Part shown: positions 1 to 64,000 of the stretch, piece after piece | Numbering within the stretch: position 1 is the first letter of the stretch | How the letters are laid out: every line of letters starts with the position of its first letter | NCBI GenBank assembly: GCA_024233835.1 | Contig: JACKPC010000001.1 | Span: 1,541,442 to 1,605,441, forward strand | Reading direction: 5' to 3' | DNA: 64,000 bases | Source of the DNA: Leptospiraceae bacterium | GTDB taxonomy: Bacteria > Spirochaetota > Leptospiria > Leptospirales > Leptospiraceae | Program-made: the position numbers and the translations under genes | Notes under the pieces: model-generated | Databases searched by the model: none | What the model was told of the DNA's origin: nothing | The model's input: the letters and a program-made list of their open reading frames with translations, nothing else

Positions 1-696
1 CGTAAAGAAGTCAGTGTATTAAAAAATATAAACTTAAATCTTTATCCGGGTGAACTGGTCTGTCTTATAGGTTCTAACGGAGCCGGCAAGTCAAGCCTGA
101 TTAAAACTATATTAGGAATACATAAACCACTTTCGGGAAAAATTTATCTTTATAATAAAGATACAACGCAATTAAGCATTTCAGAACTCTCCCGATTTTG
201 TAGTATCGTTTTTAGTTCAAACGGGAATGCCGGACATATGAATGTTCTGGATTTAGTTTCTATGGGACGGTATCCGCACACAGGTTGGTTTGGAAAACTA
301 AAGCAAGAAGATAAAAATTTAATAGATAAAGCTCTGGAAATTACGGGAATTTCAGAACTCGCCCTTAGAAAACTGGATGAATTAAGTGATGGAGAAAAAC
401 AAAGAGCCTATATAGCGAGAGCCATTGCTCAGGACACTCCCCTGCTTCTTTTAGATGAGCCAACCGCCCACATCGATTATCCGGGAAGAATTCTTATTCT
501 GGATTTACTTCTTCGTTTATGCCGGGATGAAAGTAAAACCATATTATTTTCGAGTCACGAATTGGAACTGGCCGCTCGATATGCAAACAGATTTTTCCTG
601 ATAGATAAAGACCAAAACTTAATAGAAGGAACACCAGGGGAAATTCTTCAGTCTAAAGAGTTTTACGAAGTGTTTCAACTGAAAATGGTACAATAG
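1..696 (+). CDS. ABC transporter ATP-binding protein, C-terminal part (5' end outside window); FecE/BtuD-like
   Basis: Frame 1 is open from nt 1. Walker A GSNGAGKSS, ABC signature LSDGEKQR, Walker B LLLLDEP. Stop TAG at 694-696. Confidence 0.8.
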   Translation, partial: RKEVSVLKNINLNLYPGELVCLIGSNGAGKSSLIKTILGIHKPLSGKIYLYNKDTTQLSISELSRFCSIVFSSNGNAGHMNVLDLVSMGRYPHTGWFGKLKQEDKNLIDKALEITGISELALRKLDELSDGEKQRAYIARAIAQDTPLLLLDEPTAHIDYPGRILILDLLLRLCRDESKTILFSSHELELAARYANRFFLIDKDQNLIEGTPGEILQSKEFYEVFQLKMVQ

Positions 697-714
697 AAGG
701 CGAAGCACATAGAA

Positions 715-736
715 GGCGAACCACCGGTGGTTCGCC
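715..736. terminator. perfect 22-bp palindrome GGCGAACCACCGGTGGTTCGCC between convergent genes (bidirectional terminator-like hairpin)
   Basis: Seen directly. Lies between the ABC gene stop (696) and the MCP stop (750). A-run follows. Member of a hairpin family also seen at 34836-34856 and 52526-52549. Confidence 0.5.
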
Positions 737-749
737 TGCGAGAAAAAAA

Positions 750-2447
750 TTACAGTTCAAATTTAGCCAGAATTTGTCCTATTTCACGGCTCGAATCATC
801 CAGTCCCGAAGAAAGTTTTTCCAGCTTTTCAGACTCCTGTAAAATAGACTTAGCAGATTGCAATAAACTCTCTGAAAATGTATTTACAGACTGAATATAT
901 TTTTCCTGTCCGGAAGTATTTTCCTGAATTTGTTTTGAGGACTCTGAAATCTTTTGAATAGAAGTTTCTATAATATGACTGGCTTCCAGTTGGGTGCTAA
1001 AACTTTTTTGAATCTGAATGTTAAAATCATTCACTTCTTTTATTTCTTCTAACATATTTTTTAAAAACTTGGAAGTAGTTTCTACTTTTTCTTTACCATT
1101 CTCTACCGACTTAGCTGTTTTATCAATAGTAGATTTAATGTCCTTTACGCTTGAAATGGTCTTATCTGCTAAATTCGTAATCTCCAGTGCTACTACGGAA
1201 AAACCCTTTCCGGTTTCACCGGCTCTCGCAGCTTCAATCGAGGCATTCAATGAAAGTAAATTTGTCTTATCTGAAATCTCTGTAATAATTTGAATAAAGT
1301 TACTCACCTGGCCTGTACTATCCTTTATCTCATTCATAGCCTGGTTTAAAGTTTGGATACTCTTTTCATTATCCTGAATCTTAAGCATAATCTTATCCAT
1401 AGTTTCAGAAAATTTGTCTATAATCAATTTACTTTCTTCAATAGTTCCGAGGTGCTTCTCCAAATTATCTTTTATTGAAACAGTCTGATGATTTGAATCC
1501 TCTACACTTCTATAAATGGCCTTTGAAGCAATAGAAAGGCTCTCAGCAGTCCGGGTAAAATTATGAGAAGTTTCCATCTGTTCAGAAGAAGAATGGTTTA
1601 AATTTTTAGAATGCTCTTTCAACATACTTACAAATGTATTATTTTTCTCAATTAAGCCCATCAGGTTTTGTAAGACAGAATGCAAATTTTCTTTCATTAT
1701 CCGAAAACTTCTGGCTAAATTTTGTATCTCAAAAACGGCACTTTCCACATCTATAGAAGTTTTTAAAACTCCACCAGAAACTTTTTCAACTTCAGAGGAA
1801 AGTAACAATAAAGGCCTGCTTTGTCTGGAAACAAAAAAGTAAACCAATACACAGCCAAGACTGAGAATTGCCAGGATAAATATAGCCATAGCCTTCCGGA
1901 AACCTTTAAAAAGATATTCGAAAGAGGAAGCCGGCACTCCAACATACCAGATACCTATAACTTCTCCCTCTTTATTTCGAATGGGTTCATAGGCAGTCTG
2001 GTTTAAAACTCCCACAACAACTGCTTCCCCGATATAGGCCTCACCCTTTTTTAAAACTGTATCACTTACAATTTGGGATACTTTGGTTCCGATAGCTCTT
2101 TCCCCGGAAGAAGTCTTCACATTGGTACAAACCCTTACATCACCCAGAAAAATAGTAGCAGTATCTCCATTCGTTAAATCCCGGACTTTATCAACAATTT
2201 CATAATTCTCATTGATAAGAGTCTTACCCTTATATAATTTCCCTTCCTGAAATGACCAATCACCCGGAATCTTTGCTTCGATATAAGCTCTTCCAAGAGC
2301 CAGATCTGTCTTGAGTTTATTATGAACATTTTCCATCAACTTTGACCGAAAGGTGAAATAAGAAAAGGTAGCAATAAGAATTGCACCTAAAGACATAAGG
2401 GATAAAAATAATGCGAGGATTTGGTACTTAAACGAAACACTTTTCAA
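750..2447 (-). CDS. methyl-accepting chemotaxis protein (N-terminal TM, periplasmic Cache-like domain, HAMP, MA domain)
   Basis: Highly conserved MCP signalling motif [21 protein letters not shown]. Two predicted TM segments. Confidence 0.9.
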
Positions 2448-2595
2448 TGAATTTCTCCGGCTAAAGAATGCGCAACTTTCAGTTTTGCAAAGAAATAAAA
2501 AATAGCAATGAATAAAATCTTATATTTCAAAAATTATGGGTACATAAAAAAAGCTCTCGATTCCGAGAGCTTATCACAGGAGTAGACAGTTCTGT

Positions 2596-3786
2596 CTAAT
2601 TATTCATAGGTCTTCTTAAGTATGTAGGTATGTCGTAGTCTTCATTGAAATTATAAGGATTACCGGCCCTCTGACCGCGGATAGACCTTGTAATCTCAAT
2701 AGTTTCTTTTTCGGGTTCTTTTTCTTTCTCTTTAGGAATTCCAATTACACGTTGACGATTTGGCATTTCGTGTTTAATTTCTTCTTTTTCACGAAAGTCT
2801 TTCTTTATAGGAGTAACATTGGAAGCTGTTTTACGGTTAAAACCGGTAGCGATTACCGTTACGCGTATTTTATCCTGAAGAGAAGAATCAGAATTTAAGC
2901 CAATGATGATATTCGAATTAGAATCTACCTGAGAAGTAATAATTTGGGAAACTTCGTTCCAATCGTGAATAGTCAGATCCGTTCCACCACTCACATTGAT
3001 AAGAAGTGAAGTGGCTCCGGAAACTGAAGTTTCTTCCAGAAGAACATTGTTTATAGCATTCTCAACTGCATTGGCTACTTTATTATCACCTTCACCTTCA
3101 CCCACGCCCATAATGGCATCACCGGTATCTTTCATAATTGTGCGAACATCAGCAAAGTCTACGTTGATAATTCCTGGATTATTAATAATATCACTGATGC
3201 CTTTTACTGCATTCACCAGAATATCATCAATAACTTTAAAAGCCATATCAATGGAAGTAGAACGATCTACTACCTTAAAAATCGAATCATTCTTGATTGT
3301 AATAAGCGTGTCCACATGCTGTCTCATTTTTTCGAGACCGCGTTTAGCCTGGTCGCCTCTCCTTCTACCTTCAAAAGCAAAAGGAACGGTTACAACTCCC
3401 ACTACAAGACATTTTAATTCCCTTGCTACTTCTGCGATAATCGGAGCTGCACCTGTACCGGTTCCGCCTCCCATACCGGCAGTGATAAAAACCATATCTG
3501 CACCCTTAAGGGCCTGGGTGATCTTGTCTTTATCTTCTGCAGCAGACTTTTCCCCAATTTCAGGATCTCCACCGGCCCCCATACCGCGGGTTATTTTATG
3601 TCCGAGCTGAAGCTTATTTTCTATGCTCGACTTTGCCAGCACCTGCTGGTCTGTATTCATAATAATAAATTCAACACCCCTGAGATTGGAGTTCAGCATG
3701 CGACTCACCGCATTCATTCCGCCTCCTCCAACACCCACAACCTTAATGGTTACCGGACTGGTTCTTTCTTCTTCCATGTACATCAT
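2596..3786 (-). CDS. ftsZ: cell division GTPase FtsZ
   Basis: Tubulin signature [17 protein letters not shown]-terminal motif, full-length alignment-level similarity to FtsZ. True start may be the 4th Met (3777). Confidence 0.95.
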
Positions 3787-3797
3787 AGGACAACACC

Positions 3798-5042
3798 TTA
3801 TAAATTAGTTTCCATCCAACGCCAGACCTTTTTAGACCAGCTATCTTTTTCCTGTGAGTTATATAGTTTTTGGGGCCGTTTTGTATCTATTTGTAAACTT
3901 CTGGCCACATACTTGATGAGTCCTACCGCAGTTGAATACTCCGGTGAAGCCACTCGTTCTGCAAGTCCAGTAAGTCCTGCCGGCTTGGCCCTTCCGACAG
4001 ATAATTCTAAAACTTCTTCTGCTAAAACATCAATTCCCTGCAAGAGACTTGTTCCACCCGTGAGAATAACTCCCCCCGCTAAGAAAGATTTTTTACCGGA
4101 GGTTTCTAATTCATTATTCACGAGTTCTAAAATTTCTTTTACCCTGGGGGCAATAATTCGAATTAAATCCTGACGAAGAACTACACGGGGAACTCTTCCG
4201 CTGGTAGCGGGAACTTCGATCTTCTCGGTAGGATCCACATCATTAATCATAGTATGGCCGTAACGCTTTTTGATAAGTTCTGCGGCTTCAACAGGGGTTT
4301 TTAAACCTATAGAAATATCATTTGTAATGTGGTTTCCACCGAAGGGAATTACACAGGAGAAGGCAATTCCTCCATCGATATAAACCACTACATCTGTAAT
4401 GCCGGCTCCTATATCTACTACAGCCGTTCCGAGTTCTTTTTCTCCACTGGTAAGTACTGCTTCCGAGGAAGCAAAACTGGAGAGAACCTTGTCTATCTGG
4501 GAAAGTCCTGCCATTTCCAGACATTTATCTATATTATGAATTGTAGTAATGCCTGCAGTAACAATGTGAACATCGGCTTCAAGGCGAACTCCGGTCATTC
4601 CGAGAGGTTCTTTAATATTTGTCTGGTCATCAACTGCGAATTCCCTCGAAAGTACATGCAGGATTTGCTGGTCGGTAGGGATGCGAATGGACTGGGCGGC
4701 TTCTATGACTCTTCTGACATCACTTTCAATTACCGTACGTTCTTTGTTTGTGATGGCCACCACGCCCCTTGAATTGTCTGCTTTGATAGTTTTACCGGTA
4801 ATGTTTACGATTACACTATCCAGATCCTGACCAGACATCAGGGCTGCATCATCGATGGCTTCAATAATTGATTTGGTAGTTGTTTCGAGGTTAATGATGG
4901 CACCATTTTTAATGCCGGTGCATCGAGACGTACCGGTTCCGATGATTTCTATTTCGTTTTCCTTAATCGGTCTCCCTACAACAACCTTGACTAAAGAGGA
5001 ACCCAGATCCAGTGCAGCTATTCCATTGTATAAATCTTGCAT
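3798..5042 (-). CDS. ftsA: cell division protein FtsA (actin-like ATPase)
   Basis: N-terminal ALDLGSS...[11 protein letters not shown] and GGT motifs of the actin/HSP70 fold. Lies immediately upstream of ftsZ. Confidence 0.9.
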
Positions 5043-5048
5043 AATCCC

Positions 5049-5804
5049 TTAATAATAAACCGCGTCATCTCCCCTAAGATCTAAAAGACCTACCTTGTTT
5101 TTCTTCTTTTCAAAGTAAGCCAAAGAGGAATATAACTTCCTCACCTGTTTCCGATTTAGAGTATCTCCCATAAGAACTTTCATCCTCATAGGTCGATAGA
5201 TAAAGATACTGATCTCTCCATCGGAACCGAGAACAACTTCCGAAATCCTATCCATAAGAACAGGAAATTGTCCAAAATTTTCCCAGACAGTTTCCGCAAA
5301 ATCCCGGAATTTCGTGTCCTTGTTGTTTTTCGGATTAAAGCTAAAGTCACCACTGAGAATGATTACGGAGGTATCTACAACGAAGTTTGAGGAAATGATA
5401 TTGAAATCCTCATCTATCTCGTAGAGGTTGTCTCCTGTATTTACAATAAACCTGGCATCTCTCTCAATAATTGAGAGCAGAAGCCTGGTTCCCGATCTCT
5501 GCACCAACCTTGCATCCTTTATCCGGGGATGCTCTTTTACCCGTTCTTCTATTTCATCCAGGTTATAATCCTTAATGGATAGACCCTGTTTTAAGTCTAA
5601 TAAATGAATAATCTCTTCTTTACTTAACTTCTTATGTCCCGTAATCAGGATTTTCTCCACAGAATCTCGCGATTTAATCCTGTCTCCCATGGCCAGATCG
5701 TAAATGAAATAGATGCAGGAAGCAGCTATAAACAAAATTACGTTGACCTTGAGAAAATTCCAATTTTTCCCCGGAGGCTTAATTTCTAATTCAGGACTTT
5801 CCAT
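5049..5804 (-). CDS. ftsQ: FtsQ/DivIB-like cell division protein
   Basis: 251 aa with a short cytoplasmic N-terminus, one TM and a POTRA-like region. Its position directly upstream of ftsA-ftsZ supports the call. Confidence 0.6.
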   Translation of the reverse strand: MESPELEIKPPGKNWNFLKVNVILFIAASCIYFIYDLAMGDRIKSRDSVEKILITGHKKLSKEEIIHLLDLKQGLSIKDYNLDEIEERVKEHPRIKDARLVQRSGTRLLLSIIERDARFIVNTGDNLYEIDEDFNIISSNFVVDTSVIILSGDFSFNPKNNKDTKFRDFAETVWENFGQFPVLMDRISEVVLGSDGEISIFIYRPMRMKVLMGDTLNRKQVRKLYSSLAYFEKKKNKVGLLDLRGDDAVYY

Positions 5805-5974
5805 CTCAGGGAATTATATCTCTTTAGTAATTGATTATCCATAATGTCAATAGAGAAAAAATGTACAACCATTATATTTATCGGAAACAGGTTTTTTTTA
5901 AAATAAATTTTTTTATGAACAAAAAAAAAGATTCTGTCTCATTAGATTTCTGGCGAAAGAACAGGAGTGAAGAT

Positions 5975-6049
5975 GGGTGAACGACGGGATTTGAACCCGC
6001 GACCACCAGAGCCACAATCTGGTGCTCTACCAACTGAGCTACGCCCACC
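5975..6049 (-). tRNA. tRNA-His (anticodon GTG)
   Basis: Reverse complement folds as a cloverleaf with extra 5' G(-1) pairing to C73, which is typical of tRNA-His. Anticodon loop TTGTGGC, T-loop GGTTCAAATCC. Confidence 0.85.
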
Positions 6050-6058
6050 ATATATCTA

Positions 6059-6132
6059 TGACCCGGAAGGGATTCGAACCCCTGACCATCTGCTTAGAAG
6101 GCAGATGCTCTATCCAGCTGAGCTACCGGGTC
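6059..6132 (-). tRNA. tRNA-Arg (anticodon TCT)
   Basis: Acceptor GACCCGG/CCGGGTC, D-arm GCTCAGCTGGATAGAGC, anticodon loop CTTCTAA, T-loop GGTTCGAATCC. Confidence 0.85.
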
Positions 6133-6139
6133 AAATGGA

Positions 6140-6211
<72 letters not shown>

Positions 6212-6264
6212 CAATCCGTAAATGCTAATATTTTAGACTCTCTTTTTCTGTCAATAGATATTGT

Positions 6265-6513
6265 CTAAAAAGGTTTTCCTTCCTTAAGTAGCTTTTTCTT
6301 AATTCTTAATTCACCATTAATCATTGACTGCAAACCGCTCCCTGAAGAGATGAAGGGAATACTATTGTTATTTTTAAAATGCGTATGATTCTTGCACTCC
6401 GCAAGCAGATGTAGTTCTTTGAGTTCTCCATTGATGAGAGCTTCTTTCGTTCCAGCCCTGTATTTGTTTTTCTCGATAAAAAGCATCACATTCCTCAAAG
6501 TAAACCAGTTCAA
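6265..6513 (-). CDS. hypothetical small protein (82 aa) at island edge
   Basis: ORF only. No recognisable motif. Confidence 0.3.
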   Translation of the reverse strand: MNWFTLRNVMLFIEKNKYRAGTKEALINGELKELHLLAECKNHTHFKNNNSIPFISSGSGLQSMINGELRIKKKLLKEGKPF

Positions 6514-6562
6514 GCGGAAGCCTGGCTTCGGCTCATTTCACTCTCTCAGCCGTCGCAGTTAA

Positions 6563-6964
6563 TCAAGAGAGGAGCCTATCAGTATCTTCCTCAATATCTT
6601 TATTTTCTTCTATCATCCCTTCTAAAATACTGGCGGATGTAGTTGTATTGCGTTCTATTGACTTAACAATTTCTTCCAACTTATTCAGCTTATCTAATAT
6701 ATCTCTCGAATTTCTTTGGCTATCCAATGCTATAGAACAAAGATTAAATACCATGTGATATAAATTCTCAAATAATTCTTCTGTTAGTGATGAGCATTCA
6801 CTATCTTCTAATTCATATTCTAAATAGGAAATTTTATCAATTCTATTTTCAATATCAGCAAGAATAGAAGAATTATAGTATCCTAACTCTCTCATTTCTT
6901 TTACTTGAGAACTCAAGATATTTATTCTTTCCCTGTAATCTATTTCTTCGTAGTAATTATCCAT
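6563..6964 (-). CDS. hypothetical acidic coiled-coil protein (133 aa), downstream of the ATPase/subtilase pair
   Basis: ORF, same strand, about 96 bp after the subtilase stop. AT-rich, like the rest of the island. Confidence 0.4.
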   Translation of the reverse strand: MDNYYEEIDYRERINILSSQVKEMRELGYYNSSILADIENRIDKISYLEYELEDSECSSLTEELFENLYHMVFNLCSIALDSQRNSRDILDKLNKLEEIVKSIERNTTTSASILEGMIEENKDIEEDTDRLLS

Positions 6965-7060
6965 TGTTTGTATTTAAAAAAGTATTTTTAATATACCCCG
7001 CATTCAGTACTATTACAAAATATTTAAACGAGTAGTAATTCAATTTTGTTTAAAACTTTT

Positions 7061-9370
7061 TCAAGTAATATTCTGTATTCTTTCTTGAATTAAATTTGAA
7101 ATTCTATTGTAAAGATCATAATTTAAAGCTTCCTTATCTTTTATGATAATTGATAATACATAATTCTCATATTCATTTGTAATATCTTTTGCCCAAGGAA
7201 AGTCATTTCTTGTAACTACAACATAATATTTAGAGAAATCTTTAAAACTCATAAACGACCAAGTAGAAGATTGAATAGTTCCTTTACCTCTTAATTTTGA
7301 AGAGATATTACGATTATTATTTACTTCTGGAATGTTCTTATATTCATCTTTTGGAGTCGATTTATCAAACATTGTGCTTATTTCTTCTAAATTATTACCT
7401 CTTACTAATTTAAAGAACATTCTAACTGCACGATATTTGACGCGAGTATTTTTAACTGGAGAAAAGTAAGATAAAGTAATTGTAATTTCTCTCTTTCTTT
7501 GTCCTGAGAAAAATTCATCTGGTAAAGGAAGCTCAAAAAAATGGTTTTTATTATTTTCAATACTTTCTATCGCATAAAGAACTATAACATCATTTCCAGA
7601 TTTATATAAAAAATCTTCATTTACTTTTCCATATCCTACCATTTTAATCTTTTTCTCATCTTCAATGCTATCAGAAAAAACTATATTATCATGCTCCGCC
7701 ATTCCTACCAATAAAGCTCTTATTAATAATATATTTTCGATTTGACTTTGTACCAGTAACTTTCCTGCCAAATTAGTAATATATGGTGTAGAAAAACTTG
7801 TTCCACAGTTTTCTGAAAATATTTTTCCATCCAAAAAAGAAGAATTTAGTGATAATTCACCAAGTCCATGTTTGTGAATCAAACTAGTTCTATAATCAAA
7901 TGCTAAATTTCCACCATAAGCTACTAATTCTGGTTTTATACTTTCAGCAATACCGAAACCAATTCGAGAAAAAGGTGAGAGAGAATTTCTTGGTGCAATC
8001 GGTTGGTAAGAAGGATCATTAGGATATTTTATAGAAGATCTCGTTTGATCATATCTTGCGATACTTCCAACTGTAAGGGAATTTATTGAGTTTGAAGGTT
8101 CCAGAATATTATGGCCATTAAAAAAATATTCTGGATAATCATATCCGTTAAGAATTTCATCTTTTATAATGCTGGAGTCAATATTTCCGGTAGATATAAT
8201 AAATAATACTCCAAGTTCATGAGCAAGATTATCTAATATCATAGATAAAGAACTCGGTTTACCTCCTTTATAAGGTCTTTTGGAATCTCCTATCGATAAA
8301 TTAAATATTTTACAATTATATTCATTATGAAGTTCTCTTACTGCAAATTCGATTTGGTTTTCTATAAATTCAGGATGATATGCACTCTCTCGATCCAACA
8401 CCCTTCCACTAATTATCCAAAAATCTGGAATAAAACTATTATTTTCTAAATTAGCAGCAACATCCCCATACAAAGCAATTCCGGCAACAGATGTACCATG
8501 GCCACTTTCATCTTCAGAGGCTAATCCTTTTATATATGACTTTGTATCTCCAATAGAAGGTGATAATAATGGATGTCCTGAAGAAATACCACTATCCAAA
8601 ATAGCAATTCTGGGAGCTTTATCATCTGGAGCAACTGGTTGTGCTATGTTTTCAATATCAAAATTTAATAGAGAATACTTTAGGGTAAAATTTGGAGGTA
8701 CGTCAATAGTACGTACATCTCGATATTTAAATAATTCTTTATAATTAAAATGATTGCATTTGGCACGTAAGATTGTAAGAAATTTTTTAGAAATTTGATC
8801 TAAGATTTGAATATTATTTTTAGAAACAAAATTTTTAAATGCAAAAATCATTTGTTCTCTATGATAATTATTTTCTGTTGGCCATAATTCTATATCTAAC
8901 AAAAAGTCTTCAGTATCGGGTAAGCCTTCTCTTTTTAATACTTCGCCTTTTCTATCTTCTTCTGTCCATAGTTTAAATTCCCTTGATGCTTCAATCAATT
9001 CTTTTCGAGTAACTTTTCCTGTTGAAGCAAAAGTAGATAAACGCTTTTCAAATTCCTCCAAGGCATTTTCAGAAGCAAATAAAAGAACAATTTCATTACT
9101 TTCTTGGCTTACAATTGTTATACCTTCTATTGACTCAAAACCTGTCGGATCAAAACTTTCCATAGTTTTTAATTTTAATAATAGTCTATCATCAAAACCG
9201 GATATTTCTTCTGATTTTCTTATTATCTTAATAAGTTCTAATTCATCTTTTAATTTTTGTGCATGTGCACTTTTATCCCCGGTAAATTTTTTAGGATTAA
9301 AAGGTTTTCCTCTTCGCTCGTTAATTACTGTTTCTCTTTGGAATTGAATATGTTCGTAAATTTCAGGCAT
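7061..9370 (-). CDS. cytoplasmic S8 family subtilisin-like serine peptidase (IetS-like)
   Basis: Catalytic triad motifs in order D (AILDSGIS), H (GHGTSVAGIA), S (GTSFSTPYI). No signal peptide. About 240-aa N-terminal extension. Start overlaps the upstream ATPase stop (TAATG). Confidence 0.8.
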   Translation of the reverse strand: MPEIYEHIQFQRETVINERRGKPFNPKKFTGDKSAHAQKLKDELELIKIIRKSEEISGFDDRLLLKLKTMESFDPTGFESIEGITIVSQESNEIVLLFASENALEEFEKRLSTFASTGKVTRKELIEASREFKLWTEEDRKGEVLKREGLPDTEDFLLDIELWPTENNYHREQMIFAFKNFVSKNNIQILDQISKKFLTILRAKCNHFNYKELFKYRDVRTIDVPPNFTLKYSLLNFDIENIAQPVAPDDKAPRIAILDSGISSGHPLLSPSIGDTKSYIKGLASEDESGHGTSVAGIALYGDVAANLENNSFIPDFWIISGRVLDRESAYHPEFIENQIEFAVRELHNEYNCKIFNLSIGDSKRPYKGGKPSSLSMILDNLAHELGVLFIISTGNIDSSIIKDEILNGYDYPEYFFNGHNILEPSNSINSLTVGSIARYDQTRSSIKYPNDPSYQPIAPRNSLSPFSRIGFGIAESIKPELVAYGGNLAFDYRTSLIHKHGLGELSLNSSFLDGKIFSENCGTSFSTPYITNLAGKLLVQSQIENILLIRALLVGMAEHDNIVFSDSIEDEKKIKMVGYGKVNEDFLYKSGNDVIVLYAIESIENNKNHFFELPLPDEFFSGQRKREITITLSYFSPVKNTRVKYRAVRMFFKLVRGNNLEEISTMFDKSTPKDEYKNIPEVNNNRNISSKLRGKGTIQSSTWSFMSFKDFSKYYVVVTRNDFPWAKDITNEYENYVLSIIIKDKEALNYDLYNRISNLIQERIQNIT

Positions 9371-10365
9371 TATTTGTTTTCTCTTAATATATTTTGTCTT
9401 GATTCTTCTCGTAGATATGAAGTTTCTATATATCTATCTTCCAAAAATTCTTTTCCTTGCATTATCATTTCCTTAATTGCTCTACGAAGAATTCTTTCTA
9501 TATCAGCATGTGATAATCCCTTAAACTTCTGCGATAACTCATTTATATCTGTACGTAAATTTCTTCTGACACCCCTTAGTTTTAATTCAATCAGTTTTTT
9601 TATTTGTTCTTTATTAGGATAGCTGAAATTTAAAACTTCTTCAAATCTTCTCCATACTGCACTATCTAATGTTTTTTCATGATTGGTAGCGGCAATTAAT
9701 ATGCTATTTCCACGATAACTATCTAACATTTGCAATAAAGCATTGACTACTCGCTTTATTTCTCCATGCTCTGAATTATCGGCTCTTTCTCTACCCAGAG
9801 CATCAAATTCATCAAATAGTACTACCATATTTGTTTTATTGATGAAGTCAAAAACCTTTCTAAGATTTGCCGAGGTTTCTCCAAGATAGGATGAAACGAT
9901 TGAGTCTATTCTAATGATTGCCAAAGGTAATTCTAACTCGAATGCTATGACTTCTGCTGAAATTGTCTTGCCACAACCCGGTGGGCCATAAAATAATATT
10001 TTGTCTACCGGTTTCAAACCATGTAGTTTTAAAATCTCTCCTCGATTATGCTCCAATAAAATTTCTTCCATAATTGACTTGTTTTCATCAGAAAGAATAA
10101 TCTCATCTATTGAGCGGGTAGGGGTAATTATATGGATTAATGGTAAACCTTTTTCTTTATCATTCGGAATTTCAAGATTCAATATTTGAAAAGAATTTTT
10201 TTCTGGTTCTTTTCCATATAAAATTCTTTCTAAATCATTTGCTAATAAGTGATGCTTTTTAGCTCTTTCCTCATTGATTATTTCCTCTGCAACCTGTTTG
10301 AATGAGTCTTTATCTCCAGAAGTGCCAAATTGAATCATCTTGCGTAAAAGTTTTGAACTGGCCAT
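9370..10365 (-). CDS. AAA+ ATPase (IetA-like)
   Basis: Walker A GPPGCGKT, Walker B VVLFDEFD, second region of homology, arginine finger region (AATNHEKTLDSAVWRRF). Translationally coupled to the subtilase. Confidence 0.8.
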   Translation of the reverse strand: MASSKLLRKMIQFGTSGDKDSFKQVAEEIINEERAKKHHLLANDLERILYGKEPEKNSFQILNLEIPNDKEKGLPLIHIITPTRSIDEIILSDENKSIMEEILLEHNRGEILKLHGLKPVDKILFYGPPGCGKTISAEVIAFELELPLAIIRIDSIVSSYLGETSANLRKVFDFINKTNMVVLFDEFDALGRERADNSEHGEIKRVVNALLQMLDSYRGNSILIAATNHEKTLDSAVWRRFEEVLNFSYPNKEQIKKLIELKLRGVRRNLRTDINELSQKFKGLSHADIERILRRAIKEMIMQGKEFLEDRYIETSYLREESRQNILRENK

Positions 10366-10425
10366 TGTTATACCTTATCACCTATTATTTATATAGTATG
10401 TTAAAATCATCAAGTAAAAAAAAAC

Positions 10426-13400
10426 TCACAGCCTATCATACTCTTCCAAAACACCCAGCTTTACTTCATCCTTAACCAGTGGGAATGTGCTGAGAATGTA
10501 TTCCAACTCTTCTCTTGTTAGTTTGTAAATCTTTGCAACCATAGCATCAATCTGGTTTTTCAAAGCCTGTCGTTCTTTTTCGACTTTCACACCATGAACC
10601 TCATGAGGCTTCTTACTGCCTTTCCCTTTCAAACCCACTTCTTCCAAAAGCTCGTCAAATTCTTCTGTAGTTCCCACAAGCTTCGCAGCTCTTTCGACTA
10701 ATTTAGAAAAGTAAGGATGGTCTTTATCCGACTGAAACCGCGGAATGGGAAGAGATAATAAGTAAAAAACATTTAATGTAGCTGATACTTTAAGTCTAAT
10801 TGTATAGTCTAAGATATAGCTATTCATTATGGATGAAAAAAATAACTGCTGAGAATTAGAAATGTTAGATTTTTCTATATTAATAGTAGCACAATTTACT
10901 TCTGATAACGATTTTTTAGGAATTATACTCGAAATTAAAGTTCGTTCATTAGTATTTGAAGCTATTCTTCTGTGCCCCCATCTATAATAATTGTAGTTAT
11001 AATGACTGACTTTTTCTAACATTTTATTATCTACCCAAAATTTTGGCTTATCATAATTTGAATCGTATTGCCAAATCATTTTACCTTCAAAAAGTGGAAT
11101 TCCATTTTTATTCTTATTAAATAAATAAGAGTTATTTGTAATATGTGATTCAGAAATAAGTTTCACATTCCATGTTCCTTCGATTTCTTCTCCCAATAGT
11201 GGATACTCTGCATATATTTTTTCTGTAATGTCGGATTCTTTCTTGGAGGAAAACTCCATGAGTGATAATGAATCGGGAGAAAATTTCTTTAGTGTTTCGA
11301 GGTTTACACTAACGTATTTTCCTTTCCTGTTATGTGCTTGCATCATTTCGTTTTCTGTTAGCATCATAAAGGCAGCGGGAACGTCTTTGGTTCCTTCTTT
11401 GGTTTTGATGGTGTTATAAGCAACAAATTTAAATCTACTATCTACATCCTCAAACATCTTCTTTCGATTTTCAAAGCCATATAAGAACTGAACTTTAGAT
11501 TCTGCAAAGAATAACTCTCGTAATTCCTTACAGCCAAGGTCTGTATAAAACCCCGATGGCATTACAATTCCAAGACTTCCTTTTGTTTTTAATAAGTAAA
11601 ACGCTCTTTCTAAGAAAAGTTTGTAGAGGTTTATATCTCCCTTGCCTCTCGCCGGATAGTCTTCACAACTTCTAAAGTATTCCGACACAGAGGAAAGGCC
11701 CATGCTGTATTCCATCCAGAGTTTCTTCAGCTTAGTATCTTTCTTGAGTGTTTCCTCTACTTTTTTCTTGGCCTGAATTTTATCCAATTTACGATAACCA
11801 TCTAAGTGCTTTTCAAAGAACTCCTGTGAATTGGGTTTCCAGGTTTCCCAGGGAGGGTTGAGTAGCATAATATCGAACCCGCCCTTGTTCATGATTTCCG
11901 AAAATTCCATCACCCAGTGAAAAGCATTCAAGTCTTCTGCCTGTATCTTGAATTCCTTAAATTGTTTTATAGCTGAAGTATCTTTCTTCAAGTCTATAAA
12001 ATCAATTTTATTCTTGGGCTTTACTTTCCATACACCTGAAATCTTGGTATTAAAATCCTTATGAAAAAGTTGTTTTAATGCACCTGTTTTCTGGTGAATT
12101 TCATCTCTTTTCTTGAGAGCAGCCTTTGGATTCTCCACTGAAAAGTAAGCCTTTATTAAATCTTCTCTCTCTTCAAAGGACTTTCGAATATCATAAAAAT
12201 CAAATAGTCTTTCGGTCTGTTGTTTCTTAGCTCCCGGAAATAATCCCTGTTGCTCTGCTTTACCCGTATTTTCAAAAGGAGAAGAAGTAAAACCGACAAG
12301 AGAATTCCCGCAGACAACATGAAAATCAATATTCGGAAGCGGTTCTTCTACCTTATCGGTAATACCCTCTATCATTGCAATAAACAGACGAAGTTTGGCA
12401 ATCTCGACTGCTTCCGGAAGAAGGTCTACTCCATAAATATTTTTACTGACTATAAATCTTCGAATTGTATAGATAGATGGAGAAGGGCTATCCATATCCT
12501 TCTTGTATTCTTTTTTCAGTGATTCCAGATTATTCGTCTTAACTACTTCGAGTAAGTTTAAATGTAATTCCGAAAGTTCATGCAAAGCTTCAATCAAGAA
12601 TTGACCGGAACCGCAGGCCGGGTCACATACGGTTATATTCGATAGCTTTTCATAATAAGCAAGGAGGTCTTTTTCAGAAGCCGAAGAAAGAAACTCCGAT
12701 ACTTTTATACACTTTATTTTTAGATTATTCTGAATAAAATATAAAAGAAAATTTTCAATTGTTTCCCTGGAAAGAAAGGAACTCAAGAAAGGTGGAGTAT
12801 AATACACACCCTGAGACTTGTTTTCACCCAGTGATTTTTCAAAAATATAACCTAAAATATAAGGGTCAATTACATCTTCATCGGTATCAGAACGTTCACT
12901 CGAATACCATAACCAGCTTTCTAAAAATGCAAAGATTTCCTGAAAGGCTTTATTGGGAATAGAAATGTCGGGATGTTTTTGTTCCAATTCATGCGTTAAA
13001 AAAAGTCCTCCATTGAGATAAGGAATTAACTCACCGGTTTCTTGAATCCAGGAAGCATCCCTATCTTCCAATTTGACACAGAGTGTTTCTAAGAAAAATC
13101 GTTTTAAAAAATTCTCATAGAAGTTACTTTTCTTGTTCTCATATTCCGCAAGCTTGCGGACCAGATACCTTTCATCTTTTTCTAAAAGATGTTTCTTCTG
13201 GAGAAAATACAGAAAGATAATTCTATCCAATAAGACCTGTGCATATAATCTCTTATCATCCGGATCTGCTACTCCTTGGATTTGTTTTACAAGCTGTAGT
13301 CTTTTTTTGGAATAGTCTGTATAAAATCTTTTGGAAACATCTTTTCTATCGAATAGGTCATCAAAGGTTTCAATCTGCTCGTATTTTAATTTAGAAACCC

Positions 13401-13749
13401 TTTGAATCCCTATTGGGTTTTCTCTATTTCTGATTTCTTCTTTTTTTATTGTATAACGAACAATTTTTGATTTTCCTTCATAACCTATTTTAACAAAAGT
13501 CATAGAAGAAAAATCTTGCGGAACGGCTAAAACACAATAGCGATTATATGTAAAGGAATTGATACGTTTGTTTATTTCAGATTTTTCCTCATAGAAGAAT
13601 ATTTCAATAAATTCGTCTTCTGCAATATTAAAAATGAATGCTCCATCATTTTCTCTGACCTGAAAACCCAAAAAAGAAAAATAGTTATACACATCATCTA
13701 TGGATTGAATTTCTAAAAACTTGCTCTTAAGCTGTTCTACCTTGGACAT
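10426..13749 (-). CDS. large gamma-class N6-adenine DNA methyltransferase, Type IIG R-M / PglX-like (1107 aa)
   Basis: Motif X GVYYTPP, motif I DPACGSGQFL, motif IV NPPW, in that order. Long N-terminal extension with a possible D...E-E-K nuclease-like segment, and a C-terminal TRD-sized region. Confidence 0.75.
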   Translation of the reverse strand: MSKVEQLKSKFLEIQSIDDVYNYFSFLGFQVRENDGAFIFNIAEDEFIEIFFYEEKSEINKRINSFTYNRYCVLAVPQDFSSMTFVKIGYEGKSKIVRYTIKKEEIRNRENPIGIQRVSKLKYEQIETFDDLFDRKDVSKRFYTDYSKKRLQLVKQIQGVADPDDKRLYAQVLLDRIIFLYFLQKKHLLEKDERYLVRKLAEYENKKSNFYENFLKRFFLETLCVKLEDRDASWIQETGELIPYLNGGLFLTHELEQKHPDISIPNKAFQEIFAFLESWLWYSSERSDTDEDVIDPYILGYIFEKSLGENKSQGVYYTPPFLSSFLSRETIENFLLYFIQNNLKIKCIKVSEFLSSASEKDLLAYYEKLSNITVCDPACGSGQFLIEALHELSELHLNLLEVVKTNNLESLKKEYKKDMDSPSPSIYTIRRFIVSKNIYGVDLLPEAVEIAKLRLFIAMIEGITDKVEEPLPNIDFHVVCGNSLVGFTSSPFENTGKAEQQGLFPGAKKQQTERLFDFYDIRKSFEEREDLIKAYFSVENPKAALKKRDEIHQKTGALKQLFHKDFNTKISGVWKVKPKNKIDFIDLKKDTSAIKQFKEFKIQAEDLNAFHWVMEFSEIMNKGGFDIMLLNPPWETWKPNSQEFFEKHLDGYRKLDKIQAKKKVEETLKKDTKLKKLWMEYSMGLSSVSEYFRSCEDYPARGKGDINLYKLFLERAFYLLKTKGSLGIVMPSGFYTDLGCKELRELFFAESKVQFLYGFENRKKMFEDVDSRFKFVAYNTIKTKEGTKDVPAAFMMLTENEMMQAHNRKGKYVSVNLETLKKFSPDSLSLMEFSSKKESDITEKIYAEYPLLGEEIEGTWNVKLISESHITNNSYLFNKNKNGIPLFEGKMIWQYDSNYDKPKFWVDNKMLEKVSHYNYNYYRWGHRRIASNTNERTLISSIIPKKSLSEVNCATINIEKSNISNSQQLFFSSIMNSYILDYTIRLKVSATLNVFYLLSLPIPRFQSDKDHPYFSKLVERAAKLVGTTEEFDELLEEVGLKGKGSKKPHEVHGVKVEKERQALKNQIDAMVAKIYKLTREELEYILSTFPLVKDEVKLGVLEEYDRL

Positions 13750-13796
13750 TACATTACCTCTGGGTTTATGACCATATTTATATATATCTTACGTTT

Positions 13797-13833
13797 ACAC
13801 TTCTATAAACTCTTTGATGCTGAGTTCTTTTCC
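13797..13833. repeat. copy 1 of an ~37-bp repeat corresponding to the 3' coding end of ORF 19048-19509 (…KELSIKEFIE-stop)
   Basis: ACTTCTATAAACTCTTTGATGCTGAGTTCTTTTCC is near-identical to 19050-19086 and 18146-18182. Confidence 0.7.
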
Positions 13834-13836
13834 TAT

Positions 13837-14190
13837 TTATAAAAGAAGAGAGTTTAAGATTTCTTTAATCTGGTTTTCTAAAACTGGAATATCATCTGTT
13901 ATGATATTCCAAACAACCTGATAATCAATACCAAAGTACTCATGAGTTATGATATTTCGAACACCGACAATACTTCTCCAATCAATATTATTGTATTCTA
14001 TTCTCATTTTATCTGAAATTCTTGCAGCTGCTTCTCCGATATCCTGTAAAGCTTTTGCACAAGCATATTTTGTTTTTAAATCATTCAGAAAATCTTGCTT
14101 ACTCAGTCCTTTTACAAATATTTGTATAACTTTAGTATTATCTAAAATATGTTTTAGCCTATCTATATCTGAAAGTTTTTCATTTCTCAT
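13837..14190 (-). CDS. hepT: HepT-like (DUF86/HEPN) toxin
   Basis: Conserved Rx4HxY motif (RNIITHEY). About 117 aa. Overlaps the upstream MntA gene. Confidence 0.8.
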   Translation of the reverse strand: MRNEKLSDIDRLKHILDNTKVIQIFVKGLSKQDFLNDLKTKYACAKALQDIGEAAARISDKMRIEYNNIDWRSIVGVRNIITHEYFGIDYQVVWNIITDDIPVLENQIKEILNSLLL

Positions 14191-14491
14191 ATATTAGAAT
14201 CTTATCCTTTTCTATTCTATTAGCAAAATCAAGTGTTTCATTATGATTGTCGTATAATGCACCGCTGGAAATGACATCTACTTCTATGGGAAACATTTCT
14301 TTAATATCCAAAATCATTCTTGAAAACAAAAGCCCCACTTTTTGCTCAGGTTCTAATTCTAAAAGTATATCCAGATCACTTTCATGATCCATTTCATTTC
14401 TTGCATAAGAACCGAATAAATAAACTTTTTTTATAGGTTTATCTGCTGCATAAGCAAACATTTTCTCTTTTACATCTTCTATAGAAATCAT
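14180..14491 (-). CDS. mntA: MntA-like minimal nucleotidyltransferase antitoxin
   Basis: GSYARNE...DSDLDILL (GS-x-n-DxD) Pol-beta NTase motif. 103 aa. 11-nt overlap with hepT. Confidence 0.8.
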   Translation of the reverse strand: MISIEDVKEKMFAYAADKPIKKVYLFGSYARNEMDHESDLDILLELEPEQKVGLLFSRMILDIKEMFPIEVDVISSGALYDNHNETLDFANRIEKDKILIYEK

Positions 14492-14520
14492 ATATATCTC
14501 TTTTTTATATTCTATCCTTT

Positions 14521-17500
14521 CTATATATAAATACTTAATACTAACTGGCTATGAATTTCCGAACTTTTGTAAAGACTTCCTCTCATACTGGAATCCTCTA
14601 AAATCACTTCATTATAGAATGTAAATAGAGCGGAAGCAAAATCATTAAAAGCGACTTTAGGAACCTGTTTAATGTTAATATTATATTTATTTAAAGTATC
14701 TTTTAATTTATTTGCTTTATCCGAAGAAAGCTGAGTCGTTCCCAGTATTTGCATCATTTCTTTAAAAACAATCTCTGCATCTTCTCGAATTGTTTTAGCA
14801 AACTCAAAAAAGTTCTCTTCCACGAAAAGAGCTTTTTGTTTTTTTAAACCCTGCAAAGTCTGTATAAGTTGAACCTGAATCCCCTTCACGGAACTCACTT
14901 TTTGAGAAACCTTATGAGGATCGGCTTCTTTAAGTCTTTCAATAAAGATTTCTTTAAATGCAAGATTTATCTCTTCTTCTGCCTTTTCCACCCATTCTTT
15001 ATTTTCCACTTCCACACGTGTAAAACCCTCTGACTGAAGATTAGCCTTTTCAAAGAACTCTTCCGGAAAAGCATATTCTACATTTTCATTTCCTTTTTTA
15101 CATAAGAATACACGGGAAAGAAGGTCTCTATTCTGATTCCGTTCTCCATAGATTTCATATAATTTATAGATGGTGTTAGGATTTTTATTGGTAATAGTAT
15201 AATATTCAGCTTTCTTTTTAGGAACACCCTTAAAATCAGAACTCCTGAGATGATTTTCTTTAGCTGCAACGAATAGCTTCGCTCTAAAGAAATCTTCTTC
15301 CGTTTCTCCTTCTATACCGGAAAAAAGAGAATTACTTTTACTGTTTATTTCATATTCACTTACGGAATTGGCATTATAATTCTTTTTAAGTTGTTCACCT
15401 ATAATCTGTGGATTGATCTCTTCTTCATCGGAACTTAAAATAGCCATTTCTTTTCCTAAAAGAGTATTTACCTGGCTTATTTTAGCACTTAAGATTTCGA
15501 GTAACTTTAAAAAACGCTCTAAAATTTTATCAGGTGTAAAATTAAAAACCTTAATTTTATTTTCAGAACCAATACGATTGATTCTACCCACTCTCTGTAC
15601 AATTTTCATTGGATTCCAGGGAAGGTCAAAATTGATAAGTAAATCTGCATCCTGTAAGTTTACACCTTCAGCTAAAACGTCGGTAGAAATTAAGAGATTT
15701 AATTCTTCACTTTCTGTTATATTTTCTACTTTTCTGGCTCTGGGTGCAAACTTATCTAAAACTTTAGATATTCTACCCGAAGTTCTATCATCACCACTTA
15801 CAGTATCAAATAATAAATCGATTTTATTATCTTCACAGGCTTGTTGAATATGATATTTAATATATTCTAAAGTATCCTTATAGGAACAAAAGCAAAGAGC
15901 CTTAATAAAATGAGAACGGTTTAATCTATCTAAGAAAATTTCTATCTTGGGCTCTTTAAGGCTTAGTGGTTCATCAGGTTTTTCTCGTAAAGGTATAATG
16001 TAAGATTCTATAAAATCATTTATTGTTTTTATATCAGTTTCACACCATTTTATAACGGTTTCTTTATCAATTAAATCCTCTTTTCCATCTTTTATATCTT
16101 CTGAATAATCCTCTAATTCCGGTTCTTCCTCTAATTTTTTCTGATTATATTTTTCAATAACTTCATTCCAGTCCTCAGAATCTATTTCGGAGCGAAGAGT
16201 TGTAATTTTTGCTTTGATGTTTTCAAGGGAACAGTAGAAAGAGTAAACACTGGATTCGATTCTTTTGAACAAAAGAAGCTTATACAAATAAGAAAGTGTT
16301 TCCCCATTGGAATTACCGGAAAGGCGTATATGGGGTAAAAATAAACTATCGAGGAATGAGTTTATATTTTCAAATATTGCTTCAAAGCCTCCTGTAAATT
16401 CGTATTCTATTTTATAAACAGTTGGTTCCTGAAACTCTAAAGGTTTACCTCCTACTTTTACATTCTTATATTTTTCTTTTATGGAAGACCTCATCCGAAG
16501 AAGCATCACAGAGTTTAAAATATCAATAATTCTTTTTTTAGCTCGCTCATAATCTGGATTATTTTCTAACTCACGAATACTGATTCCTTTACGAAGATTT
16601 TTAATTAGTTCTGAAAAAACTTGAAAACTGGATGGGTATAGACCTGCATTTGTAAGAGAAGCTTCTACTGTTGAAAGTTTTACCAGGTTTAATAAGTCGC
16701 TTACAGAGTTATTGAAAGGAGTTGCTGTTAATAACAAAACATCTGATCGAGAAGAATAAGGATGCAGTAGACTGATATGCTGATATAGCCTTGTATCTTT
16801 ATTTCTGGCTCTGTGAGCTTCATCTACTACAATTAGGTCAAATTTCTTTTTTCGTAATTTACTTTCTATGGCAGAAGGAAGCATTTGGCTTAACTTCCCC
16901 TGTGAAAGAAAAACTAAATCGGATGAAGCATCTATAGAAAAATATTTTGAAAGAGTTTCTTTCCACTGATGAAGAACAGTAGGAGGGGTTAGTATTAAAA
17001 CTTTTTTTCCTCTTTTATAGTATCTATAAATGACTTCGGAAGCTGTAAATGTTTTTCCGAGTCCTACAGAGTCAGAAACAATGGCTCCTCCAAATCGTTC
17101 TATTTTGTTTAAAATATTCTCAGCACCAATTCGTTGAAACTCAGCTAATTGATCAGTTCCTTGAAGTTCTTCTTCCTCCATCTTTCCAATAAAGTAATAA
17201 ACCATATACACAAGCATCTGAAAAGGAGTAAGGAATATATCTTCCCTTTTTTGAGTATGCTGTTTTTCTCTCAGGATTCCTTTTACAATCTGGAGTAATT
17301 CCGGACGAAAATCTATTCCTTCAGATTCCCATAGCTCATCAAACCATATTTTTAATTCGTTATATACCGGTATATCTGAAGAAGTTAGATTTAGCTCACT
17401 GTTTTCAGTAAGTCCACTTTTCGAAAAATTAGAAGAACCAACAATTGTTCTTACTTGTTCTATATTTCCCGGTAATACTGTTCGAGCAAGATAAAGCTTT

Positions 17501-17907
17501 GCATGAAAAAATCGATTTAACATCAACCGAATATGGATTTTATCATTTTCCAGCAGTTCAATAATTTTGAGTAGCTTTTCCTTTTCTAAACCGGAAACCT
17601 CAGTCTCAATATTTTGAATAATTTCTCTTTTTAATTCTGAATCAGTTTTTGGAATTTTAAATGCTGTTTCCAAAACCTTTGCAGTTGTATAATCCGTTCT
17701 TGGGCTTATCAGGAACTTAATCTGAACATCGTTTTTTTGGAAAAACTCATTATTTTCCAGACTATCCATAACCAGTTCAAATCCACTCAGATAGAAATAT
17801 CCTACGGCAATTCTCATTTCCCTGATATAAGGGAAAATTATGTGATTAATTACCCTATCAAACTGCCTATTTTCATCTCGGTTATCTATGAAAGCTGGAA
17901 ATTGCAT
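14521..17907 (-). CDS. PLD-family nuclease fused to SNF2/SF2 helicase (1128 aa); SauUSI / DISARM-DrmD+DrmC-like architecture
   Basis: N-terminal HxK(x)4D(x)6GSxN phospholipase-D motif (HAKLYLARTV…GSSNFSKSG). Then helicase motif I (GLGKT), DEAH box (IVVDEAHRARN), motif III (LLLTATP) and helicase-C motifs (QRVGRINRIG). Confidence 0.8.
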   Translation of the reverse strand: MQFPAFIDNRDENRQFDRVINHIIFPYIREMRIAVGYFYLSGFELVMDSLENNEFFQKNDVQIKFLISPRTDYTTAKVLETAFKIPKTDSELKREIIQNIETEVSGLEKEKLLKIIELLENDKIHIRLMLNRFFHAKLYLARTVLPGNIEQVRTIVGSSNFSKSGLTENSELNLTSSDIPVYNELKIWFDELWESEGIDFRPELLQIVKGILREKQHTQKREDIFLTPFQMLVYMVYYFIGKMEEEELQGTDQLAEFQRIGAENILNKIERFGGAIVSDSVGLGKTFTASEVIYRYYKRGKKVLILTPPTVLHQWKETLSKYFSIDASSDLVFLSQGKLSQMLPSAIESKLRKKKFDLIVVDEAHRARNKDTRLYQHISLLHPYSSRSDVLLLTATPFNNSVSDLLNLVKLSTVEASLTNAGLYPSSFQVFSELIKNLRKGISIRELENNPDYERAKKRIIDILNSVMLLRMRSSIKEKYKNVKVGGKPLEFQEPTVYKIEYEFTGGFEAIFENINSFLDSLFLPHIRLSGNSNGETLSYLYKLLLFKRIESSVYSFYCSLENIKAKITTLRSEIDSEDWNEVIEKYNQKKLEEEPELEDYSEDIKDGKEDLIDKETVIKWCETDIKTINDFIESYIIPLREKPDEPLSLKEPKIEIFLDRLNRSHFIKALCFCSYKDTLEYIKYHIQQACEDNKIDLLFDTVSGDDRTSGRISKVLDKFAPRARKVENITESEELNLLISTDVLAEGVNLQDADLLINFDLPWNPMKIVQRVGRINRIGSENKIKVFNFTPDKILERFLKLLEILSAKISQVNTLLGKEMAILSSDEEEINPQIIGEQLKKNYNANSVSEYEINSKSNSLFSGIEGETEEDFFRAKLFVAAKENHLRSSDFKGVPKKKAEYYTITNKNPNTIYKLYEIYGERNQNRDLLSRVFLCKKGNENVEYAFPEEFFEKANLQSEGFTRVEVENKEWVEKAEEEINLAFKEIFIERLKEADPHKVSQKVSSVKGIQVQLIQTLQGLKKQKALFVEENFFEFAKTIREDAEIVFKEMMQILGTTQLSSDKANKLKDTLNKYNINIKQVPKVAFNDFASALFTFYNEVILEDSSMRGSLYKSSEIHSQLVLSIYI

Positions 17908-17967
17908 GGTTCGTTCACCTTATACCGAAAGTCGATAGGAATTAAAGTAAAAATCCTTCCCCCTCTA

Positions 17968-18115
17968 ATTTTTCAGAATAATCTACAATTTTAGTTTATG
18001 AATTAAGAAAGACAAGAATTTTACAGTCATAAATGGGAAAAAGTCATGAAATTGGGTTTTAATGCAAACTTCCCACAAACATCCACAGTTTTCGGTTTGT
18101 ATTTCAGTGTTATCG
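17968..18115. repeat. copy A of a ~150-bp repeat homologous to the region upstream of ORF 19048-19509 (19521-19665)
   Basis: Roughly 85% identity over about 150 bp, judged by eye alignment (TTTTTCAGAATAATCTACAA…AAACATCCACAGTTTTCG…). Sits immediately upstream of the PLD-SNF2 gene start. Confidence 0.7.
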
Positions 18116-18145
18116 AGAGAAAGGAAAGCTTTTAACTGGTTTTTA

Positions 18146-18243
18146 TACTTCTATAAATTCTTTGATACTGAGTTCTTTTCCTTTTTTCAGAATAATCTAC
18201 AAATTTAGTTTAGGAATTTAAAAAGACAAGAGTTTCTGTAATG
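18146..18243. repeat. junction: copy 2 of the 37-bp gene-3'-end repeat directly abutting a truncated (~60 bp) copy of the upstream-region repeat
   Basis: TACTTCTATAAATTCTTTGATACTGAGTTCTTTTCC followed by TTTTTTCAGAATAATCTACAAATTTAGTTTAGGAATTTAAAAAGACAAGAGTTT. Confidence 0.7.
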
Positions 18244-18514
18244 GATCTTCTTCTACTTCAATACTTTCTTCATATAATACAGCAGGATCTAAGTCGATGC
18301 AGTTATAAGGATCAAAAGTACCGCTTACATCCCAGGCCAGAGTATTATTCATTACTGTACATTTTTCAAAAAAAAACGACTCATCCTGTAATTTACAAAA
18401 AACTCCCTTATCTATAAGATGACTGATGTCATAGAGTTTAATCTTACCATCATCAAAATATAGGTATACTTTATGATTTTCAGTTGGGAAAACTTGAACT
18501 ATTTTAGGTATCAT
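18218..18514 (-). CDS. DUF2442-family protein
   Basis: 98 aa. Pattern V-x-F-DG…L…FDP…DLDP…LY typical of DUF2442. Adjacent to a DUF4160 gene. Confidence 0.6.
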   Translation of the reverse strand: MIPKIVQVFPTENHKVYLYFDDGKIKLYDISHLIDKGVFCKLQDESFFFEKCTVMNNTLAWDVSGTFDPYNCIDLDPAVLYEESIEVEEDPLQKLLSF

Positions 18515-18593
18515 TAAAATTCTCCAGTATCAAATCGGGTCAATTTTTTTTATTTCTCCATGCTGCATGGCTGATTCCCAGTTTTCTAATAAC

Positions 18594-18776
18594 TCATTCT
18601 GACCAGGCTAAAACTAACTTTAATTGCCTGGAAGGAAGAGCACCCTTTATAATTACAGAGTTATTTATATCAACGATAGCCTGTAAGTCTCCATATTCTG
18701 CATGGAAATGGGGTGGCATGTGATCATTCCAATACATGTATATTTTAATACCAAAAAATTCCGAAACAAGTGGCAT
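18594..18776 (-). CDS. DUF4160-family protein
   Basis: 60 aa. MP…FFGIKIYMYWNDHMPPHFHAEYG matches the DUF4160 hallmark (…H-PPHFH…). Commonly paired with DUF2442. Confidence 0.65.
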   Translation of the reverse strand: MPLVSEFFGIKIYMYWNDHMPPHFHAEYGDLQAIVDINNSVIIKGALPSRQLKLVLAWSE

Positions 18777-18788
18777 ATTCTATCCTTT

Positions 18789-19043
18789 CTATATATAAAA
18801 ACTAAAGACTTCCAGTCTTCCTTTTATCTTTGTTAGAATTACTTCAGCAATATATCTGCACCACCCAACCGCGCGGTTTAAAAGATCGACTTGATGATTG
18901 GCTCGTGTTGAAGAACCATCTGCTTTTAGTGGCTTCCCGCAAATTCCGTACTTATAGATGTCTTTCTTTTCATTATCTATAATTTGATAAAGATGATGTT
19001 CTTCTTCACTATCATGTGAATTACCATGAACTTTTTTTGCCAT
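18789..19043 (-). CDS. hypothetical protein (84 aa)
   Basis: ORF only. Weak GIY-YIG-like YQII…IYKYGI segment, not enough for a call. Confidence 0.35.
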   Translation of the reverse strand: MAKKVHGNSHDSEEEHHLYQIIDNEKKDIYKYGICGKPLKADGSSTRANHQVDLLNRAVGWCRYIAEVILTKIKGRLEVFSFYI

Positions 19044-19047
19044 CTTC

Positions 19048-19509
19048 TTACCTTTCTATAAACTCTTTGATGCTGAGTTCTTTTCCTTTACCCCAGGCTT
19101 CCCTGTTGAAATAGGTTTCATACAATCGTTTGGGAGAATACTCCCAGTCTTCCTTTCCGGTTTTTTGGGTATATGCGTCTTTTGCTACATATAAAAGGTC
19201 TTCGGATGTATCAGCGGGCATTTGTTCCGGGTTTTCGATGACACTGTAATAAAACTTTTTTCCTTTTTCTACAGTTGAGACGCGGGAATATAAGAAACTA
19301 TCAACCGAGAATGAATCTTCTTCTGAATAGCCTACAGCTTTTGCATATTCCGGGCCATCGAGTTTAAAGAGTAAGTCTGTAAGAATTTCCTCAAATGAGT
19401 AAATTTCGGATATAGTTCTTTTGGAAAGATTATCTACCAGAACATCGATATTGAGTGCATTATTTTCTTCAGCTTCCTGTAGTATTTCCCAGAATTGGTT
19501 TTCTTCCAC
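19048..19509 (-). CDS. hypothetical protein (DUF4240-like), probable GTG start with strong SD; resident gene whose ends are repeated across the island
   Basis: ORF. AAGGAG SD 7 nt upstream of GTG 19509. 3' end 19050-19086 and upstream region 19521-19665 are both repeated elsewhere in the island. Confidence 0.5.
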   Translation of the reverse strand: MEENQFWEILQEAEENNALNIDVLVDNLSKRTISEIYSFEEILTDLLFKLDGPEYAKAVGYSEEDSFSVDSFLYSRVSTVEKGKKFYYSVIENPEQMPADTSEDLLYVAKDAYTQKTGKEDWEYSPKRLYETYFNREAWGKGKELSIKEFIER

Positions 19510-19520
19510 TTCCTTACTCC

Positions 19521-19665
19521 TTTTTTCAGAATAATCTACAAATTTAGTTTAGGATTTTAAAAAGACAAGAGTTTTACAGTCATAAATGTGAAAAAATTAT
19601 GAAATAGGGACTTTATACATATTTCGGATAAACATCCACAGTTTTCGTTCCGCATTTCACTGATA
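19521..19665. repeat. copy B (upstream region of ORF 19048-19509) of the ~150-bp repeat
   Basis: Homologous to 17968-18115 and partially to 18183-18243. Confidence 0.7.
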
Positions 19666-19688
19666 TACAACCCCTATATAAGCGATAT

Positions 19689-19804
19689 ACAGTCCATATC
19701 ATAGTAATGAAACAGTCCGTATCATAGTAATAGAACAGTTCGTATTATAGTAATGAAACGGTTCGTATTATAGTAATGAAACGGTCTGTATCATAGTAAT
19801 AATA
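19689..19804. repeat. tandem array, 5 copies of a 23-24-bp unit (consensus ACAGTYCGTATCATAGTAATGAA) plus a degenerate sixth
   Basis: Seen directly: units at 19689-19711, 19712-19735, 19736-19758, 19759-19781, 19782-19804. Confidence 0.8.
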
Positions 19805-19995
19805 CGTCCCTATTTCAGTGATATTCTGTAGTAAGCAGCTCAGTTTATACTTCGATTTTTCTCATCACGAGCACCGGAAGTTAAGAGAAAGTGTTAATAC
19901 GAGTGAGTTTACTGATGTTACCCAAAAAGCGCTTGTTAAGAAAGCTCATTCTATACGAATGAGCGATTTACAGCAGATGATTATGCCAAACTGCA

Positions 19996-21201
19996 TCAAG
20001 AAGCTACTTTGAGTTTTCGGGAAATGAATATGCAAATCACTGTAGCGCAACAGGCCATGATTCCGACTTTCGGATAATTCAAAAGCTCCTTATTACTGGA
20101 TTCAACAAGAATCATACCGGAAATTAAAGAGGCAAGGCCGGCTGAAACCTGTTGAATAGACGAATTTACGCTCATAAAACCACCCCTATTTTCCGGGTGG
20201 ACGGATGAGGTTATCATGGCCATAGCCGGAATGAAACGGCCGGAAACAAGGATAAAGAAAAGGGTAGTAGCCAGCAGAACATAAAGAATTTCGAGCTTCG
20301 GCAGGTTCGTAACAATTATAATCGGAACCATAGAAAGGCCTGCTATTGTCATGAACACCGGTTGCTTGCCAAATTTATCAGCGAGAGAGCCTATTATACG
20401 GGCAGTAAAAAAGGTAGCTCCTCCACCGAAAAGATAAACATAGGCAAGCTGTTTTTCACTCAGTCCTACATTGGAAACGAGATAGGGTGCAATAAAAGGT
20501 ATTACCGAAAAACCGGCAAACATAAGGGTCATAATCAGGCTAAAAGACCATAGGTGGTTAGGATTACGAAAAATCGCCAGAAGAGCCTTAAAGGGATTAT
20601 GTGGATTTTTAGGTTTTCTTGTGAGGTGTTCTCGAACCGGAGGGTGTAAAAAATGGGAGAAAAGAATAATAATTGTGCTTATAGCAGCAAGAGAATAGAA
20701 AGGCATTCTCCAGGTAAAGAGGGTAGCGAGGTAAAGTCCTATGGGTACCCCGGCTACAGAAGCTACAGAAAAGGCAGACATAATGGTACCGGTGGCTTTT
20801 CCTCTTCTTTCATAAGGAATCAAATCTCCTACTATGGAGAAAATCGTCGCTCCTAAAACTCCGCCGAAAGCTCCTGCCAGGGTTCTGGCTAAGAGAAGAG
20901 TTTCATAGGAAGGAGCGAAGCCGCAGGATAGAGTTCCGATAATAAAACCGAGGTAAGAAGTGTTCAAACTGGCTTTTCTATCAAATTTATCAATAAAGAG
21001 AGCACTTACAAGACCTGCAAAACCTGCACTAAAGGTATAGGAAGAAACTATCAGGCCGAACTGTCTGGGATTAATAGAGAAAAACTTCATCAACTGGGGC
21101 CCTAAGGGCATGATGATTACGAAATCCAGAATATGGGTAAACTGTATACAGGCCAGTAGAGCTAAAAGCTGCCATTCTTTGATTTTTAATTTTGGTTTCA
21201 T
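19996..21201 (-). CDS. MFS transporter
   Basis: 401 aa, about 12 TM segments, MFS-like loop motif DKFDRK after TM2. Confidence 0.85.
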   Translation of the reverse strand: MKPKLKIKEWQLLALLACIQFTHILDFVIIMPLGPQLMKFFSINPRQFGLIVSSYTFSAGFAGLVSALFIDKFDRKASLNTSYLGFIIGTLSCGFAPSYETLLLARTLAGAFGGVLGATIFSIVGDLIPYERRGKATGTIMSAFSVASVAGVPIGLYLATLFTWRMPFYSLAAISTIIILFSHFLHPPVREHLTRKPKNPHNPFKALLAIFRNPNHLWSFSLIMTLMFAGFSVIPFIAPYLVSNVGLSEKQLAYVYLFGGGATFFTARIIGSLADKFGKQPVFMTIAGLSMVPIIIVTNLPKLEILYVLLATTLFFILVSGRFIPAMAMITSSVHPENRGGFMSVNSSIQQVSAGLASLISGMILVESSNKELLNYPKVGIMACCATVICIFISRKLKVAS

Positions 21202-21204
21202 AAA

Positions 21205-21483
21205 CTAAAAGAGAATATCCTCGTCATCTGCCAGGCCTTTTTTTGGTTTTTCTTTACGGGCCGGCTCTTTTTTTAACTTTCCTTCCGGACTTTTCGAGAG
21301 CATCTCAATTTTTCCTTCGGCTTCCTTTAAAAGTTCTGTGCAGGTATGTTTTAATTCCATTCCTCTTTCATAAGCTTTTATGGAATCTTCCAGACTCAAC
21401 TGTCCTCTTTCTAATTTTTCCGTAATATCTTCCAGTTCTTTTATGGCATCCTCAAAGGATATTTTTTCTGTTTTCTTAGTCAT
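21205..21483 (-). CDS. xseB: exodeoxyribonuclease VII small subunit
   Basis: 92 aa. FEDAIKELEDITEKLERGQLSLEDSIKAYERG is the XseB consensus. Overlaps xseA. Confidence 0.85.
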   Translation of the reverse strand: MTKKTEKISFEDAIKELEDITEKLERGQLSLEDSIKAYERGMELKHTCTELLKEAEGKIEMLSKSPEGKLKKEPARKEKPKKGLADDEDILF

Positions 21484-22750
21484 TACGTATCTCCTTTACT
21501 TCGACTTCGAGTCTTCCTTTTGAAAGAATGATTTCGAGACTTTCTCCACTTTTTACTTCCCGAATATCTTTAATTACCTGTTTATTATGATTTCGTAAAA
21601 CGGAATATCCCCGTTTGAGTGTGGAAAGGGGAGAAAAGCTTTCCAGCCTGCCCTCGATTACGGCAAAAGACTTTCCTGCTTTTTCGAGTTTTGCTTTCAT
21701 ATAGAGAGGAAGTCGGTCATAATTTTGCAGGGCATTTTTTTTCAAGGAAAGATAGTTTTTTCCTATATAACCGAGACGCTCCATCATTTCGTCGAGTTTT
21801 TGCATCTTCTCGTGTAATAGAGTTTTGGGTTCTTCAAAAAACCTGCGTCTGGACAAAGATTGTAATTTTTCTTTTCCATATTGAAGCCTTGTATTTAAAG
21901 ATCGTGAGAGTTTCTCCTCTATTTCTGAAAAATAGTCTTCGTATTCTTCCATTTCCGGCACGGCCAGTTTGGCTGCTGCTGTAGGTGTTGGAGCGTAGTT
22001 ATCGGCAGCAAAGTCGCTTAGTAGAGAGTCAACCTGGTGACCTACTGCGGAGATAATCGGAACCCTCGAATGATAAAAAGCCATCACTACCTTTTCTTCG
22101 TTAAAAGCCATGAGGTCTTCAAAACTTCCTCCGCCCCTACCGGCGATGATTACATCTACCTCGAATTCAGGCTGGTTCAAAGCTTCAATAGCCCGGATAA
22201 TCGAATCGGGAGCCTGTGGTCCCTGTACCTGACAGGGTGCAATGAGAATATTAATATTCGGGTAACGTTCTTTGGCAATCCGGAGGATGTCTTCTAAAGC
22301 TGCTCCATAGCCCGAAGTAGCAATTCCGAGAGTGCGGGGAAGCCTCGGTACGGGTCGTTTTCTTTCGGGGTTAAAAATTCCTTTTTGCTCTAATTCCTTT
22401 TTAAGTTTTTCAATTTTAAGAAGAATTTCTCCCCGGCCTATTTCTTCTAATTGGTTGACATTGATATTATAACTACCACCGGCTTCATAAACGGAAAGAT
22501 TTCCATATACCTGTACTTCCATTCCATCTTTTAGAGGCCTTCCCTTGTAGGAACGAAAGGCATAAGAAAAAAAAGTGCAACGAATAATACTGGAGCTATC
22601 CTTCAAAGAAAAATACTTATGACCGGTACCGGAACTGGAGTAATTGGAAATTTCTCCCCGCACCCAGATATTTTTGAACTCCGGGTTTGCATTCAGGGTA
22701 TCTTTGACATTGCGATTGATTTCCGAAACGGTATAAATTTTCTTATCCAA
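21476..22750 (-). CDS. xseA: exodeoxyribonuclease VII large subunit
   Basis: N-terminal OB-fold (YTVSEINRNVKDTL…IWVRGEISNY) and catalytic core typical of XseA. 424 aa. Confidence 0.9.
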   Translation of the reverse strand: MDKKIYTVSEINRNVKDTLNANPEFKNIWVRGEISNYSSSGTGHKYFSLKDSSSIIRCTFFSYAFRSYKGRPLKDGMEVQVYGNLSVYEAGGSYNINVNQLEEIGRGEILLKIEKLKKELEQKGIFNPERKRPVPRLPRTLGIATSGYGAALEDILRIAKERYPNINILIAPCQVQGPQAPDSIIRAIEALNQPEFEVDVIIAGRGGGSFEDLMAFNEEKVVMAFYHSRVPIISAVGHQVDSLLSDFAADNYAPTPTAAAKLAVPEMEEYEDYFSEIEEKLSRSLNTRLQYGKEKLQSLSRRRFFEEPKTLLHEKMQKLDEMMERLGYIGKNYLSLKKNALQNYDRLPLYMKAKLEKAGKSFAVIEGRLESFSPLSTLKRGYSVLRNHNKQVIKDIREVKSGESLEIILSKGRLEVEVKEIRND

Positions 22751-22752
22751 GT

Positions 22753-23910
22753 TTAAGCTTCCTTTTTAAAACCAATAAGTCGCAAAATTTCTCTTGTGGA
22801 ATGAGTAATTTTATAACTCAACCAGAAATCCCAGAGAATGACAATCAGGGTCACAGCAGCAGGGCCGAGTATAACACCTAAAATCCCGAATTCTTTTAAA
22901 CCACCCAGTAAGGCTAAAAACAGAAGGAATGGGTGTATCTTGAGTTTCTTGTCAAGTATACTGGGTTTTAAGAGGTTTTCAAATATAAGATAGAAACTAA
23001 AAGATAGACTCATCAGGATTAGAGCCGAAACCCAGTTGTTCTCAAAAATACCCAGATAAAGCCCGGCAGGAAGCCAGACAACCATGGTTCCGACAATCGG
23101 GATTAAAGAGAATATGGCAGCTATACTCCCGTAAAGAACGGGAGAAGGAATTCCTAAAAAGAAGAGAATTAGACCTACTGCGAGACCCTGCAAGAAGGAA
23201 ATAAAGAGATTACCTTTCACAATGGTTTTTAAAGCATCGGCGATTCGAATTCCAATTTTATCTTTGATTTCTTCCGAAAAAGGAAGGATGGAGAGAAGAA
23301 AGCTTTCCAGTTTATACCCATCCTTATAAAAGAAGAAAATAAGCAGAAAACCAAAGAAAAAGTTGATGAGAATCCCTACCGGTAAACGAATTCCACCTAA
23401 AATCAGGGTAGCGGCATTACTTACGATTCCATAGATACTGTCAATATTGAGAATATCTCCATAAGAACCTACAATATCTCTATAGATGGCCGGGAATTGT
23501 ATCCAGAAAAATTCCGTATCGGTAACAAGGTCTGTAAAAAAAGGAGTATTTAAAAGGCGAAGGAGTATCTTATCTTCGCTCAGATTGACTTTCAAAATGA
23601 ACAGGAAACCTAAAAACTCACTGACCAGGGTTCTCAGAATAAAAAAGGAGGGGACTACGATAATTACTAAAACCAGTATTATCATAAGCCAGGGTGCTAA
23701 GGGTTTAAAACGAAGACCTAACCTGCGTTTTAGGCGCATGTAATAGTCTCTTGAAGCCATATAAAAAATTAAGGCAATAAAGGAAGTCCAGAAGAACGAG
23801 CGATATACAAAAAACACCAGGATTGATGTAAGAATAAAAAGGCCTAAGAGAATAAAACCCAGAAGGTAGTCTTCTTTTTTTTGTTCTATAGGTGTTTCTA
23901 TTTCGCTCAT
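22753..23910 (-). CDS. AI-2E family (PerM/UPF0118) transporter
   Basis: 385 aa polytopic membrane protein with AI-2E-like topology and C-terminal amphipathic tail. Confidence 0.65.
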   Translation of the reverse strand: MSEIETPIEQKKEDYLLGFILLGLFILTSILVFFVYRSFFWTSFIALIFYMASRDYYMRLKRRLGLRFKPLAPWLMIILVLVIIVVPSFFILRTLVSEFLGFLFILKVNLSEDKILLRLLNTPFFTDLVTDTEFFWIQFPAIYRDIVGSYGDILNIDSIYGIVSNAATLILGGIRLPVGILINFFFGFLLIFFFYKDGYKLESFLLSILPFSEEIKDKIGIRIADALKTIVKGNLFISFLQGLAVGLILFFLGIPSPVLYGSIAAIFSLIPIVGTMVVWLPAGLYLGIFENNWVSALILMSLSFSFYLIFENLLKPSILDKKLKIHPFLLFLALLGGLKEFGILGVILGPAAVTLIVILWDFWLSYKITHSTREILRLIGFKKEA

Positions 23911-23919
23911 ATACCCGGC

Positions 23920-24420
23920 TTAGAACTGGTTCTTGTAAAATAGAAAAACAAATCGAGAATTTTGTTGCTCTGAAATCTGGATAGTAATGATTCGACGACT
24001 TAAGGTCTCCAGAAGAATGATATGGGAATTTTCTTTCTTCTCTTTTTGTAAAACTCGAAGTTCTTTTTCTTTAGAAAGGGTTTCATAAAAAAGCAGTAAA
24101 TCATCTATCCCCAGAGATGTCCTGTAAGCAAAACTAATTTCTGCATCCGGATAAAAACTTCCCCGGTAACGTGTGGAATAGACGTATTCCGCAGAACGGG
24201 GTATGTAACCCCTGGCAAAAAAATCGGGAATTCGACTGGGATTCTTAAAAATAGTCAGTCTATCAAAAAGAAGGATTTCCTCCTCCTGGTTTGGAACGGG
24301 CGTATCACTCAATTCTTCGGGAAGTTTTGCAGAGGGAATACTGGTTTTATTACCGGGAACTGCTAAAAGCCCGGCAAGACCGAAAAATAGAATAAAAATC
24401 CAATTATAACGCATAAACAT
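23920..24420 (-). CDS. hypothetical secreted protein (signal peptide)
   Basis: N-terminal hydrophobic signal (…FGLAGLLAVPG). Confidence 0.4.
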   Translation of the reverse strand: MFMRYNWIFILFFGLAGLLAVPGNKTSIPSAKLPEELSDTPVPNQEEEILLFDRLTIFKNPSRIPDFFARGYIPRSAEYVYSTRYRGSFYPDAEISFAYRTSLGIDDLLLFYETLSKEKELRVLQKEKKENSHIILLETLSRRIITIQISEQQNSRFVFLFYKNQF

Positions 24421-24622
24421 ATTAGGTTAGCATTGCAATAGGCATAAAGATGTAAAGCGTAATTCAGGTAAATCCAAACACTGAGCTGAAGGGCTTGTTC
24501 TTAGTGAAGTCAGAGTATAAGCCGGCTATAGGTTTTTTAAGCATATACTAAACTACTGATTATTTTTCTTAAAAACTAAAGATTTTTTCCCATCCTTCGA
24601 TGATTGTCCTGTAGGGGTACGT

Positions 24623-26284
24623 ATGATTATTTCTGATGAGCAATCCCAATCCGGTATTATGAGCTTTTTTGGTTCCAAACCAGTGGAAAGAAAGCTTCCT
24701 GATGATACAGGCTCGGTAAATTTCATTGAACTTTTAAAACAAAAGGGTAAAGAAGAAGTGGAGCCCTTTCCTTCTCCTGCACCTGAGGCTGAAAAAGTTT
24801 CCGAACCAAAGAGTTTCGGACTTTTAGAAACTATCGACAACCGTTTTGCTCCTGTACAAAGGGAAGAAAGTCCCGAGTCGAGTTCTAAAGCCTTTCAACC
24901 TGTAGAAAATAAACCAATAAAAGAAGAAACATCTTCCTTCCGGGCTTTACAGAGAGAAGACAAACCCCTGAAACTAGAGAGAAAGCCGGACACCGTTTCC
25001 GAGAAAAATACGAATTCCGAAAAGGAAATCGAAAGAAAGGTAGTTTCAAAAGAAACAGAACCTGTCCGTAAGGAAGGGCTTGAAAAGTCGGAAAACACGG
25101 TTTCGGAAGAAAAAGTTGAAAATAGGGTTTCCGAAAAGGAAGTTCGGACGGACACGAAAAAAGCGGTAAACGAGTATGAAAAGAATACCGCGAAGGGTAA
25201 AGCTCCGGAAAAGAAAGCAAAGGCTGAAGATTCTAAACCTTCAAATGAATCCGTATTTGCATTTATAGAACCCCAGGAAAAAAAGTCCAATAAAGAATCT
25301 AAAAAACTGGAAACTTCGGACCTTAAGTCCGGCATGAAGGTTAAAGAAGGAAAAGTTTCGGAAGAGCTGAAAAAAGCAGAGAAATTAGAAAATCTCGATT
25401 CCGAAAACCTGAAAACCGAGAAAAAGCAGGAAGTAAAGCTGGATAAGCTCAGCCTGAAAGCCATTATAGAAGAAAATAAGGGGCAGGGAGAAGAAAAAGT
25501 TTCCAGACTCTCCGAAAAGAATGAAGTTTCCGAAAAAGGGAAAGGTCATTCCGAAAAAATAGAAAATAATCGTTTTACTTTTAGTTTTGAAACCGGCAGG
25601 CAGCCGGAAACGAATCAAAAACAGGAAGGTAAGCTGCAACAGCAAAGAAACGCCTCCGCTACCGAGACTACTAAACTTTCGGATGCTTTTCTTCAGAAAG
25701 CGAGTTCTTCACAAACCGGAACCGGTTCTGAAAATGGAAATCAGTCCCGCTCGGAGGATTTTCTAACGAATCTGAATCAAACCTTTAACCGAATTACGAA
25801 AGATTCGGCGAATCCTGAGGTTCAGACCGAAAAATTTGTGAGCAGAGAAGCTTTTAAAAACTCTCTTTCTGAACTGGTGCAAAAAGCGAGGGTGAATATT
25901 GTAGAAAATGGCAGAAATTCTGCCCAGATTTCTCTCTATCCCCGTGAACTGGGTAAAATGACCCTGAATATCAGTGTTTTACAGGATAAGGTAGAAGGAA
26001 GGGTTTTAGTTGAATCAGAAGCTATTAAAAATATTTTATTATCCGAAATCAATGGTTTGAAAACCGATTTGAAACTGGCGGGTTTAAATTTGGAAAACAT
26101 CCAGATCGATGTTCGTCAGGAAGGAGATTTTCTATCTGAATACGCCGAAAACCGCGAGAGAAGTGATGAGGGAGAAAAATCACAATCTTCCGGTAAGGCA
26201 ACAAAAGAAGAGGATTTTATCGATGAGGTTGAGGATGCGGGCTATGAGCCTGAGTCTAAGCGCGTACTGGATATAAAGGTGTAA
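24623..26284 (+). CDS. fliK: flagellar hook-length control protein FliK (long low-complexity E/K/S-rich N-terminus, conserved C-terminal FliK domain)
   Basis: C-terminal [37 protein letters not shown] matches the FliK C-domain (Flg_hook). Immediately upstream of flgD-flgE. Confidence 0.75.
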
Positions 26285-26286
26285 AT

Positions 26287-26979
26287 ATGCCGGCTCCTAT
26301 AGAATCATCAAAGGCAATTAAAGAGCGTTATCTGAACTCAGATAAAAAGGTCAATATCAAAGACCATCTGAATCAGATGGAAAAAGAAGAAAAATCCGGC
26401 TTAAAGGGAATTGATGTTCACATAAGTCCCAAGCAGCTCGGAAAGGATGATTTTTTAAAACTTTTGATTACTCAACTTTCCAAGCAGGATCCTACAAATC
26501 CGGTAAAAGACCAGGACTTCATTGCCCAGATGGCCCAGTTTTCCAGTCTTGAGCAGATGAAAAATATTTCAGCTGGAATCCAGAAGTTGGAAGCCAAGCA
26601 GGCTTATAACCTTGTCGGAAAATTTGTTTCCGGACCGGACTATGTGAGCGGAGAACCGCTTTCCGGAGTAGCTCATGCGGTTTTTTATGATGGAGAGGGC
26701 AAGGCTTTTGTGCGGGTAAATGGAAGAACCATGGAAACCGATAAAATTCAGTTTATTTCAGACCCGGCGATTATGAAACAGGCTGAAGAAGCAGCTAAAG
26801 CTATGGAAAATAAAGCTCCCCAGTTTGAATCTCCCCAAACTTTCAAAAAACAGGAAGAAAAAAATGTAAATTCCCTTACGGAAGAAGCGAAATCGAACGA
26901 TACTACTAAAGAGCAAAGGGAAAATGAATGGAAGTATCCCGGTGTTCGCGGTAAAAATCAGGAATCATATACAAAATAA
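26287..26979 (+). CDS. flgD: flagellar hook capping/assembly protein FlgD
   Basis: [22 protein letters not shown]…[14 protein letters not shown] is the FlgD N-domain consensus. Confidence 0.85.
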
Positions 26980-27006
26980 ATAGATGAATATTGAGGTAAT
27001 TGCCAT

Positions 27007-28401
27007 ATGATGCGTTCACTATACTCCGGTGTATCCGGCTTGAAAAATCACCAGGTCAGGATGGACGTGATCGGAAATAACATCTCCAATGTTAATACTC
27101 ACGGTTTTAAAGCAGAAAGGGTAACCTTTCAGGACATGATCTCACAGGAGCTTTCTGCTGCATCCGAACCCAAAGAAAATATTGGGGGGATTAACCCCAA
27201 GCAGGTAGGACTGGGAGCCCTTATTGCAAGTATTGATAAGATTATGAACCAGGGTTCTTTACAATCTACCGGTAAGAATACAGATGTGTCTATCGTAGGC
27301 GAAGGTTTCTTCGTATTGAAAGAAGGTGATAAGCAGTTCTACACCCGTGCTGGAGCCTTTAATGTAGACAAGAATGGTTCTTATGTAAACCCGGCTAATG
27401 GCATGAAAGTTCAGGGTTGGAATGCAAGAGTGGATGAAAACGGGAATAAATACATCAACTCATCTGCTACTATAGAAGATATTACAATTCCCATATATTC
27501 TAAAGAACCGGCAAAAGCTACTTCGGAAGTAACTTATCAATCGAATCTCAATTCGGCTGCATTAGCTGTTCCTCAGGATGCAACTCCGGAAGAAATTGAT
27601 AAATACATCAACGAACCCGATCCGAATAAACGCAGAGGCCATGTAACTACAATTAAAGTTTTCGATGATCAGGGTATTGAAAGGGAACTCAGACTTGAAC
27701 TCTACAAAACCAAGGAGAATACCTGGAGAGCCCGTACCAGTCTTTCTGATGCGACTCAGGTTTCGGTTGACGTGGAAAGTGCCGGTGGTGCAAATACAAA
27801 GCAACCGGAGAATACCGAATTTGAACTGAGTTTTACTCCCGATGGAAGACTTACTGCTGTTTCCGATGGGGTAGATTCTCAAACCAGGGGAGACCTCAAA
27901 GTAAACGTAACTTACAGAGTGCCCGGAAATCCAAGTCCTCAGAATTTTTCTTTGAACCTCGGAGAAGCCAACAAAATCAATGGGGTTACACAATTTTCTG
28001 CTGATTTTACAACCAAGGCAATCAAGCAGGATGGTTATCCCATGGGTTATATGGAAGCCTTTTCTATCGATAATTCAGGAACGATTATTGGGGTTTTCTC
28101 CAATGGTGTACAGCAACCCCTGGCTAAAATGGCGATGGCGATTTTTACCAACCCTGCCGGTTTGAATAAAGCTGGTGATACAAATTACACGTATTCTATC
28201 AACTCAGGTGAAGCCAATATCGGAGTATCCGGTATCGCGGGAAGAGGAAAGATCAATGCAGGACTTTTAGAAATGTCGAATGTAGATCTTTCGGATCAGT
28301 TCACTGATATGATAGTAACCCAGAGAGGTTTTCAGGCTAACTCGAGAACCATTGTTACTTCTGACCAGATGATCCAGGAAGTTTTAGGACTTAAACGGTA
28401 A
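27007..28401 (+). CDS. flgE: flagellar hook protein FlgE
   Basis: [36 protein letters not shown]-terminus and the C-terminal [28 protein letters not shown] rod/hook motif. Confidence 0.95.
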
Positions 28402-28430
28402 TTAACTCAAACTTAATCTCAATCTCTCTA

Positions 28431-28457
28431 AAGCCGGTCTCTGACCGGCTTTTTTTG
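28431..28457 (+). terminator. rho-independent terminator after flgE
   Basis: Hairpin AAGCCGGTC-TCTG-ACCGGCTT followed by TTTTTTGTTTT. Confidence 0.6.
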
Positions 28458-28509
28458 TTTTCTCTATTCGCATTTATAAAATATAGTTCTATATAAATAC
28501 TTCCAGAGT

Positions 28510-30330
28510 TTGAATTTTATGTTTTCTAAAAGAATTTTTATCTTCCTGTCTTATTTATTTATTATCCTGAAGTTTACTTCTCTATTATTCGCTGAGAGCC
28601 CGGTCTTTATTCGTCTTAAAGCGGGAAGTATCTATTTTTCTCCTAATAATGATGGGGAGAAGGATACAATTACTTTTCAGATTGAAAAACTGAGTGAAGA
28701 ATTTGAAGTAACCGACTGGCGTCTGGATATCCATGTAGAAAGTGGAACCCTGGTGAAAAGTTTTCACGCAGATAAAAGGCACAAGAGAAGAAATAGTTCA
28801 GTATATTACCTTTTTTCTAAAGATAGCCAGTTAGAAGAAAATAAGATACGACTTCCGGAAAAACTGGAATGGAGCGGGACTGATTTGTCAGGCTTAGTTC
28901 CGAAAGATGGTATCTATTATGCGGTATTGCAGTACAAAGACAATGCGGGGGCTTTGCGTTTTACCCGACCGACTTATTTTTATCTTGATTCAAAAGCCCC
29001 TTATGCTGATTTGCAGTGTAATAGAAGATTTTTTAGTCCGGACAAAGATGGCATATACGATACATTAGAAATTCAGCATAAACTTAAAGCTGATAAAAAA
29101 GATCGATGGAGAGGAAGCTTTCTCGATGAAAAAGGAAAGGAACTTCGTTCTTTTGTCTGGGAAACTCAAAATTTACCCGAAACGATTCACTGGGACGGCA
29201 AGGATGACAGGGGGATTATGCAGGAAACCGGCTTGTACTATTATCGACTTTCGGGAGAAGATTTTTCGGGTAATATTCGGGAGTATAAACTTGGTCCCTT
29301 ATCTTTGCGGAAAGATTCAGTTAATATCGATGTTAATGTAAATCAAAATGAATTTTCTCCGAACGGAGATAAATATAGAGATATTCTTGTTTTCTTTCCC
29401 CAAAAACCGGATAGCTTAGAGATAGATTCTTATTCCTTAAAAATTTATAAAGCCGGAAGTGAAAAGAAAGGTGCTGAAAGAGAATTTAGTGGAGAAAATA
29501 TACTGCCTTCCTTTATCAACTGGGATGGGAAAAATGCCGGAAATAAAGTCTTGGAAGGAAAGTATCTATATAGATTGGATTTGAAGAAGGGTGACAAACT
29601 TTATTCTTCTCTTCCCAAAGAACTTGTTATTCATACAGAACAAATGCATATTTACTTCGGTATCAATCACGAAAATTTTACTCCGGATAATGATGGAGAA
29701 AGAGACATTCTGGAGATTTATCCGGAATTAGAAAATTTAAATATGCAGAATTGGGAAGTTGTTTTAGTTGAAAGATATATATTGCATAAGAAAAGTCGCA
29801 TACGTGTTTTAAAGCGCTGGAAGGGACATGAAAAAATTGCAAAACGACTCGTCTGGGATGGAATTAGCAATGAAGGTGTGGCTTTAAGTTCTCTTGCCCG
29901 TTTAGAATTATACTTCTATTTCACCAATGATTTAGAGGAAAAAAAATATTTCCAGGTAAAGAAATTTCAATCCGGGATTAGTGTAAGACAGGTGAAAGGT
30001 GGTTATAAAATTTCAATTCCTGAGTATGCGATAGAAGGCAGGGAAGAAGAGGTATTAAATCATCTAAAAGATACTCTTAAGCTTTATCCCGGTTATTTAT
30101 TTGAAATTCAGTCTCACTCAAAACAGCCGGGAGATGATAGAACTAACCTCCAGAAAACAGAAAAAAGGGCGGAAGACTTCTTTTTCAAGCTCTACGGCAA
30201 GAAAGAGAAGTTTGATCGCTTTGATTTTCGCGGATATGGAGAAGTGGAACCCCTGTTTTTAAGTGAAAAAAGCTTTTACCAGGAAAAGAACGAAAGGATA
30301 GATATTCATTTTAGCTTACCCGCAAATTAG
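28510..30330 (+). CDS. secreted protein with four FlgD-Ig-like repeats and a C-terminal OmpA-like peptidoglycan-binding domain
   Basis: Signal peptide. Four repeats of FSPNNDGEKDTITF / FSPDKDGIYDTLEI / FSPNGDKYRDILVF / FTPDNDGERDILEI. C-terminal …RAEDFF…GYGEVEPL OmpA-like segment. Confidence 0.65.
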   Translation: MNFMFSKRIFIFLSYLFIILKFTSLLFAESPVFIRLKAGSIYFSPNNDGEKDTITFQIEKLSEEFEVTDWRLDIHVESGTLVKSFHADKRHKRRNSSVYYLFSKDSQLEENKIRLPEKLEWSGTDLSGLVPKDGIYYAVLQYKDNAGALRFTRPTYFYLDSKAPYADLQCNRRFFSPDKDGIYDTLEIQHKLKADKKDRWRGSFLDEKGKELRSFVWETQNLPETIHWDGKDDRGIMQETGLYYYRLSGEDFSGNIREYKLGPLSLRKDSVNIDVNVNQNEFSPNGDKYRDILVFFPQKPDSLEIDSYSLKIYKAGSEKKGAEREFSGENILPSFINWDGKNAGNKVLEGKYLYRLDLKKGDKLYSSLPKELVIHTEQMHIYFGINHENFTPDNDGERDILEIYPELENLNMQNWEVVLVERYILHKKSRIRVLKRWKGHEKIAKRLVWDGISNEGVALSSLARLELYFYFTNDLEEKKYFQVKKFQSGISVRQVKGGYKISIPEYAIEGREEEVLNHLKDTLKLYPGYLFEIQSHSKQPGDDRTNLQKTEKRAEDFFFKLYGKKEKFDRFDFRGYGEVEPLFLSEKSFYQEKNERIDIHFSLPAN

Positions 30331-30335
30331 GTAAG

Positions 30336-30809
30336 CTATTTCCTCATAAGTTCTCGCATATGAACCGGGATATCATCGTAACGGTCATAGCGCTTTTTCT
30401 TGCCGTTAGGTGTGGTCACATAATAGGAACCATTAATTATTTCCATAAAGTAGTTATCCGAACTTTTCTTTTGCTGGGATAATTTGTCCAGTTCCCGAAC
30501 CATATTCTGGAATTGTTTCGGTAGGGATTGCCAGTTTGGATAGGTGTCTACTTTTCCTTTATGGTTTACAATGTATTTTCCTTTATCATGAAGAATTTTG
30601 GTACCTAGGTAGTCAAAAATCTCAGTGACAAGAGAGTCAGATTCATTTAAATCCCTATACCTCATATCAGGAATTTGCAATAGTTTATCTCGCTTTGAAT
30701 TTCCTGTTGACCCCTTCTGTCCCCTGATAAGATAAATAACAAAGATACTCAGGAGTACAAGAAGTAAGAATAGGGATTCAATGGGAGAGTTGAGAAGAAA
30801 GTTTAACAT
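30336..30809 (-). CDS. hypothetical membrane-anchored protein
   Basis: ORF with N-terminal TM. Confidence 0.4.
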   Translation of the reverse strand: MLNFLLNSPIESLFLLLVLLSIFVIYLIRGQKGSTGNSKRDKLLQIPDMRYRDLNESDSLVTEIFDYLGTKILHDKGKYIVNHKGKVDTYPNWQSLPKQFQNMVRELDKLSQQKKSSDNYFMEIINGSYYVTTPNGKKKRYDRYDDIPVHMRELMRK

Positions 30810-30969
30810 TCTCTATTACCTTTTATTACCTCTAATAACAATTGGAACGGTTTTTTTTTCATTTTCTTGCAGACTAAAGGAAAAAACTCTAAGAAAGTTT
30901 ACTATATCCTGAGATTCTGTAAACAAATTTTAGATTTAAAAAGCGATAAATTAGCAAAGAAAGGTTACA

Positions 30970-32052
30970 ATGAAAATAGGCATTGATTGTAGGATGATAC
31001 TTCATTCAGGGATCGGGGTTCACCTGGAAAATATTTTGAAACACCTGCAAAAAGAAGAGGGTTTTACATATTATCTTTTTGCCCCCGGAGAGATCCTTGA
31101 TAAGGTAAAACTTCCTGACTTTTATCAGCATATTGAATACCGGGCCGGAGTTTATTCTCTTTCTGAAATGAGGGGGCACCCCCGCATGTCTGAAATGGAT
31201 TTATTACATATCCCTCATTTTAATGTTCCCTTTCCTTACATAAAGAAATGTATCGTTACTATTCATGATATTATCCCTTACAGAATGAATGAACTTCATA
31301 CCGGTATAAAAAAACGCCTCTATCTATTTTTTAGCCTGTATGCTATCAGGACTTATGCAAAAAAAATCGTAACGGTTTCTGATTTTACGGCAAAAGATCT
31401 GGAGCTGGCCTTTTCCTATCCGCAGGAGCGTATGCAGACCATTTATAATGCGGTAAATACCCGGCTTTTTGTTCCCGGTGAAAAACTAAAAAGTTTTAAG
31501 TCAAAATATAACTTACCCGAACGGTATCTTCTCTCGGTCGGAATTGGGAAAGAACATAAAAATTTGGCTTTTTTGCTGGATGCTCTTCTCCCCCTCTGGA
31601 AAAATGAAAGCTTGAAACTTCCTCTCGTATTGGCCGGTTCGGGAGGAAAGATTCCGGATTATTTAAAGCCTTACCGGGAAGAAGTTGCAGAATTTATATG
31701 GGCCTGCCCGCATTTACCTTATGAAGAACTTCCGGAACTTTATAGAAATGCTGAACTTCTTATATATCCTTCTCTTTATGAAGGTTTCGGTTTTCCTGTT
31801 TTAGAAGCCCAGGCGGTAGCCTGTCCTGTGTATTCATCAAACGCTAGCGTATTACCTGAAATTTTAAAAGATAGTGCTTATTATTTTAACCCGAGAGATA
31901 AGGAAGAGTTACAAAAAGGCTTACTTCATATTCTTTCCTCGGAAGAAAATAGGTTGATGTTTGTAGAAAAGGGACTGAAGAATATAGAACGTTTTAGTTG
32001 GGAACGTTCTGCGGCAGAGTTTTCGAAACTTTACAAAAGTTTCTTAGTTTAA
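30970..32052 (+). CDS. glycosyltransferase family 1 (GT4-type)
   Basis: C-terminal EGFGFPVLEAQAVACPV E-x7-E-like motif of GT-B retaining glycosyltransferases. Confidence 0.8.
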   Translation: MKIGIDCRMILHSGIGVHLENILKHLQKEEGFTYYLFAPGEILDKVKLPDFYQHIEYRAGVYSLSEMRGHPRMSEMDLLHIPHFNVPFPYIKKCIVTIHDIIPYRMNELHTGIKKRLYLFFSLYAIRTYAKKIVTVSDFTAKDLELAFSYPQERMQTIYNAVNTRLFVPGEKLKSFKSKYNLPERYLLSVGIGKEHKNLAFLLDALLPLWKNESLKLPLVLAGSGGKIPDYLKPYREEVAEFIWACPHLPYEELPELYRNAELLIYPSLYEGFGFPVLEAQAVACPVYSSNASVLPEILKDSAYYFNPRDKEELQKGLLHILSSEENRLMFVEKGLKNIERFSWERSAAEFSKLYKSFLV

Positions 32053-32094
32053 AAAGCTTAGTATATTCATAATCCCTAAAATTCTTAGGATCGA

Positions 32095-32310
32095 TTATTT
32101 GGGAGGACGTTTATGTGGTGAAAACATAAAACTTCTTTGCTTTGCTTTGGGAGTATTGCTGTTTTTCTTCTTTTTTTTGGGAGCAGGCTTCTTTTTTTTC
32201 TTTGTTACTTCAATAAAGTCCCCTGCATTATCTTTGATTTCCTGAATAGCGGAGTATGCTGGTACGCTAAGAAATAAACAGACCATAGTCAATATTACGA
32301 ATTGTTTCAT
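32095..32310 (-). CDS. small secreted lysine-rich protein
   Basis: Signal peptide plus K-rich tract. 4-nt overlap with the upstream gene. Confidence 0.3.
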   Translation of the reverse strand: MKQFVILTMVCLFLSVPAYSAIQEIKDNAGDFIEVTKKKKKPAPKKKKKNSNTPKAKQRSFMFSPHKRPPK

Positions 32311-33308
32311 TGTTTTTGCTCCTCGCCTGGTTCTTTTGTATTGGTTTTAGTTTCTTCCGGAACTTCCGGTAAGGGCGGAACTTTTTCTTTTGTTTGTAGG
32401 GCAGCTACAAGTAAAGGATGGCTGTCCAAATTATAGAGGTCCCGGTTCTCGGATGGAATTTTTTCCATTTGCTTTTGAATGTCTTTGATTTCAATATTTT
32501 CACCTGCCAGTTTTTGAATAGCAAGGCTCAGAGCGTAAAAGTAAATACTTCTCTCTTTTATATTTTCTTCAAGTAACCACTGGTATACTTTTTTAGAGTT
32601 TTCATCTCCGTTTTTCGCCAGATCCTGAAGTTTTTGAATTTGCAAGAGATTATCTTTGGAATACTGTATACATTGAGAAGCTAAAATTTTTCTTTCTTTA
32701 GATTCTTCCTGTAGGGAAGCCAACATATAATATAAGCTGGTAATTATATACGATTTTTCAATTCGGATTCCGTAACCTTCTTTTTCCGTATCAAGTTTTT
32801 GAATTTCTTCAAGCAGGGCTTTGGATTTATTTTTTACATCAAGGCTTAGGGCAGGGCTTGTATCAATTTCATTGAACTTACTGGTAAGCTTATAAAATTC
32901 GGTTACAAGTTCGTTATATCTTTCTTTCGATATGGGCTCATTTGTTTTTTCTTCGATTTGAGGTTTACCTGTTTCCTTAATTGTTGGCACGTTTTCTCTT
33001 GTATCTGTTTTTTGTGGGATAACGAGGCTTGCCGGGGAAAAAAAATAGATAATTACAAAAACGGCTATAGCTCCACCTGCCTTGACAATTCCGCTCGCAT
33101 TTACATTCAAGGAACCCGGAAGCATAGCACCGATTCCCGCTCCGGCCAGTGCGAGAACAATTGTAATGATATTTTTTTGGAACTCTGTAGGTTCTTTTAA
33201 AAATATTACTACAAACAAGAGGATAAGGACAAACACTACACCAAAGATAAAAGCGGCTACTCTTTCGGCTGTGTGGGAACTTGTAGATTGCTGTTTCGAT
33301 ACCGGCAT
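32307..33308 (-). CDS. hypothetical membrane protein with coiled-coil region
   Basis: ORF with 3-4 N-terminal TM segments. Confidence 0.4.
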   Translation of the reverse strand: MPVSKQQSTSSHTAERVAAFIFGVVFVLILLFVVIFLKEPTEFQKNIITIVLALAGAGIGAMLPGSLNVNASGIVKAGGAIAVFVIIYFFSPASLVIPQKTDTRENVPTIKETGKPQIEEKTNEPISKERYNELVTEFYKLTSKFNEIDTSPALSLDVKNKSKALLEEIQKLDTEKEGYGIRIEKSYIITSLYYMLASLQEESKERKILASQCIQYSKDNLLQIQKLQDLAKNGDENSKKVYQWLLEENIKERSIYFYALSLAIQKLAGENIEIKDIQKQMEKIPSENRDLYNLDSHPLLVAALQTKEKVPPLPEVPEETKTNTKEPGEEQKQ

Positions 33309-33576
33309 AAGCTAAACTGAATTTATTATACAAAAGCTGTCAAACGAAAAAGTTTTTAGATACTATAGCTTTTTCAGTTTAAATTAAATAAGTACATTCT
33401 AAAACTCTAAATTATTTTTGATTATTTTACTCTTACCGAAAGTAGAAATATCCTTATCCTAAAAAAAGATAGGAGAAAAATAATTTTTTTAGTATAGTAA
33501 AAGCAGTTGTTCAATTCAATCTTGGAAAATAAATTGATTGAAACAAATAATTTCATACCAATACAAGGAGGTATAA

Positions 33577-34803
33577 ATGAGTGCTAAAAATTTACCCAGG
33601 CCGATAGGTATTTTATTTGAATACTCTGCCTTTTTAATTGTGGGATCCCTGCTTGCTCTTTTTTGGGCGAACATCAATTACGATTCATACCACGGTTTTG
33701 TTCATCATGATCTTATCTCAAACCTCAAACATAGCAGTATACATTTTGTGGTAAACGATATTTTTATGGTGTTCTTCTTCGGAATCGCGATGAAGGAAGT
33801 TACCGAAGCTTTCTTGCCGGGAGGTTCGCTTTCCTCTTTTGACAAGGCAGCCCTTCCGGTTATCGGAACTATCGGAGGGGTTGTAGGTCCTGCCACTCTG
33901 TTTGTGGTTCTGGCTTTACTTTTTAAACAGGGACATGCACAAACAGCCATGCTTCATGGTTGGGCGATTCCTACAGCTACTGATATAGCCTATTCCTGGC
34001 TTTTTGCTAAGATTGTCTTTGGAGCCAGTCACCCGGCTGTTACTTTCCTTCTGGTTCTGGCTGTTTTAGACGACCTTATCGGGATGGGAATTATTGCCAT
34101 TTTTTACTCCTCTGATATTAAAGTGATGTATCTCGGTCTTCTGGCCCTGGGAATGGCAATGGCTTTCGGTCTTCGTAAGATGAATGTAAAAAACTTCTGG
34201 CCCTATGTACTTTTAGGGGGAATTCCGGCCTGGTTCGGTCTTTTATATACCGGGGTTCATTCCAGTTTGGCCCTGGTGTTTATAGTACCCTTTATGCCGG
34301 CAGCCATTGATGGAGAGGATAAATTTTTTGATTCGGAAGAAATGGAAGAAGAGCATGATACTCTTAATGCCTTTGAACACTTCTTTAAATCTCCCGTAGA
34401 CATAGGTCTTTTCTTTTTCGGTCTGGCGAATGCAGGAGTTCCGGCAGAAGCAGCGGGTCTTGGAACAGCAATTACCATTTCTTCTATCTTTTTTGGAAAA
34501 ACTTTTGGTATTTTCCTGTTTTCCATGATTGGAAACAAGGTATTTAAAATGGCTTTCCCTGATCATACAGGTTATAAGGAACTCTTTGTCCTGGGGGTAG
34601 TGGCGGCTATAGGCTTCACTGTGGCTATTTTTGTAACGACTGTAGCTTTTGGAGAACCACCGGCAGCCCTGAAAGGAGAGGAATTTAAAGGAATCCTTAT
34701 TGCTTATGAAAAAGAAATGAAAATGGGTGCTTTACTCAGTTTCCTTTCCGGCTTTACAGCTTTAGTGCTCGGAAAAGTGTTAAAAATCAAAAAAGTAGAG
34801 TGA
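33577..34803 (+). CDS. nhaA: Na+/H+ antiporter NhaA
   Basis: 408 aa, about 12 TM. Overall similarity to NhaA including discontinuous helices around …ATDIAYS… and …DDLIGMGIIA…. Strong SD AAGGAGG. Confidence 0.75.
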   Translation: MSAKNLPRPIGILFEYSAFLIVGSLLALFWANINYDSYHGFVHHDLISNLKHSSIHFVVNDIFMVFFFGIAMKEVTEAFLPGGSLSSFDKAALPVIGTIGGVVGPATLFVVLALLFKQGHAQTAMLHGWAIPTATDIAYSWLFAKIVFGASHPAVTFLLVLAVLDDLIGMGIIAIFYSSDIKVMYLGLLALGMAMAFGLRKMNVKNFWPYVLLGGIPAWFGLLYTGVHSSLALVFIVPFMPAAIDGEDKFFDSEEMEEEHDTLNAFEHFFKSPVDIGLFFFGLANAGVPAEAAGLGTAITISSIFFGKTFGIFLFSMIGNKVFKMAFPDHTGYKELFVLGVVAAIGFTVAIFVTTVAFGEPPAALKGEEFKGILIAYEKEMKMGALLSFLSGFTALVLGKVLKIKKVE

Positions 34804-34835
34804 GAATATAAGATCTCATTTTCCCCGAAGGCGAA

Positions 34836-34856
34836 CCATCGGTGGTTCGCTTTCAA
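34836..34856. terminator. palindromic hairpin GGCGAACCATCGGTGGTTCGC between convergent genes
   Basis: Same family as 715-736. Lies between the nhaA stop and the stop of the 34864-35145 gene. Confidence 0.45.
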
Positions 34857-34863
34857 GCCAGTC

Positions 34864-35145
34864 TTATTTATTCAGATAGAGCATCAAGTTCATCGAAAAA
34901 TCACAGACCGTGTCACAATTGGAATGGCAGGATTGAACGCAGGGGTAAAGAGTGTTCGTAACCGCGTCGGCACTTAAACCACACTGTCCGGCACAACTAT
35001 TCTTACAGGCTTCCTTACTCCCTCCTGTGCAGCTTATCAAAAATGTAAAAATTGACTTTTCCAGACTATCATCCTTCCGAGAAGAGCAGGATGAGAACAG
35101 AAAAAGAGAAAAAATTAGAATAAAAATATGAAAAAGTGATTTCAT
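34864..35145 (-). CDS. small Cys-rich lipoprotein
   Basis: Lipobox …LFSSC. 12 Cys in 93 aa. Confidence 0.4.
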   Translation of the reverse strand: MKSLFHIFILIFSLFLFSSCSSRKDDSLEKSIFTFLISCTGGSKEACKNSCAGQCGLSADAVTNTLYPCVQSCHSNCDTVCDFSMNLMLYLNK

Positions 35146-35189
35146 TCTTACAGCATTTTAGGAAACAATTCATACGTCAATTACTCTAA

Positions 35190-35402
35190 TTGGAGGAGAA
35201 GGTGTTACTGAACGGAAAGTTGTATTCTCTCGAAACCCTCAAAGAAAAAAACTTACTGTCTCTTCTGAATTCTTTGGAAATTAATCCATCTACCATTGCA
35301 ATTGAGAAGAATGGAGATATTATACCCAGAGAAGATTGGGAAAAAACCGAGTTAATGGCAGACGATGAATTAGAATTGATCAAGTTTGTTGGAGGAGGCT
35401 GA
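35190..35402 (+). CDS. thiS: sulfur carrier protein ThiS
   Basis: About 66 aa, C-terminal GG, overlaps thiE start. Probable GTG start at 35199. Confidence 0.7.
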   Translation: MEEKVLLNGKLYSLETLKEKNLLSLLNSLEINPSTIAIEKNGDIIPREDWEKTELMADDELELIKFVGGG

Positions 35403-36043
35403 TGTTTTCTGAAATTCCCGGATTATATCCTATTCTTGATTTCTCCTTCTTAAACAGAGAGGGACTCAAATGGGAAGATGTTTTAAAAACCTGGGAAGCT
35501 TATAAAGAGGTAATTCCTTTTATTCAGCTTAGAGCGAAAGACTTAAGCGAGACAGATTATGAAAAGACTTATCTTAAAATTAAAGAAAGCACTGCGTTTC
35601 CAATTATTATCAATGATTTTTATGAGCTGGCCATTCGCTTAAAGGCTTTTGGCTTTCATCTTGGAAAAGAAGAATACGAAGCTTTGAGCCCAAAAGAGAA
35701 AGATTCTCTGAAGGAAAATACCTGCCTTCGGGGAACCTCTTCTCATTCTCTAAAGGATTTAGAAGAATTAGATACTTCCCTCTGGCATTATACCGGCTTC
35801 GGACCTATTTTTCCAACCTCGTCTAAAAAGACTTCATATCCGGTACTGGGTACTCAAATAATAAAAGAAGCTATAAAGATTAGTCCGATTCCTATTACCT
35901 GTATCGGAGGAATTAATGAAATGAATCTTCAGGAGATATTTCAGTATTCATCTCCTTCTATGATTACCTGTATAGAAGCTGCCTGTAAAGAAGAAAGTTT
36001 TTATCAGCTAATTAAGGTTTTTAAAACTTTTCAGAAAAGATAA
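35402..36043 (+). CDS. thiE: thiamine-phosphate synthase ThiE
   Basis: 213 aa. YPILD N-terminus and TIM-barrel ThiE-like pattern. Coupled to thiS. Confidence 0.6.
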   Translation: MFSEIPGLYPILDFSFLNREGLKWEDVLKTWEAYKEVIPFIQLRAKDLSETDYEKTYLKIKESTAFPIIINDFYELAIRLKAFGFHLGKEEYEALSPKEKDSLKENTCLRGTSSHSLKDLEELDTSLWHYTGFGPIFPTSSKKTSYPVLGTQIIKEAIKISPIPITCIGGINEMNLQEIFQYSSPSMITCIEAACKEESFYQLIKVFKTFQKR

Positions 36044-36091
36044 ATAAATTTCTTGCAGTCTTCTTAATTAATATATAATACAAATGGGAAG

Positions 36092-38638
36092 ATGGCTATG
36101 AAATCTTTATTCATACTTTTATTTTTATTCTTGTCTTCGTTTTTTACTCTAAGGGCTGTTCCCTCTATTAATTTAATACAGGACTGTGAAACAGATACCT
36201 ATACCTGTAAGCCGAGAACCTGGTATTATAACCCTGTTTTTTCTGATAATTTTCTTCGGATGAAGCTTCCGGATTCGAATTGGAAGCCGGTAAAGTTTCC
36301 GATTACAGTGAGAAGCCTGCATAAAGGAAACGAAACTTTTATTGATTATGCTTTTTTTACAGAAATAAATGTTACGAAAGAGTTTTTACAAAAAGTTTCT
36401 CACCCCACTATACATTTAAGCTACATTGGCTCTGCTTTTTCGATTTATATGAATGGAAAGCTTATTGCAAAGGAAGGGGAGTTTAAAGATGGGCAAATGA
36501 CATTTTACAGAGCTTTGCGGCATCATAACTGGCCTATAGACAAGTTGTTATTTATTGAAGGAAAAAATTTCCTCCTGATACGAATCTCCGGTGATCCAAG
36601 GTATTCAGGCACCGGTTTTTATTATAAGGATGGGTATCATATTACCGAACATGCTGTGGCTGAGTATGAAAGTCGAGATTGGGCCGGAACTATCTTAACG
36701 TTTTTATATCTTGCCTTCGGTTTTTATCACCTTTTCTTATTTATTAAACGCAGGCAGGAAGTATATAACCTAACATATGCTTTGCTTTCTATTGATATAT
36801 TTATTTACTTTATCTGTCGTATTGGAATTCCTCTTGATTACCGGGGGCTTGACTCTATGTACATAGAGCGAATGGAGTATTTCTTTCTCTTCTATGCCAA
36901 TACCCTTATATACATCTTTATTGATCAGTTATTTGAAAGAAGAATAAGTTTATTTAGCAAGTTCTGTCTTTTTATTTCTTTAATTCTTTCTATGGCTGTA
37001 CTATTTGCTCCTGCTTATTTTACGGAATATCTATTACTTGCCTGGCAGATTAGTGCTTTGCTCAGTGTTCCTTATGGTTTTAGCGTTCTTATTCGACATA
37101 TAAAGTTAAAAAATAAAAATGCGATGGCTCTCCTGATTGGCTTGAGTATGTACATTATTGTAGTTATTTATGATATAGCCAATTCTATGTTTTTAAATTA
37201 TTCTATATACTTAGCCAAATATGCGTTCTTTTCGTTTATCGTAGGAATTGCCGTGGTTCTGGCTAATCGGTTTTTAAACCTGTATGAAACAGTTGAGGAT
37301 TTGAACGAGAACCTGGAACGTAAAGTGGAGAAGAGAACAAGGGAATTGCAGCATTCGTTTGAAGAAATAAAAAATTTAAAAGAAAAACAGGATGGAGATT
37401 ATTTCTTAACCACTTTGCTTTTTAAACCTCTTATGTCTAATGTAAATAAAAAAGCAAATTTAAAAATCGAGTTTTTACTGAAACAAAAAAAACAATTTCA
37501 ATTTAAAGGAAAAGAACATGAAATCGGAGGAGATATTTGTATATCAGATAGTATTTATCTGGAAGAAAAAGAATATGCAGTGTTTATAAATGGAGATGCA
37601 ATGGGCAAGTCCATACAGGGAGCAGGAGGAGCTATTGTTTTGGGTGTTGTTTTTAAATCTATCCTTTCCCGAACCAGACTTCTTAAAGAAATGCAAAAAG
37701 TCAGTCCGGAGGAATGGTTAAAATTAGCTTTTATTGAATTACAGAATGTTTTTGAGTCCTTCGATTGTTCCATGCTGATTTCTATTGTAATGGGACTTGT
37801 CGATGTTGAGACAGGAATGATGTATTATATCAATGCAGAACATCCATTTATCTGTTTATATAGGGATGATAAGGCTTCTTTTTTAGATACGGAATTGTCT
37901 TTGAGTAAAGTTGGAATTCCGGGATTATATAATCCTATACAGGTTTCCACTTTTACCTTAAATAAGGATGATGTAATAATAATGGGTTCAGATGGAAGGG
38001 ATGATCTCAAGATTGAAATGGGTGATGTTCTGGTAATGAATGAAGATGAAACTTTATTTCTTTCTATGATAGAAAAAGGGCAGGGAAAATTGGAGTTAAT
38101 TTACAAAGCCTTGCTGGAGGTTGGGGAAATAACTGATGATCTAAGCTTATTGAAGATCTCCTATTATGGAAGGAGTGAGCAGGTTGTGAATGAAAAAGAT
38201 AGGAAACTTCTTGAACAGGGAATTGAACTATTACAAAAAGGAAAAGAAGAGGGATTAAATATATTAAATAGTATTGAAATGTTGCTTCCTTTACTGACAC
38301 AGGCCAGTAGAGCTATTGTAAGCTATCTTGAGGATAATAATCGCTACAAGGATGCTGCGATAAAATTAGAAGAATATATTAATTTTTATCCCTGGGATGA
38401 AAAAGCCATTCTGGAACTTTCGAAAAACTATTTGATTATAAAAGATTATCCGAAAGCATTATTTTATGCGAATAAACTTAAACTCCGAAAACCCGATGAT
38501 AAAGAAGTTCTTTACCATCTTTTGAGTATTTACCTGGAATTAAAAGAAAAAGATAAGTCTATTAAAACACTTGATAAAATTCTACATTACTACCCGAATG
38601 ATAAAAAAGCCCAGTTATTAAAAGCAGATATTAAATAA
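36092..38638 (+). CDS. 7TM-DISM-type membrane sensor fused to PP2C/SpoIIE-family serine phosphatase with C-terminal TPR-like repeats
   Basis: N-terminal extracytoplasmic domain plus 7 TM. GGDICISD…FINGDAMGKSIQGAG PP2C metal-binding motifs. TPR-like C-terminus. Confidence 0.7.
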   Translation: MAMKSLFILLFLFLSSFFTLRAVPSINLIQDCETDTYTCKPRTWYYNPVFSDNFLRMKLPDSNWKPVKFPITVRSLHKGNETFIDYAFFTEINVTKEFLQKVSHPTIHLSYIGSAFSIYMNGKLIAKEGEFKDGQMTFYRALRHHNWPIDKLLFIEGKNFLLIRISGDPRYSGTGFYYKDGYHITEHAVAEYESRDWAGTILTFLYLAFGFYHLFLFIKRRQEVYNLTYALLSIDIFIYFICRIGIPLDYRGLDSMYIERMEYFFLFYANTLIYIFIDQLFERRISLFSKFCLFISLILSMAVLFAPAYFTEYLLLAWQISALLSVPYGFSVLIRHIKLKNKNAMALLIGLSMYIIVVIYDIANSMFLNYSIYLAKYAFFSFIVGIAVVLANRFLNLYETVEDLNENLERKVEKRTRELQHSFEEIKNLKEKQDGDYFLTTLLFKPLMSNVNKKANLKIEFLLKQKKQFQFKGKEHEIGGDICISDSIYLEEKEYAVFINGDAMGKSIQGAGGAIVLGVVFKSILSRTRLLKEMQKVSPEEWLKLAFIELQNVFESFDCSMLISIVMGLVDVETGMMYYINAEHPFICLYRDDKASFLDTELSLSKVGIPGLYNPIQVSTFTLNKDDVIIMGSDGRDDLKIEMGDVLVMNEDETLFLSMIEKGQGKLELIYKALLEVGEITDDLSLLKISYYGRSEQVVNEKDRKLLEQGIELLQKGKEEGLNILNSIEMLLPLLTQASRAIVSYLEDNNRYKDAAIKLEEYINFYPWDEKAILELSKNYLIIKDYPKALFYANKLKLRKPDDKEVLYHLLSIYLELKEKDKSIKTLDKILHYYPNDKKAQLLKADIK

Positions 38639-40041
38639 TGAGAGTTTTTCTTTTTGCAATTATACTTTTTCTTTATACTTCCGCTTCGGCACAGGATTAT
38701 TATAACATTAAAGGTCTATTTGGTGAGAAAGCTCCGGGTATGGGCGGTGCTTTTACCGCTATTTCTGATGATGTGTCAGGCATGTACTATAATCCTGCCG
38801 GCCTTTCTTTCAGTGATAAAAACTATATTTCTATAAATGCCAGTAGTTATAAGATGCAAAATGTCTATCTTAAAGATATGTTCGGTCCTCAACAGGACTA
38901 TGATAGGGCTTCTAAAAATTATTTACCAAATTTTATTGGAATTGTAAAAGCTTACGGGAATTGGAACTTCGGTTTTTCTGTTATTAATTCTGTTTCCGAG
39001 AATTTTGATCAAGCTGACCAGATAAACCTTCCTTTATTCGAGAGGGAAATAACAAGAATCAATGCAACTTTGCGGGAAGAGAATTTTGAAATTTTTGGAG
39101 GTCCGAGCTTATCCTATAAATTCTCGAATAGATTTTCTCTGGGATTCAGTTTTCACTATTTATATTCAAGTTCTTCAAACTTTCTGCATATACAGCAGGA
39201 ATATGAAACGGGAAGCATTTCGCACGTTACTCAACAGGAGAAGAAAAAAGCCTATGCATTTACTCCTATAGTAGGTTTTCAATATATGCTAATAGACAAG
39301 TTGTCTCTAGGTTTATCTTTGAGGCATCAAAAGTATACTACCGGTAATTATAGTAGTCGTAATAGTGTTAATACTTCTATAGGTATGGATAATATACTGA
39401 TAATATCTGAAGGGAATAAAAACTTTACTACAAGTGCAATAAATCAATTTGTGATTTTATCTTCTCCGGAAATTTATGAACTTCCAAATTTAACTACTAT
39501 TCGTTCGGGACTTGCTTATTTCTTTAGTACGAGGTTTCTTTTGTCTTTTGATTTGATTTATACAAGTTCTTTTAAGAAAAATATATTCAGATATGATTAT
39601 TCTGCCGGTTTCTACAGTATTTCTAATACAAATAAAAATGAACTTTATCGAGAAAGCACTTTGAACTATGCTTTGGGTACTGAAATTTTCTTATCTGAAT
39701 TTATTGCTTTTAGAGCCGGCTTTTATACGAATAATTCAAATAATACCAAATTTAGCTGGATACAGGGGGCCTTGAAGATGATCTATGAAGATACAGCCGG
39801 TCTCGATGGAATGCATGTAGATAGTAATATTTTTATTAAAGGGCCTGGTTTAAGGGATGAATATGTAAATTTAAAAGGGTATACTTTCGGTCTTGGTTTT
39901 TATACGGGAGGAAACTCAATATCTATCAGTTATGTAAGAGAAGTCGGTAGGGGCATTTCAGCCATTCCTGTGGGAAAGCTTCCCCAGATAGTAGTTGTTA
40001 ATTATAATTCGTTTTATTTAACCGCTACGAGTAGTTATTAA
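38638..40041 (+). CDS. outer-membrane beta-barrel protein (FadL/TodX-like)
   Basis: Signal peptide. GMGGAFTAISDDVSGMYYNPAGL N-terminal motif and alternating beta-strand pattern to the C-terminal aromatic. Start overlaps the previous stop (TAATG). Confidence 0.55.
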   Translation: MRVFLFAIILFLYTSASAQDYYNIKGLFGEKAPGMGGAFTAISDDVSGMYYNPAGLSFSDKNYISINASSYKMQNVYLKDMFGPQQDYDRASKNYLPNFIGIVKAYGNWNFGFSVINSVSENFDQADQINLPLFEREITRINATLREENFEIFGGPSLSYKFSNRFSLGFSFHYLYSSSSNFLHIQQEYETGSISHVTQQEKKKAYAFTPIVGFQYMLIDKLSLGLSLRHQKYTTGNYSSRNSVNTSIGMDNILIISEGNKNFTTSAINQFVILSSPEIYELPNLTTIRSGLAYFFSTRFLLSFDLIYTSSFKKNIFRYDYSAGFYSISNTNKNELYRESTLNYALGTEIFLSEFIAFRAGFYTNNSNNTKFSWIQGALKMIYEDTAGLDGMHVDSNIFIKGPGLRDEYVNLKGYTFGLGFYTGGNSISISYVREVGRGISAIPVGKLPQIVVVNYNSFYLTATSSY

Positions 40042-40058
40042 TTATAAAAGGAGTATAT

Positions 40059-40616
40059 ATGTATTATTTAATATTTGTTTCTTTTTTTGTGCTTTTTTCC
40101 TGTACCGGAAAGGACCTAAAAGTATATAAACCGGAAGAGATAAGTTTACAAGCAGATAAAGTTTTTATAACGGGAAGAAGCTTAAAAAAAGAAGAATCTT
40201 CCAAGCATAAAAAAGAAATTGATGAACTTTTAAACAAAGTGCTTCAGGGGGTATTCAATAAAAATCTAAATATACTCTTGGAACTCAGCCATCCGAAGAA
40301 AGGAATCTATGTAGATTTAAAAGCTCATTGGGATAGGAAACGTCTTGAAACCGAATTGAGTTCTAAAGATTCCTACTTTGAAACCTATTTTTTTAATCGT
40401 GAAAAATTAGTAGCAGTCAAACAGACTGAGGATGTACGGACGGTTAGAGAGCTTCTTTTATATTCCGGTGGACTTATCATTCATTACTATTTTGATGGAG
40501 ACGAAGCCTGTGAACTGAAGTTGGAATTTAAGGATAATAAAACACTGGCTTATGAATTAAACAATCCCTATTTTATAAGAGTAGATGGAAAATGGTATAT
40601 ATATAGAATGTTTTAA
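40059..40616 (+). CDS. hypothetical lipoprotein
   Basis: Lipobox LFSC. Confidence 0.4.
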   Translation: MYYLIFVSFFVLFSCTGKDLKVYKPEEISLQADKVFITGRSLKKEESSKHKKEIDELLNKVLQGVFNKNLNILLELSHPKKGIYVDLKAHWDRKRLETELSSKDSYFETYFFNREKLVAVKQTEDVRTVRELLLYSGGLIIHYYFDGDEACELKLEFKDNKTLAYELNNPYFIRVDGKWYIYRMF

Positions 40617-40623
40617 AAGTCTT

Positions 40624-41244
40624 ATGGAAGCAGAAATATCCATTCGGGAGTTATCTTTACATTTTCAAAAAAGAGAAATTTTTCATAATTTAAGTTTTGA
40701 AGTTTATAAAAGTGAAAAAATACTTTTAACAGCCAAATCTGGTGGTGGAAAATCGAGCCTGTTTAAAATATTATTGGGTTTTGAAAAAGCTTCCTCCGGT
40801 ACTGTGTATATTCAGGGAATAGAATTAAAGGAATCTAATATAATGCAAATTCGAAGCCTGATTTCATTTATTCCTCAGGAACCCCCACTTATAGATAAGA
40901 CGGTCAATGAGTTTTATGAAGAAGTATTTAATTATAAAGCTAATAAGCTGATTTCTTGTGATGAAAATCTGAAAAAGAGCATGGCTATGAAACTATTTGG
41001 AGAACGAAATATCTTTTCTGAGAATCTCTCCAAACTTTCTGTAGGAGAACGAAAACGTGTTGTTTTGATACTGGCTTTTTTGTTAAAAAGAGAAATTCTC
41101 TTTTTAGATGAATTAAGTGCCGGTTTGGATAAAAAGGTCAGAGAAGTAGTGGAAGATCTACTAAATCAATATGAAGGTTGTATTTTGTTTTCAAGTCATG
41201 ATAAATCTCCTAAAACCATGAATTGGAAGGAACTAAGCTGGTGA
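40624..41244 (+). CDS. ABC transporter ATP-binding protein (FetA/YbbL-like); ORF-track start 40585 probably too early
   Basis: Walker A SGGGKSS, signature LSVGERKR, Walker B LFLDEL. Confidence 0.8.
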   Translation: MEAEISIRELSLHFQKREIFHNLSFEVYKSEKILLTAKSGGGKSSLFKILLGFEKASSGTVYIQGIELKESNIMQIRSLISFIPQEPPLIDKTVNEFYEEVFNYKANKLISCDENLKKSMAMKLFGERNIFSENLSKLSVGERKRVVLILAFLLKREILFLDELSAGLDKKVREVVEDLLNQYEGCILFSSHDKSPKTMNWKELSW

Positions 41245-42035
41245 AAACAGCTTTCGATTTTCCTGTTCTAAATTTTCTGTATTTTTTTATTTTTCTTATT
41301 CCGCTCTTTATCTTGTTGTATACTTTGCGAATTAAAAAGTGGAAAGCATCCCTTTTGGCTATTGTTCGTATGGCTATTCAACTTAGCTTTGCCGGATTCT
41401 ATCTGACAGTTTTATTTCAATATGATAATTACATTCTGAATCTGTTATATTTTCTTTTTATGGTATTAGTATCTTCTCATTCTATTAGTTCTAATGCAAA
41501 TCTACGATTCCTAAAGAGTTTTCCCCTGGTTTATCTTGCCAATCTTATTCCCCAGGTAATCATGATTAGCTTTATGCATTTTTTTGTTCTGGAGCTTACA
41601 AAAATTTGGGAAGCAAGGTATTTTATTCCCCTCGGAGGAATGCTCTTAGGAAATAGTCTGAATGCCAGCATTGTTGCTTTACGTACTTTTTTTCAGCTTT
41701 TAGAAAAGAATATGCCTCTGTACCAATACAAATTATCCCTGGGAGCCAGTAAGAATCAGGCTCTGCATGATACATTTAGAGAAAGCATATCCACAGCCAT
41801 TGCTCCTATCACGGGAAGTATGGCCAGTATGGGTCTTGTGTCTCTACCCGGAATGATGACAGGTCAAATATTGGGAGGTTCAAGTCCTCTGATTGCTATT
41901 AAATACCAGGTGATGATAGTTCTTGCTATTTTCTGTACGATTTTATATTCGACCCTTTTTTCTCTTTTTTTGTTTATTACCTTTGCATTTGATCCGTATT
42001 TTATGCCAAGAAAAGAATTTTTTAAAGAGGAATAA
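41223..42035 (+). CDS. ABC exporter permease (FetB/YbbM-like)
   Basis: About 270-aa polytopic membrane protein. Overlaps the ATPase gene end. Confidence 0.55.
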   Translation: MEGTKLVKTAFDFPVLNFLYFFIFLIPLFILLYTLRIKKWKASLLAIVRMAIQLSFAGFYLTVLFQYDNYILNLLYFLFMVLVSSHSISSNANLRFLKSFPLVYLANLIPQVIMISFMHFFVLELTKIWEARYFIPLGGMLLGNSLNASIVALRTFFQLLEKNMPLYQYKLSLGASKNQALHDTFRESISTAIAPITGSMASMGLVSLPGMMTGQILGGSSPLIAIKYQVMIVLAIFCTILYSTLFSLFLFITFAFDPYFMPRKEFFKEE

Positions 42036-42089
42036 ACGGAAGGCTGGATTTAGCTTTTCAAGATTAATTAATAGAATATTAAACATATC

Positions 42090-43871
42090 TTATACTCCAA
42101 AAACGAGTTTGATTTCTTTTTCATATTCTTCTAAAGCATTCATATCTTCTGAAATGGTACGAATGGTTTTAAATTCGACTTCTTCGATTTTTCCATCAAT
42201 TTTCATGGCTTCGATCAGGTGTTTGATAATCGATGTTTTTTTTGCAGAAGGTGCCGTTTTGAATTTTTCCAATAAACCTTCCATTTCCCTTAAAAATAGT
42301 TCTGTATCATTTTTTTCTAATAGATCGGATATTCTATCCAGGAAGTATTTATTGTGCCCGAACTTTCTGCAGGAGGAATTTAAGAATTCACTCTCTTCTT
42401 TAGAAAAATCATCATCCGCAAAAGAAACAAATAAAGCACCGATTACCATCACAAGGTAGTATTCTCCTTCTTCCTTTTCATTTCCTTTAGAATTGAGAAG
42501 TCTCTCTTTGTTTAAAGCGTCTAAGGGAATTAACTTTGAAAGATTCTGGTTTATGGTATTTTTTTTATATTTTGCTTTTATATTTGTATCCGTAAAAAAC
42601 ATCCGCGTGTTATAAAAATATTCCAGGGCTTTGGCACGAAATACTTCTAAGGGATGAGTTCTCAAAACATCTGAAATTTCAAAATAGGAGCCGGTTTCCA
42701 ATAAGTTGTTTGCCTGGTTCAAATAGTCATCAATTACATAAGAACCAAATTTATCTACATTTCCGGCTGATAGTTTCATAATGGCCTGTACACTGGCCTG
42801 AAAGTTTTTACTGGCAAATAACCCCAGTCTATCCGCATTTAGCTCCTGGATCTGGCTGATTAACATTGAAAACTTTAAAAGTTCAAAGCCTTCTTCTGAT
42901 TGAATAATTCGTATTTCGTCTTCGCTGCGTTCACTTTCATATTGAGGATTAAACATGCGTAAAATGTAATTGTGTAAGAAACTCTGATTATGATTGAATA
43001 CATAGTGTCCGAACTCATGACCGATAATAGTCTTGATTTCATCTTCATCATCTACCAGGTTTAAAATATTATCGGCAAAGCCTAAAATAATCTCTTTCTT
43101 ATCTGAGATAATAAAGGCATTTTCTCCCATGCCTTCTTTGGTTTTAAAAACTTTTATATTGGCTTCTATTTCAAATAGATTTTTTACTTCTTCGATAATC
43201 GAAAAAAGTTTTTCATGGTTTTTTGCATTTAACTCTACCGAGGTTTTCAAGAAATGTTTTAGGGCTGAAGTATAGCCACTCTCTCCGTATTTACTCTGAG
43301 AGTTTTGTTTCAATTTATCTGCCAGTGGAAGTTTTTCCAACTCTGTTTTTAGTTTGTCCTCTTCTATAAGTTTTAGCTCCTGAAGTTTTTTACTACAGTC
43401 AGTACGGGAAAAGTTTTTAACTTTAGGGGGTTTTATATTCAGAGGAGAACTGATTTTTATTTCAACATTCAATTTCTCTTCTGTTTTTATGGCCGCGGAT
43501 GTAGCTATGTCACCCGGAGAACTTTCTCTTCCCGAAGAAAGCTCTTCTCTCGTGTACTGTTTGGGATTTTCTTGTGGAGTAATTTTTTCAAATCGATAGG
43601 GAAAAAGTTCTCTGAATTTTTTATAAGCAAACTCTTTACCTTTAAGCATCGCAGAATCCGGGTCACTTCCCATTACCCGGGTATATAAGCGCAGCATGGA
43701 ATAGCCAATACCGGAAAGGATAAGGAGAGTCAAAAACAATAGAGTGAAACCGGAAGCCTGTTTGCCTTTTTGTATTTCATCAATAGCAACACTGAAGAGG
43801 AGGAAGCTAAAGATTGCTATAACAACAGAAACCGCAATAAAAATGTATTTGAATAACTTTTTTAAAAACAT
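42090..43871 (-). CDS. M48-family zinc metallopeptidase with N-terminal TM and extra C-terminal domain
   Basis: HEXXH (IIGHEFGHYVFNH) with a downstream E. 593 aa. Confidence 0.7.
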   Translation of the reverse strand: MFLKKLFKYIFIAVSVVIAIFSFLLFSVAIDEIQKGKQASGFTLLFLTLLILSGIGYSMLRLYTRVMGSDPDSAMLKGKEFAYKKFRELFPYRFEKITPQENPKQYTREELSSGRESSPGDIATSAAIKTEEKLNVEIKISSPLNIKPPKVKNFSRTDCSKKLQELKLIEEDKLKTELEKLPLADKLKQNSQSKYGESGYTSALKHFLKTSVELNAKNHEKLFSIIEEVKNLFEIEANIKVFKTKEGMGENAFIISDKKEIILGFADNILNLVDDEDEIKTIIGHEFGHYVFNHNQSFLHNYILRMFNPQYESERSEDEIRIIQSEEGFELLKFSMLISQIQELNADRLGLFASKNFQASVQAIMKLSAGNVDKFGSYVIDDYLNQANNLLETGSYFEISDVLRTHPLEVFRAKALEYFYNTRMFFTDTNIKAKYKKNTINQNLSKLIPLDALNKERLLNSKGNEKEEGEYYLVMVIGALFVSFADDDFSKEESEFLNSSCRKFGHNKYFLDRISDLLEKNDTELFLREMEGLLEKFKTAPSAKKTSIIKHLIEAMKIDGKIEEVEFKTIRTISEDMNALEEYEKEIKLVFGV

Positions 43872-43907
43872 ATAGAACTCCTTTTTTAGATTATAAAATC
43901 AATATAA

Positions 43908-46900
43908 TTAAGCCACATCAGCATTTCCATTTATCGCATCGATTATTTTCACGACTTTTATAGCATCTTCCCTATTGGGAAAAACTCCGGATAGACCTCC
44001 ATCATTTATGTCGATGAAGGGAGACTCGTTTAGTACTCTTTTTTCTAATGTACCATTTTTTGCCAGATAGTTGATAATCGTTTTCACAAAAGTCATCTGA
44101 TCACCTCTCAGGTTTCCGGCCTGTAAAAATTCGGCAAAGGCCTGATTCAGGGCTTCTGTTTCCAAACCGGTGATACTGCGAATGAAAACTCCTAAAGGCC
44201 TTTCACCGTATTCCTGAACAAATTGCTCTTTACTTCCTGCTACATCATCTGTAAAAAGTATTCTTTCCAGAGCATTTATGTCGTGCTCTGTGATAGATTC
44301 ATTATGCCGGAGTTTATAGATTGTGATGTGGTCTTTGTTATTTCGAATATAGCTTTCTACCCTGTCTTTATAGGATTGCAGGCTGGTATAAATATCTAAG
44401 GGATATTTTTCATCTATTCTTGTTGTATCTAATTTGTCTTTAAAGTTTGTATAGATTGGTTCCTGCTTTTCCGGGTCCAAATATTTTATCAAACTTCGGA
44501 TGGATTTTCTAAGTTCTTCCAGACTGTGCACATGAGCCTTTTGCCAGTAAGCATCGGTTTGGACGGATTGAATAAGTTCTATTTGCTTTGCTATCTGGGG
44601 TATATTGGCTTTTTTTTCCAGCTCTTTTGCCAGTCCTGCGATTTTATTTGTGTATTGGCTGAGACTATTTGTTTCCAGTAAGTAAAGCATACTGCTATGT
44701 ACCAATACATCAAATCTTCTGGCTTTATCATCATCGCCTTTTTGCGGAGGTTCTAAATGGGAAAGATGTTCACTGATGATTGACAGGTCTAATTTGTTTA
44801 GGTTTAACCATTTTTCTTTATAGCTGTATTCTTTCACATATCTCCATTGCTTTTGCACGATAAAGCGATCCTCGTCCAGAGTCGATATGATGTGCTGTAG
44901 TTCCTTTGCATAAAGTTCCTTGATTTGCTTCTCTTCTTCCGTGGTTTCTGTCTTCTGGTTGATAATTACCAGGACTCTGGCTTTGGCCTCAAATATTTGT
45001 TGCTGTAACGATTTTACATTTTTGCTGATATAGCCTTCCGGCTTTGCTTCAAAAAATTCAAAGTTTTCACAATAATCGAAAATAAGAAATTCTTTCTTAT
45101 GAACACCCGGAGCAAATAAATCAGGACAGAGCCTTGTGCCCCTGCCTATCATCTGCCAGAACTTGGTGACGCTGCGTACCAGTTTGAAAAAGACCAGATT
45201 TACCACTCGCGGTGCATCTACACCGGTATCCATCATATCTACGGATACGGCGATTTGTGGATCTTTTTCACTGTGTTCATCACTAAATTTTTCTACGAGA
45301 TCTTCTGCTTTCTCTATGTAGTTGTCAATTACCTGTAAAAACTTGTTGCTGTATTCCGGATAGTTCTTTTCAAATCGTTTCTTGATGAACTCGGCATGGT
45401 TATGGTTTTTAGCAAAGATAATCGTCTTCCCGATTTTATCTCCACCCTCGACCTTTATCCCGTCTTTCATCAGATGTTCAAGAACTTTGTCTACCGTATC
45501 CTGATTGAATAACCAGTTATTTAATGCTTCGCTGCTAATGCTGTCCGGTGCTTCTTCGTTTGATGGGTCGCCGAACTTCTCTTCATATTCCTGTTTTTCT
45601 TTTTCGGATAGCTCGTGGTATTTAATGCCTTCTCTCTGGAATTTCAAGGGAACACTGTAGGCTTTGGCTGGCACCAAATATTTGTCTTTGACGGCTGCGT
45701 CTAATTCGTAGGCGAAGGTAGGGTTGTCATCTTCGATTTGGAAGAGGGAATAGGTATTTTTATCAAAGTCTTTTTTGGGTGTAGCAGTAAGTCCTAATAG
45801 TAAAGAATCAAAATATTCAAAGATGGCTTTATACTTCTGATAGACCGACCTGTGGGTTTCATCAATAATGATGAGATCAAAATGTCCTACTCCGAAATAA
45901 CGCTTATTGTCTATTCTCGTGTGGTCGATTTGATTCATCATCGTTGGATAAGTAGAAAAAACAAGTCTTGCTTCCAAATTGACCTTATCCCTGGTTAGAT
46001 CAATGGAAGACAATTCGGGTAAATGATTATTAAACGCTTTTTTCGCCTGGGTGACAAGGGCGTTTCTGTCAGCTAAGAATAAGACTCTTTTCACCCAATT
46101 GCATTTGAATAACATATCTACAATGGCGGCTGCCGTCCGGGTTTTGCCGCTTCCGGTCGCCATTACCAGCAGGGCTTCTCTTTTAAAGCCTTTGAGATTT
46201 CCCTTCCTGTCGCTTATCACATAGGCTTCGGCAACTCTTCGCAGGGCTTCTAACTGATAGGGTCTATTGATAATATTATGATTTACTGAAAAGTTTCGCA
46301 GGTCTTTTTTATCCAGACGTCTGTCTATGAGAAGTTGTAGTTCATCCTGTGTATAAAAGCCCTGGGTTTGTCTTTCGCTATAGAAAGTATCATCATAGAG
46401 ATAGGTTTCAAAACCATTGGTATAGAAGATAATCGGTCTCTGTCCGTGCATCTTTTCCAGACAGTCGGCATAGAGTTCAGCCTGATGTCTGCCGGATTCT
46501 GCATGTAGCATGGTTCGTTTGGCTTCGATGACAGCAAGAGGTTTGCCGTCCTTTCCCCAGAGAACATAGTCCGCATAGCCCGTGCCGGAAGGGTTTACGC
46601 TTTTAGGCAAGCCCGTTACTTTATATTCCAGATCCTTTCCCTTTTGCAAATGCTCCCAGCCTGCATCCCGAAGGAGGAGGTCGATAAAACGCTCGCGTGT
46701 TTCTTTTTCGGTTACAAGAACGGGAACCACCTGCATCGGGTCGGTTTCTTTGTTTCTTTCTTCTCTTCTGTCTGCGATTTCTTGTTTTAGTCTTTCTAAT
46801 TCCCTGCGTAAAGACTCATTTTCCCTTGCCTGCTCCTGTTGTTTTTTGCGCTCTTCGGCTTCTTTTGCCTGAAGTTGTTCTTTTTCCTGTTCTAAAGCTT

Positions 46901-47354
46901 TGAGCTTTTTGAGAGTTTCCTGTTCCTTCTTGCCATCGGGAATGTGGGAGAGAGAAAACGCGGGTGGCCTGGTTTTTTGCAGAGAGTAGCAAAAATGAAA
47001 AGCACCTAAGAATCGAAATAGGTTTTTGACAGAGACAATGGAATGTTCTTCGGTGATGCTACTGCCGTGGGCCGCGGAATTTCCATAACGGCGGATAAGT
47101 TCAATTTCCCGGGAGAGCCTGGCCGGGCGGATGATTTCTTGAAAATTGGCATCGAAAATAAGAGCGGAAAGATTGTCGGAATAGGGCCTGGTGAGTTTCT
47201 TGTCATGGTCATACATCCAGTTGACAGCCAGCTCCAGGGCACTACGGGCAAGAATGGCACTGGCTTTGGGCGAAAGGAGCGCAAGTCTTTCGGCTTCTTT
47301 TGCCTCAGCAAAAATTGTGGGCCAGGCGGATTGGAGAAAAACAAAGTTCGACAT
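43908..47354 (-). CDS. hsdR: Type I restriction enzyme R subunit HsdR (start chosen at MSNFVF…; ORF track extends to 47474)
   Basis: N-terminal MSNFVFLQSAW consensus and PD-(D/E)xK (…DYVLW…VIEAKRT). Helicase motif I MATGSGKT and motif II IIIDETHR. TGAnATG coupling to the hsdS stop. Confidence 0.85.
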   Translation of the reverse strand: MSNFVFLQSAWPTIFAEAKEAERLALLSPKASAILARSALELAVNWMYDHDKKLTRPYSDNLSALIFDANFQEIIRPARLSREIELIRRYGNSAAHGSSITEEHSIVSVKNLFRFLGAFHFCYSLQKTRPPAFSLSHIPDGKKEQETLKKLKALEQEKEQLQAKEAEERKKQQEQARENESLRRELERLKQEIADRREERNKETDPMQVVPVLVTEKETRERFIDLLLRDAGWEHLQKGKDLEYKVTGLPKSVNPSGTGYADYVLWGKDGKPLAVIEAKRTMLHAESGRHQAELYADCLEKMHGQRPIIFYTNGFETYLYDDTFYSERQTQGFYTQDELQLLIDRRLDKKDLRNFSVNHNIINRPYQLEALRRVAEAYVISDRKGNLKGFKREALLVMATGSGKTRTAAAIVDMLFKCNWVKRVLFLADRNALVTQAKKAFNNHLPELSSIDLTRDKVNLEARLVFSTYPTMMNQIDHTRIDNKRYFGVGHFDLIIIDETHRSVYQKYKAIFEYFDSLLLGLTATPKKDFDKNTYSLFQIEDDNPTFAYELDAAVKDKYLVPAKAYSVPLKFQREGIKYHELSEKEKQEYEEKFGDPSNEEAPDSISSEALNNWLFNQDTVDKVLEHLMKDGIKVEGGDKIGKTIIFAKNHNHAEFIKKRFEKNYPEYSNKFLQVIDNYIEKAEDLVEKFSDEHSEKDPQIAVSVDMMDTGVDAPRVVNLVFFKLVRSVTKFWQMIGRGTRLCPDLFAPGVHKKEFLIFDYCENFEFFEAKPEGYISKNVKSLQQQIFEAKARVLVIINQKTETTEEEKQIKELYAKELQHIISTLDEDRFIVQKQWRYVKEYSYKEKWLNLNKLDLSIISEHLSHLEPPQKGDDDKARRFDVLVHSSMLYLLETNSLSQYTNKIAGLAKELEKKANIPQIAKQIELIQSVQTDAYWQKAHVHSLEELRKSIRSLIKYLDPEKQEPIYTNFKDKLDTTRIDEKYPLDIYTSLQSYKDRVESYIRNNKDHITIYKLRHNESITEHDINALERILFTDDVAGSKEQFVQEYGERPLGVFIRSITGLETEALNQAFAEFLQAGNLRGDQMTFVKTIINYLAKNGTLEKRVLNESPFIDINDGGLSGVFPNREDAIKVVKIIDAINGNADVA

Positions 47355-47355
47355 A

Positions 47356-48513
47356 TCAGGTAAGTTCTCCTTTGAAGGCTTTTTGCAAGAGACAGTTAAA
47401 TAGATCATCGGCTTTTTGAAGGGAAGCCTCCGCATTTGCTTTCTGGGATTCAATTTCTTGAATCCGTTCCGCAAATTGGTTTTGAAGCTCGATGGGTGGG
47501 AGAGGGTAGTCCAAGTCTCTTAAAATTGCTAAGTTAATATTTTTTTGTGCAGATTCAGGTGCAGTTTCTTCGAGAATTTTTTGTAAAAATGACATCCAAA
47601 AATGAGCGTAAATATTATTAGTATTTTCATTTGGAATAAATCCAACAACACTATCAGGAAAACATGCATTAAAAGTTAATATTCCAGTTTTAGCAATATT
47701 AGCTGCAATAGTAATACATAAAGTTCCTGAAGGCCATTTTTTACTTTGTGCTAATCCTATATCTGAATAAGTCGAATCATAAGTTTTTACAAATATTCCA
47801 CTATTTGCTATATCTCCTGTCTGAATTAAGGGATGGGATCCTCCAAGTAGTTCAGGGGCATTTCTTGGTCTATGCTTTGATTTTCCTCTATCCAGTTTCC
47901 CCACTTCTGAAAACTTTACAACCTCCCAGCCTTTGGGGTTCACAACCGGGTCGCCGAACATGTCTAAGAATAGGCTCTGGGCCAGCTCGTCGTATTTGGT
48001 GAGAAGTGCTTTGGTCTTCTGCCGGAACTCATCCGCCGCATCCAGTATCGCCGCGATTTTCTTTTGTTCATCGAGGGGCGGCAGGGGGATTTTGATATCT
48101 TTCAAATATTTAAAATGTCGATTGTATCCAGTATCTGGAATATTTAATTGAGATAAAAAATAATAAATATATTTTGTGTAATTGTTTCTTTCTTTATCTT
48201 GTAATACCTTAACACCATCAGCACCCATAACAAATTTAAAATCTATATATTTGAAAATTCTTGTATGGTCTCCAAAAATTATATAAGGAGGTTCTGATTT
48301 TACTATTTTTTTTTCATCAGAAAGGTAACCTGCAATCTTATTTTTACCTTGATCAATAATAGGAATCTTTCCAGAACTTTCAAACTTTGATTTAGGTATT
48401 TTAAAATTGCCAGCAGAATTATCTTCTAAAACTTCTTCAAAATTTTTAATAACCCATGTTTTTGGTAGTTTACGTAATGTACTTAAATTCTGTACCAAAC
48501 TAAAATCTTTCAT
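47356..48513 (-). CDS. hsdS: Type I R-M specificity subunit HsdS (start moved to MKDFSL… with GGGAGG SD)
   Basis: Two TRDs separated and followed by conserved coiled-coil repeats (LPPLDEQKKIAAILD…, PLPPIELQNQFAERIQ…). The ORF-track N-terminus (MQCVSTGLQCVSTG) is just a REP element read through. Confidence 0.85.
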   Translation of the reverse strand: MKDFSLVQNLSTLRKLPKTWVIKNFEEVLEDNSAGNFKIPKSKFESSGKIPIIDQGKNKIAGYLSDEKKIVKSEPPYIIFGDHTRIFKYIDFKFVMGADGVKVLQDKERNNYTKYIYYFLSQLNIPDTGYNRHFKYLKDIKIPLPPLDEQKKIAAILDAADEFRQKTKALLTKYDELAQSLFLDMFGDPVVNPKGWEVVKFSEVGKLDRGKSKHRPRNAPELLGGSHPLIQTGDIANSGIFVKTYDSTYSDIGLAQSKKWPSGTLCITIAANIAKTGILTFNACFPDSVVGFIPNENTNNIYAHFWMSFLQKILEETAPESAQKNINLAILRDLDYPLPPIELQNQFAERIQEIESQKANAEASLQKADDLFNCLLQKAFKGELT

Positions 48514-48591
48514 TTCATACCTCCCGTTGTTTGAACAGGATTTTTGGATTTCCATCGTGGGTGGAATTGTGGTATTTGAATGGTTGGTTTT

Positions 48592-48647
48592 TCCGGTAGA
48601 TACGCATTGCAACCCGGTAGATACGCATTGCAATGCGTATCTACCGG
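48592..48647. repeat. REP-like element: direct duplication of CCGGTAGATACGCATTGCAA followed by its inverted copy, forming a ~36-bp perfect hairpin
   Basis: Seen directly. Located between hsdS and the RAYT gene. Confidence 0.65.
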
Positions 48648-48686
48648 GTTGAACCGATTGTGGTTGTTTATTTGCATATTATCTTC

Positions 48687-49388
48687 CTATAATTCCTTTT
48701 TGTTTGTGTTTGCAGGATTATCCCGGATATACCGACGCACATTTTCCAGTTCCCGTTGGCTGCGGATAATGCGGTCATAAAACCGGGATTGCCATTGGAA
48801 ATTTGGGTTTATGGTTTCATGAATCCGTCGCGTGGATTTGGATTTAAACCCCCGGATGATATTGGATATATTTTGAATGTACATATATGAATAATGATGG
48901 ATGGTATCAATCCCCGTAGGGACGCATTGCAATGCGTCCCTACGGGACAATGCGTCCCTACGGGGCAATGAATCCCCACGGGGCAATGAATCCCCACGGG
49001 GCAATGAATCCCCACGGGGCAATGAATCCCTACGGGGCAATGAATCCCCACGGGGCAATGAATCCCCACGGGGCAATGAATCCCCACGGGGCAATGAATC
49101 CCCACGACGGGGGCGGGGATAATCAATTTGGATGATGCCGTGGATATGATCCGGCATGATGATAAATTCGTCCAGATATACATTGGGTCGCATGATAATG
49201 GTTCTGTACCATTCCTCGTGGATGATTTGTCCGATGGTGGATAATATCATTTGATGATTAAAAATATTACCCAAATAGGGTTCGCGGTTCTTCGTGCAAA
49301 TGGTGATAAAATAATACCCCGGATGGGAATAATCCCAATTTTTTAACCTTGCTGATTCGACGCGGTATTTATTATTGTATAAGGTCAT
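48687..49388 (-). CDS. REP-associated tyrosine transposase (RAYT, IS200/IS605-like Y1 HUH transposase) with internal repeat expansion
   Basis: HUH motif (MPDHIHGII). Catalytic Tyr motif (WQSRFYDRII) and C-terminal …YIRDNP. Between them an in-frame (RGDSLP)n insertion encoded by REP-derived 18-bp repeats. Confidence 0.75.
   Translation of the reverse strand: MTLYNNKYRVESARLKNWDYSHPGYYFITICTKNREPYLGNIFNHQMILSTIGQIIHEEWYRTIIMRPNVYLDEFIIMPDHIHGIIQIDYPRPRRGDSLPRGDSLPRGDSLPRGDSLPRRDSLPRGDSLPRGDSLPRGDSLPRRDALSRRDALQCVPTGIDTIHHYSYMYIQNISNIIRGFKSKSTRRIHETINPNFQWQSRFYDRIIRSQRELENVRRYIRDNPANTNKKEL
48911..49108. repeat. REP-like 35-bp hairpin (CCCCGTAGGGACGCATTGCAATGCGTCCCTACGGG) followed by 8 tandem 18-bp units (CAATGAATCCCCACGGGG)
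   Basis: Seen directly. Lies inside the RAYT ORF and keeps all six frames open across the region. Confidence 0.85.
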
Positions 49389-49416
49389 TTGATTTACCTA
49401 TAATTCCTATATCAGT

Positions 49417-49872
49417 TTAGCCCTTTTTCTTTTTCAATTCCATTAGAATTTTAAGGTCCCATTTGTCCTGCTCTCTTTCTGTTTGCTTACTTTTAATTAA
49501 AGAATCCAGACCCAAATATGGAATTTCTAATTTATCTAATTCTAAAATACATACATCTTTCATTGCATCATCGTAAGTTAAAGACCAGGCACTGAGCAAA
49601 ATGTCTAACTCGGGTTCATCATATATTTTAATCACAATATTCTCTAAAAAGTCTTCAACTGTAACTTTTTCTAAATGAGGATATAATTCCTCGATACAGG
49701 AAATCACATTTTGAATGTTCTTTCTGTCGTTTTGAATTAACACGTCAATATCTTCTGTGGCGCGTACATACCCATGAAAAGAACAGGCTCTTGCACCCAC
49801 AATTACAAACTTAACATCATGCTTCTTTAGCAAAAAACAAACTCTTTGGATCTCATTCATAATGTTCCACAT
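49417..49872 (-). CDS. nucleotidyltransferase-fold protein (MNT-like), paralog of 50295-50837
   Basis: G-A…R-x-T-E-DIDVLI (GS/x…DxD) Pol-beta NTase-like motif. 151 aa. Confidence 0.5.
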   Translation of the reverse strand: MWNIMNEIQRVCFLLKKHDVKFVIVGARACSFHGYVRATEDIDVLIQNDRKNIQNVISCIEELYPHLEKVTVEDFLENIVIKIYDEPELDILLSAWSLTYDDAMKDVCILELDKLEIPYLGLDSLIKSKQTEREQDKWDLKILMELKKKKG

Positions 49873-50038
49873 ACCTTTTGAGAGAGAATAGGTAATGTTC
49901 CTCCCAGGTACGAAATTTAAAAATCTTTCCTTTCTTCTTTTGAATGGGAGAATTCTTTTTTAATTCAGCAATCAATTTTTCCTGAACTTCGAGATTCTCC
50001 AGGGCTGTTCTTTCTTTCTTATTGCCGATGATTTTCAT
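49853..50038 (-). CDS. small hypothetical protein (61 aa)
   Basis: ORF in a tight operon (20-nt overlap with the downstream gene). Confidence 0.3.
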   Translation of the reverse strand: MKIIGNKKERTALENLEVQEKLIAELKKNSPIQKKKGKIFKFRTWEEHYLFSLKRYVEHYE

Positions 50039-50050
50039 AAGTTTTCCATC

Positions 50051-50302
50051 TCACTTTTTCTCTAAGTTCCGAAGATGCTGGATGAACTTCTCTTTTTCTT
50101 CTTCAGAAAAATCATTACCGTAATACCTCAGAAAAAGACGGATTTTGATTTCTGTTTTGCTGAGCCCCGGTGGAAAAGAAGCCAATACAATTTTTCTTGC
50201 TGCTGTGCAACTGGCAAACCCCAGCTTCATCCTTTCTTCACCGGTAAGTTTCGCATAACGTTCTCTTAGCATCTGACGTATTTCGGGTGAGGTATCATCC
50301 AT
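50051..50302 (-). CDS. small hypothetical protein (83 aa)
   Basis: ORF. 8-nt overlap with the upstream NTase-like gene. Confidence 0.35.
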   Translation of the reverse strand: MDDTSPEIRQMLRERYAKLTGEERMKLGFASCTAARKIVLASFPPGLSKTEIKIRLFLRYYGNDFSEEEKEKFIQHLRNLEKK

Positions 50303-50837
50303 TTTCTAACTCCTGTAAAAGTTCATAAACTCCGAGTTCTTTACTATATTCATTCACATAGGCTTTATCAAAATTAGAAGAGAGAAGGTTTATTAAGTCC
50401 CGTTTTTGCATTTCGGATTGAGATTTTTTCATCCAATCTAATTTGGAAAGTATTAAGTCTTCCTTACTAACCATAAACGTTTCAAAATCTTCTATTACTA
50501 CTTTAACCCTTCTTTCAAACTCTAATCGTCTATAAGCTGTTTTTTTACGCAGGATGAAGTCTATTTTGATAATACTTTCATTGTGAATGATATTGAACAT
50601 TTTATTATTCTCAATAGCCAATTTGATAGCATCAGGATCAATATAATATACTTCAGAAAAAATTTTCTCAAGTATAGTAATATCTTCCTGCTGTAAATAA
50701 ACTACTATATCAATATCTCTGGTCATTCTCGGTTCAATATAAAAGTTCATTGCCATAGAGCCTGTAACCATAAATGGAATTTGATTCTCTATAAGTTTGT
50801 TAGAAACATCTTTTAATATTTTAATATCATCACTCAT
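50295..50837 (-). CDS. nucleotidyltransferase-fold protein (MNT-like), paralog of 49417-49872
   Basis: GSMAMNFYIEPRMTRDIDIVV motif. Shared C-terminal …Q-x-ER/KRD…DL…L segment with the 151-aa paralog. Confidence 0.5.
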   Translation of the reverse strand: MSDDIKILKDVSNKLIENQIPFMVTGSMAMNFYIEPRMTRDIDIVVYLQQEDITILEKIFSEVYYIDPDAIKLAIENNKMFNIIHNESIIKIDFILRKKTAYRRLEFERRVKVVIEDFETFMVSKEDLILSKLDWMKKSQSEMQKRDLINLLSSNFDKAYVNEYSKELGVYELLQELENG

Positions 50838-50849
50838 TCTCTAAGTTCC

Positions 50850-52328
50850 TCACTTCAAAAGCTTTTTCAAGACCTTCAATGTCTCATTTCGTTCTTTATC
50901 AAAGGCTTCGATTTCAGCAATGATTTCGGATGGTGGAGCATAGCTTTCTTCCTCGTATTCAACTTCTCTGTAGCGATTAATTGATAGGTCCCAGCCATTG
51001 GCCTCGTTTATTTCTTTTTTGGGAACTAAGAAACTCTTATCTGTCCGTTTACGTTTCTTCTCCTTAGGTAAATTAGAAAAACGTTGTATAATATCCGGAA
51101 TGTCATTATCTTTAATAGGATTACGCTTATCGTCCAAACTGTAACCATCCGCCTGCATATCATAAAACCAGATATTTTCTGTACCTCCGGTCCCGGTTTT
51201 GGTAAAATAGAGAATAGCTGTACTTACACCGGCATAGGGTTTAAACACGCCACTCGGCATAGAAATCACCGCATCGAGTTTTTGATTTTCCACAAGCTCT
51301 TTACGGATTTGCTTATGTGCTGTGGAACTTCCGAAAAGAACACCATCCGGTACTATCACAGAAGCTCTTCCACCCACTTTTAACATACGTAAAATCAATC
51401 CTAAGAATAATAACTCAGTTTTTTTAGATTTAACAATCGTTAAAATGGAGCCTTCAATTCCATCATAGTCCACACTGCCCTTGAAAGGAGGATTGGCCAG
51501 AATCAAAGTAAATTTGTCTCTATACTGTTTTGCATTTTCACTGAGTGAGTCCATTTTTTTTAGATCGGGATTTTCTATTCCGTGCAGGACCATATTCATC
51601 GCACCAATGCGAATCATGGTATCATCAAACTCAAGGCCATGAAACATGGTATCACTAAAATGCTTTCTAAACTTTTTATCATGAAACCAATCTTTATGAT
51701 TGTCCCGAAAATATTCACCGGCATTTACTAAGAATCCGGAGGTACCGGCTGCCGGGTCACAAATGATGTCCTCTCTTTTTGGTTCTACGATATCTACCAT
51801 CAGACGGATAATATGGCGTGGAGTGCGGAACTGTCCGTTTCTTCCGGCAGAAGCAATTTTGGAAAGCATATACTCATACAAATCACCCTTGGTATCCCGG
51901 TCTTTCATGTCGATTTTATCGATGAGTTGCACGACCTGATCCAGAAGTCTCGGAGTTGAAATGACAAAGGTTGCCCGTCCCATAAATTCGGCAAATGCTC
52001 CACCGGATTTACCCACCTGTTTCATGTGCTCAAAAACGGAAAGATTATCTACAGAGGATTTTGTGAAAAGTTCAAACATGGCTTCCGGGTCTTTATTTTT
52101 AAATGAATGCCAGCGAAGATTTTTTTGCTTGCTGGAGAATATTTTTACTTCCCGTGGAATGCCTAAGAGAACAGAATTTTCTTCATCGGCTAATTGGATT
52201 TCATCAATTCTGCGTAGAAAAAGGAGGTAGGTAAACTGCTCAATGACAGTTAAAGCATTGGTGATACCTCCCCAGGCAAAAGCCTCCCAGATTCTATCAA
52301 CTTGTGATTTTAATTCCCCTGTAATCAT
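50850..52328 (-). CDS. hsdM: Type I R-M N6-adenine methyltransferase HsdM
   Basis: N-terminal HsdM_N (…ELKSQVDRIWEAFAWGGITNALTVIEQFTYLLFLRR). Motif I DPAAGTSGFL. Motif IV NPPF. Confidence 0.9.
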   Translation of the reverse strand: MITGELKSQVDRIWEAFAWGGITNALTVIEQFTYLLFLRRIDEIQLADEENSVLLGIPREVKIFSSKQKNLRWHSFKNKDPEAMFELFTKSSVDNLSVFEHMKQVGKSGGAFAEFMGRATFVISTPRLLDQVVQLIDKIDMKDRDTKGDLYEYMLSKIASAGRNGQFRTPRHIIRLMVDIVEPKREDIICDPAAGTSGFLVNAGEYFRDNHKDWFHDKKFRKHFSDTMFHGLEFDDTMIRIGAMNMVLHGIENPDLKKMDSLSENAKQYRDKFTLILANPPFKGSVDYDGIEGSILTIVKSKKTELLFLGLILRMLKVGGRASVIVPDGVLFGSSTAHKQIRKELVENQKLDAVISMPSGVFKPYAGVSTAILYFTKTGTGGTENIWFYDMQADGYSLDDKRNPIKDNDIPDIIQRFSNLPKEKKRKRTDKSFLVPKKEINEANGWDLSINRYREVEYEEESYAPPSEIIAEIEAFDKERNETLKVLKKLLK

Positions 52329-52525
52329 GAATATATCCTTAAAAAATCTTCAAACTTCCGGTGGCCGTAAGCCTTCATTTTCTTCGGTGCCTGCGGATTT
52401 CATTTTTTATTTGCCATAAAAATAACTAAAACTAAATAAGTTTGGATTGCAACAAATAAATGAGAACAGAATCGAAAATAATAAACACTATTACAACGTA
52501 TCTCCTCATTTTTTCCGGGCAAATG

Positions 52526-52549
52526 CAAGCGACCCACCGATGGTCGCTT
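52526..52549. repeat. hairpin AAGCGACC-(CACCGAT)-GGTCGCTT, third member of the GCGAMCCACCGRTGGTYCGC palindrome family
   Basis: Seen directly, in the hsdM upstream/divergent region. Confidence 0.4.
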
Positions 52550-52709
52550 TCTGAAGACATTCTCCCTGAGCCGGATACTTTAATCTCCAGTTTGGATGGA
52601 AAGTGGATATTTTCCCTACTTTTTTAAACTTTTTTTAGAAGACCCTGTTCCATTTTGCATTTTTCAAACCTTTATATATAGAGCCTTAAAAAAAATCAAA
52701 GGAAGAACT

Positions 52710-53447
52710 ATGAAACGAAAATTGCTAAGCTATCTGTCTTTTTCAGTCTTACTCATTCTTTTCCTGAACTGTAGTAAATTAAAAAAGGAGAATCACAGTC
52801 TTTTGGAAATACTCCTGAGTATTCAATCTCAGTCGGAGGAAAATGCGGGGAGTTTTAATAAAAACCAAAGGGTTCCTGTTGAAAGTGATACGGATATAGA
52901 CATAGAAAAATTGGAAGACAATTCTCTGTTGTATTCCTTTGAGCTGATAGGAGGAAAAAAATATCTCTTTGAAGTATTAACAGATTCTAAATTACCCTAT
53001 AAACTTCATATTTATTTCGGAAGAGAGAAGTTGAGTTCCTATGAAAATCTATACTCCCGGAAGGCTTTTTCTTTTACCGCGAATCAGACAGGGACATACC
53101 AGCTCGGTCTTAAGTCTTCGGAAGACCCCTCGTCTTTGTGGAAACTTCTTCTTGTTTCGAAAGCCGCTCAGGGTGGAGGAATCTGTATGGATGCAGAAAC
53201 AGGAAGCTGTATGAGTTTTTCTAAAGAAACCTCAAATGAGTATAACCGCGGAGAATGTGTCTCTGATAATAATAAGAATCAATACAGCTATTATCATAAT
53301 TGCCCTGAATCGGGACGGGTAGGTTCCTGTACTTACTTTGCAGAATCCGGTCTTCGTACATGGGTATATTATAATACTTTGTATAATCGAGAAGCTGCAA
53401 GTCTTCACTGTGATAAGCAGAGTAGCGGAATTAATATTTTTCAATAA
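52710..53447 (+). CDS. lipoprotein, Cys-rich C-terminal domain (start at MKRKLL…, lipobox LFLNC)
   Basis: SD AAAGGAAG. Signal peptide plus lipobox. 8 Cys in the C-terminal 100 aa. Confidence 0.5.
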   Translation: MKRKLLSYLSFSVLLILFLNCSKLKKENHSLLEILLSIQSQSEENAGSFNKNQRVPVESDTDIDIEKLEDNSLLYSFELIGGKKYLFEVLTDSKLPYKLHIYFGREKLSSYENLYSRKAFSFTANQTGTYQLGLKSSEDPSSLWKLLLVSKAAQGGGICMDAETGSCMSFSKETSNEYNRGECVSDNNKNQYSYYHNCPESGRVGSCTYFAESGLRTWVYYNTLYNREAASLHCDKQSSGINIFQ

Positions 53448-53456
53448 GGATTAAAA

Positions 53457-53897
53457 ATGAAACGAATACTTTGTAAAATACTCATCACGTTTGGTCTGTT
53501 CCTAATCGGAACAGAAATTTTAGCCGGAGAACATAAGCTGACAATTCCGGCTTTGGGACTTGATACTTTTGCAGCTTATTCCATGCAGGAAAACTCTCTT
53601 GAGATGGAAGAAATCGGATTGAAGTTTCTCATGGAAATAGATACTTTCCGAATTTTATCTATTGGTCGGGATAAGATTCAAAAGAAGAGTGAATTCCATT
53701 TGAAAGGTTTATTTATATTCGGTTTAAATTCTTCTTCAAAACAAAAATATAAGCTTCTTTCCAAAGAGAATATGGATTCCTTTGAAATAGTTAGAAGCAC
53801 TGGAAATCTTTTGCTTTTTAAGCAGCCTCTTTATTTTCAAGTAAGAGAAATACGGCATATTTATCTTCAGATTCGTAATAAAGGAGAATCTGTATGA
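53457..53897 (+). CDS. hypothetical secreted protein (146 aa)
   Basis: Signal peptide. ATGA overlap with the giant gene start. Confidence 0.4.
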   Translation: MKRILCKILITFGLFLIGTEILAGEHKLTIPALGLDTFAAYSMQENSLEMEEIGLKFLMEIDTFRILSIGRDKIQKKSEFHLKGLFIFGLNSSSKQKYKLLSKENMDSFEIVRSTGNLLLFKQPLYFQVREIRHIYLQIRNKGESV

Positions 53898-56800
53898 AGT
53901 ATTTAGTTTATATTATATATTTATTCTGGAATATTGGAATGTTCGCTTATGACTTACCCGGACTTAGATATACCAAACCGGATATTATAAATGAAGTAAA
54001 GCCTCATATCGAAAGAGCGAATCTGGAAGAGAATGAAGTAGCCTGGAAAGAAAGTATGGAGACAGCAAAAACAAAACTATTTGAAAACTGGAATCAGGAC
54101 CTGGAAGGGGAAATTCAACAGATACTTTCCTCTATTCCTTCAACCGAAACCGGGATGGAAACAGAAATTTATACTTCGGAAATACTTAACTTTTTAAAAA
54201 TTCAAAAAGAAGCTTTATTGAAGCAATGGAACTCAGAAATGGAACAGTATATACTCGGGGAATTTTCTAACTTTTTAAATCTTCACACCGGAGGGGAAGA
54301 AGAAAAGGGAGAATCCTATGACCAGGAAGTTCTATCGATTGATGATTCTATAGCAAAAGAAATGCAGCCGGATACAGTTACGGAAGAATATTATCTAGGA
54401 AAAGATTACTGGGAAAAAAATGCAGCAGAACTTCTGGAAAGAAGAAAGAAATGGGAAGACGAATCTTTACAAACCATACAAAAAGGTATGGAGGAGTGGA
54501 ATCGACTGATAGGGGATTTGGAAACTGAAAAAGAAAAACAGGAAACCGGAATCGAAGAAAGGATTAATTATTGGAAGAATTATAAACTAAATTTGGAACT
54601 CTTACTTAAGAAGAATCGAGAAGACTTACAGGCCTATCTGGTAAATACAAGAAGTGAGATGAATCAGATGTTATCTACCGTTGATACAAATGAGGCTATA
54701 GTAGACAAGGAAGCCTTTAAGCAGTCTATCGGAAATTATTTGCAATTACAGGAAAGTCTGAATACAGCCTTAGCTTCCGGTGCTTCTCTGGAAGAGCTAT
54801 CTTTGCAAATATCAAAATATTACGATACAAAGAAATTAGAAGCTTCGAATAAAGCTGAATACTGGAAGGCTGAGAAAAGCATCACCGGAAAGATACATGA
54901 AGAAACGGTAAATTTTAATACAGATTTGGGTTATAGTAAAATCTATTGCGAAACGCTTCGAAGAGAAGGATTTGAAGATGCCTGTCCTTTCGGAACAGTT
55001 GATTCTCCCACATATAAGGCTATGAGCATGACAGAAGATGGAACCATGCTTGGCTGGCATATGGATGCTTCCACAAAAGAACTGTATTTAGGAACGAGAT
55101 ATTATTACAATACAGACTCTTATAAAATACCTATATACGGGTATTATACAGAAGTTAATAATGGTTTCTCGGAAGAGATTCACGGGCCTGTATATGATGT
55201 CAGGTTTGATAATACCGGGTTTGATATGATAAAGTATCAGGAAAATATTAGAATATTAGGTATTATAAGAAAAACGGGAACTCAGGATCTCAGTCGTTTT
55301 CTGAATGGAAATATCAGGATAGACTCACAGTCCAGCCAACTAAAAGCTAAGGATCCGGGCAGTGGAGAGTGGAGATATTTTACCGAAGCAGGAACTCATT
55401 CTTCCGAATTCAAGTATTATGGAGAAAAGATAACTATGGACTGGCAGATTCCTGTTTCGACTGCAAATGTCCGAAATGATCTAATTATAGAAACCAATTA
55501 TTCTTATACAGATAGGAATGCAGAGGCGAATGAAACATTCTGGAATAATTTGTCGCAAAAGTATTCTTCCTATGCTGAGAACTTTCGCAACCTTTCTATA
55601 GCTTTAAGCGGTATAGAAAAGAAAGTTAGTGATTTCTTGAATATTTATGATTCCAGTCTGGAAAGTCTTACAAACTATAAAGCTGAAATTGCAGAGAGCA
55701 TGAACAAAGAGATTGCCGCTCAGGTGAAGGAAAGAGATATTTGGATTGAAGAAGTATATGGCTATACACTTGATGATTTTACAAATTCAGTCGGAGAAAA
55801 TGTAAATTCTGAATACAGACTGGGGCAAAAAGAATGGGAGGATGCCTTCCGAGCCTATAGAAGAAGAGAATTGACATGGTTGGAAGAAGCTGCAAAAGAA
55901 TTGGATAAGAAAGTCTACGGGCCGAATGAGAGTGAAACAAGTCTTTTAAGTAAAATTGAAACTTCTACAAAAAGCATGAAAGAAGATATTCTGGAATCTG
56001 AAGAAAGAGTGGAAGATCTAAAGCAGTATGCTGAAACACAGAGGGATTCTTTTTACTTTAAAAGTGCAAAGGAGCTAATTGAAGAAGCTGAACTTTTAAA
56101 AGAACAGGAACTTATAAGTAATCAAAAAGCCATGCACTTATCCGAAGAGGCTCTAAATTCAAGTATAAGGGCAGAAAACTATCTTCTTGCAGAGAAGGAT
56201 TCTTTGGTTCTTGCTTCATTGATTAAATCCGAATTTGGAGAAGAAGCTTCTGTTGTAGAGCCGGATATTGAGAGGTTTCAAACCGAACAAGTTTATTGGA
56301 AAAATGAAATAGAAGGAGCGGATGGAGGTTTTGCTTATAAAAAGCGTATTCGATTAGCAGAACTGGAATTACCTGTGCTAAAGCAGAACTCTCTGGATTT
56401 ACAAAAAGCGGAGAACTTACAGGCTCAGATGATTGAAAAAGAAAAGAAATCTTTTCTTGCCCTGAATGAGAAATATAAAAAGGCTGAATCCTATTATAGC
56501 TCCTACGAAAGTGAAAAAGCAAACGCTGAGCTGGAAAATGCTGAGTATTATTATCATTTAAGTATTCGAACCCGGGAAGAAGCCAGGGAGAGTTTTTATA
56601 AGGAATATAAAGAAAATCTTAAAGATGCAGAAACATCATTTAATGAAAGTAAATTGATATATTCCTATAGTGCTATGGAGAATTATCTCAAAAGAAAAAA
56701 ATCTTTATTAGAATATGATTATGCTATATTAATCGCTCAAGTAAAAGAAGATGCTTTCAAACAGGAATCTGATTTAAACTCAGAAATTAAAGACATTCTA

Positions 56801-59800
56801 TCGAAAAGCCGCATAAACAGAACAAGGCAACAAGAGAATTTACAGGATCTCGGAGCCTTATTGGAGCTTGCTAAAAGGCTTTCGACTTCGAGTATTCCTG
56901 AAATCATGAACTGGAAAGAAGAAGCTTTACAGCTAAGCTATAAAGGTCCTATGAATCTGAATCCCAAACGATTGGATGTTTCCAATCTTTCTTACCTGGA
57001 AGCGGAATATCGGAAGGGTATCTTACACTATAATGAACTGGAAAAGCATTCCTTTCTAACAGAAGAAGAAGTGCAGTCCATTAATAGCCTGTTTGCAGGT
57101 ATGAGTGAAAGCTTAAATAGTGCCGGTAATGAGTCGATTCGAAACTACACAAACTCAATTATGGAAAAGTTAATTAGCAAAGCTAAGAATCTTGGTTCCG
57201 GTTTGCAGGATAAACTGATTAAGGAGCTAAACTCGGATGTAAAGTATAAATATTTGCGGGATAAAGGATACGAGTTTCAAAAAGTATCCTCAGATATAAT
57301 TCGGATAGGGAAAAACATAAAAAATGGGGAGCTCAATGCCTATGGTTATGCCATGGAAGAAAATACCTATGGACCGCAGTATACCTATTTACAGTTTACG
57401 ATTCAGACCGAATACAGAGTCCCGGCTTTTTCTCTTGGGAATGCAGATTCTATATTTCGGGAAGAATTTAAAGCTCTTGAATTGCAGGGGAGCTTAGAAA
57501 GTATTCAAGAATATTATAATTCAGTGGAATCCGAAATCGCTCTTTTCTTTGATAAGGCTAAAGAAATTGAAGACGCCTATAAAGCTGAGGAATTGAATAT
57601 ACAAACTCTTGAAGATAACTACATTTCATTAAAAGATAGCTATGTAGAGAACTATCAGGGTCTTGAACCAGCTTATCGCACATCCTATGACGCAAGTATC
57701 TCTGACTTCAAGAAGAGCATGGAGAGCATGGAATATACTTTTTCCGGAAAACAGGGAAAACGTGTATTGAAGGGGAAAGCGAATGTGCCAACTCCTATCG
57801 GGGTCTTGCCTATGGATATAGTTTACGGAGAGCAGACTCTGGAATTACCTTCTGATTTTACATTAGCTGATTTAAAACGTTCTTATGAGTTAAGCGGTCA
57901 GGGGAGTTCGTATGTAGCGAACACGATTCAGGAATCCAATGACGATTTTTCAAAATACCTTAGAGAAAAGATAAACGCTTTACAGAAAGTTTATGAAGCG
58001 AATGAAAGAGACAAAGAAGAAAAAGGTTTTCTTTTTGATGTGCTGAGCGGAGCTGCCGGAAGTTCCGGGAGTGTGAAAAAGGCGATTCAAACTTCCTTGA
58101 AGAATGAAGTTCAGTCGAGAGTATCGGCTCAGATAGCAAAAGATTCCGGACTTCCCACCGAATTTGTCTCAGCTTTAATGGGAGGAAAGAAACCTCAGGA
58201 AGCAGCCAGGTCTTATGTTGAATCGAAGGCTAAAACTGAACTGGCAAAAGCTTTGAATCTTCCACCGGAATTGATGATGAGCTACCTGGAAAAGAACGGT
58301 GTGGTTAAGAAAAAAGATCCACTGCGTCAATATACAAATGCCGGTAGTGCTTTACTTGTAAGCGGTGCTGCCGGTCTTGTATTGGGGCCTTCTGCCGCTT
58401 TACTTCCCCTTGCAGTAGAGGTTTTAAATAGTACTGCTTCGAAAAGCTTAGGGAAAAATAACCCCTTAACTAAGGGCGTAAATTCCTATTCAAATTTTAT
58501 GGATAGAACAGTAAGAAATGATGTAAGTGATTTCTTATATAAGAACGATCAAATAATTGATACAACTGTAACAGTAGGGGCTCACGTAACTACTGCTATG
58601 GCCTATGGAACCGCAGCCGTGGGGACGGCTTTTGCCTGGACGGGTGTGGGAGCAGGGATTGCCGCCGGAGGAGTAAGTCTGGGGATGGCAGTAAGTTCAG
58701 GTTACGCGGCCTATAAGGCTGCTCGTGGAGCTGTATTTGGTGGAACAAAGGGAGCTCTGGCCGGTGTACTTACAGCCGGTGCTACTGTTAGCCAGGTTGT
58801 TGGTGTTACTTATGATGTTTCCTATACTTATGACGGAGGTTTTGCGGGAGGTTTAGGACTCAGTCTTCCGGGAACCGGAAGCTTCCTTAGTGCCGGAGTT
58901 CGATTTGGAGAGGGAAGGAAAGCTTCCTATAGATTGGGAGCTGAATACGGAGGACTGAATCTGGGTCTAAATATGGATGGACAGCAAATCCAGTCCGCCT
59001 CTTTATCTTATGGAACAAGAGTTAGTGATGTAAAAATGAATCTGGGCTATAATTGGTCAGCTACGAATGGAAATGGACTGGGATTGAGTCTTGGGAATGA
59101 AAACGTCAAGATAGGTATAGATCACAGCGAATATGGTGGCACTGATTTTTCTCTGGATGGAAGCTTGAAGCTGAACCCTTTATTAACTACAAATGCGGGT
59201 ATAAGCTGGAATACTAAGGGAAAATGGGGTGTTGATGCGTCTATTGAATATAAGGAACAGAGAAAGCGAGGGGAATACTCTGACATATTATCTAACGGAG
59301 AATTCGGTATTCACTATGATGGTAGAAATATAAGTGCTAATTTAGATCTTGCCGGTACCAACGCATTTCGATATGAAAATGGTACTGTAATCGGAAATAC
59401 AAATTTTGCCCAGGAATTTGGTAACGCTTATTTTAAGAAACGTACTCTTGAACAGATGGAAGTGGAAAGAGAAATAAAAGAAGAGGAAGAAAGAAGGCAG
59501 GAAGAAGAACGCAGGAAAGAGTCCAGACGTAATTTCTTGAATTCCCTGGGGATTGTTGAAGAGAAAGATGAAGATGAAACCGATACAGAAGAAGATAAAC
59601 TGGAAGAAGAAAAGCGTACTCTGTCTATTGTGTATATAAAAACTACTACAGAAGAAGCGGAAGATTATATTCAGGATCTGGAAAAGAGCGGGAAGTATAC
59701 GGCTGAAGAAATAGCTGATCTAAAGAACTCATTAAAAACAGCACAGAAAAGTTGGTCGGACAAAGATAAGAGAACTGAGATGTTAGAAGCCACTAAAAAC

Positions 59801-60775
59801 CTGGATCCGCAGAAACTCTATGAAATGGGAATGGGAGATGAGGAAATTGAGCATTTATATTCATCTCTTGTTACGGCAGAAGGCAGGAAGAGTAATCGGG
59901 AATACTCCGAACTCTCAGACAAAACAGCAGAGGCTGCAAGGGAGAAAAAAAGAGAGGCAGAAAGAAAATATAAAGAAACAGTAGAGCCCCTTTTAAAACT
60001 AATGGGCTCGGATTATGAAACGGAAATGGCGGTTGCTGAAAAAATGAGACAGGCGAGGGAAACAGGACTTACAGATATATTCTCGGAAGAAGAACTCATG
60101 CAGATATTTAGAGAGAGTTCCGGCAGTCAAAAACTCAAGCAGAATAGGATGTATGATTCTTATGAAGGCATGAAGTTGATTGCAGAAACCGATGCAAACC
60201 AGAAAAAAGGTGGTGGCGAACATGAAGTTGTAAAAGATATCGCGAAAGAAATTAAAGAAGGTGTATTTACAACCGGAAACAAGGAACTGGATAAGAAAAT
60301 TAAAGATAATGCAGCTAAAGATAATATTGCGAATACTTTATGTTGGGCGAATCAAATAATATTTGCCAGTAATAAGGCCAGAAGAGATATGGGGCAAGAA
60401 ACCTTATCTATGAAAGATGCCTATAAGTTGTTATTAACTAAAGGAGGTATTGAAGCGAATAAAATGACATCTGTTTTATACGATAAAGCTTATGAAGTAC
60501 TGGCACCGAGTGGCTATGAGACTAACATTGTCAGGGAACAGAAGGATTTTGAGGAGTTTGTAAAAAACTCTCCCGATAATTCCTACTTTCATGTTCGCAC
60601 TACCTACGGAGACTCTTTTACCGGGGCAGGACATTCTACCGGTATTTATAAGTCGGGAAATGAATTACGCAGAGTGGATACTATGCAGTATACAACGGTT
60701 CCGGACTTTGATGAAAAATGGGAGAAGAGAAAAGTCACCATGATAGAAAGGGTTTATTATCAAAAAACAAATTAA
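53894..60775 (+). CDS. giant (2293 aa) secreted/membrane-associated coiled-coil protein with central glycine-zipper hydrophobic segment and Gly/Asn-rich beta region
   Basis: N-terminal hydrophobic segment. About 1400 aa E/K-rich predicted coiled coil. GxxxG/AxxxG-rich hydrophobic helices around aa 1490-1600 (e.g. GVGAGIAAGGVSLGMAVSSGYAAY). Then alternating G-x-N/L beta-like repeats, a second coiled coil and a unique C-terminus. Confidence 0.7.
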   Translation: MKYLVYIIYLFWNIGMFAYDLPGLRYTKPDIINEVKPHIERANLEENEVAWKESMETAKTKLFENWNQDLEGEIQQILSSIPSTETGMETEIYTSEILNFLKIQKEALLKQWNSEMEQYILGEFSNFLNLHTGGEEEKGESYDQEVLSIDDSIAKEMQPDTVTEEYYLGKDYWEKNAAELLERRKKWEDESLQTIQKGMEEWNRLIGDLETEKEKQETGIEERINYWKNYKLNLELLLKKNREDLQAYLVNTRSEMNQMLSTVDTNEAIVDKEAFKQSIGNYLQLQESLNTALASGASLEELSLQISKYYDTKKLEASNKAEYWKAEKSITGKIHEETVNFNTDLGYSKIYCETLRREGFEDACPFGTVDSPTYKAMSMTEDGTMLGWHMDASTKELYLGTRYYYNTDSYKIPIYGYYTEVNNGFSEEIHGPVYDVRFDNTGFDMIKYQENIRILGIIRKTGTQDLSRFLNGNIRIDSQSSQLKAKDPGSGEWRYFTEAGTHSSEFKYYGEKITMDWQIPVSTANVRNDLIIETNYSYTDRNAEANETFWNNLSQKYSSYAENFRNLSIALSGIEKKVSDFLNIYDSSLESLTNYKAEIAESMNKEIAAQVKERDIWIEEVYGYTLDDFTNSVGENVNSEYRLGQKEWEDAFRAYRRRELTWLEEAAKELDKKVYGPNESETSLLSKIETSTKSMKEDILESEERVEDLKQYAETQRDSFYFKSAKELIEEAELLKEQELISNQKAMHLSEEALNSSIRAENYLLAEKDSLVLASLIKSEFGEEASVVEPDIERFQTEQVYWKNEIEGADGGFAYKKRIRLAELELPVLKQNSLDLQKAENLQAQMIEKEKKSFLALNEKYKKAESYYSSYESEKANAELENAEYYYHLSIRTREEARESFYKEYKENLKDAETSFNESKLIYSYSAMENYLKRKKSLLEYDYAILIAQVKEDAFKQESDLNSEIKDILSKSRINRTRQQENLQDLGALLELAKRLSTSSIPEIMNWKEEALQLSYKGPMNLNPKRLDVSNLSYLEAEYRKGILHYNELEKHSFLTEEEVQSINSLFAGMSESLNSAGNESIRNYTNSIMEKLISKAKNLGSGLQDKLIKELNSDVKYKYLRDKGYEFQKVSSDIIRIGKNIKNGELNAYGYAMEENTYGPQYTYLQFTIQTEYRVPAFSLGNADSIFREEFKALELQGSLESIQEYYNSVESEIALFFDKAKEIEDAYKAEELNIQTLEDNYISLKDSYVENYQGLEPAYRTSYDASISDFKKSMESMEYTFSGKQGKRVLKGKANVPTPIGVLPMDIVYGEQTLELPSDFTLADLKRSYELSGQGSSYVANTIQESNDDFSKYLREKINALQKVYEANERDKEEKGFLFDVLSGAAGSSGSVKKAIQTSLKNEVQSRVSAQIAKDSGLPTEFVSALMGGKKPQEAARSYVESKAKTELAKALNLPPELMMSYLEKNGVVKKKDPLRQYTNAGSALLVSGAAGLVLGPSAALLPLAVEVLNSTASKSLGKNNPLTKGVNSYSNFMDRTVRNDVSDFLYKNDQIIDTTVTVGAHVTTAMAYGTAAVGTAFAWTGVGAGIAAGGVSLGMAVSSGYAAYKAARGAVFGGTKGALAGVLTAGATVSQVVGVTYDVSYTYDGGFAGGLGLSLPGTGSFLSAGVRFGEGRKASYRLGAEYGGLNLGLNMDGQQIQSASLSYGTRVSDVKMNLGYNWSATNGNGLGLSLGNENVKIGIDHSEYGGTDFSLDGSLKLNPLLTTNAGISWNTKGKWGVDASIEYKEQRKRGEYSDILSNGEFGIHYDGRNISANLDLAGTNAFRYENGTVIGNTNFAQEFGNAYFKKRTLEQMEVEREIKEEEERRQEEERRKESRRNFLNSLGIVEEKDEDETDTEEDKLEEEKRTLSIVYIKTTTEEAEDYIQDLEKSGKYTAEEIADLKNSLKTAQKSWSDKDKRTEMLEATKNLDPQKLYEMGMGDEEIEHLYSSLVTAEGRKSNREYSELSDKTAEAAREKKREAERKYKETVEPLLKLMGSDYETEMAVAEKMRQARETGLTDIFSEEELMQIFRESSGSQKLKQNRMYDSYEGMKLIAETDANQKKGGGEHEVVKDIAKEIKEGVFTTGNKELDKKIKDNAAKDNIANTLCWANQIIFASNKARRDMGQETLSMKDAYKLLLTKGGIEANKMTSVLYDKAYEVLAPSGYETNIVREQKDFEEFVKNSPDNSYFHVRTTYGDSFTGAGHSTGIYKSGNELRRVDTMQYTTVPDFDEKWEKRKVTMIERVYYQKTN

Positions 60776-60786
60776 AGGAAAAACAA

Positions 60787-61416
60787 ATGAAGAAAACAGG
60801 TACAAAGAGTATATTCTGGATTGCTTTTATATTGATAGCGATCTTGAATTGTAAAGGAAAAAAGGGCAGTTTCAAGGAGTATTGTTTTGGTGCTTTCGGA
60901 AACCCCGTGTTTTATACCGAACCGGGGAATAAGGGAAAATACAAAAAGATGGGTTGTATGCAGGGAGAAATAATGGAAACCTTTCAGGAATACTCGGATC
61001 CTAACAGAATAGAGAAAAAAGCAAGCTGGAAGTATGCGAGTTGCGGAAGGTTTGAGGGTTGGATAGAAACGAATGATTTATTTTGTTCTAAGGACAGGGC
61101 CTATTTAGAAGAAAGCTGGAAGCTGGGAAAGTTATTTGATGAAAGATATCAGAGACCGAGGGGATATGATTTCGATGGCAAAATCCTGATGATTAATCTG
61201 AATATACGGGAGCATGTATTTTCCCTGAGTATGTCCAAATTTGATATTTCTTTCAGGGAATATCAAATTATCCAGAAAGATACCTGGAGGGTGCAAAATA
61301 AAACCGAATCTTTGCTCTTGCAGTATAAGCCCGGAGGAATTATCAGTTTTACAGTAGAGAAAGACCCGAATAACAAGTTAAGCTTTTTAAATGGCAGAGA
61401 ACTTCAGGGTAAATGA
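60787..61416 (+). CDS. SH3b-like lipoprotein (start at MKKTGTK…, lipobox ILNC)
   Basis: Lipobox. SH3b-like pattern (…VFYTEPG…GKYKKMG…GWIETNDL). Paralog of 61443-62069. Confidence 0.5.
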   Translation: MKKTGTKSIFWIAFILIAILNCKGKKGSFKEYCFGAFGNPVFYTEPGNKGKYKKMGCMQGEIMETFQEYSDPNRIEKKASWKYASCGRFEGWIETNDLFCSKDRAYLEESWKLGKLFDERYQRPRGYDFDGKILMINLNIREHVFSLSMSKFDISFREYQIIQKDTWRVQNKTESLLLQYKPGGIISFTVEKDPNNKLSFLNGRELQGK

Positions 61417-61442
61417 AATAGGAAGAAAATGAGGAAAAACTA

Positions 61443-62069
61443 ATGAATAGAATAATGGAAAAAATTTTAAGTCTTATATTTTTATCTGTCCTGATGACAG
61501 CTTGCAAAGAAAAGCGTATTCCTCTTGAATACTGTGTGCATTTTTCGGATATGGCTCTTTATGCTGAGCCCAAAGTAGATAAGTCGAAACAGTTGGGAAG
61601 CTGCAAAAAAGAGAAACCTTTTGAAGAGTATGATTCGGAATCTATAGAACAGGGAAAAAAATATAATACCTGGCTAAATGTGGTATGCTCCGGAAAAGAA
61701 GGCTGGGTTTTATCTGAAGGAAGTTATTGCCATAGGGATAATGGCTTTATTGAAGCCAACCTGAATAAGATAAAGCTGGCCAGACAATTTAATAAGGAAT
61801 TGGATCAGGGAGAAAATTACGGCGGAGCTTCATTTGGAGTTATGGTGCATAAGGATGACCTTCGAGCTGTGATATATTTGGGAAAACAGTATTTCTTTTC
61901 AAATTATACTCGGATTGGCTACATGCAATGGAGGCTTACGAATGAGTTTGGGGAATCTATAGTCGTAAAAAGGGTAAACCGAACCATATACTTTCAGGTA
62001 GAAAAAGATCCGGATGAAAGGTTCAGAGAACTCAGAACGGAGAGTTTTACCGCAGAACCACAGCTTTAA
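61443..62069 (+). CDS. SH3b-like lipoprotein, tandem paralog
   Basis: Lipobox LMTAC. Shared motifs YC-x-F, GSCKKEKPFEEY vs GCMQGEIMETFQEY, VEKDP. Confidence 0.5.
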   Translation: MNRIMEKILSLIFLSVLMTACKEKRIPLEYCVHFSDMALYAEPKVDKSKQLGSCKKEKPFEEYDSESIEQGKKYNTWLNVVCSGKEGWVLSEGSYCHRDNGFIEANLNKIKLARQFNKELDQGENYGGASFGVMVHKDDLRAVIYLGKQYFFSNYTRIGYMQWRLTNEFGESIVVKRVNRTIYFQVEKDPDERFRELRTESFTAEPQL

Positions 62070-62112
62070 ACGGTATTTTAGATAAACAGAAAATACACAG
62101 TTCCTAAATTAT

Positions 62113-62146
62113 CCTGCGGAAAACTCTTTTTCCGTAGGCTTTTTTT
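62113..62146 (+). terminator. rho-independent terminator closing the giant-protein operon
   Basis: Stem CCTGCGGAAAA…TTTTCCGTAGG followed by CTTTTTTTAT. Confidence 0.55.
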
Positions 62147-62186
62147 ATCAAGAAAATAATAGCTGTTTAACCCGGAAATTCTTACT

Positions 62187-62210
62187 GACTACCGGTTTAA
62201 ACCGGTAGTC
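62187..62210. promoter_or_regulatory. perfect 24-bp palindrome GACTACCGGTTTAAACCGGTAGTC flanked by direct repeats TGTTTAACCCGGA (62164-62176, 62230-62242)
   Basis: Seen directly, downstream of the LuxR-type regulator stop. It may be that gene's terminator or a dimeric-regulator operator. Confidence 0.4.
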
Positions 62211-62233
62211 AAGGGAATGTTAGTAGATGTTGT

Positions 62234-62845
62234 TTAACCCGGATTTTGATTTATGAATTGTTGTATGAGTTCTATATTATTTTTAACACCAAATTTCTTA
62301 CGTAAATGTGCTGCATGATATTCTATGGTTCTTTGAGATTTCCCCAGTTCTTTTCCGATTTCTTTTGCTGATTTTCCGAGACTGAGTTGCTTTAGAATCT
62401 GCTGTCTGATTTGCCCTTCTTCATCTGATAGAATATTAGAATATAATAGATGCTTAATTTCCTGACTATAATAAGTTTCTCCGAGAGAGATGTTATAAAG
62501 TGCTTTGAGGATAGTTAGCAGTCCTTCTGATTTCAAAATATAGCCATCGACACCGATTTTTTTAGCCTGATTAATAAAGATTAATTCACTATGCAGAGAA
62601 AATATAACTCTTTTTATTTCAGGATATTGTTTTTTTACTTCTTTGAGAAATTCAATTCCATTCATTCCCGGAATATCAATATCGCTGATGATAGCGAAGA
62701 TATGGGATTTGCTTTTTTTAAGATACTGTAAGGCCTGTCTTGCCCTGGTGAATTTTTCTATGATTTGAAAGTTTGCTTTTTGGCTCAGGATTTCAATACC
62801 TTCTAATACAATCTCATGGTCATCGACTAAAATTATATTCTTCAT
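62234..62845 (-). CDS. two-component response regulator, NarL/FixJ (LuxR HTH) family
   Basis: REC domain (DDHEIV…D55 region ISDIDIPGMNG…K) and C-terminal LuxR HTH (LSLGKSAKEIGKELGKSQRTIEYH). Confidence 0.85.
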   Translation of the reverse strand: MKNIILVDDHEIVLEGIEILSQKANFQIIEKFTRARQALQYLKKSKSHIFAIISDIDIPGMNGIEFLKEVKKQYPEIKRVIFSLHSELIFINQAKKIGVDGYILKSEGLLTILKALYNISLGETYYSQEIKHLLYSNILSDEEGQIRQQILKQLSLGKSAKEIGKELGKSQRTIEYHAAHLRKKFGVKNNIELIQQFINQNPG

Positions 62846-62987
62846 TTTTTGAACTTATTGTAAATCCTTGCATTCAATAAATAAAAAAAATTAAAAAGAC
62901 TAGTAAATTTACTAGTTTCATTAAAAAAAACTCTGTAACTTTCTTATTTGATTTGATACTCGTACTGTAAAATCGAGGAGAGGTATA

Positions 62988-64000
62988 ATGAAGTCTATTT
63001 TATTCCTGAGTTTTTTATGTAGCTTCGGGCTTTTAAGTGCAGAGAGTTTGGATGGGTACGTGAAAAGAACCCTTGCCGGAGCTAAAAATGGTAAAAAGGC
63101 AATTTTTAATATGAATGAACCTTCAGTTCCGGAGGTAAAAAGTCGCAGTCTGGAAAAAGAAGATCCGCTTGGTGAGGAACTAATTCGAGCGGTGAGTGAG
63201 GGAGACTTAAATAAAGTGAAAAGTCTGGTTGGCAGAGGAGCCAATGTGAATTACGGTCGAAGAAGCGGTCGTTGTTTTAAAGGGGCAACCCCACTCTGGG
63301 AGGCTACTAATCAATATAAATACGAAATAGCTTCTTATCTGGTTTCTAAAGGAGCAGATGTAAATAAGCAAGATGACTATGGTTGGACTCCCTTATATTT
63401 AACTGCACAAAAAGGCCCCTGGACATTGCTAAATTATTATTAAAAAATGGTGCGAATGTAAATCATCAAACAAAAGATGGAAATAGTATTCTTATGGCAG
63501 CTGCTACAGGTAAATATGAAGTCTTCATGGAAGTGCTACATTATAATCCTAATCTGAAATTGAAAGATGATAAGGGTTTAACCGTGAATTCATACGTGAT
63601 TAATGAATTGGCTGAAGTGAAAGAACAAACAATTAGAGGCTCAAAGAGATATAAGTATTTAACAGAAACGCTTAAAATTTCACCTGAAAATGTATTCGCC
63701 AGTCGATCCTGGAGAGAACCATGGCTAAGATCACGTTTAGTTGTTTTAAATACAGGAATTCAAAATCATAAAAGTTGTTTTGAGCAATTAAAAAGTAAAA
63801 CCTCCATGCGCTGGGAAACAAAACGTGCAAGTTCCGGAAAAACAATTGGGTATGGTACATTGAGGCTTACCCCTGCCACTTATAATAGTATTTCTGGAGT
63901 AAAAACAAGTTACTTCAATATTGTGCAAATCAATGATAAGCGTAAGGGGCAAGAAGTTAAAGGGAATATTTATTCTACTGAATCCACACTTGAATTAAAA
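62988..64000 (+). pseudogene. ankyrin-repeat secreted protein, frameshifted at a C4 tract (63416-63419); continues in +1 frame to window end
   Basis: Signal peptide. ANK repeats (GATPLWEATNQYKYEIASYLVSKGADVN; GWTPLYLTAQKGP/W…). The ORF stops at 63443, but inserting one C restores …AQKGPLDIAKLLLKNGANVNHQTKDGNSILMAAATGKYEV…, open to nt 64000. Confidence 0.6.

Follow-up and report, generated by a model that had tools for sequence, protein, structure and literature searches.

How a set of defence genes came to lie beside a tRNA cluster with no integrase in sight is the question raised by a 64,000-nt stretch (hereafter, the window) from a Leptospiraceae bacterium (GCA_024233835.1, contig JACKPC010000001.1, positions 1,541,442-1,605,441, forward strand). 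The locus is a ~13-kb chromosomal defence island of an uncultured Leptospiraceae, flanked by an MFS-xseBA block on one side and by a tRNA-Pro/Arg/His-ftsQAZ block on the other (Table 1).

Table 1. Features of the island and its edges (positions in the window).
Feature	Position	Strand	Remarks
tRNA-His(GTG), tRNA-Arg(TCT), tRNA-Pro(TGG) cluster	5975..6211	-	ARAGORN; Rfam tRNA matches
orf82	6265..6513	-	GC 0.36, host-like
orf133	6563..6964	-	Small protein downstream of IetS; sub-threshold matches only; GC 0.29
IetS, S8 subtilase of IetAS	7061..9370	-	PADLOC IetS 716 bits, full length; Pfam Peptidase_S8
IetA, AAA+ ATPase of IetAS	9370..10365	-	PADLOC IetA 343 bits; Pfam AAA
Eco57I/MmeI-like N6-adenine DNA methyltransferase, 1107 aa	10426..13749	-	Pfam Eco57I, MmeI_Mtase; PADLOC type IIG models
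D4c	13794..13847	-	DUF4240 relic, last 12 codons (GKELSIKEFIEV, then stop); between HepT stop and methyltransferase start
HepT (MntA/HepT toxin-antitoxin pair)	13837-14190	-	Pfam HepT-like; PADLOC PDC-S09 (pair)
MntA (same pair)	14180-14491	-	Pfam NTP_transf_2
D7b	14507..14542	-	Native PLD-SNF2 3' end (LSIYI, then stop) followed by 14 nt; right-hand member of the pair bounding the variable block
4,268-bp variable block	14507..18774	-	DUF4160, DUF2442, D3b, D4b, D1c/D3c, PLD-SNF2; present in the window
Fusion of a PLD (HKD) nuclease with an SNF2 helicase (PLD-SNF2), 1128 aa	14521..17907	-	Pfam PLDc_2, SNF2-rel_dom, Helicase_C
D1c, ending in D3c	17965..18113	-	D1c is 145 nt with 83% identity to D1a; PLD-SNF2 begins 58 nt downstream
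"Empty slot", D3b (18179-18235) joined directly to D4b (18142-18195)	18142..18235	-	
DUF2442 protein	18218..18514	-	Antitoxin-like partner of DUF4160; Pfam DUF2442
DhiT-like DUF4160 toxin gene	18530..18776	-	1-nt frameshift near 18596; called ORF only 60 aa
D7a	18775..18810	-	PLD-SNF2 3'-end copy replacing the natural Tox-URI2 end; left-hand copy of the pair
Tox-URI2 nuclease-toxin gene, truncated	18789..19043	-	Pfam Tox-URI2, profile 1-69/86
DUF4240 protein	19048..19509	-	Pfam DUF4240; 3' end is D4a (19047-19100); host-like GC
D1a, ending in D3a (19518-19574)	19518..19666	-	Precedes DUF4240; contains a promoter-like element and an AAGGAG ribosome-binding site
Tandem array	19689..19800	.	4.9 copies of a 23-nt unit, ACAGTCCGTATCATAGTAATGAA; TRF score 154
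Terminator-like hairpin	19944..19964	-	Directly past the MFS stop codon; right-hand core boundary

Base Composition and Limits of the Island

The first-pass annotation had described positions 6230-19812 as an AT-rich island. The GC content is indeed 0.321 in 6212-19943 versus 0.376 in the rest of the window (0.365 for the whole window); the lowest-GC 13.6-kb stretch starts at position 6201, and 1-kb bins inside and outside the island differ significantly (Mann-Whitney p = 3.9e-6). The AT-rich core is therefore confirmed, whereas the proposed limits are too wide, the maximal low-GC segment being 6593-18855. The left end of this segment is orf133; orf82, followed by a GC-rich spacer of 49 nt (6514-6562, GC 0.57), probably lies outside the compositional island. 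Profile searches assigned no family to either of these two genes.

The GC3 values of IetS (0.145), HepT (0.18), MntA (0.21), IetA (0.23), PLD-SNF2 (0.235) and orf133 (0.24) lie below those of most flanking genes (0.30-0.43). Nevertheless, the contrast between the island and the rest is modest, and GC alone is a weak argument, because several island genes (orf82, DUF4240, Tox-URI2, and the methyltransferase, GC3 0.32) have a host-like composition and a housekeeping-like region at 36-42 kb is almost equally AT-rich (GC 0.31-0.35).

The 23-nt tandem array has a DNA fold z of -3.8 and an equal copy number across five assemblies, and was not found in viral contigs; it may be an iteron or operator.

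Gene Content

All the island proteins to which a family could be assigned are defence or toxin-antitoxin components, in agreement with the first-pass annotation, and an anti-phage role of the island is predicted from these families. As for the single genes that it listed, IetAS, the methyltransferase, HepT/MntA, PLD-SNF2 and DUF2442 were recovered, whereas DUF4160 turned out to be frameshifted and Tox-URI2 and DUF4240 had been overlooked. Three modules are apparently intact (IetAS, PLD-SNF2 with the MmeI-like methyltransferase, and MntA/HepT), and two appear to be decayed toxin modules (the frameshifted DhiT/DUF2442 and the truncated Tox-URI2 beside DUF4240). IetA also matches the NCBIfam model IteA with 265 bits, under the curated cut-off.

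The PLD-SNF2 protein matches the PADLOC model "HKD+Snf2" (244 bits) and also DrmD, and its matches in the PDB are SNF2 remodellers and RapA; it is likely a restriction effector, and the pair that it forms with the methyltransferase is most likely a restriction system based on methylation. The two genes are contiguous in L. santarosai (L072) and in a wastewater Leptospiraceae MAG (L073), where the gene directly downstream of PLD-SNF2 is homologous to the window methyltransferase from residue 1 (44% identity in L072); moreover, homologues of the two are neighbours on haloarchaeal plasmids. In the window, MntA-HepT-D4c lies between them: the MntA/HepT pair is inserted there and splits the operon. 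The nearest homologues of both proteins belong to other Leptospiraceae, which points to circulation of these genes inside the family and not to a distant donor.

Regarding the decayed modules, the DUF4160 ORF covers positions 1-61 of the 84 of the NCBIfam DhiT profile, and the whole profile (1-84) once the shifted frame is joined; the frameshifted sequence is identical in independent contigs. Tox-URI2 ends past the conserved I.GR and lacks ~30 conserved C-terminal residues, its homologues being 103-113 aa long. DUF4240 is probably its immunity or antitoxin partner, and in another locus (L049) a DUF4240 homologue is likewise followed by a Tox-URI2 remnant.

Internal Repeats and a Natural Haplotype

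The repeat families are confined to the island (E-values from 1e-36 to 2e-7 against the 64-kb window), and no copy of D1, D3, D4 or D7 was found in the rest of the window, in viral contigs or at other loci. D1/D3 is a promoter/5'UTR-like segment, D4 is the 3' end of DUF4240, corresponding to the conserved C-terminal motif of its homologues, and D7 is the 3' end of PLD-SNF2. D1c contains TTGTCT-16-TAAAAT at 18015-17988, and D3 may act as a promoter. The direct join of D3b to D4b is a DUF4240 copy in which everything between the ribosome-binding site and the last 12 codons is deleted. D7 is a 36-nt repeat with an exact core of 25 nt, whose copies are 4268 nt apart; D7b is the native one, as the C-terminus that it encodes aligns with those of the PLD-SNF2 homologues, and where D7a meets the start of DUF4160, the sequence resembles a joint formed by circularisation or tandem duplication. 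Breaks at D7 or D3 occur in several independent assemblies. The repeats within the island are scars left by recombination.

In a single metagenome contig of 984 nt (L057), Tox-URI2 is joined to MntA exactly within D7, the alignment running from 19087 to 18776 at 100% and then from 14542 to 13836 at 99.0%. The 4,268 bp with DUF4160, DUF2442 and PLD-SNF2 are therefore absent, and the contig differs from the window by the deletion or insertion of exactly the D7-to-D7 block. It carries four private SNPs and represents a separate haplotype; since the exact D7 core is shorter than the Logan k-mer (31), actual reads should be necessary to produce the join. Three retrieved contigs reaching the tRNAs share the left junction (99.4-100% identity) and eight of the nine MntA contigs have the window arrangement, so the island may be nearly fixed. 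For the turnover through internal repeats suggested by the first-pass annotation, the join at D7 is direct evidence; the site-specific recombination that it also named is unsupported, there being neither an attC-like fold nor a recombinase.

Origin of the Island

The make-up of the repeats, the broken genes at their junctions, the split PLD-SNF2/methyltransferase operon and a natural haplotype differing by the D7 block are observed features, and the locus is probably an integrase-less mosaic defence island, assembled and remodelled via recombination at short repeats. In this case, a tRNA-targeting integrase would not have placed the island; recombination between the D1/D3, D4 and D7 copies would have built and reshaped the mosaic, RecA-type or illegitimate exchange between island variants may have taken part, possibly through a circular or tandem intermediate, and the AT-rich part may have been acquired horizontally.

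It is very unlikely that the island derives from an element with its own integrase that inserted at the tRNA cluster and later lost both the integrase and the att sites. The island does adjoin three tRNA genes, tRNA and tmRNA loci are frequent landing sites (PMC10250203, PMC10121019), deviating GC and accessory cargo are shared with tRNA-targeted genomic islands, and several island genes are pseudogenised, so that decay occurs here. However, because all three tRNAs are on the minus strand, it is the 5' end of tRNA-Pro that faces the island, as previously annotated, with a promoter-like TTGACA-16-AATATT at 6254-6227 close to it; the 3' end of the cluster is only ~170 nt from ftsQ. The tRNA cluster has no match of at least 14 nt elsewhere in the window; hence, the direct repeats of tRNA 3' fragments sought at 19700-19900 occur neither there nor in the rest of the island, and no direct repeat of at least 10 nt is common to both ends of the island. 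Moreover, no integrase, recombinase or transposase family matched any island ORF on either strand in profile searches, no integrase fragment was found in any frame, and the gene calls of overlapping contigs contain no recombinase gene within ~10 kb on each side. The lack of such genes and the departure from classical tRNA-targeted integration had both been proposed and hold on these grounds; furthermore, repeats derived from island genes, not from tRNAs, explain the internal structure. We also regard as highly improbable a CALIN-like cassette array, in which a recombinase encoded elsewhere moves cassettes at D3/D4/D7 sites. As in sedentary integrons, of which a TA-rich cargo is typical, small TA-type genes occur here with no nearby integrase; all genes are co-oriented, conserved junction sequences recur between gene blocks, strains differ in the presence of a block that has direct repeats at its ends, and the join from D7a to DUF4160 resembles a circle joint. 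Nevertheless, attC sites have a strong structure, whereas the single-strand fold of the repeats is not significant (z = +0.3 to +1.1); the repeats are fragments taken from coding 3' ends and from a 5'UTR-like segment rather than dedicated sites, and are missing from the remainder of the window, from viral contigs and from other loci. The blocks, of at least 3.4 kb and with payloads that include 3.3-kb genes, are far above the typical cassette size, and the 64 kb contain neither intI nor another recombinase, except for a partial IS200-like ORF 29 kb away.

A further explanation is that the region is a long-resident, vertically inherited one, in which AT-richness is gene-specific and the repeats date from old local duplications, without present-day exchange. 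We consider this unlikely, even if the near-identity of the left junction in independent contigs, the prevalence of the window arrangement, the Leptospiraceae affiliation of the PLD-SNF2/methyltransferase homologues and the AT-rich, housekeeping-like region at 36-42 kb are in its favour. Against it stand the GC3 values of 0.145-0.24, well under those of all the other window genes, and the segregating 4.3-kb structural variant. In addition, the GC3 of PLD-SNF2 (0.235) differs from that of its partner methyltransferase (0.319), which suggests separate histories, and the PLD-SNF2 family is patchy across Leptospira species. In a set of 5.8 billion proteins, the next-best XseA reaches only 60% identity; at this distance, synteny is kept only in the ftsQAZ and AI2E-xseAB-MFS blocks; relatives keeping the latter have unrelated genes after MFS.

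Comparison with Known Systems

Integrase-less defence hotspots beside tRNA-Pro or tmRNA have been described before, namely cDHS1 (beside tRNA-Pro) and cDHS2 (at tmRNA) of P. aeruginosa and hotspot #37 of E. coli, and exchange via homologous recombination has been proposed for them (PMC10250203, PMC10121019); in hotspot #37, 68% of the occupants have no detectable mobile element (PMC10121019). The mosaic island described here is probably an instance of such hotspots, to which it adds direct evidence of repeat-mediated remodelling. It shares with them unrelated defence systems packed between core genes, by a tRNA gene and often without detectable mobility genes. Unlike them, it is represented by one species-level population, while occupancy diversity defines a hotspot; it faces a tRNA 5' end, and its gene-end and promoter-like repeats document recombination within the island.

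The pairing of an N6-adenine methyltransferase with a PLD(HKD)-helicase effector recalls MANTIS (Gao_RL/Gao_29), which consists of MtsA (AAA+), MtsB, MtsC (methyltransferase) and MtsD (PLD-SF2 helicase nuclease) (bioRxiv 10.64898/2026.09.23.753747). By analogy, the PLD-SNF2 system would likely rely on methylation as a self-mark and on an ATP-dependent PLD nuclease. PLD-SNF2 weakly matches NCBIfam "phospholipD_antiphage" (165 bits, cut-off 1100) and PADLOC PLD_Helicase. Unlike MANTIS, the island lacks MtsA and MtsB, the nearby AAA+ protein being a bona fide IetA with its IetS; the methyltransferase is MmeI/Eco57I-like, the helicase is a true SNF2 and the canonical unit comprises two genes.

Class 1 DISARM (DrmD SNF2, DrmMI methyltransferase, DrmA, DrmB and DrmC PLD) likewise has SNF2, PLD and N6A methyltransferase domains. 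The DrmD and DrmMI models of PADLOC and NCBIfam gave partial matches, all far under the curated cut-offs, and neither DrmA nor DrmB was found in the island or among the immediate neighbours in L072 and L073; unlike in DISARM, the PLD and SNF2 domains of the island are fused in one protein.

Gene Content and Decayed Toxin Modules

All the genes of the AT-rich island, which extends from the MFS transporter gene to the tRNA-Pro/Arg/His cluster, lie on the minus strand; within 13 kb they comprise IetAS, a PLD-SNF2/methyltransferase pair, MntA/HepT, and two decayed toxin modules, which is the content of a defence island (see the table). IetA and IetS are adjacent, overlap by 1 nt, and have full-length matches to the respective models, as required of IetAS; since their NCBIfam equivalog scores fall under the cut-off, they represent a divergent subtype. 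The adjacent MntA and HepT genes, overlapping by 11 nt, form a type VII toxin–antitoxin (TA) pair according to their Pfam matches, and their NCBIfam equivalog scores also fall under the cut-off. The defence and TA genes named in the first-pass annotation are thus present, while Tox-URI2 and DUF4240 had been missed and two of the small toxin genes turned out to be defective.

Features of the island and of its tRNA border (positions in the window; letters denote individual repeat copies)
Feature	Position	Strand	Remarks
DUF4240	19048–19509	−	profile match
Tox-URI2	18789–19043	−	Pfam profile; 3′-truncated
DUF4160, DhiT-like toxin	ORF 18594–18776; gene 18530–18776	−	frameshifted
DUF2442	18218–18514	−	intact
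PLD-SNF2	14521–17907	−	profile match
MntA	14180–14491	−	Pfam, above cut-off
HepT	13837–14190	−	Pfam, above cut-off
Eco57I/MmeI-like methyltransferase	10426–13749	−	profile match
IetA	9370–10365	−	PADLOC, full-length, 343 bits
IetS	7061–9370	−	PADLOC, full-length, 716 bits
orf133 and orf82	left end of island	−	no family
tRNA-His, -Arg, -Pro	5975–6211	−	tRNA-Pro 5′ end towards island
D1	19522–19666 (D1a), 17969–18113 (D1c)		145 nt; 83% identity between copies
D3	terminal part of both D1 copies; 18179–18235		about 57 nt
D4	19047–19100 (D4a), 18142–18195 (D4b), 13794–13847 (D4c)		about 40–54 nt; last 12 codons of DUF4240 (GKELSIKEFIE-)
D7	18775–18810 (D7a), 14507–14542 (D7b)		36 nt; last 7 codons of PLD-SNF2 plus 14 nt

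The 60-residue ORF of DUF4160 covers positions 1–61 of the 84 of the DhiT profile, and adding the +1 frame extends the coverage to 1–84; the responsible 1-nt frameshift, near 18596, is identical across independent contigs and assemblies. A DhiTA type II TA system has an intact DUF4160 toxin followed by DUF2442, whereas here only the latter is intact. Tox-URI2 breaks off just past the conserved I.GR motif, and some 30 conserved residues present in homologues of 103–113 residues are missing; the tail of Tox-URI2 (EVFSFYI followed by the stop codon) is the D7a copy. In another organism (locus L049, approximately 700–860), our own translation revealed a DUF4240 homologue (62% identity) followed by a 5′-truncated Tox-URI2 remnant and then by an HNH_2 gene. 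This remnant supports the reading of DUF4240–Tox-URI2 as a putative immunity–toxin pairing in which the toxin decays, and, as an immunity-like partner, DUF4240 apparently outlives its nuclease toxin.

Elsewhere in the window, a low-GC (0.287) ORF at 50295–50837 gave a weak match to an AbiEii toxin-like nucleotidyltransferase and may represent a second small defence/TA locus.

Composition and Limits of the Island

The sliding-window analysis of GC content revealed a trough of 0.27–0.35 at about 6.5–19 kb, flanked by values of 0.38–0.44, and the lowest-GC 13.6-kb stretch of the window begins at 6201. The GC content is 0.321 at 6212–19943 vs. 0.376 in the remainder of the window (1-kb bins, island vs. 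outside, Mann–Whitney p = 3.9e-6), so that the greater AT-richness originally reported for this interval compared to its core flanks is confirmed. The composition is, in part, that of a horizontally acquired island: GC3 is 0.145 in IetS, 0.18 in HepT, 0.21 in MntA, 0.23 in IetA, 0.235 in PLD-SNF2, and 0.24 in orf133, vs. 0.30–0.43 in most of the flanking genes, and the methyltransferase (GC3 0.32), DUF4240 (GC3 0.35), Tox-URI2, and orf82 have a host-like composition. Since the maximal low-GC segment spans 6593–18855, the island as defined by composition is a little shorter than first proposed.

A second AT-rich stretch (36092–42035, GC 0.31–0.35) nearly matches the island, and its products are housekeeping-like (a 7TMR-DISM/SpoIIE phosphatase, a FadL-like outer-membrane protein, an ABC ATPase, and a UPF0014 protein). 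GC content alone is therefore a soft argument, and in this genome a low GC does not single out foreign DNA.

A terminator-like hairpin (19964–19944) directly follows the MFS gene. At the opposite end, a 49-nt GC-rich (0.57) spacer between orf133 and orf82 (6514–6562) coincides exactly with the left limit of the low-GC segment and showed no tRNA match, no Rfam match, and no significant fold.

The comparison with relatives revealed synteny restricted to ftsQAZ and to AI2E-xseAB-MFS. Scanning GTDB with FtsA retrieved seven loci (FtsA identity 69–84%) having only ftsQAZ in common with the window, with neither the tRNAs nor the MFS gene; scanning JGI metagenomes with the MFS protein retrieved homologues of at most 56% identity without synteny, and the next-best match to XseA among 5.8 billion proteins shares 60% identity. 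Of two relatives inspected around xseAB, one (L046) is without the MFS gene, and the other (L045) retains AI2E-xseA-xseB-MFS followed by unrelated genes, which fits a boundary right after the MFS gene and proves nothing on the island itself. A chromosomal hotspot is recognised by differing cargo between identical core flanks in relatives; here, the sole variant seen is internal to the island.

Internal Repeats and Gene Scars

In the search over the window, all the significant repeats fell inside the island and belong to four families. D3 holds a promoter-like TTGTCT-16-TAAA(A/T)T element, one copy of which was flagged by the consensus scan at 18015–17988, and the copy upstream of DUF4240 also carries an AAGGAG ribosome-binding site. 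D4 encodes a C-terminal motif that is conserved in the three DUF4240 homologues found; two of its copies are therefore relics of lost DUF4240 genes. At 18235–18142, D3 is joined straight to D4, and this fusion is a DUF4240 copy deleted from the ribosome-binding site to the last 12 codons. As for D7, the C-terminal end of PLD-SNF2 (..LSIYI) can be aligned with that of 13 homologues, so D7b is the native copy.

In integrons, each cassette has at its 3′ end an attC site, an imperfect palindrome with a single-strand fold. The single-strand DNA folds of D1/D3 and of the D3–D4 slot were no better than those of shuffles (z = +0.3 to +1.1), which rules out attC or other structured sites. The repeat segments matched no Rfam family, and D1/D3 is not conserved upstream of a DUF4240 homologue in another organism. 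Derivation of the repeat region from a phage or a plasmid was also rejected: neither D3 nor a 23-nt tandem unit (see below) had a match in viral contigs, and the sole plasmid match was to DUF4160/DUF2442 coding sequence, and weak.

Two further sequences were observed. The 23-nt unit, ACAGTCCGTATCATAGTAATGAA, is repeated 4.9 times at 19689–19800, in the stretch that separates the terminator of the MFS gene from the promoter-like D1a/D3a. Individual units are palindromic in part (DNA fold z = −3.8), the copy number is the same in five assemblies, and the array was not found in other loci. The array resembles iterons or an operator, but no Rep or regulator gene lies nearby. Moreover, an inverted D3-like sequence (26/31 matches, with a 14-nt exact core, TAGATTATTCTGAA) lies at 12708–12738 in the methyltransferase gene (codons 338–347), close to where the N-terminal region gives way to the methyltransferase domain; with a chance expectation roughly estimated at 1e-3, this sequence may be either a relic or coincidental.

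A Probable 4.3-kb Structural Variant in the Population

Exact-protein look-ups retrieved same-species contigs from at least 15 samples, with 99.4–100% identity to the window. Since some of them bridge the island (L009 from MFS to PLD-SNF2, L051–L053 from PLD-SNF2 to the methyltransferase, and L066–L068 from IetS to tRNA-Pro/Arg), the assembly is sound. The PLD-SNF2–D7b–MntA arrangement occurs in eight contigs.

A different arrangement was found in L057, a 984-nt contig from SRR23493597, which matches the window from 19087 to 18776 at 100% and then from 14542 to 13836 at 99.0%; Tox-URI2 is joined to MntA-HepT within D7, and the 4,268 bp that lie in between in the window are missing; this block starts with DUF4160 and finishes with the 3′ end of PLD-SNF2. 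Beyond the D7 differences, this contig carries four SNPs: the junction has one, and HepT has three, of which two are non-synonymous. The exact D7 core (25 nt) is shorter than the k of the Logan assemblies, which we take to be 31; this single contig therefore most likely represents a real second haplotype rather than a graph artefact. D7 is also a breakpoint in independent assemblies, with 18798 as the last position of L010 and L011 and 18810 as the first of L061 and L062; contig ends were not relied on as evidence of strain mixtures, since they may depend on the k-mer history of the assembler.

The D7a-to-DUF4160 join of the window would be exactly the product expected from circularisation or tandem duplication of the 4.27-kb block, and the variant may have originated either by deletion or by a Campbell-type insertion. 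The joint of a circle or tandem (PLD 3′ end to DUF4160) was not found among the contigs retrieved by exact-protein look-up.

The PLD-SNF2/Methyltransferase Pair

The nearest PLD-SNF2 homologues (42–46% identity) belong mostly to Leptospiraceae. Directly downstream of the PLD-SNF2 gene, both L. santarosai (L072) and a Leptospiraceae MAG from wastewater (L073) carry a homologue of the window methyltransferase, aligned from residue 1, after a 6-nt gap in the former (44% identity over residues 1–949) and with a 16-nt overlap in the latter (36% and 32% over two segments); homologues of the two genes are also neighbours on haloarchaeal plasmids. In the canonical unit, the methyltransferase gene therefore comes right after that of PLD-SNF2, whereas in the window about 770 nt with MntA, HepT, and the D4c relic separate them.

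By analogy with MANTIS and DISARM, the two proteins most likely act together, with self DNA being marked by adenine methylation and unmethylated DNA being restricted by an ATP-driven PLD nuclease. MANTIS pairs the MtsC methyltransferase with the MtsD PLD-helicase (bioRxiv 10.64898/2026.09.23.753747). The complete MANTIS/Gao_RL system comprises MtsA (ORC/Cdc6-clade AAA+, DUF499), MtsB (DUF3870), MtsC, and MtsD (PLD-SF2), whereas the window has only the methyltransferase-like and PLD-helicase-like genes; no match to DUF499 or DUF3870 was retrieved from the island or from the L072 and L073 neighbourhoods, and the PLD-helicase match is far under the cut-off. Class 1 DISARM has a core of DrmA (DUF1998 helicase) and DrmB (DUF499-like) in addition to DrmC, DrmD, and DrmMI; here, DrmA and DrmB are absent, and the DrmD and DrmMI models match only in part. 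Lacking MtsA/MtsB as well as DrmA/DrmB, the pair belongs to neither family. Type IIG/IIL (MmeI-like) enzymes join an N-terminal PD-(D/E)xK nuclease, a gamma-class N6A methyltransferase, and a target-recognition domain in a single chain. The methyltransferase and C-terminal regions of the window protein match type IIG models, its residues 132–340 match the N-terminal part of one model, and the match to MmeI in the PDB is marginal (E = 0.004). The conserved PLD-SNF2 partner suggests that the nuclease could be supplied in trans. The conserved pair is a candidate two-gene restriction system; a more speculative reading would make it an uncharacterised minimal relative of MANTIS/DISARM, conserved in Leptospiraceae and on haloarchaeal plasmids.

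The neighbourhoods of the homologous pairs are defence-rich, with JetABCD/Wadjet-like genes, Fic, and N6_Mtase in L. santarosai (CP027843, 1–8665) and TIR-domain and DUF262 proteins on a Halobaculum plasmid (L047).

Probable Origin and Remodelling of the Island

According to these data, the locus is probably a defence island of mosaic structure, reshaped through recombination at short repeats that derive from its own gene ends and from a promoter-like region. The junctions consist of duplicated gene ends and promoter-like copies; they cut toxins short, place a TA module inside a restriction-like operon, and delimit the variable 4.3-kb block. Turnover by homologous or site-specific recombination had already been suggested; the L057 haplotype, lacking the D7-to-D7 block, agrees with such turnover, and neither attC nor an integrase was found for the site-specific route. 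In its behaviour, the locus resembles the integrase-less defence hotspots of P. aeruginosa and E. coli; in E. coli hotspot #37, 68% of the occupants are without a detectable mobile element (PMC10121019).

The island does adjoin the 5′ side of the tRNA cluster, as the first-pass annotation had stated, with the tRNA-Pro 5′ end (6211, minus strand) facing it, and this position could recall a decayed tRNA-targeted island. Such an origin is highly improbable, given the side of tRNA-Pro involved and the lack of an integrase at either end and of a tRNA 3′ repeat. The claimed absence of mobility genes also holds: integrase, recombinase, and transposase families matched no island ORF on either strand, antisense and small ORFs included, and gene calls on overlapping public contigs revealed none over about 10 kb to the left and to the right. 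In the rest of the window, no sequence longer than 13 nt matches the tRNA cluster (only chance 11–13-mers), the island edges have no direct repeat of at least 10 nt in common, and no tRNA 3′ fragment, as might have been expected, was found at 19700–19900, where the 23-nt array is located. An integron-like site-specific array, which the recurring repeats might bring to mind, has very little probability, as there is neither an attC-like fold nor, in the region examined, the IntI integrase that accompanies attI and Pc in integrons. A static resident region, with which the AT-rich housekeeping-like genes at 36–42 kb would be compatible, is unlikely in view of the L057 haplotype.

A more speculative and rather improbable reading would see D3 and the 40-nt DUF4240 3′ end as reusable slots, serving along with D7 as the docking sequences of a cassette-exchange platform that is integrase-independent or driven by a recombinase in trans. 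Three D3/D4 slots were seen, one with DUF4240, one empty, and one with PLD-SNF2–MntA–HepT; the D7-bounded 4.27-kb block would leave and re-enter the island in circular form. If true, this would be a new device for shuffling defence genes, distinct from integrons.

How defence islands are assembled and exchanged without mobility genes is an open question from the Pseudomonas and E. coli hotspot studies. The mosaic island provides a concrete sequence-level case in an uncultured spirochaete, with a 4.3-kb block differing between wild strains; its structural polymorphism, scarred toxins, and TA-split restriction-like operon serve as good documentation and would not surprise specialists, and its value is that of a documented case that does not overturn current views.

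The only transposase-like sequence seen in the window is an ORF at 48687–49388, which lies at a distance of 29 kb from the island; it has part of an IS200-like Y1 transposase domain (residues 172–224) and contains 9.9 copies of the 18-nt tandem repeat GCAATGAATCCCCACGGG at 48929–49106.

What the first reader, a model, noticed from the sequence alone, without database searches (positions are those of the whole stretch)
7061..10365. IetAS-like AAA+ ATPase / cytoplasmic S8 subtilase pair, with a possible third small gene
A 331-aa classical AAA+ ATPase (GPPGCGKT, DEFD) is translationally coupled (TAATG) to a 769-aa subtilase. The subtilase has an intact Asp/His/Ser triad, no signal peptide and an about 240-aa N-terminal extension. 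This ATPase-then-protease arrangement matches the two-gene ietAS antiphage module described from E. coli defense islands (established knowledge; assignment here rests on architecture only). A 133-aa acidic coiled-coil ORF (6563-6964) follows on the same strand and is not part of the canonical pair. It could be an accessory or regulatory component.
Basis: partly seen in the sequence, partly recalled or inferred. Interest (0 to 1): 0.6.

Follow-up and report, generated by a model that had tools for sequence, protein, structure and literature searches.

The report
IetAS antiphage pair in restriction operon
This is a genuine but ordinary member of the known IetA/IetS (AAA+ ATPase plus cytoplasmic subtilase) antiphage toxin-antitoxin family; the proposed third small gene does not belong to it, and the pair sits at the end of a helicase-methyltransferase restriction-like operon, an arrangement that recurs widely in relatives.

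Summary
On the minus strand a 331-aa AAA+ ATPase (9370-10365) overlaps, through TAATG, a 769-aa S8 subtilase (7061-9370). The subtilase has no signal peptide.

PADLOC IetA matches at E=5.7e-103 and IetS at E=1.7e-215, both nearly full length. The pair is a divergent subfamily: it scores below NCBI's cut-offs for the E. coli IteA/IteS equivalogs.

The 133-aa ORF is not a third component. It is absent from 80 related loci, and its only two relatives lie in non-IetAS contexts.

New context:
- The pair ends a same-strand block made of a PLD-SNF2 helicase, an MNT/HepT insertion, a PglX/type IIG-like methyltransferase, IetA and IetS. The block lies in a low-GC island beside three tRNA genes.
- In about 45 of 81 loci (the 80 relatives plus this window) the pair lies in a same-strand block with type I, type III, DISARM, BREX or SNF2-methyltransferase genes. 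It is often nested between their subunits at operonic spacing.
- The helicase-methyltransferase module usually occurs without IetAS (0 of 80 loci).

Verdict: a new member of a known kind, of modest interest. The exception is the testable idea that IetAS acts as an accessory or guard module of DNA-modification defences.

The parts
9370..10365 (-). ietA: 331-aa classical-clade AAA+ ATPase, the presumed antitoxin or regulator
   Evidence: PADLOC IetA E=5.7e-103. Pfam AAA E=9.9e-32. NCBIfam IteA E=9.1e-79, below the equivalog cut-off. Walker A, the pore loop S-S-[Y/F/L]-L-G-E-T, Walker B DEFD, sensor-1 TN and W-R-R are invariant or nearly so in 79 sequences.
7061..9370 (-). ietS: 769-aa cytoplasmic S8 subtilase, the presumed toxin or effector. 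Its start codon overlaps the ietA stop (TAATG).
   Evidence: PADLOC IetS E=1.7e-215 over the full length. Triad D259/H291/S525 is invariant. No signal peptide. Junction sequence.
8636..9370 (-). IetS N-terminal extension (residues 1-245): two ferredoxin-like alpha/beta units resembling subtilase prodomains
7697..8620 (-). IetS catalytic S8 domain (residues 251-558)
   Evidence: Pfam PF00082 E=9.7e-35. The nearest solved relatives by sequence are Tk-SP-type subtilases.
7064..7615 (-). IetS C-terminal beta-jelly-roll domain (residues 586-769)
10426..13749 (-). Context: 1107-aa PglX/type IIG-like N6-adenine DNA methyltransferase, 60 nt upstream of ietA on the same strand
   Evidence: PADLOC REase_MTase_IIG E=9.5e-64, with DrmMI and PglX hits. 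Pfam Eco57I and MmeI_Mtase. A homologous methyltransferase lies directly upstream of ietA in L002, L010, L035 and L039, and one gene further upstream in L062.
14521..17907 (-). Context: 1128-aa PLD(HKD)-SNF2 helicase fusion (DrmD-like), first gene of the same-strand block
   Evidence: PADLOC 'HKD+Snf2' E=9.4e-73 and DrmD E=1e-33. Pfam PLDc_2, SNF2-rel_dom and Helicase_C. It pairs with the methyltransferase family in 54 of 80 metagenome loci.
13837..14491 (-). Context: MNT (14180-14491) and HepT (13837-14190) toxin-antitoxin cassette inserted between the helicase and methyltransferase genes
   Evidence: Pfam NTP_transf_2 and HepT-like. The flanking repeats recur at other small cassettes. In L010 the helicase and methyltransferase genes overlap by 4 nt with no cassette between them.
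6563..6964 (-). Adjacent 133-aa acidic ORF. It is a real gene but not part of IetAS.
   Evidence: Absent from 80 IetAS loci. It belongs to a near-orphan family of three clusters. Its relative in L087 sits 19 nt upstream of a probable PHP-like plus P-loop ATPase gene (PHP assignment by eye; Pfam gives only a sub-threshold AAA_23 hit), with no IetS nearby; the other relative's contig is too short to judge.
5975..6211 (-). tRNA-His, tRNA-Arg and tRNA-Pro cluster bordering the low-GC island
   Evidence: ARAGORN. G+C drops from about 0.38-0.44 to about 0.27-0.33 across 6500-19500.

Best explanation
Window 7061-10365 encodes a bona fide IetA-IetS pair. This is a toxin-antitoxin-like antiphage module, probably of the abortive-infection type.

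Inferred working model: IetS is a cytoplasmic subtilase built like Tk-SP or KP-43-type subtilases. It has prodomain-like N-terminal units, an S8 core and a C-terminal beta-jelly roll, plus one extra N-terminal unit. Its proteolysis of cytoplasmic host or phage proteins is the effector activity. IetA is a classical AAA+ ATPase with an intact substrate-engaging pore loop. It keeps the protease harmless by ATP-dependent remodelling or sequestration, until a phage cue releases or redirects it.

Context: in this genome the pair forms the last two genes of a same-strand block. The block begins with a PLD-SNF2 helicase and a PglX/type IIG-like methyltransferase, inside a low-GC defence island in a Leptospiraceae MAG. 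IetAS is an add-on to that otherwise independent restriction-like module. The 133-aa ORF downstream is unrelated.

Shown here: family membership, motif integrity, cytoplasmic location, domain folds, gene order and its recurrence. Taken from the literature: toxin/antitoxin roles and antiphage activity. Inferred: how the ATPase restrains the protease, and what the trigger is.
For: - Full-length PADLOC IetA and IetS matches and NCBIfam IteA/IteS as best names.
- IetA lies immediately upstream of IetS on the same strand in 79 of 79 informative related loci, across many phyla.
- The catalytic triad is invariant.
- Walker A/B, the aromatic pore loop and the Arg fingers are conserved in 79 IetA sequences.
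- There is no signal peptide.
- The N-terminal model matches subtilase prodomains and the C-terminal model matches subtilase jelly-roll domains.
- Literature (PMC13069673): IetS is the toxin and IetA the antitoxin. Protease activity is required for defence, ietA mutants could not be constructed, and the mechanism is otherwise unknown.
- Homologues are common on conjugative plasmids, including 52 Agrobacterium records. They occur standalone on a Pseudomonas plasmid.
- The methyltransferase-helicase module occurs without IetAS in 80 of 80 methyltransferase-selected metagenome loci. IetAS is therefore an optional addition.
Against: - The pair scores well below NCBI's equivalog cut-offs for the experimentally tested E. 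coli proteins (265 against 510 bits; 158 against 900 bits). Activity is extrapolated across a large distance.
- No experiment exists for this subfamily.
- The ferredoxin-like N-terminal fold is generic. S6 and ACT domains score about as well as prodomains.
- The intact pore loop would equally fit an unfoldase that feeds or activates the protease rather than restraining it.
- The tight nesting of relatives inside restriction operons suggests the pair may not act autonomously.
Confidence: 0.6

Rival explanations
1. IetAS here is not autonomous. It is one functional part of a composite four-component system: PLD-SNF2 helicase, methyltransferase, IetA and IetS. This would be analogous to the recently described ietHAS, in which a DrmD-like SNF2 helicase is essential for defence and for keeping IetS non-toxic. 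The helicase-methyltransferase module would sense or process unmodified DNA. Alternatively it is itself guarded: phage inhibition of it triggers the protease, as with PrrC and the EcoprrI type I system.
For: - The same gene order (PLD-SNF2, methyltransferase, IetA, IetS) forms a tight operon in an Acidobacteriota MAG. In L010 the gaps are -4, 16 and 4 nt. It also occurs in L035.
- Relatives are nested at operonic or overlapping spacing in several system types: between HsdM and HsdS/HsdR (L030, L061, L045); between DrmMI and DrmA/DrmB (L048, L054, L076); between PglX and PglZ of a BREX-1 operon (L062); and between SNF2-DUF4391 or UvrD and type III Mod-Res (10 loci).
- IetS clades track their context.
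- Published work shows ietH (SNF2) is essential in ietHAS (PMC13069673). It also shows that RM III and ietAS co-localise non-randomly in E. coli (bioRxiv 10.1101/2022.08.21.504612).
Against: - About 34 of 81 loci show no such neighbour, and plasmid copies are standalone.
- Standalone E. coli IetAS is reported to defend on its own, as summarised.
- The helicase-methyltransferase module lacks IetAS in 80 of 80 loci.
- In this window the helicase is separated from ietA by a toxin-antitoxin cassette and the methyltransferase.
- A promoter-like site lies in the 60-nt gap before ietA, but such sites are no more frequent than in shuffled sequence.
- Defence genes cluster for reasons other than function.
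Confidence: 0.3
2. IetA and IetS form a two-part ATP-dependent protease. The AAA+ ring unfolds selected proteins and hands them to the subtilase. Its role in restriction operons would be regulatory: for example, degrading stalled or self-attacking restriction subunits, as ClpXP-dependent restriction alleviation does. It would not kill the cell.
For: - IetA keeps a canonical pore-loop-1 (aromatic in 72 of 79 sequences, followed by L-G) and its Arg fingers. These are typical of substrate-threading AAA+ unfoldases such as p97/Cdc48, PAN and FtsH, its nearest solved or named relatives.
- The two genes are translationally coupled.
- BREX-1 natively contains a Lon-like ATPase-protease, BrxL (L062).
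- Relatives are nested inside restriction operons.
Against: - Subtilases are not known to form gated chambers that dock onto AAA+ rings.
- Published genetics describe IetS as toxic without active IetA. That fits restraint better than substrate delivery.
- Standalone IetAS is reported to give phage defence.
- No interaction data exist.
Confidence: 0.1
3. The pair serves mainly as an addiction (post-segregational killing) module. It would stabilise the genomic island or the adjacent restriction genes and have no role in phage defence in this organism.
For: - IetAS was first described as a plasmid-stabilising toxin-antitoxin system on pTiC58 (cited in PMC13069673).
- Homologues are abundant on conjugative plasmids, with 305 of 438 matching records predicted conjugative.
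- The island also carries several other toxin-antitoxin cassettes: MNT/HepT, DUF4160/DUF2442 and Tox-URI2/DUF4240.
Against: - Stabilisation and abortive-infection defence are not mutually exclusive.
- The locus is chromosomal and has no integrase or mobility gene in the island.
- The consistent association with antiphage systems points to defence.
Confidence: 0.1
4. The genes are an ordinary housekeeping AAA protein and a secreted or nutritional subtilase that merely happen to be adjacent.
For: Generic AAA and S8 Pfam domains.
Against: - IetA- and IetS-specific profiles match at E=1e-103 and 1e-215.
- There is no signal peptide.
- The pairing is conserved in 79 of 79 informative loci from many phyla.
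- The genes lie in a low-GC defence island.
Confidence: 0.01

Closest known systems
IetAS (ietA/ietS): the pTiC58 plasmid-stabilising toxin-antitoxin pair, also the two-gene antiphage system from E. coli defence islands
   Same: It has the same two-gene order, with the AAA+ ATPase first and the S8 subtilase second. PADLOC IetA and IetS profiles match over the full length. The IetS N-terminal extension aligns with the NCBIfam IteS profile from position 5. The protease is cytoplasmic with an intact triad.
   Different: It is a divergent subfamily. Scores are about half (IteA) and under a fifth (IteS) of NCBI's equivalog cut-offs. The best database relative is only 58% identical. It is chromosomal in a Leptospiraceae MAG and appended to a helicase-methyltransferase operon rather than standalone.
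ietHAS (Liu-DS4; NAR 2026, PMC13069673): IetAS plus an essential DrmD-like SNF2 helicase, IetH
   Same: A DrmD-like SNF2 helicase is encoded upstream on the same strand. Relatives in L041, L050, L053, L059, L072, L075 and L079 have an SNF2 gene one or two genes before ietA.
   Different: Here the helicase carries an N-terminal PLD nuclease domain. It is separated from ietA by MNT/HepT and a 1107-aa methyltransferase. Its usual partner is the methyltransferase, not IetAS. ietHAS was reported only in Pseudomonadota. Whether this helicase influences IetAS is untested.
Class 1 DISARM (DrmD SNF2, DrmMI methyltransferase, DrmA, DrmB, DrmC PLD)
   Same: The neighbouring genes match DrmD and DrmMI profiles, and a PLD domain is present. 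IetAS relatives are nested between drmMI and drmA in true DISARM operons.
   Different: The window has no DrmA (DUF1998-partner helicase) and no DrmB. The PLD domain is fused to the helicase. The locus therefore fails the DISARM core definition.
PrrC anticodon nuclease embedded in the EcoprrI type I restriction operon (comparison from general knowledge)
   Same: In both, a latent toxic effector is encoded inside a restriction-modification operon. IetAS relatives sit between hsdM and hsdS/hsdR at spacings from -4 to 12 nt.
   Different: The effector is a protease gated by an AAA+ ATPase, not an ATPase-fused RNase. No evidence yet shows that restriction proteins mask IetS or that anti-restriction factors trigger it.
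Tk-SP, KP-43 and Csp-type subtilases (prodomain, S8 core, beta-jelly roll)
   Same: The domain layout and folds agree with those of the IetS N- and C-terminal regions.
   Different: Those enzymes are secreted or spore-associated and are not paired with an AAA+ ATPase. IetS has two N-terminal ferredoxin-like units and no signal peptide.

Membership tests
IetAS (PADLOC/DefenseFinder definition) | A protein matching an IetA (AAA+ ATPase) profile | tested here: met
   PDLC02196 E=5.7e-103, residues 2-324 against profile positions 2-325 of 374. Three further IetA models match at E<=2e-57.
IetAS (PADLOC/DefenseFinder definition) | A protein matching an IetS (S8 peptidase) profile | tested here: met
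   PDLC02198 E=1.7e-215, residues 5-767 against profile positions 4-785 of 795. Seven further IetS models also match.
IetAS (PADLOC/DefenseFinder definition) | The two genes are adjacent and co-oriented, with the ATPase first | tested here: met
   One-base overlap at TAATG. The same order holds in 79 of 79 informative related loci.
IetAS (NCBIfam equivalogs of the tested E. coli proteins) | Score above the curated equivalog cut-off for IteA (510 bits) and IteS (900 bits) | tested here: not met
   265.3 and 158.2 bits. These are the best-named families, but the pair is a distinct subfamily and not an equivalog.
IetAS | Catalytically competent protease and ATPase (triad; Walker A and B) | tested here: met
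   D259/H291/S525 and N396 are invariant. GPPGCGKT, DEFD, TN and WRR are invariant.
IetAS | IetS is toxic and IetA neutralises it; the pair protects against phage | not testable with these tools
   Known only from the literature for other members. Cloning and phage challenge are needed.
ietHAS | An SNF2 helicase gene in the same operon, required for IetAS function | tested here: inconclusive
   An SNF2 (DrmD-like) gene lies on the same strand 4.2 kb upstream, with three genes in between. Functional dependence cannot be tested here.
Class 1 DISARM (for the neighbouring genes) | The DrmA and DrmB core genes are present | tested here: not met
   No ORF of the island (6.3-19.5 kb) scanned with PADLOC gave DrmA as its best match or matched DrmB. 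The small ORFs at 18.2-19.5 kb, scanned with Pfam and NCBIfam only, are small toxin-antitoxin-like proteins. DrmA and DrmB are present in the true DISARM loci L054, L076 and L080.
Type IIG restriction-modification (for the 1107-aa neighbour) | A nuclease domain fused to the methyltransferase | tested here: inconclusive
   Type IIG profiles align only from about residue 132 onwards, and no nuclease Pfam domain is found in residues 1-350. The PLD domain on the helicase may supply cleavage.

The most novel reading that the evidence does not exclude
IetAS of this subfamily may not be a free-standing system. It could be a portable accessory effector that plugs into DNA-modification-based defences: type I, type III, type IIG, DISARM, BREX, and the PLD-SNF2 plus methyltransferase module seen here. 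It would be co-transcribed with them and act as a second line. The AAA+-gated protease would fire when the host restriction complex is inhibited or overwhelmed by phage (a PrrC-like guard), or when its helicase signals unmodified DNA. In that case the window's four genes, PLD-SNF2, methyltransferase, IetA and IetS, would form one undescribed composite system.
Probability: 0.3. Interest if true: 0.7.

Novelty: new member of a known kind. Interest (0 to 1): 0.35.

Why it matters
The locus itself adds one divergent spirochaete member to a family already catalogued by PADLOC and NCBI, so on its own it is ordinary.

The comparative result is more useful. More than half of the sampled relatives are co-oriented with restriction, DISARM or BREX genes, and many are nested between their subunits at operonic spacing. 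Clades of IetS also track their context.

The mechanism of IetAS is still unknown (PMC13069673). Published hints are limited to co-localisation with RM III in E. coli and to one helicase-dependent variant. A general link to DNA-modification defences would give a concrete hypothesis for its trigger, and natural four-gene operons such as L010 in which to test it.

Tried and rejected
1. The third gene. tblastn of the 133-aa ORF against 80 IetAS loci gave nothing. The word-indexed search found only the ORF itself. An exhaustive HMMER search found two remote relatives; one lies in a non-IetAS context and the other sits on an 826-base contig too short to judge. It was rejected as a component.

2. 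Promoter and terminator scans of 5800-19800 found no more sites than in shuffled sequence. They cannot define transcription units.

3. Solved structures. No IetA- or IetS-specific entry exists. Only generic p97, Cdc48 and NSF, and subtilisins, were found.

4. Island boundaries. Direct-repeat searches found no tRNA-derived att-like repeat and no integrase. They found cassette-flanking repeats instead.

5. A literature search combining subtilase, AAA, restriction-modification and defence island found no paper. A whole-word search for IetA or IetS was swamped by unrelated acronyms.

6. DISARM membership of the neighbours was rejected because DrmA and DrmB are absent.

7. The secreted or housekeeping reading was rejected.

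8. The local Pfam copy lacks PF27210 and PF27160, which are precomputed on homologues. Those domain names could not be read.
Full report
**Observation**

The minus strand carries three ORFs: 9370-10365 (331 aa), 7061-9370 (769 aa) and 6563-6964 (133 aa). The first two share one base in the sequence TAATG.

The 331-aa protein has GPPGCGKT and DEFD motifs and a Pfam AAA domain (E=9.9e-32). The 769-aa protein has a Pfam Peptidase_S8 domain at residues 251-558 (E=9.7e-35), preceded by about 250 residues with no Pfam match.

In an alignment of 26 homologues, D259, H291, S525 and the oxyanion N396 are invariant. The protease has no hydrophobic N-terminus or membrane segment. Its homologues likewise begin with hydrophilic sequences. 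The 133-aa ORF is strongly acidic.

**Identity**

PADLOC profiles give IetA at E=5.7e-103 (residues 2-324) and IetS at E=1.7e-215 (residues 5-767). In NCBIfam the best names are 'anti-phage ATPase IteA' (E=9.1e-79) and 'S8 family anti-phage peptidase IteS' (E=2.6e-46). PAN, CDC48 and FtsH models score about 50 orders of magnitude worse. Both IteA and IteS scores nevertheless fall well below NCBI's equivalog cut-offs (265 against 510 bits; 158 against 900 bits).

This is therefore a true member of the broad IetAS family, but in a subfamily distant from the E. coli pair that was tested experimentally. The closest protein in a 5.8-billion-sequence collection is 58% identical and comes from a Leptospirales MAG. 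The window itself comes from a Leptospiraceae MAG, as shown by the source name of the 133-aa protein. No solved structure of an IetA or IetS exists. The nearest solved ATPases are p97, Cdc48 and NSF, and the nearest proteases are Tk-SP-type subtilases.

**Conservation of the pair**

A scan of one genome per species returned 80 loci encoding IetS relatives, from Spirochaetota, Proteobacteria, Acidobacteriota, Chloroflexota, Bacillota and other phyla. IetA lies immediately upstream on the same strand in 79 of them. The remaining contig ends 150 nt before IetS.

Across 79 IetA sequences the following are invariant: Walker A, Walker B, sensor-1 TN, the W-R-R arginine-finger region, and the pore-loop-1 residues S-S-x-L-G-E-T. 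The x position is Y in 47, F in 25 and L in 7. IetA therefore looks like an active, substrate-engaging classical AAA+ machine.

**IetS domains**

**The third gene**

The 133-aa ORF has no counterpart in any of the 80 loci. A word-indexed search of 5.8 billion proteins found only the ORF itself. An exhaustive HMMER scan of 1.8 billion representatives found two relatives, at 46% and 32% identity.

No IetS could be found beside either relative. One lies 19 nt upstream of a gene that looks like a PHP-like plus P-loop ATPase and has no IetS on its 2.8-kb contig. The PHP assignment is by eye; Pfam gave only a weak, sub-threshold AAA_23 hit. The other lies on an 826-base contig whose cut upstream fragment matches nothing in the IetAS loci.

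The ORF is a real but nearly orphan gene. More likely it is a leftover of, or partner for, something else. It is not an IetAS component.

**Surroundings**

The pair lies in a low-GC stretch (about 0.27-0.33 against 0.38-0.44 in the flanks). This stretch sits between a cluster of tRNA-His, tRNA-Arg and tRNA-Pro genes and an MFS transporter gene.

Upstream on the same strand are, in order:
- a 1128-aa PLD-SNF2 helicase (PADLOC 'HKD+Snf2' E=9.4e-73, DrmD-like);
- an MNT/HepT toxin-antitoxin pair;
- a 1107-aa PglX/type IIG-like adenine methyltransferase, which ends 60 nt before ietA.

The toxin-antitoxin pair looks like a later insertion. In the Acidobacteriota locus L010 the corresponding helicase and methyltransferase genes overlap by 4 nt and are followed directly by ietA and ietS. 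In the window the cassette is bounded by repeats that recur beside other small cassettes at 18-19.7 kb.

**A recurrent pattern in relatives**

I clustered the neighbouring ORFs and annotated representatives with PADLOC and Pfam. The pair turns out to be nested, co-oriented and at operonic spacing inside several kinds of DNA-modification defence system:
- type I systems, as HsdM-IetAS-HsdS-HsdR, with 4-nt overlaps in L030 and L061;
- type III systems, as IetAS-Mod-Res, usually with an SNF2-DUF4391 or UvrD-like helicase in front (10 loci);
- class 1 DISARM, as DrmMI-IetAS-DrmA-DrmB (L048, L054, L076 and others);
- a BREX-1 operon, as BrxC-PglX-x-IetAS-PglZ-BrxL (L062);
- a type IIG enzyme (L036);
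- Dpd-type helicases and a DUF1156/DUF499 pair.

About 45 of 81 loci have such a neighbour on the same strand, and many of the rest are short contigs. A neighbour-joining tree of IetS shows clades that track these contexts. The same context also arises in separate clades. That tree is a rough distance tree only.

Conversely, 80 metagenome loci selected through the methyltransferase show an SNF2 helicase beside it in 54 cases and IetAS in none. The helicase-methyltransferase pair is therefore an independent, widespread module, and IetAS is an optional addition to it.

**What the literature says**

IetAS was first described as a plasmid-stabilising toxin-antitoxin pair, with the protease as toxin and the ATPase as antitoxin. 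It was later shown to be an antiphage system, and its mechanism is still unknown.

A 2026 paper describes ietHAS, in which a DrmD-like SNF2 helicase is essential for defence and helicase mutants are toxic (PMC13069673). Another study lists 'RM III and ietAS' among pairs that co-localise non-randomly in E. coli (bioRxiv 10.1101/2022.08.21.504612). Homologues are frequent on conjugative plasmids, including Agrobacterium plasmids, and can be standalone there.

**Interpretation**

The best-supported reading is a standard IetAS module: an AAA+ ATPase that restrains a cytoplasmic subtilase until infection. Here it is appended to a restriction-like helicase-methyltransferase operon.

The main rival, at about 0.3, is that it cooperates functionally with that operon, either in the manner of ietHAS or as a PrrC-like guard. 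Less likely readings are a two-part ATP-dependent protease with a regulatory role, or a pure addiction function. A housekeeping or secreted protease is excluded.

**Verdict**

The locus is a new, divergent member of a known kind. Its main value is as one example of a broad and only partly documented nesting of IetAS inside DNA-modification defence operons.

Noticed in passing
window 13794-14542, 17965-18235, 18775-18810, 19047-19100, 19518-19666: The small toxin-antitoxin-like cassettes are bounded by shared repeats of 36-145 nt. The cassettes are MNT/HepT at 13837-14491, DUF4160/DUF2442 at 18218-18776 and Tox-URI2/DUF4240 at 18789-19509. One repeat contains the 3' coding end of the DUF4240 gene ('...KELSIKEFIE'), and a copy lies just downstream of HepT. 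This suggests cassette shuffling by recombination and a secondary insertion of MNT/HepT into the helicase-methyltransferase operon.
   Followed up: partly
window 19689-19800: A tandem array of 4.9 copies of a 23-nt unit (ACAGTCCGTATCATAGTAATGAA, 87% matches). It lies at the far edge of the low-GC island, in the gap before the MFS transporter gene. Its function is unknown.
   Followed up: no
window 10426-17907; loci L089-L168: A PLD(HKD)-SNF2 helicase paired with a PglX/type IIG-like methyltransferase appears to be a widespread restriction-like module of two or more genes. SNF2 lies next to the methyltransferase in 54 of 80 metagenome loci, and at least 12 of those helicases include the PLD region. 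It lacks the DISARM core genes DrmA and DrmB. No nuclease domain was detected on the methyltransferase, so the PLD domain may provide cleavage.
   Followed up: partly
L062 309-17053: A Desulfocapsa MAG carries a BREX-1 operon (BrxC, PglX, PglZ, BrxL). A Hypoth_Ymh gene and the IetA-IetS pair are inserted between pglX and pglZ.
   Followed up: partly
L041, L050, L053 (e.g. L050 921-1580): A DUF4391 protein sits between the SNF2 helicase and ietA in loci where a type III Mod-Res pair follows. The published three-gene 'ietHAS' may therefore be part of a larger unit of helicase, DUF4391, IetAS and type III genes in some genomes.
   Followed up: no
window 6265-6513: An 82-aa ORF lies between the 133-aa ORF and the tRNA genes. 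Its sequence ('...YRAGTKEALINGELKEL') resembles, by eye only, the C-terminal end of small GIY-YIG (UPF0213-type) proteins. No profile hit was found, so it is probably a gene remnant.
   Followed up: no
L087 1137-2840: The closest relative of the 133-aa ORF (46% identity) lies 19 nt upstream of a large protein. That protein has what looks, by eye, like an N-terminal PHP-like motif (WDLHVHTP) and has a P-loop (GGRGTGKS), giving a defence-like ATPase; Pfam gives only a sub-threshold AAA_23 hit. The small acidic protein may normally partner such ATPases.
   Followed up: partly
L003 10001-12327: In the related Leptospirales MAG, IetS is split into 98-aa and 626-aa ORFs. This is a probable frameshift or pseudogene, and it lies downstream of a PDC-S49 candidate defence gene.
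   Followed up: no

Follow-up and report, generated by a model that had tools for sequence, protein, structure and literature searches.

In the defence island described here, short direct repeats surround small gene modules. At a probability that we put at roughly 0.55, these repeats are scars of recombination and stem from copies, since lost, of two resident genes, namely a DUF4240 gene with its upstream region and an HKD-SNF2 gene, of which the 3′ end recurs. The sequence stems from a Leptospiraceae metagenome-assembled genome (MAG), whose NCBI record carries locus tags beginning with H7A25_ and, for this region, the proteins MCP5499630-636, and "the window" denotes the whole 64-kb stretch that was analysed. 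A low-GC block of 13.4 kb (GC 26-37%, compared with 40-45% in the flanks) is bordered by a tRNA-Pro on one side and a core MFS/xseAB cluster on the other, with PADLOC matches to IetA/IetS, HKD+Snf2 and type IIG. The locus thus is a defence island, with several known systems clustered between core genes in a region of atypical composition. All genes of the repeat region are encoded on the minus strand (Table 1). The closest orthologue of the MFS protein is 70% identical and resides in a different, non-syntenic genomic context.

Three repeat families, here called U, R and M, are confined to 13.8-19.8 kb, with no further copy in the 64-kb window. U and R had been reported in an earlier note on this DNA, and their coordinates and identities were reproduced; M is new. 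U1 and U2 are 82.8% identical over 145 nt, and positions 19518-19574 match 18179-18235 with 98% identity over 57 nt. R1 (19054-19089) comprises the final 12 codons of the intact DUF4240 gene; its positions 19054-19087 are identical to 13801-13834 (34/34), R1 matches 18149-18184 with 94% identity, and R2 and R3 are 91% identical over the lengths given in Table 1. The two 36-nt copies of M agree at 33/36 positions. In dinucleotide shuffles of the window 0 matches were expected for each U and R pattern, and 0 matches were expected by chance for M. Two MEGAHIT assemblies contain contigs that end at 18798/18810, i.e. at M, which was weighed as a possible sign of heterogeneity at this repeat and set aside.

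Table 1 Features of the repeat region and the adjoining methylase gene, in the order of the minus strand (positions refer to the window)
Feature	Position	Strand	Remarks
23-nt tandem repeat, 4.9 copies	19689..19800	-	between the MFS gene terminator and U1, at the island edge
U1	19522..19666	-	145 nt upstream of the intact DUF4240 gene
DUF4240 gene	19048..19509	-	intact, 153 aa; Pfam 4.3e-22
Tox-URI2 nuclease toxin gene	18789..19043	-	Pfam 1.4e-17
M copy X	18775..18810	-	HKD-SNF2 relic: last 7 codons, stop and 14 nt
DUF4160 gene	18530..18776	-	frameshifted near 18597; repaired version spans the whole Pfam profile
DUF2442 gene	18218..18514	-	last 5 codons and stop inside Ufrag
Ufrag	18183..18235	-	3′ 53-57 nt of U, 98% to U1; abuts R2 directly
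R2	18142..18186	-	relic of the DUF4240 3′ end, ...EFIEV-stop
U2	17969..18113	-	diverged U copy, 83% to U1
HKD(PLD)-SNF2 helicase-nuclease gene	14521..17907	-	intact, 1128 aa
M copy Y	14507..14542	-	native HKD-SNF2 3′ end plus 14 nt
MntA/HepT pair	13837..14491	-	intact; MntA 14180-14491, HepT 13837-14190
R3	13794..13838	-	relic of the DUF4240 3′ end, ...EFIEV-stop
MmeI/Eco57I-type (type IIG-like) methylase gene	10426..13749	-	1107 aa; conserved HKD-SNF2 partner

The repeats are pieces of genes. R can be assigned to the coding 3′ end of DUF4240 because the peptide tail G.ELSI.EF(I/L)E is kept in DUF4240 homologues of 56-62% identity, so the earlier view that R and U copy the ends of a resident gene holds, and this gene is DUF4240. 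R2 and R3 differ from each other at three sites, each a synonymous third codon position, and both end in Val-stop, compared with Arg-stop in R1, which fits relics of once-functional, separately diverged DUF4240 copies. U1 contains promoter-like hexamers (ATGACT-18-TAAAAT and TTGTCT-16-TAAATT), and U probably supplies promoters; U2 is placed 28 nt past R2 and 61 nt ahead of the HKD-SNF2 start. Two other origins of U were considered and rejected: a conserved DUF4240 upstream element, as U is absent upstream of the DUF4240 homologues, and a structured RNA or Rfam family, as Rfam returned three tRNAs only and folding gave z-scores of +0.6 to +1.3. In its coding part, M agrees with the C-termini of HKD-SNF2 homologues. 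Its copy X is fused in frame to the Tox-URI2 gene, which lacks its 3′ part from about residue 77 of 103-104 onwards; the M segment takes the place of the final ~25 residues, contributes the last 7 codons and ends at the start codon of DUF4160. The earlier note had overlooked the truncation of Tox-URI2 and the DUF4160 frameshift; the NCBI record has no protein annotated at DUF4160.

In other lineages DUF4240 is paired with Tox-URI2 or HNH genes and is the conserved upstream neighbour of Tox-URI2, which makes it a probable, still putative, antitoxin or immunity partner of this toxin. DUF4240 yielded no PDB and no NCBIfam match, its AlphaFold model (pLDDT 50) was too poor for a structure search, we found no literature on it, and no relatives were confirmed in JGI metagenomes.

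The arrangement proposed before, with an intact unit, an emptied one and a U copy ahead of other genes, was borne out. In the second unit, the junction CTGAAAAAAGGAAAAG is the product expected from a deletion between the AAAGGA of U1 and the AAAGGA of the gene tail, and the direct contact between Ufrag and R2 identifies it as an emptied DUF4240 unit joined at this microhomology, a feature that the earlier note had missed. The cargo borders of what had been termed the third unit (CTGAAAAA before and AGGAAAAG after the cargo) equal this empty junction to the nucleotide. This third unit had been viewed as a 4.3-kb cargo consisting of HKD-SNF2, MntA and HepT between U2 and R3. Such a cargo is not coherent, as the methylase partner of HKD-SNF2 lies beyond R3, and its two ends do not have one shared history, because U2 and U1 share 83% identity, compared with 34/34 matching positions between R3 and R1.

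R3 begins 2 nt after the HepT stop and stops 46 nt short of the methylase start, and it sits inside an operon, since HKD-SNF2 is paired with a homologous MmeI/Eco57I-type methylase in five other lineages. In three of these five the methylase follows HKD-SNF2 directly (from an overlap to a 17-nt gap), and in two more, L041 and L042, a small insert alone separates the two genes, so that 3/6 lineages carry a small insert at this junction; the inserts of L041 and L042 are other small modules without comparable flanking repeats. MntA, HepT and R3 thus split the HKD-SNF2/methylase pair as a probable 771-nt insert. The overlapping MntA and HepT genes (Pfam NTP_transf_2, 1.6e-12, and HepT-like, 1.1e-26), a minimal nucleotidyltransferase and a HEPN gene, form a predicted type VII toxin-antitoxin (TA) system; the NCBIfam equivalogs were matched with scores below their cut-offs. 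A frame of M on one side and R on the other encloses two unrelated TA-like pairs, DUF4160/DUF2442 and MntA/HepT. The claim that different genes occupy the space between the same short flanks was correct, with M and R appearing as a better-supported repeated frame than U2 and R3.

We infer the following order of events and mechanism. An ancestral segment would have read HKD-SNF2, a small TA slot, U, DUF4240 and methylase, beside a U-DUF4240-Tox-URI2 module. Two such segments, with ~92-93% identity across the frame but unrelated TA pairs in their slots (DUF4160/DUF2442 in one, MntA/HepT in the other), would have been stacked in tandem by homology-anchored recombination, either through single-crossover integration of a relative's fragment or through unequal crossing-over. 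Later deletions would have trimmed the array: both extra DUF4240 bodies would have been lost, one of them exactly between the two AAAGGA microhomologies, one HKD-SNF2 copy would have been cut to 7 codons and fused to the truncated Tox-URI2, and DUF4160 would have gained its frameshift. At present, the repeats would serve only as substrates for RecA-type deletion or duplication. The truncated Tox-URI2 and the frameshifted DUF4160 are signs of erosion that favour scars, and they match the reported pattern of TA loss via deletion or toxin pseudogenization (PMC13617665). Scars are also favoured by the coding origin of R and M, the synonymous differences between R2 and R3, the position of R3 inside an operon, the AAAGGA junction, the low GC content of the island, and the finding of no recombinase in the island ORFs and neighbours scanned and of no hairpins or terminal inverted repeats. 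Several points count against this reading. The reconstruction draws on a single genome, with no intermediate or alternative arrangement observed, and it requires multiple steps: a minimum of one stacking event plus three or four deletions. R3 is identical to R1 over 34/34 positions although it is non-coding, which suggests recent gene conversion or some function of R. Coincident borders of the third and the empty second unit are somewhat unexpected for independent deletions, although the A-rich microhomology may explain them, and the presence of both flanks around two unrelated TA pairs might reflect a more regular exchange.

Among the alternatives, the one that fares best, though we regard it as unlikely, is a former poly-immunity array, in which U-DUF4240 was triplicated in tandem within the genome and the HKD-SNF2 system and the TA pairs landed later by independent illegitimate insertions, with no stacking. 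In agreement with it, U and R each occur three times, all oriented alike, DUF4240 is the conserved upstream partner of small nuclease toxins, and homogeneous and heterogeneous poly-immunity loci are known in polymorphic toxin systems (PMC3482391). It leaves unexplained why a second relic of the HKD-SNF2 3′ end (M copy X) exists and why the two TA pairs have the left flank in common besides the right one; moreover, a DUF4240 copy between HKD-SNF2 and the methylase would be due to chance, and the discordant divergence of U2 (83%) and R3 (100%) from the first unit does not agree with it.

Rather improbable is the dedicated cassette system of the earlier note, in which U with R, or M with R, act as conserved linkers or termini between which defence modules are regularly swapped. 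The two TA-like pairs within one frame, the empty unit whose junction equals the borders of the third one, and the other small modules behind HKD-SNF2 in L041 and L042 speak for such a system. Against it, U, R and M are ordinary gene pieces instead of specialized sites, the segment from U2 to R3 cuts through a conserved gene pair, and the L041 and L042 inserts lack comparable flanking repeats. Furthermore, no recombinase, integrase or transposase domains were found in the island ORFs or the neighbours scanned, and no hairpins or inverted termini were present (z-scores ranged from -1.6 to +1.3 when the R2, R3, M and U regions were folded as DNA and as RNA). As to an IS200/IS605-type or MITE-like element, neither TnpA/TnpB nor terminal or subterminal inverted repeats or hairpins were found at the borders, and attC-like or IS200-like hairpins at the borders were rejected likewise. 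Scans for exact patterns covered 185,579 species genomes, JGI metagenomes and IMG/VR and detected no copies; neither JGI metagenomes nor IMG/VR contained the R pattern, and IMG/VR lacked the M pattern as well. A 20-mer of U gave chance matches only in GTDB species genomes plus one match of 28 nt, which falls in a cyanobacterial IS605 intergenic region and is the sole IS-related similarity; its two viral matches both lie in unrelated coding sequence. The cassette-swap interpretation is supported in part: its gene-end copies and unit arrangement hold, its coherent cargo does not, and nothing was found that points to a mobile cassette with defined termini. A variant in which the junction after the HKD-SNF2 stop is a dedicated slot for the repeated exchange of small TA or nuclease modules, with M and U-DUF4240 as homology arms in this lineage, and thus a cassette system that works without a recombinase within a defence operon, appears to us equally doubtful. 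None of the observations made here calls for a new mobility mechanism.

It is very unlikely that R is an att site at the DUF4240 3′ end and that two integrase-less islands (R1-R2 and R2-R3) were integrated site-specifically in tandem by an integrase encoded elsewhere. Such integration would account for direct repeats, 34-45 nt long, that equal an intact gene's 3′ end, and for the intact copy at one end of the array. However, Tox-URI2, the gene right behind R1, natively neighbours DUF4240 in other lineages, R3 lies inside the HKD-SNF2/methylase pair, no integrase was found in the island or its vicinity, and the differences between R2 and R3 are synonymous codon changes as expected of gene relics and not of copied att cores. 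Neither direct repeats at the ends of the island nor att sites derived from a tRNA gene rose above chance. Finally, chance similarity or a metagenome assembly artefact, for which nothing speaks beyond the source being a MAG, is refuted by the shuffles and by the junctions, which are genuine because independent ENA, NCBI and Logan contigs from several samples cover each of them at 99.9-100% identity. The Logan contigs end at the repeats solely owing to k=31, and all retrievable contigs carrying window proteins are 99.9-100% identical to the window. Short Logan/ENA contigs encode variants of MntA and HepT with 98-99% identity.

The scars that we favour share traits with several known systems. 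As in integron cassette arrays, co-oriented small modules are separated by short repeats, but IntI and attC hairpins are lacking, and the repeats consist of pieces of coding sequence. Tandem integrative islands, for example those targeting tRNA genes, carry duplicates of the target gene's 3′ end at their flanks, and here too direct repeats equal the 3′ end of an intact gene; the locus differs in having no integrase and in its repeat-bounded segments, which are not self-contained because Tox-URI2 is the native partner of DUF4240 and R3 splits the HKD-SNF2/methylase pair. The acquisition and erosion of chromosomal TA systems (Belot et al. 2026, PMC13617665) likewise involves decayed toxin genes, partial deletions and surviving antitoxins, which DUF4240 resembles, whereas here the relics serve again as identical flanks that enclose different TA pairs. 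Poly-immunity loci and stand-alone toxin cassettes (Zhang et al. 2012, PMC3482391) are comparable in the stand-alone Tox-URI2 beside a repeated putative protective partner; they differ in that no full-length secreted toxin gene is adjacent here, the upstream genes being MFS, xseB and xseA, and in that DUF4240 is not a described immunity family and has one intact copy alone. Auxiliary HEPN/MNT effectors within BREX-related, restriction-modification-like operons (PMC12839542) resemble the MNT/HEPN pair inside an operon of HKD-Swi2/Snf2 helicase and N6-methylase; the DUF499 ATPase and DUF3780 of the type-2 BR systems were not seen here, and, unlike in those operons, the insert carries the foreign gene relic R3, which points to a secondary insertion. 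Small inserts at the HKD-SNF2/methylase junction in 3/6 lineages are a modest lead on the question of where TA "backup" modules become established within defence operons. Like other defence islands or hotspots between core genes, which gain and lose content through recombination, this one is a low-GC block with IetAS, HKD-SNF2 plus a type IIG-like methylase, and MntA/HepT; it differs in that its module borders are marked by internal gene-end relics. It may serve as a worked example of how defence islands are rebuilt, in which gene-end relics reveal the former neighbours of modules, here a TA pair that would have been inserted into a restriction-like operon and two versions of one segment that would have been stacked.

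The repeat region of this Leptospiraceae MAG sits in a 13.4-kb block of 26–37% GC that is bordered by a tRNA-Pro gene and a core MFS/xseB/xseA cluster (40–45% GC), and all of its genes lie on the minus strand. Read along that strand, the order is U1 (the region upstream of the DUF4240 gene) and DUF4240, Tox-URI2, DUF4160 and DUF2442, a partial upstream copy (Ufrag) joined to R2, then U2, the HKD(PLD)-SNF2 helicase-nuclease, MntA, HepT, R3, an MmeI/Eco57I-type methylase, and IetA and IetS, where R is the 3′ end of the DUF4240 coding sequence. No recombinase or transposase domains were found in the island or the scanned neighbours, and no direct repeats at the island ends. IetA and IetS (AAA ATPase and subtilase) form a complete defence pair (PADLOC, 5.7e-103 and 1.7e-215, respectively). 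Between U1 and the MFS hairpin, at the island's GC-content boundary, lie 4.9 copies of a 23-nt unit (ACAGTCCGTATCATAGTAATGAA; 87% identity); the window contains nothing similar elsewhere, and the copies may form a set of sites for protein binding.

Features of the repeat region and its surroundings, in window coordinates
Feature	Position	Strand	Description
U1	19522-19666	-	145 nt upstream of the DUF4240 gene
U2	17969-18113	-	82.8% identity to U1 over 145 nt
Ufrag	18179-18235	-	copy of the 3′ 57 nt of U1, 98%
R1	19054-19089	-	end of the DUF4240 coding sequence (last 34-45 nt recur)
R2	18142-18186	-	copy of the DUF4240 3′ end
R3	13794-13838	-	copy of the DUF4240 3′ end
M, copy X	18775-18810	-	36 nt, 33/36 identical to copy Y (sensitive self-comparison)
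M, copy Y	14507-14542	-	native end of HKD-SNF2
DUF4160	18530-18776		frameshifted near 18597
HKD-SNF2 and methylase	10426-17907
IetA/IetS	7061-10365
tRNA-Pro	6140-6211
23-nt tandem repeat	19689-19800
MFS terminator-like hairpin	19944-19964

U and R are present as the earlier note had described them, and a third family, M (the 3′ end of HKD-SNF2 plus 14 nt), which it had missed, extends the picture. The U and R patterns had zero matches in dinucleotide shuffles of the window, M copies are not expected by chance, and sensitive self-comparison yielded no further U or R copies in the 64-kb window. All junctions are covered at 99.9–100% identity by independent ENA, NCBI and Logan assemblies, which excludes an artefact of assembly. 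Two MEGAHIT-type assemblies end at an identical point in M copy X (18798-18810; L002, L003, L023, L024) and not at copy Y, which may reflect shared reads, low coverage or population heterogeneity at the junction.

We consider these repeats, with a probability of roughly 0.55, to be scars of stacked and then eroded island versions. R is coding sequence: the C-terminal tail G.ELSI.EF(I/L)E is kept in three DUF4240 homologues of 56–62% identity. In the reading frame, R2 is distinguished from R3 by three changes (AGT/AGC, GAA/GAG, GTA/GTG), all third-position synonymous, and both terminate in Val-stop, while the intact gene ends in Arg-stop; they therefore look like relics of additional DUF4240 copies whose divergence took place under selection, and unlike copies of a non-coding site. 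The emptied unit 2 reads CTGAAAAAAGGAAAAG, and its junction matches the expected product of a deletion between the AAAGGA that precedes the DUF4240 start and the one in the gene's tail. M is likewise a gene end: its first 21 nt encode the ...LSIYI-stop of HKD-SNF2, matching the C-termini of homologues (e.g. ...SIYV, ...TIYI, ...ILYI). The second M copy forms an in-frame fusion with Tox-URI2 near residue 77; homologues have 103–104 residues, so this gene is truncated. The C-terminal part of DUF4160 (ELLENWESAMQHGEIKKIDPI) lies in a different frame; after frame repair the product matches the entire Pfam profile, and the NCBI record annotates no protein. Independent assemblies carry the identical frameshift, so sequencing error is excluded and DUF4160 is a genuine pseudogene.

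In other sequences (L028 134-924, L030 3-818, L026 233-1815), the gene next after DUF4240 is either a stand-alone Tox-URI2 gene only a few nucleotides away or an HNH_2 gene at a distance of 182 nt. This suggests that DUF4240 is the antitoxin or immunity protein paired with small nuclease toxins; we found no literature on DUF4240. Distant DUF4240 genes have no conserved U in front of them, and U is a local duplication; it showed no RNA structure, and promoter-like hexamers occur at matching positions in U1 and U2, with the promoter scan overall not above chance. The 3′ end of U (19522-19549) shares a 28-nt exact identity (30/31) with the gap between divergent IS200-type tnpA and IS605 tnpB genes in a cyanobacterial Phormidesmis MAG (L015 1203-1230). 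It stops 12–13 nt before the start codon in both, the flanks have no significant similarity, and it may be chance or a common core promoter.

The earlier note had taken the stretch between U2 and R3 as a 4.3-kb cargo, a unit that did not survive comparison with HKD-SNF2 homologues of 42–46% identity from five other lineages. In three of these (L034; L035-L037; Leptospira santarosai, L038), HKD-SNF2 is directly followed by a 1000–1120-aa MmeI/Eco57I-type methylase homologous to that of the window (47%, 44% and 36% identity), and the two genes either overlap or stand at most 17 nt apart. The window's pair is separated by 771 nt, which MntA, HepT and R3 fill; R3 thus falls within a conserved restriction-like system of two genes, which U2...R3 would cut through. 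Moreover, U2 is just 83% identical to U1 and R3 is identical to R1 across 34 nt, so the two ends have different histories. The pair occurs in Leptospira and other spirochaetes (also L041, L042), and its best PADLOC match is a candidate model only, 'HKD+Snf2'.

A better-supported frame encloses the two TA-like pairs, each flanked on the left by M, whose end coincides with the start codon or adjoins it, and on the right by R: M-[DUF4160, DUF2442]-Ufrag joined to R2, and M-[MntA, HepT]-R3. The frame copies are ~92–93% identical, and the interiors have no detectable similarity. An ancestral segment HKD-SNF2-[TA slot]-U-DUF4240-methylase would have come in two versions, each with its own TA pair. 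Recombination anchored in their common genes would have placed them in tandem, through either single-crossover integration of a relative's homologous fragment or unequal crossing-over, and the array would then have eroded by microhomology-mediated deletions and point mutations. Such stacking and erosion would account for the three U, three R and two M copies, for the common frame around unrelated TA pairs, for the splitting of the operon, for a Tox-URI2 that is both fused and truncated, and for the pseudogenes. Counting against it, the U2-R3 gene borders coincide exactly with the empty unit-2 junction; the history, reconstructed from a single genome, requires several events and must invoke gene conversion, or some function, for a non-coding R3 identical to R1. 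The retrievable contigs are all 99.9–100% identical, essentially one strain; the closest orthologue of the flanking MFS gene (70% identical) lies in another gene context, and MntA/HepT variants of 98–99% identity occur on short contigs from other samples.

If DUF4240 'immunity' genes had once formed a tandem array that other modules then invaded, U and R would be explained, but this is an unlikely alternative, as it leaves unexplained the second HKD-SNF2 relic and the left flank common to both TA pairs. Still more doubtful is the dedicated mobile cassette system of the earlier note. Of the note's reading, gene-end relics and different genes in one frame hold; its cassette borders are wrong, and a mobile cassette is unsupported. 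The shared frames and a recurrent slot after HKD-SNF2 speak for a dedicated system; its supposed termini, however, are fragments of ordinary genes, no recombinase or structured ends were found, no copies turned up in 185,579 species genomes, JGI metagenomes or IMG/VR, and no comparable repeats accompany the L041 and L042 inserts. Integrase-driven tandem insertion at R is very improbable, since Tox-URI2, directly after R1, is a native DUF4240 neighbour elsewhere and R3 splits an operon.

The recurrent insertion slot between HKD-SNF2 and the methylase is the one modest lead remaining: three of six systems, the window included, carry an insert just after the HKD-SNF2 stop codon. In L042 it comprises a 67-aa antitoxin-like ORF and a 45-aa C-terminal fragment of a ParE/RelE toxin, and in L041 a GC-rich hairpin element and a DUF559 endonuclease. 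The L041 element (8470-8607, 138 nt) sits between HKD-SNF2 and DUF559 and resembles a MITE or REP-type insertion; its hairpins are GC-rich and palindromic (CCCCCTTTGCGAAAGGGGG), its terminal inverted repeats are imperfect, and the 48-aa ORF called in it is probably spurious. HEPN/MNT modules inside related helicase-methylase operons have been noted earlier (PMC12839542), and TA loss by deletion or toxin pseudogenisation has been reported (PMC13617665), which the scar history fits; the case is an instructive but ordinary one of defence-island mosaicism and TA erosion.

Follow-up and report, generated by a model that had tools for sequence, protein, structure and literature searches.

Genes and domains at the locus

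The window, a stretch of 64,000 nucleotides from a Leptospiraceae bacterium, carries a low-GC defence island beside a tRNA cluster. In this island a gene for a fusion of a phospholipase D (PLD) nuclease with an SNF2 helicase is followed on the same strand by a toxin-antitoxin pair and by the gene of a large adenine methyltransferase, with repeated sequences at several of the junctions (Table 1). IetAS lies next door to this set, and IetA (343 bits to its model) is the sole AAA+ protein of the island.

Table 1 Features of the PLD-SNF2/methyltransferase locus (positions in the window; aa, amino acids)
Feature	Position	Strand	Details
PLD-SNF2 fusion gene	14521..17907	-	1128 aa, ATG start; putative restriction (nuclease-translocase) subunit
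PLD (HKD) nuclease domain	17329..17814	-	aa 32-193; PLDc_2 E 4.9e-12
H135-x-K137 of PLD	17497-17505	-	
GSSN of PLD	17428-17439	-	aa 157-160
SNF2 ATPase lobe 1	16474..17148	-	aa 254-478; SNF2-rel_dom/ResIII/DEAD
Lobe 1 motifs			Walker A GLGKT 282-286, DEAH 362-365, TATP 394-397
SNF2 ATPase lobe 2	15418..15948	-	aa 654-830; motif VI QRVGRINRIG 771-780
Clade-specific C-terminal domain	14524..15417	-	aa 831-1128, 298 aa; three-stranded sheet and helical bundle
Eco57I/MmeI-like gamma-class N6-adenine methyltransferase	10426..13749	-	1107 aa; putative modification and specificity subunit
Methyltransferase N-terminal alpha/beta domain	13435..13749	-	aa 1-105; restriction-endonuclease-like fold
Methyltransferase helical domain	12715..13434	-	aa 106-345; like MmeI/DrdV spacer and HsdM N-terminal domain
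MntA-like nucleotidyltransferase antitoxin	14180..14491	-	103 aa; NTP_transf_2 E 1.6e-12
HepT-like HEPN RNase toxin	13837..14190	-	117 aa; HepT-like E 1.1e-26
Junction repeat after HepT	13794..13847	.	repeat search; copy of DUF4240 ORF 3' end
36-nt junction repeat	14507..14542	.	repeat search; spans PLD-SNF2 stop codon, upstream of MntA
145-nt intergenic element	17969..18113	.	repeat search and alignment; upstream of PLD-SNF2

Translation and Pfam confirm the 1128-aa PLD::SNF2 fusion described in the first-pass annotation. The reading frame holds FFHAKLYL, VGSSNFS, GLGKT, DEAH and QRVGRINRIG, and the domain search proposed there returned PLDc_2, SNF2-rel_dom (aa 267-478, E 5.2e-16), ResIII (aa 254-398, 4.4e-14) and Helicase_C (aa 654-780, 3.1e-19), each above its gathering cut-off. 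A 3.4-kb open reading frame with four domain matches at about 31% GC is far beyond chance. Among 19 aligned full-length relatives, the PLD residues H135, K137, G157-S158-S159-N160, N169 and E171 are invariant, which shows that the PLD motif, present once per chain, is not degenerate; G282-K285, D362-H365 and Q771-G780 of the ATPase core are invariant as well. The alternative considered earlier, a housekeeping RapA/HepA-type protein with a degenerate PLD motif, can be discarded, given a score of 77.5 bits against the NF003426 cut-off of 576, an intact PLD, and a patchy, plasmid-borne distribution. Family members were found in 185 plasmid records, and the phage genomes searched gave only four weak matches.

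A PDB sequence search with the whole protein retrieved ISWI, Snf2, RapA and Chd1, all through the ATPase core only, and the PLD domain alone gave nothing meaningful. The best PADLOC model is 'C3a139 HKD+Snf2' (244 bits); C3a139 was rejected as a system name, being the label of a type III CRISPR-accessory cluster (PMC6546367). The C-terminal domain matched no known fold and is a candidate partner-docking or regulatory domain.

Linkage with an adenine methyltransferase

The genomic context of the fusion was analysed at 80 loci sampled via the helicase motifs alone. These generic motifs also drew 45 SNF2 loci without PLD in the match, which were kept as an internal control for the 35 loci with PLD. 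A homolog of the window methyltransferase is present at 31 of the 35 PLD loci and at one of the 45 control loci (Fisher p = 1e-16), so that the co-occurrence with N6A methyltransferases for which the first-pass annotation had proposed to look does exist. The gene spacing at PLD loci is mostly 0-26 nt, or the genes overlap. Among the four PLD loci without the methyltransferase, two contigs stop right after the helicase gene, and in another case the upstream end of the examined sequence lies about 300 nt from the helicase start. In the reverse search, starting from the Nostoc and Allochromatium homologs of the methyltransferase, the PLD-SNF2 gene was found immediately upstream. With respect to close relatives, a Leptospiraceae MAG has an Eco57I/MmeI-type methyltransferase directly after PLD-SNF2 with a 16-nt overlap, and Leptospira santarosai has a gene for 1008 aa, with no Pfam match on record, 6 nt after it. 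In the window, a 771-nt insertion separates the PLD-SNF2 stop from the methyltransferase, in agreement with the distance of 0.8 kb and the adjacent HepT/MntA noted before. The two genes form an operon that is conserved across bacteria and archaea, not a stray fusion, and the functional tie of the defence gene to its neighbouring methyltransferase is stronger than could be foreseen from the window.

The methyltransferase itself has a SAM-binding motif DPACGSG (aa 376-382) and a motif NPPW (aa 631-634), both invariant in the homolog alignment, with the target-recognition region C-terminal to these motifs I and IV. Its fold is similar to those of MmeI, DrdV, M.EcoKI and PglX, and a PDB sequence search found MmeI only, marginally. 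What was observed directly is which domains are present, that their motifs are conserved, that the genes are linked in an operon, and that further partner proteins are absent. We consider it rather probable (about 70%) that the PLD-SNF2 protein and the downstream methyltransferase are the subunits of a two-part defence module, ATP-dependent and similar to restriction-modification.

It may be argued instead that the methyltransferase is a self-sufficient Type IIG/IIL enzyme, next to which PLD-SNF2 would act in defence on its own or just as an accessory. This would agree with the PADLOC label (REase_MTase_IIG, 214 bits over aa 350-1093), with the RefSeq name of the Haloquadratum partner ('type IIL restriction-modification enzyme MmeI'), with the weak REase-like similarity of the N-terminal domain, and with the arrangement of helical spacer, gamma-class domain and C-terminal target-recognition region that is shared with MmeI and DrdV (Type IIL/IIG). 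However, these enzymes cut by means of their own N-terminal PD-(D/E)xK nuclease, whereas the gamma-class motifs and target-recognition region of the window protein are not accompanied by a conserved site of this kind: among 17 aligned homologs no residue is invariant in aa 2-141, the sequence at the 'ExK' position is E-I-F, and F, Y or C takes the place of the canonical D...ExK lysine. All four Pfam matches, Eco57I and MmeI_Mtase among them, are methylase families, and at E <= 0.01 no nuclease-domain family was found in the protein, including the MmeI N-terminal domain; the authors describing a related Lactococcus operon likewise recognised no restriction domain (PMC6098607). Independent genes would also not be expected to form a tight, often overlapping operon across phyla that is found from both sides. 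Self-sufficiency of the methyltransferase is therefore improbable. Since its N-terminal domain lacks conserved catalytic residues, the PLD is probably the sole nuclease of the pair, although, with a fold that is still nuclease-like and the acidic E49 present in 8 of 10 close relatives, some residual nuclease activity of the methyltransferase is conceivable.

The HepT/MntA cassette between the two genes

The inserted genes have the properties of a type VII toxin-antitoxin system. MntA keeps the GS-x10-DLD motif (G27-S28...D39-L-D41), HepT keeps R78-x4-H83 (HEPN Rx4-6H), and the genes overlap by 11 nt. Both Pfam matches are above their cut-offs, whereas the NCBIfam equivalog scores of HepT and MntA (39.5 and 38.1) are below the cut-off of 60. 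The surrounding repeats recur in the neighbourhood. Further copies of the repeat after HepT, which looks like a recombination scar at the cassette boundary, are found at 18142-18195 and 19047-19100, and a 92% identical copy of the 36-nt repeat (18775-18810) precedes the next small-gene cassette. The 145-nt element, of which an 83% identical copy precedes a DUF4240/Tox-URI2 cassette (19522-19666), includes promoter-like hexamers (18015-17988) and may be a promoter-like sequence common to several cassettes. The repeated junction sequences, which also occur at neighbouring cassettes, indicate that HepT/MntA is a mobile cassette, apparently an intact type VII system that was a later arrival between the two genes. 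The insertion could have uncoupled expression of the flanking genes.

In the first-pass annotation HepT/MntA was counted as part of the module, and one could envisage a functional third arm that serves as abortive-infection backup, for example by release upon inhibition of the restriction-modification pair or a breakdown of its expression. The preserved catalytic motifs and the location inside the operon, with spacers of only 29 and 87 nt to the flanking genes, are in line with such a role, and HEPN/MNT modules inside restriction-modification and BREX-related loci have been reported as backup effectors (PMC3710099, PMC12839542). Moreover, a related locus (L001) has an MNT gene, together with DUF4160/DUF2442, at the same intergenic site. 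The similarity between this MNT and the window MntA is, however, at motif level only (E 4e-4), so the two are independent insertions and a shared ancestral insertion is ruled out. According to gene calls, the two closest-relative loci have no insertion between the genes, nor does most of the wider family, and the junction repeats mark HepT/MntA as mobile. A third arm is therefore unlikely.

Relation to known systems and proposed mode of action

Coupling of a PLD nuclease to an ATP-driven SF2 motor, with dimerisation leading to a single active site, is a feature of SauUSI (Type IV) and CglI/NgoAVII. A SauUSI-like enzyme for sensing and cleavage of modified DNA, as was initially proposed, would match in its architecture of PLD and SF2 motor (bioRxiv 10.64898/2026.09.23.753747), and the 298-aa C-terminal domain is uncharacterised. 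However, no SRA/YTH-like modified-base reader was found in that domain, which argues against a methylation-sensing Type IV enzyme, and a methyltransferase partner at nearly all PLD loci does not fit one either; we regard it as very unlikely.

Class 1 DISARM, like the window, has an SNF2 helicase (DrmD), a PLD (DrmC) and an Eco57I-like adenine methyltransferase (DrmMI) in one locus, but PLD and SNF2 are separate proteins there and fused here, and the core formed by DrmA and DrmB (DUF1998) is missing here. In MANTIS (Gao_RL, BREX-related type 2; MtsA-D), the effector MtsD combines in one chain an HKD/PLD nuclease at the N-terminus and an SF2 ATPase of the Swi2/Snf2 type, and an N6-adenine methyltransferase provides specificity and self-marking, with restriction of unmethylated DNA (bioRxiv 10.64898/2026.09.23.753747; PMC12839542). 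That methyltransferase belongs to a different family, and MANTIS depends on MtsA, a DUF499 AAA+ loader, and on the small protein MtsB (DUF3780), both absent from the island. The next-best matches of the window pair are the DrmD and DrmMI models. For PLD-SNF2, the DrmD models give 142 bits (NF038317, cut-off 610) and 101 bits (NF038318, cut-off 950), the MtsD-type equivalog NF042964 gives 164.6 bits in three stretches (cut-off 1100), and PADLOC PLD_Helicase gives 105 bits. Partial PADLOC/NCBIfam matches to DrmD (114-142 bits), HmaA (105), MtsD-type PLD_Helicase (105-165) and DrmMI (89) might suggest that the pair is what is left of a larger known system, or a pared-down version of one (class 1 DISARM, MANTIS/Gao_RL/BREX-related type 2 or Hma), possibly inactive after the loss of its partners, but this is hardly credible with scores so far under the equivalog cut-offs (142 vs 610; 165 vs 1100), every catalytic motif intact, a two-gene form that is the rule at PLD loci instead of a one-off decay, and DrmA/DrmB, DUF499 and DUF3780 absent from related loci inspected as well as, by Pfam and PADLOC, from the ten scanned ORFs, which span 6566-19509.

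Type ISP (LlaGI/LlaBIII) and Type III (EcoP15I) systems combine a nuclease, an SF2 motor, a gamma- or beta-class adenine methyltransferase and a target-recognition region. As in these systems, the methyltransferase would set the specificity of the window pair, and hemimethylation and dependence on site orientation would be expected. Type ISP enzymes are single polypeptides with an Mrr-type PD-(D/E)xK nuclease, whereas the pair here consists of two proteins and has a PLD as nuclease. In Type III systems, the PD-(D/E)xK nuclease is at the C-terminus of Res, the motor is not of the SNF2 kind, and Mod belongs to the beta class; assignment of the window pair to Type III was rejected, as its methyltransferase is Eco57I/gamma-class and its nuclease a metal-independent PLD that is N-terminal to the SNF2 motor.

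If PLD-SNF2 and the methyltransferase act as two subunits, the latter would bind a short, probably asymmetric site via its target-recognition region and methylate an adenine (NPPW), by which host DNA is marked as self, its own nuclease-like N-terminal domain presumably having no catalytic activity. Bound to its site on foreign DNA that is not methylated, the methyltransferase would recruit or license PLD-SNF2, most likely through contacts of its variable N-terminal domain with the C-terminal domain of the helicase. With one HKD motif per chain, two PLD-SNF2 chains must pair to obtain one PLD active site, as paired chains do in Nuc and BfiI. ATP hydrolysis by the SNF2 motor would then drive movement along double-stranded DNA, and the PLD site would cleave the two strands successively. 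Thus, we infer physical interaction, dimerisation, cutting of unmethylated DNA and translocation-coupled cleavage. PLD-helicase dimers sharing one active site were shown for MtsD and SauUSI (bioRxiv 10.64898/2026.09.23.753747). Since MtsD requires an AAA+ loader and a co-regulator, and its cutting of DNA in vitro has not yet been achieved (bioRxiv 10.64898/2026.09.23.753747), the two-protein picture may be too simple.

A more far-reaching scenario, which we put forward as speculation that is doubtful in its entirety, is that the pair represents an unclassified and very widespread type of ATP-dependent restriction-modification, with thousands of loci filed as 'single-chain' Type IIG/IIL. An MmeI-like enzyme would have lost its nuclease, and the dead domain would have become the place where a dimeric SNF2-PLD translocase-nuclease, by means of its fast-evolving C-terminal domain, docks; unlike MANTIS, the system would need no AAA+ loader. 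In Leptospiraceae, toxin-antitoxin cassettes would in addition use the intergenic joint for insertion and supply the module with addiction or abortive-infection backup.

Should the inferred mechanism hold, a considerable part of the 'Type IIG/IIL' database entries would be the methylation and specificity halves of two-component, motor-driven systems of which the nuclease is a metal-independent PLD. This would change the annotation of such loci, the pairing of methylome recognition motifs with restriction activity, and the counts of defence-system finders, and, with only two proteins, the module could be compared to MANTIS, DISARM and SauUSI as a simpler case of how a methyltransferase licenses PLD-motor effectors. 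The window contributes a divergent Leptospiraceae subfamily and a toxin-antitoxin cassette inserted within a restriction-modification operon.

The suggestion that the module is possibly undescribed does not hold, as the window pair belongs to a known but uncharacterised two-gene kind that is usually annotated as Type IIG/IIL. The same two genes were reported in 2018 as the Lactococcus plasmid operon orf33/orf34 (pLd8-type), a predicted restriction-modification system (PMC6098607), and PLD-SNF2 genes beside Cj0031-like methyltransferases were listed in a 2023 inversion survey that cites a CDD model for the fusion, cd09178 (PMC9881135). Literature searches for cd09178, Eco57I+SNF2+PLD and HKD+SNF2+methylase gave no characterised namesake, and no experimental test of the two-gene module, in its window or Lactococcus form, was found in the literature. 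The Lactococcus plasmid homolog was recovered directly in the present analysis. Like the window, the Lactococcus/Leuconostoc pair consists of a PLDc_2+SNF2+Helicase_C protein and a large Eco57I/IIG-like N6-adenine methyltransferase that includes a target-recognition region but in which no restriction domain can be recognised, and it is plasmid- or island-borne; both components are present in the window, with their adjacency broken by the toxin-antitoxin cassette, which is not found between the Lactococcus genes. The PLD-SNF2 proteins are about 30% identical over aa 1-831 and differ in the C-terminal domain. The Lactococcus loci have an inverted spare specificity domain and an invertase (phase variation), whereas neither an invertase-type Pfam match near the methyltransferase, among the scanned ORFs, nor, in a repeat scan, an inverted copy of the target-recognition region was found in the window. 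Invertase/shufflon features also occur at Natrialba loci.

A nuclease-helicase fusion and its linked methyltransferase

The fusion of a PLD nuclease with an SNF2 helicase core, noticed in the first-pass annotation, is confirmed by the ORF, by its translation, in which all the quoted motifs are present, and by Pfam assignments (see table). The possibility that this protein, PLD-SNF2, is a housekeeping enzyme of the RapA/HepA type with a degenerate PLD motif can be dismissed: the RapA equivalog model, whose cut-off is 576 bits, gave 77.5, and the PLD site (H135, K137, G157-S158-S159-N160, N169 and E171) is invariant in an alignment of the window protein with 18 full-length relatives (29-46% identity), so the nuclease motif is not degenerate. 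In the same alignment Walker A (G282-L-G-K285), D362-E-A-H365 and Q771-R-x-G-R-x-x-R-I-G780 are also invariant. The nearest relatives (43-46% identity) include proteins of Leptospira and other spirochaetes, and 4290 PLD-SNF2 proteins were found at E <= 1e-10 among the scored candidates.

The proposed link to an adenine methyltransferase proved to be a conserved gene pair. Scanning genomes with patterns from two generic helicase peptides gave 80 loci: 35 encode a PLD domain, and the other 45, which encode SNF2 proteins without PLD, form an unplanned control. A homolog of the window methyltransferase was detected by tblastn in 31/35 PLD loci vs 1/45 non-PLD loci (Fisher p = 1e-16). Among the four PLD loci without a match, two contigs stop just past the helicase gene and in a third the helicase begins ~300 nt from the upstream end of the available sequence. 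The linkage was found from both search directions, since two chosen methyltransferase homologs (Nostoc, Allochromatium) each have PLD-SNF2 directly upstream. In most loci the genes are separated by 0-26 nt or overlap, as in a Leptospiraceae MAG where PLD-SNF2 is followed by an Eco57I/MmeI-type methyltransferase with a 16-nt overlap; the order is reversed in one methyltransferase subtype. The gene 6 nt past PLD-SNF2 in Leptospira santarosai encodes 1008 aa and has no Pfam match recorded. Plasmids carry the pair too (185 records, among them haloarchaeal replicons and dairy plasmids of Lactococcus); in phage genomes it is rare. The original reading of a defence role is judged right.

In the window methyltransferase (METHYLTRANSFERASE), motif I (DPACGSG, 376-382) and motif IV (NPPW, 631-634) are invariant in 17 homologs, and the C-terminal region is homologous to target-recognition parts of Type IIG enzymes and Alw26I-family methyltransferases. 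A partial database entry with 100% identity is labelled 'MAG: Leptospiraceae bacterium'. Such proteins are named Type IIG/IIL enzymes in databases, which would imply a built-in nuclease. Within aa 2-141, no invariant residue was found among the 17 aligned homologs, the site matching the (D/E)xK lysine is F, Y or C, and no nuclease-domain family was matched in Pfam at E <= 0.01. The N-terminal domain thus looks, from its sequence, like a dead nuclease, so that nuclease activity in the pair can credibly be assigned to PLD alone.

Several loci show further arrangements. In Natrialba (L043, 13853-15967), a 704-aa inverted partial methyltransferase/target-recognition copy lies between helicase and methyltransferase, and in Lactococcus pJM1F (L081, 8763-10230) an inverted TaqI-like specificity domain and an Mpi invertase adjoin the methyltransferase; these shufflon-like arrangements imply phase-variable specificity in other members of the pair. 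In Leptospira santarosai (L082, 1-6665) the module adjoins a JetB/MksE-JetC-like (Wadjet-type) cluster, a Fic protein and another N6_Mtase, which is another defence-island context. At L075 (9324-13738) the gene directly after that of a 1169-aa SNF2 protein without PLD encodes an IetA-like AAA+ ATPase, which shares 38% identity with the IetA of the window; this may be another kind of helicase-ATPase pairing.

Relation to known systems and possible mechanism

The best PADLOC model for PLD-SNF2 is 'C3a139 HKD+Snf2' (244 bits), a label taken from a study that surveyed the gene neighbourhood of type III CRISPR loci (PMC6546367). Matches to DrmD, HmaA, BrxH, DpdE and MtsD-type PLD_Helicase are partial and far under the NCBIfam cut-offs. 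A PADLOC and Pfam scan of ten ORFs spanning 6566-19509 gave neither DrmA/DrmB, which belong to DISARM, nor the DUF499 loader and DUF3780 that are required by MANTIS, the characterised relative. MANTIS acts through MtsD, a dimeric effector that has a single PLD site and is a structural relative of SauUSI (bioRxiv 10.64898/2026.09.23.753747).

The arrangement had been considered possibly undescribed, which does not hold. Precisely this two-gene arrangement has been reported from a Lactococcus plasmid, in a paper noting a 'Type IIG' methyltransferase without restriction domain and proposing PLD-SNF2 as its supplier (PMC6098607), and the pair is also listed in a table, beside Cj0031-like methyltransferases subject to programmed inversion (PMC9881135). 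In one Lactococcus locus that we recovered, the pair is accompanied by an invertase and a spare specificity domain in inverted orientation. The literature searched contained no experimental test of the pair. The window pair is a new, divergent addition to a known, uncharacterised two-gene class, which is large, mis-annotated and without biochemistry, and whose logic would not surprise the specialist.

It had been suggested that aa 850-1128 be searched for an SRA/YTH-like reader; none was found. As modelled by AF2 (pLDDT 79), aa 831-1128 form a helical bundle with a three-stranded sheet. When 1.84 billion proteins were searched with a profile of the region, 17 representatives were obtained, each a C-terminus or fragment of the PLD-SNF2 family. 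This domain is clade-specific and fast-evolving, and not a known modified-base reader; with no reader domain in PLD-SNF2, methylation sensing is not borne out.

What was observed directly is which domains are present, that their catalytic motifs are conserved, that the two genes are linked as an operon, that the nuclease domain of the methyltransferase looks dead, and that other partner proteins are absent. Nuc, BfiI, SauUSI and MtsD are single-HKD dimers, and SNF2 proteins are double-strand translocases. By analogy with these and with Type III/ISP/IIG enzymes, we consider an ATP-dependent two-subunit mechanism in which unmethylated DNA is cut to be likely (probability roughly 0.7). The methyltransferase would recognise a short asymmetric site and (hemi)methylate it; on unmethylated DNA it would license a PLD-SNF2 dimer, which would translocate at the expense of ATP and cut at a single active site, shared by its two chains and independent of metal. 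The likely interface would be formed by the variable C-terminus of PLD-SNF2 and the N-terminus of the methyltransferase.

The HepT/MntA cassette and the surrounding island

HepT and MntA, which keep their catalytic signatures (Rx4H and GSx10DxD, respectively), had been included in the module. They are rather a secondary passenger at the joint between PLD-SNF2 and methyltransferase, because the two closest-relative loci checked through gene calls lack them, the joint of the closest genome locus holds a different set, and the border repeats recur at neighbouring cassettes. In that locus (L001, a Leptospiraceae MAG, 45% identity), the joint at 6668-7595 contains DUF4160, DUF2442 and an orphan MNT resembling window MntA at the motif only, with no HepT. 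The recurring intergenic element contains promoter-like hexamers, and its 145-nt form precedes PLD-SNF2 and the DUF4240 cassette; this repetition points to common regulation, or to a shuffling of cassettes within the island.

Features of the window
Feature	Position	Strand	Remarks
PLD-SNF2, 1128 aa	14521-17907	-	ATG start
PLDc_2	aa 32-193 of PLD-SNF2		Pfam, above gathering threshold
SNF2-rel_dom/ResIII/DEAD	aa 254-478 of PLD-SNF2		Pfam, above gathering thresholds
Helicase_C	aa 654-780 of PLD-SNF2		Pfam, above gathering threshold
MntA-like nucleotidyltransferase	14180-14491	-	29 nt after PLD-SNF2
HepT	13837-14190	-	11-nt overlap with MntA; 87 nt before methyltransferase
Eco57I/MmeI-type methyltransferase, 1107 aa	10426-13749	-	60 nt before IetA
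IetA, 331 aa	9370-10365	-	PADLOC 343 bits
IetS, 769-aa S8 peptidase	7061-9370	-	PADLOC 716 bits; start codon overlaps IetA stop
DUF2442, Tox-URI2 toxin, DUF4240	18218-19509		upstream of PLD-SNF2
DUF4240 (153 aa), then Tox-URI2 (84 aa)	18789-19509	-	probably toxin/immunity pair
36-nt junction repeat	14507-14542; 18775-18810		at cassette borders
Copies of DUF4240 ORF 3' end, 39-54 nt	13794-13847; 18142-18195		past HepT; past DUF2442
Intergenic element, 57-145 nt, three copies	17965-18235; 19518-19666		upstream of PLD-SNF2; DUF2442 3' end; upstream of DUF4240
Tandem array of 23-nt unit	19689-19801		upstream of DUF4240 cassette
tRNA-His/Arg/Pro cluster	5975-6211		start of low-GC block
Type I restriction-modification locus	43908-52328	-	second restriction-modification locus
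HsdM	50850-52328	-	
Likely HsdS	47356-48633		between HsdR and HsdM
2293-aa ORF	53894-60775	+	no Pfam match at E <= 0.001

On the same strand the order is PLD-SNF2, MntA, HepT, methyltransferase, IetA, IetS, the last two forming a complete IetAS defence pair (7061-10365) directly downstream of the methyltransferase. The block of ~6.2-19.9 kb has a GC content of 31-34% vs ~40% in the flanks, with ftsQAZ on one side and an MFS transporter on the other, and is a chromosomal defence island. The tandem array (unit ACAGTCCGTATCATAGTAATGAA-like, at least four overlapping 44-nt matches) adjoins the shared 145-nt element and may be an operator or iteron array. Elsewhere in the window, a giant ORF is present as well as the Type I locus, whose 1188-aa HsdR combines an N-terminal DUF4145 (HEPN-like) with HSDR_N, ResIII and EcoEI_R_C, and where the likely HsdS and three small ORFs lie between HsdR and HsdM.
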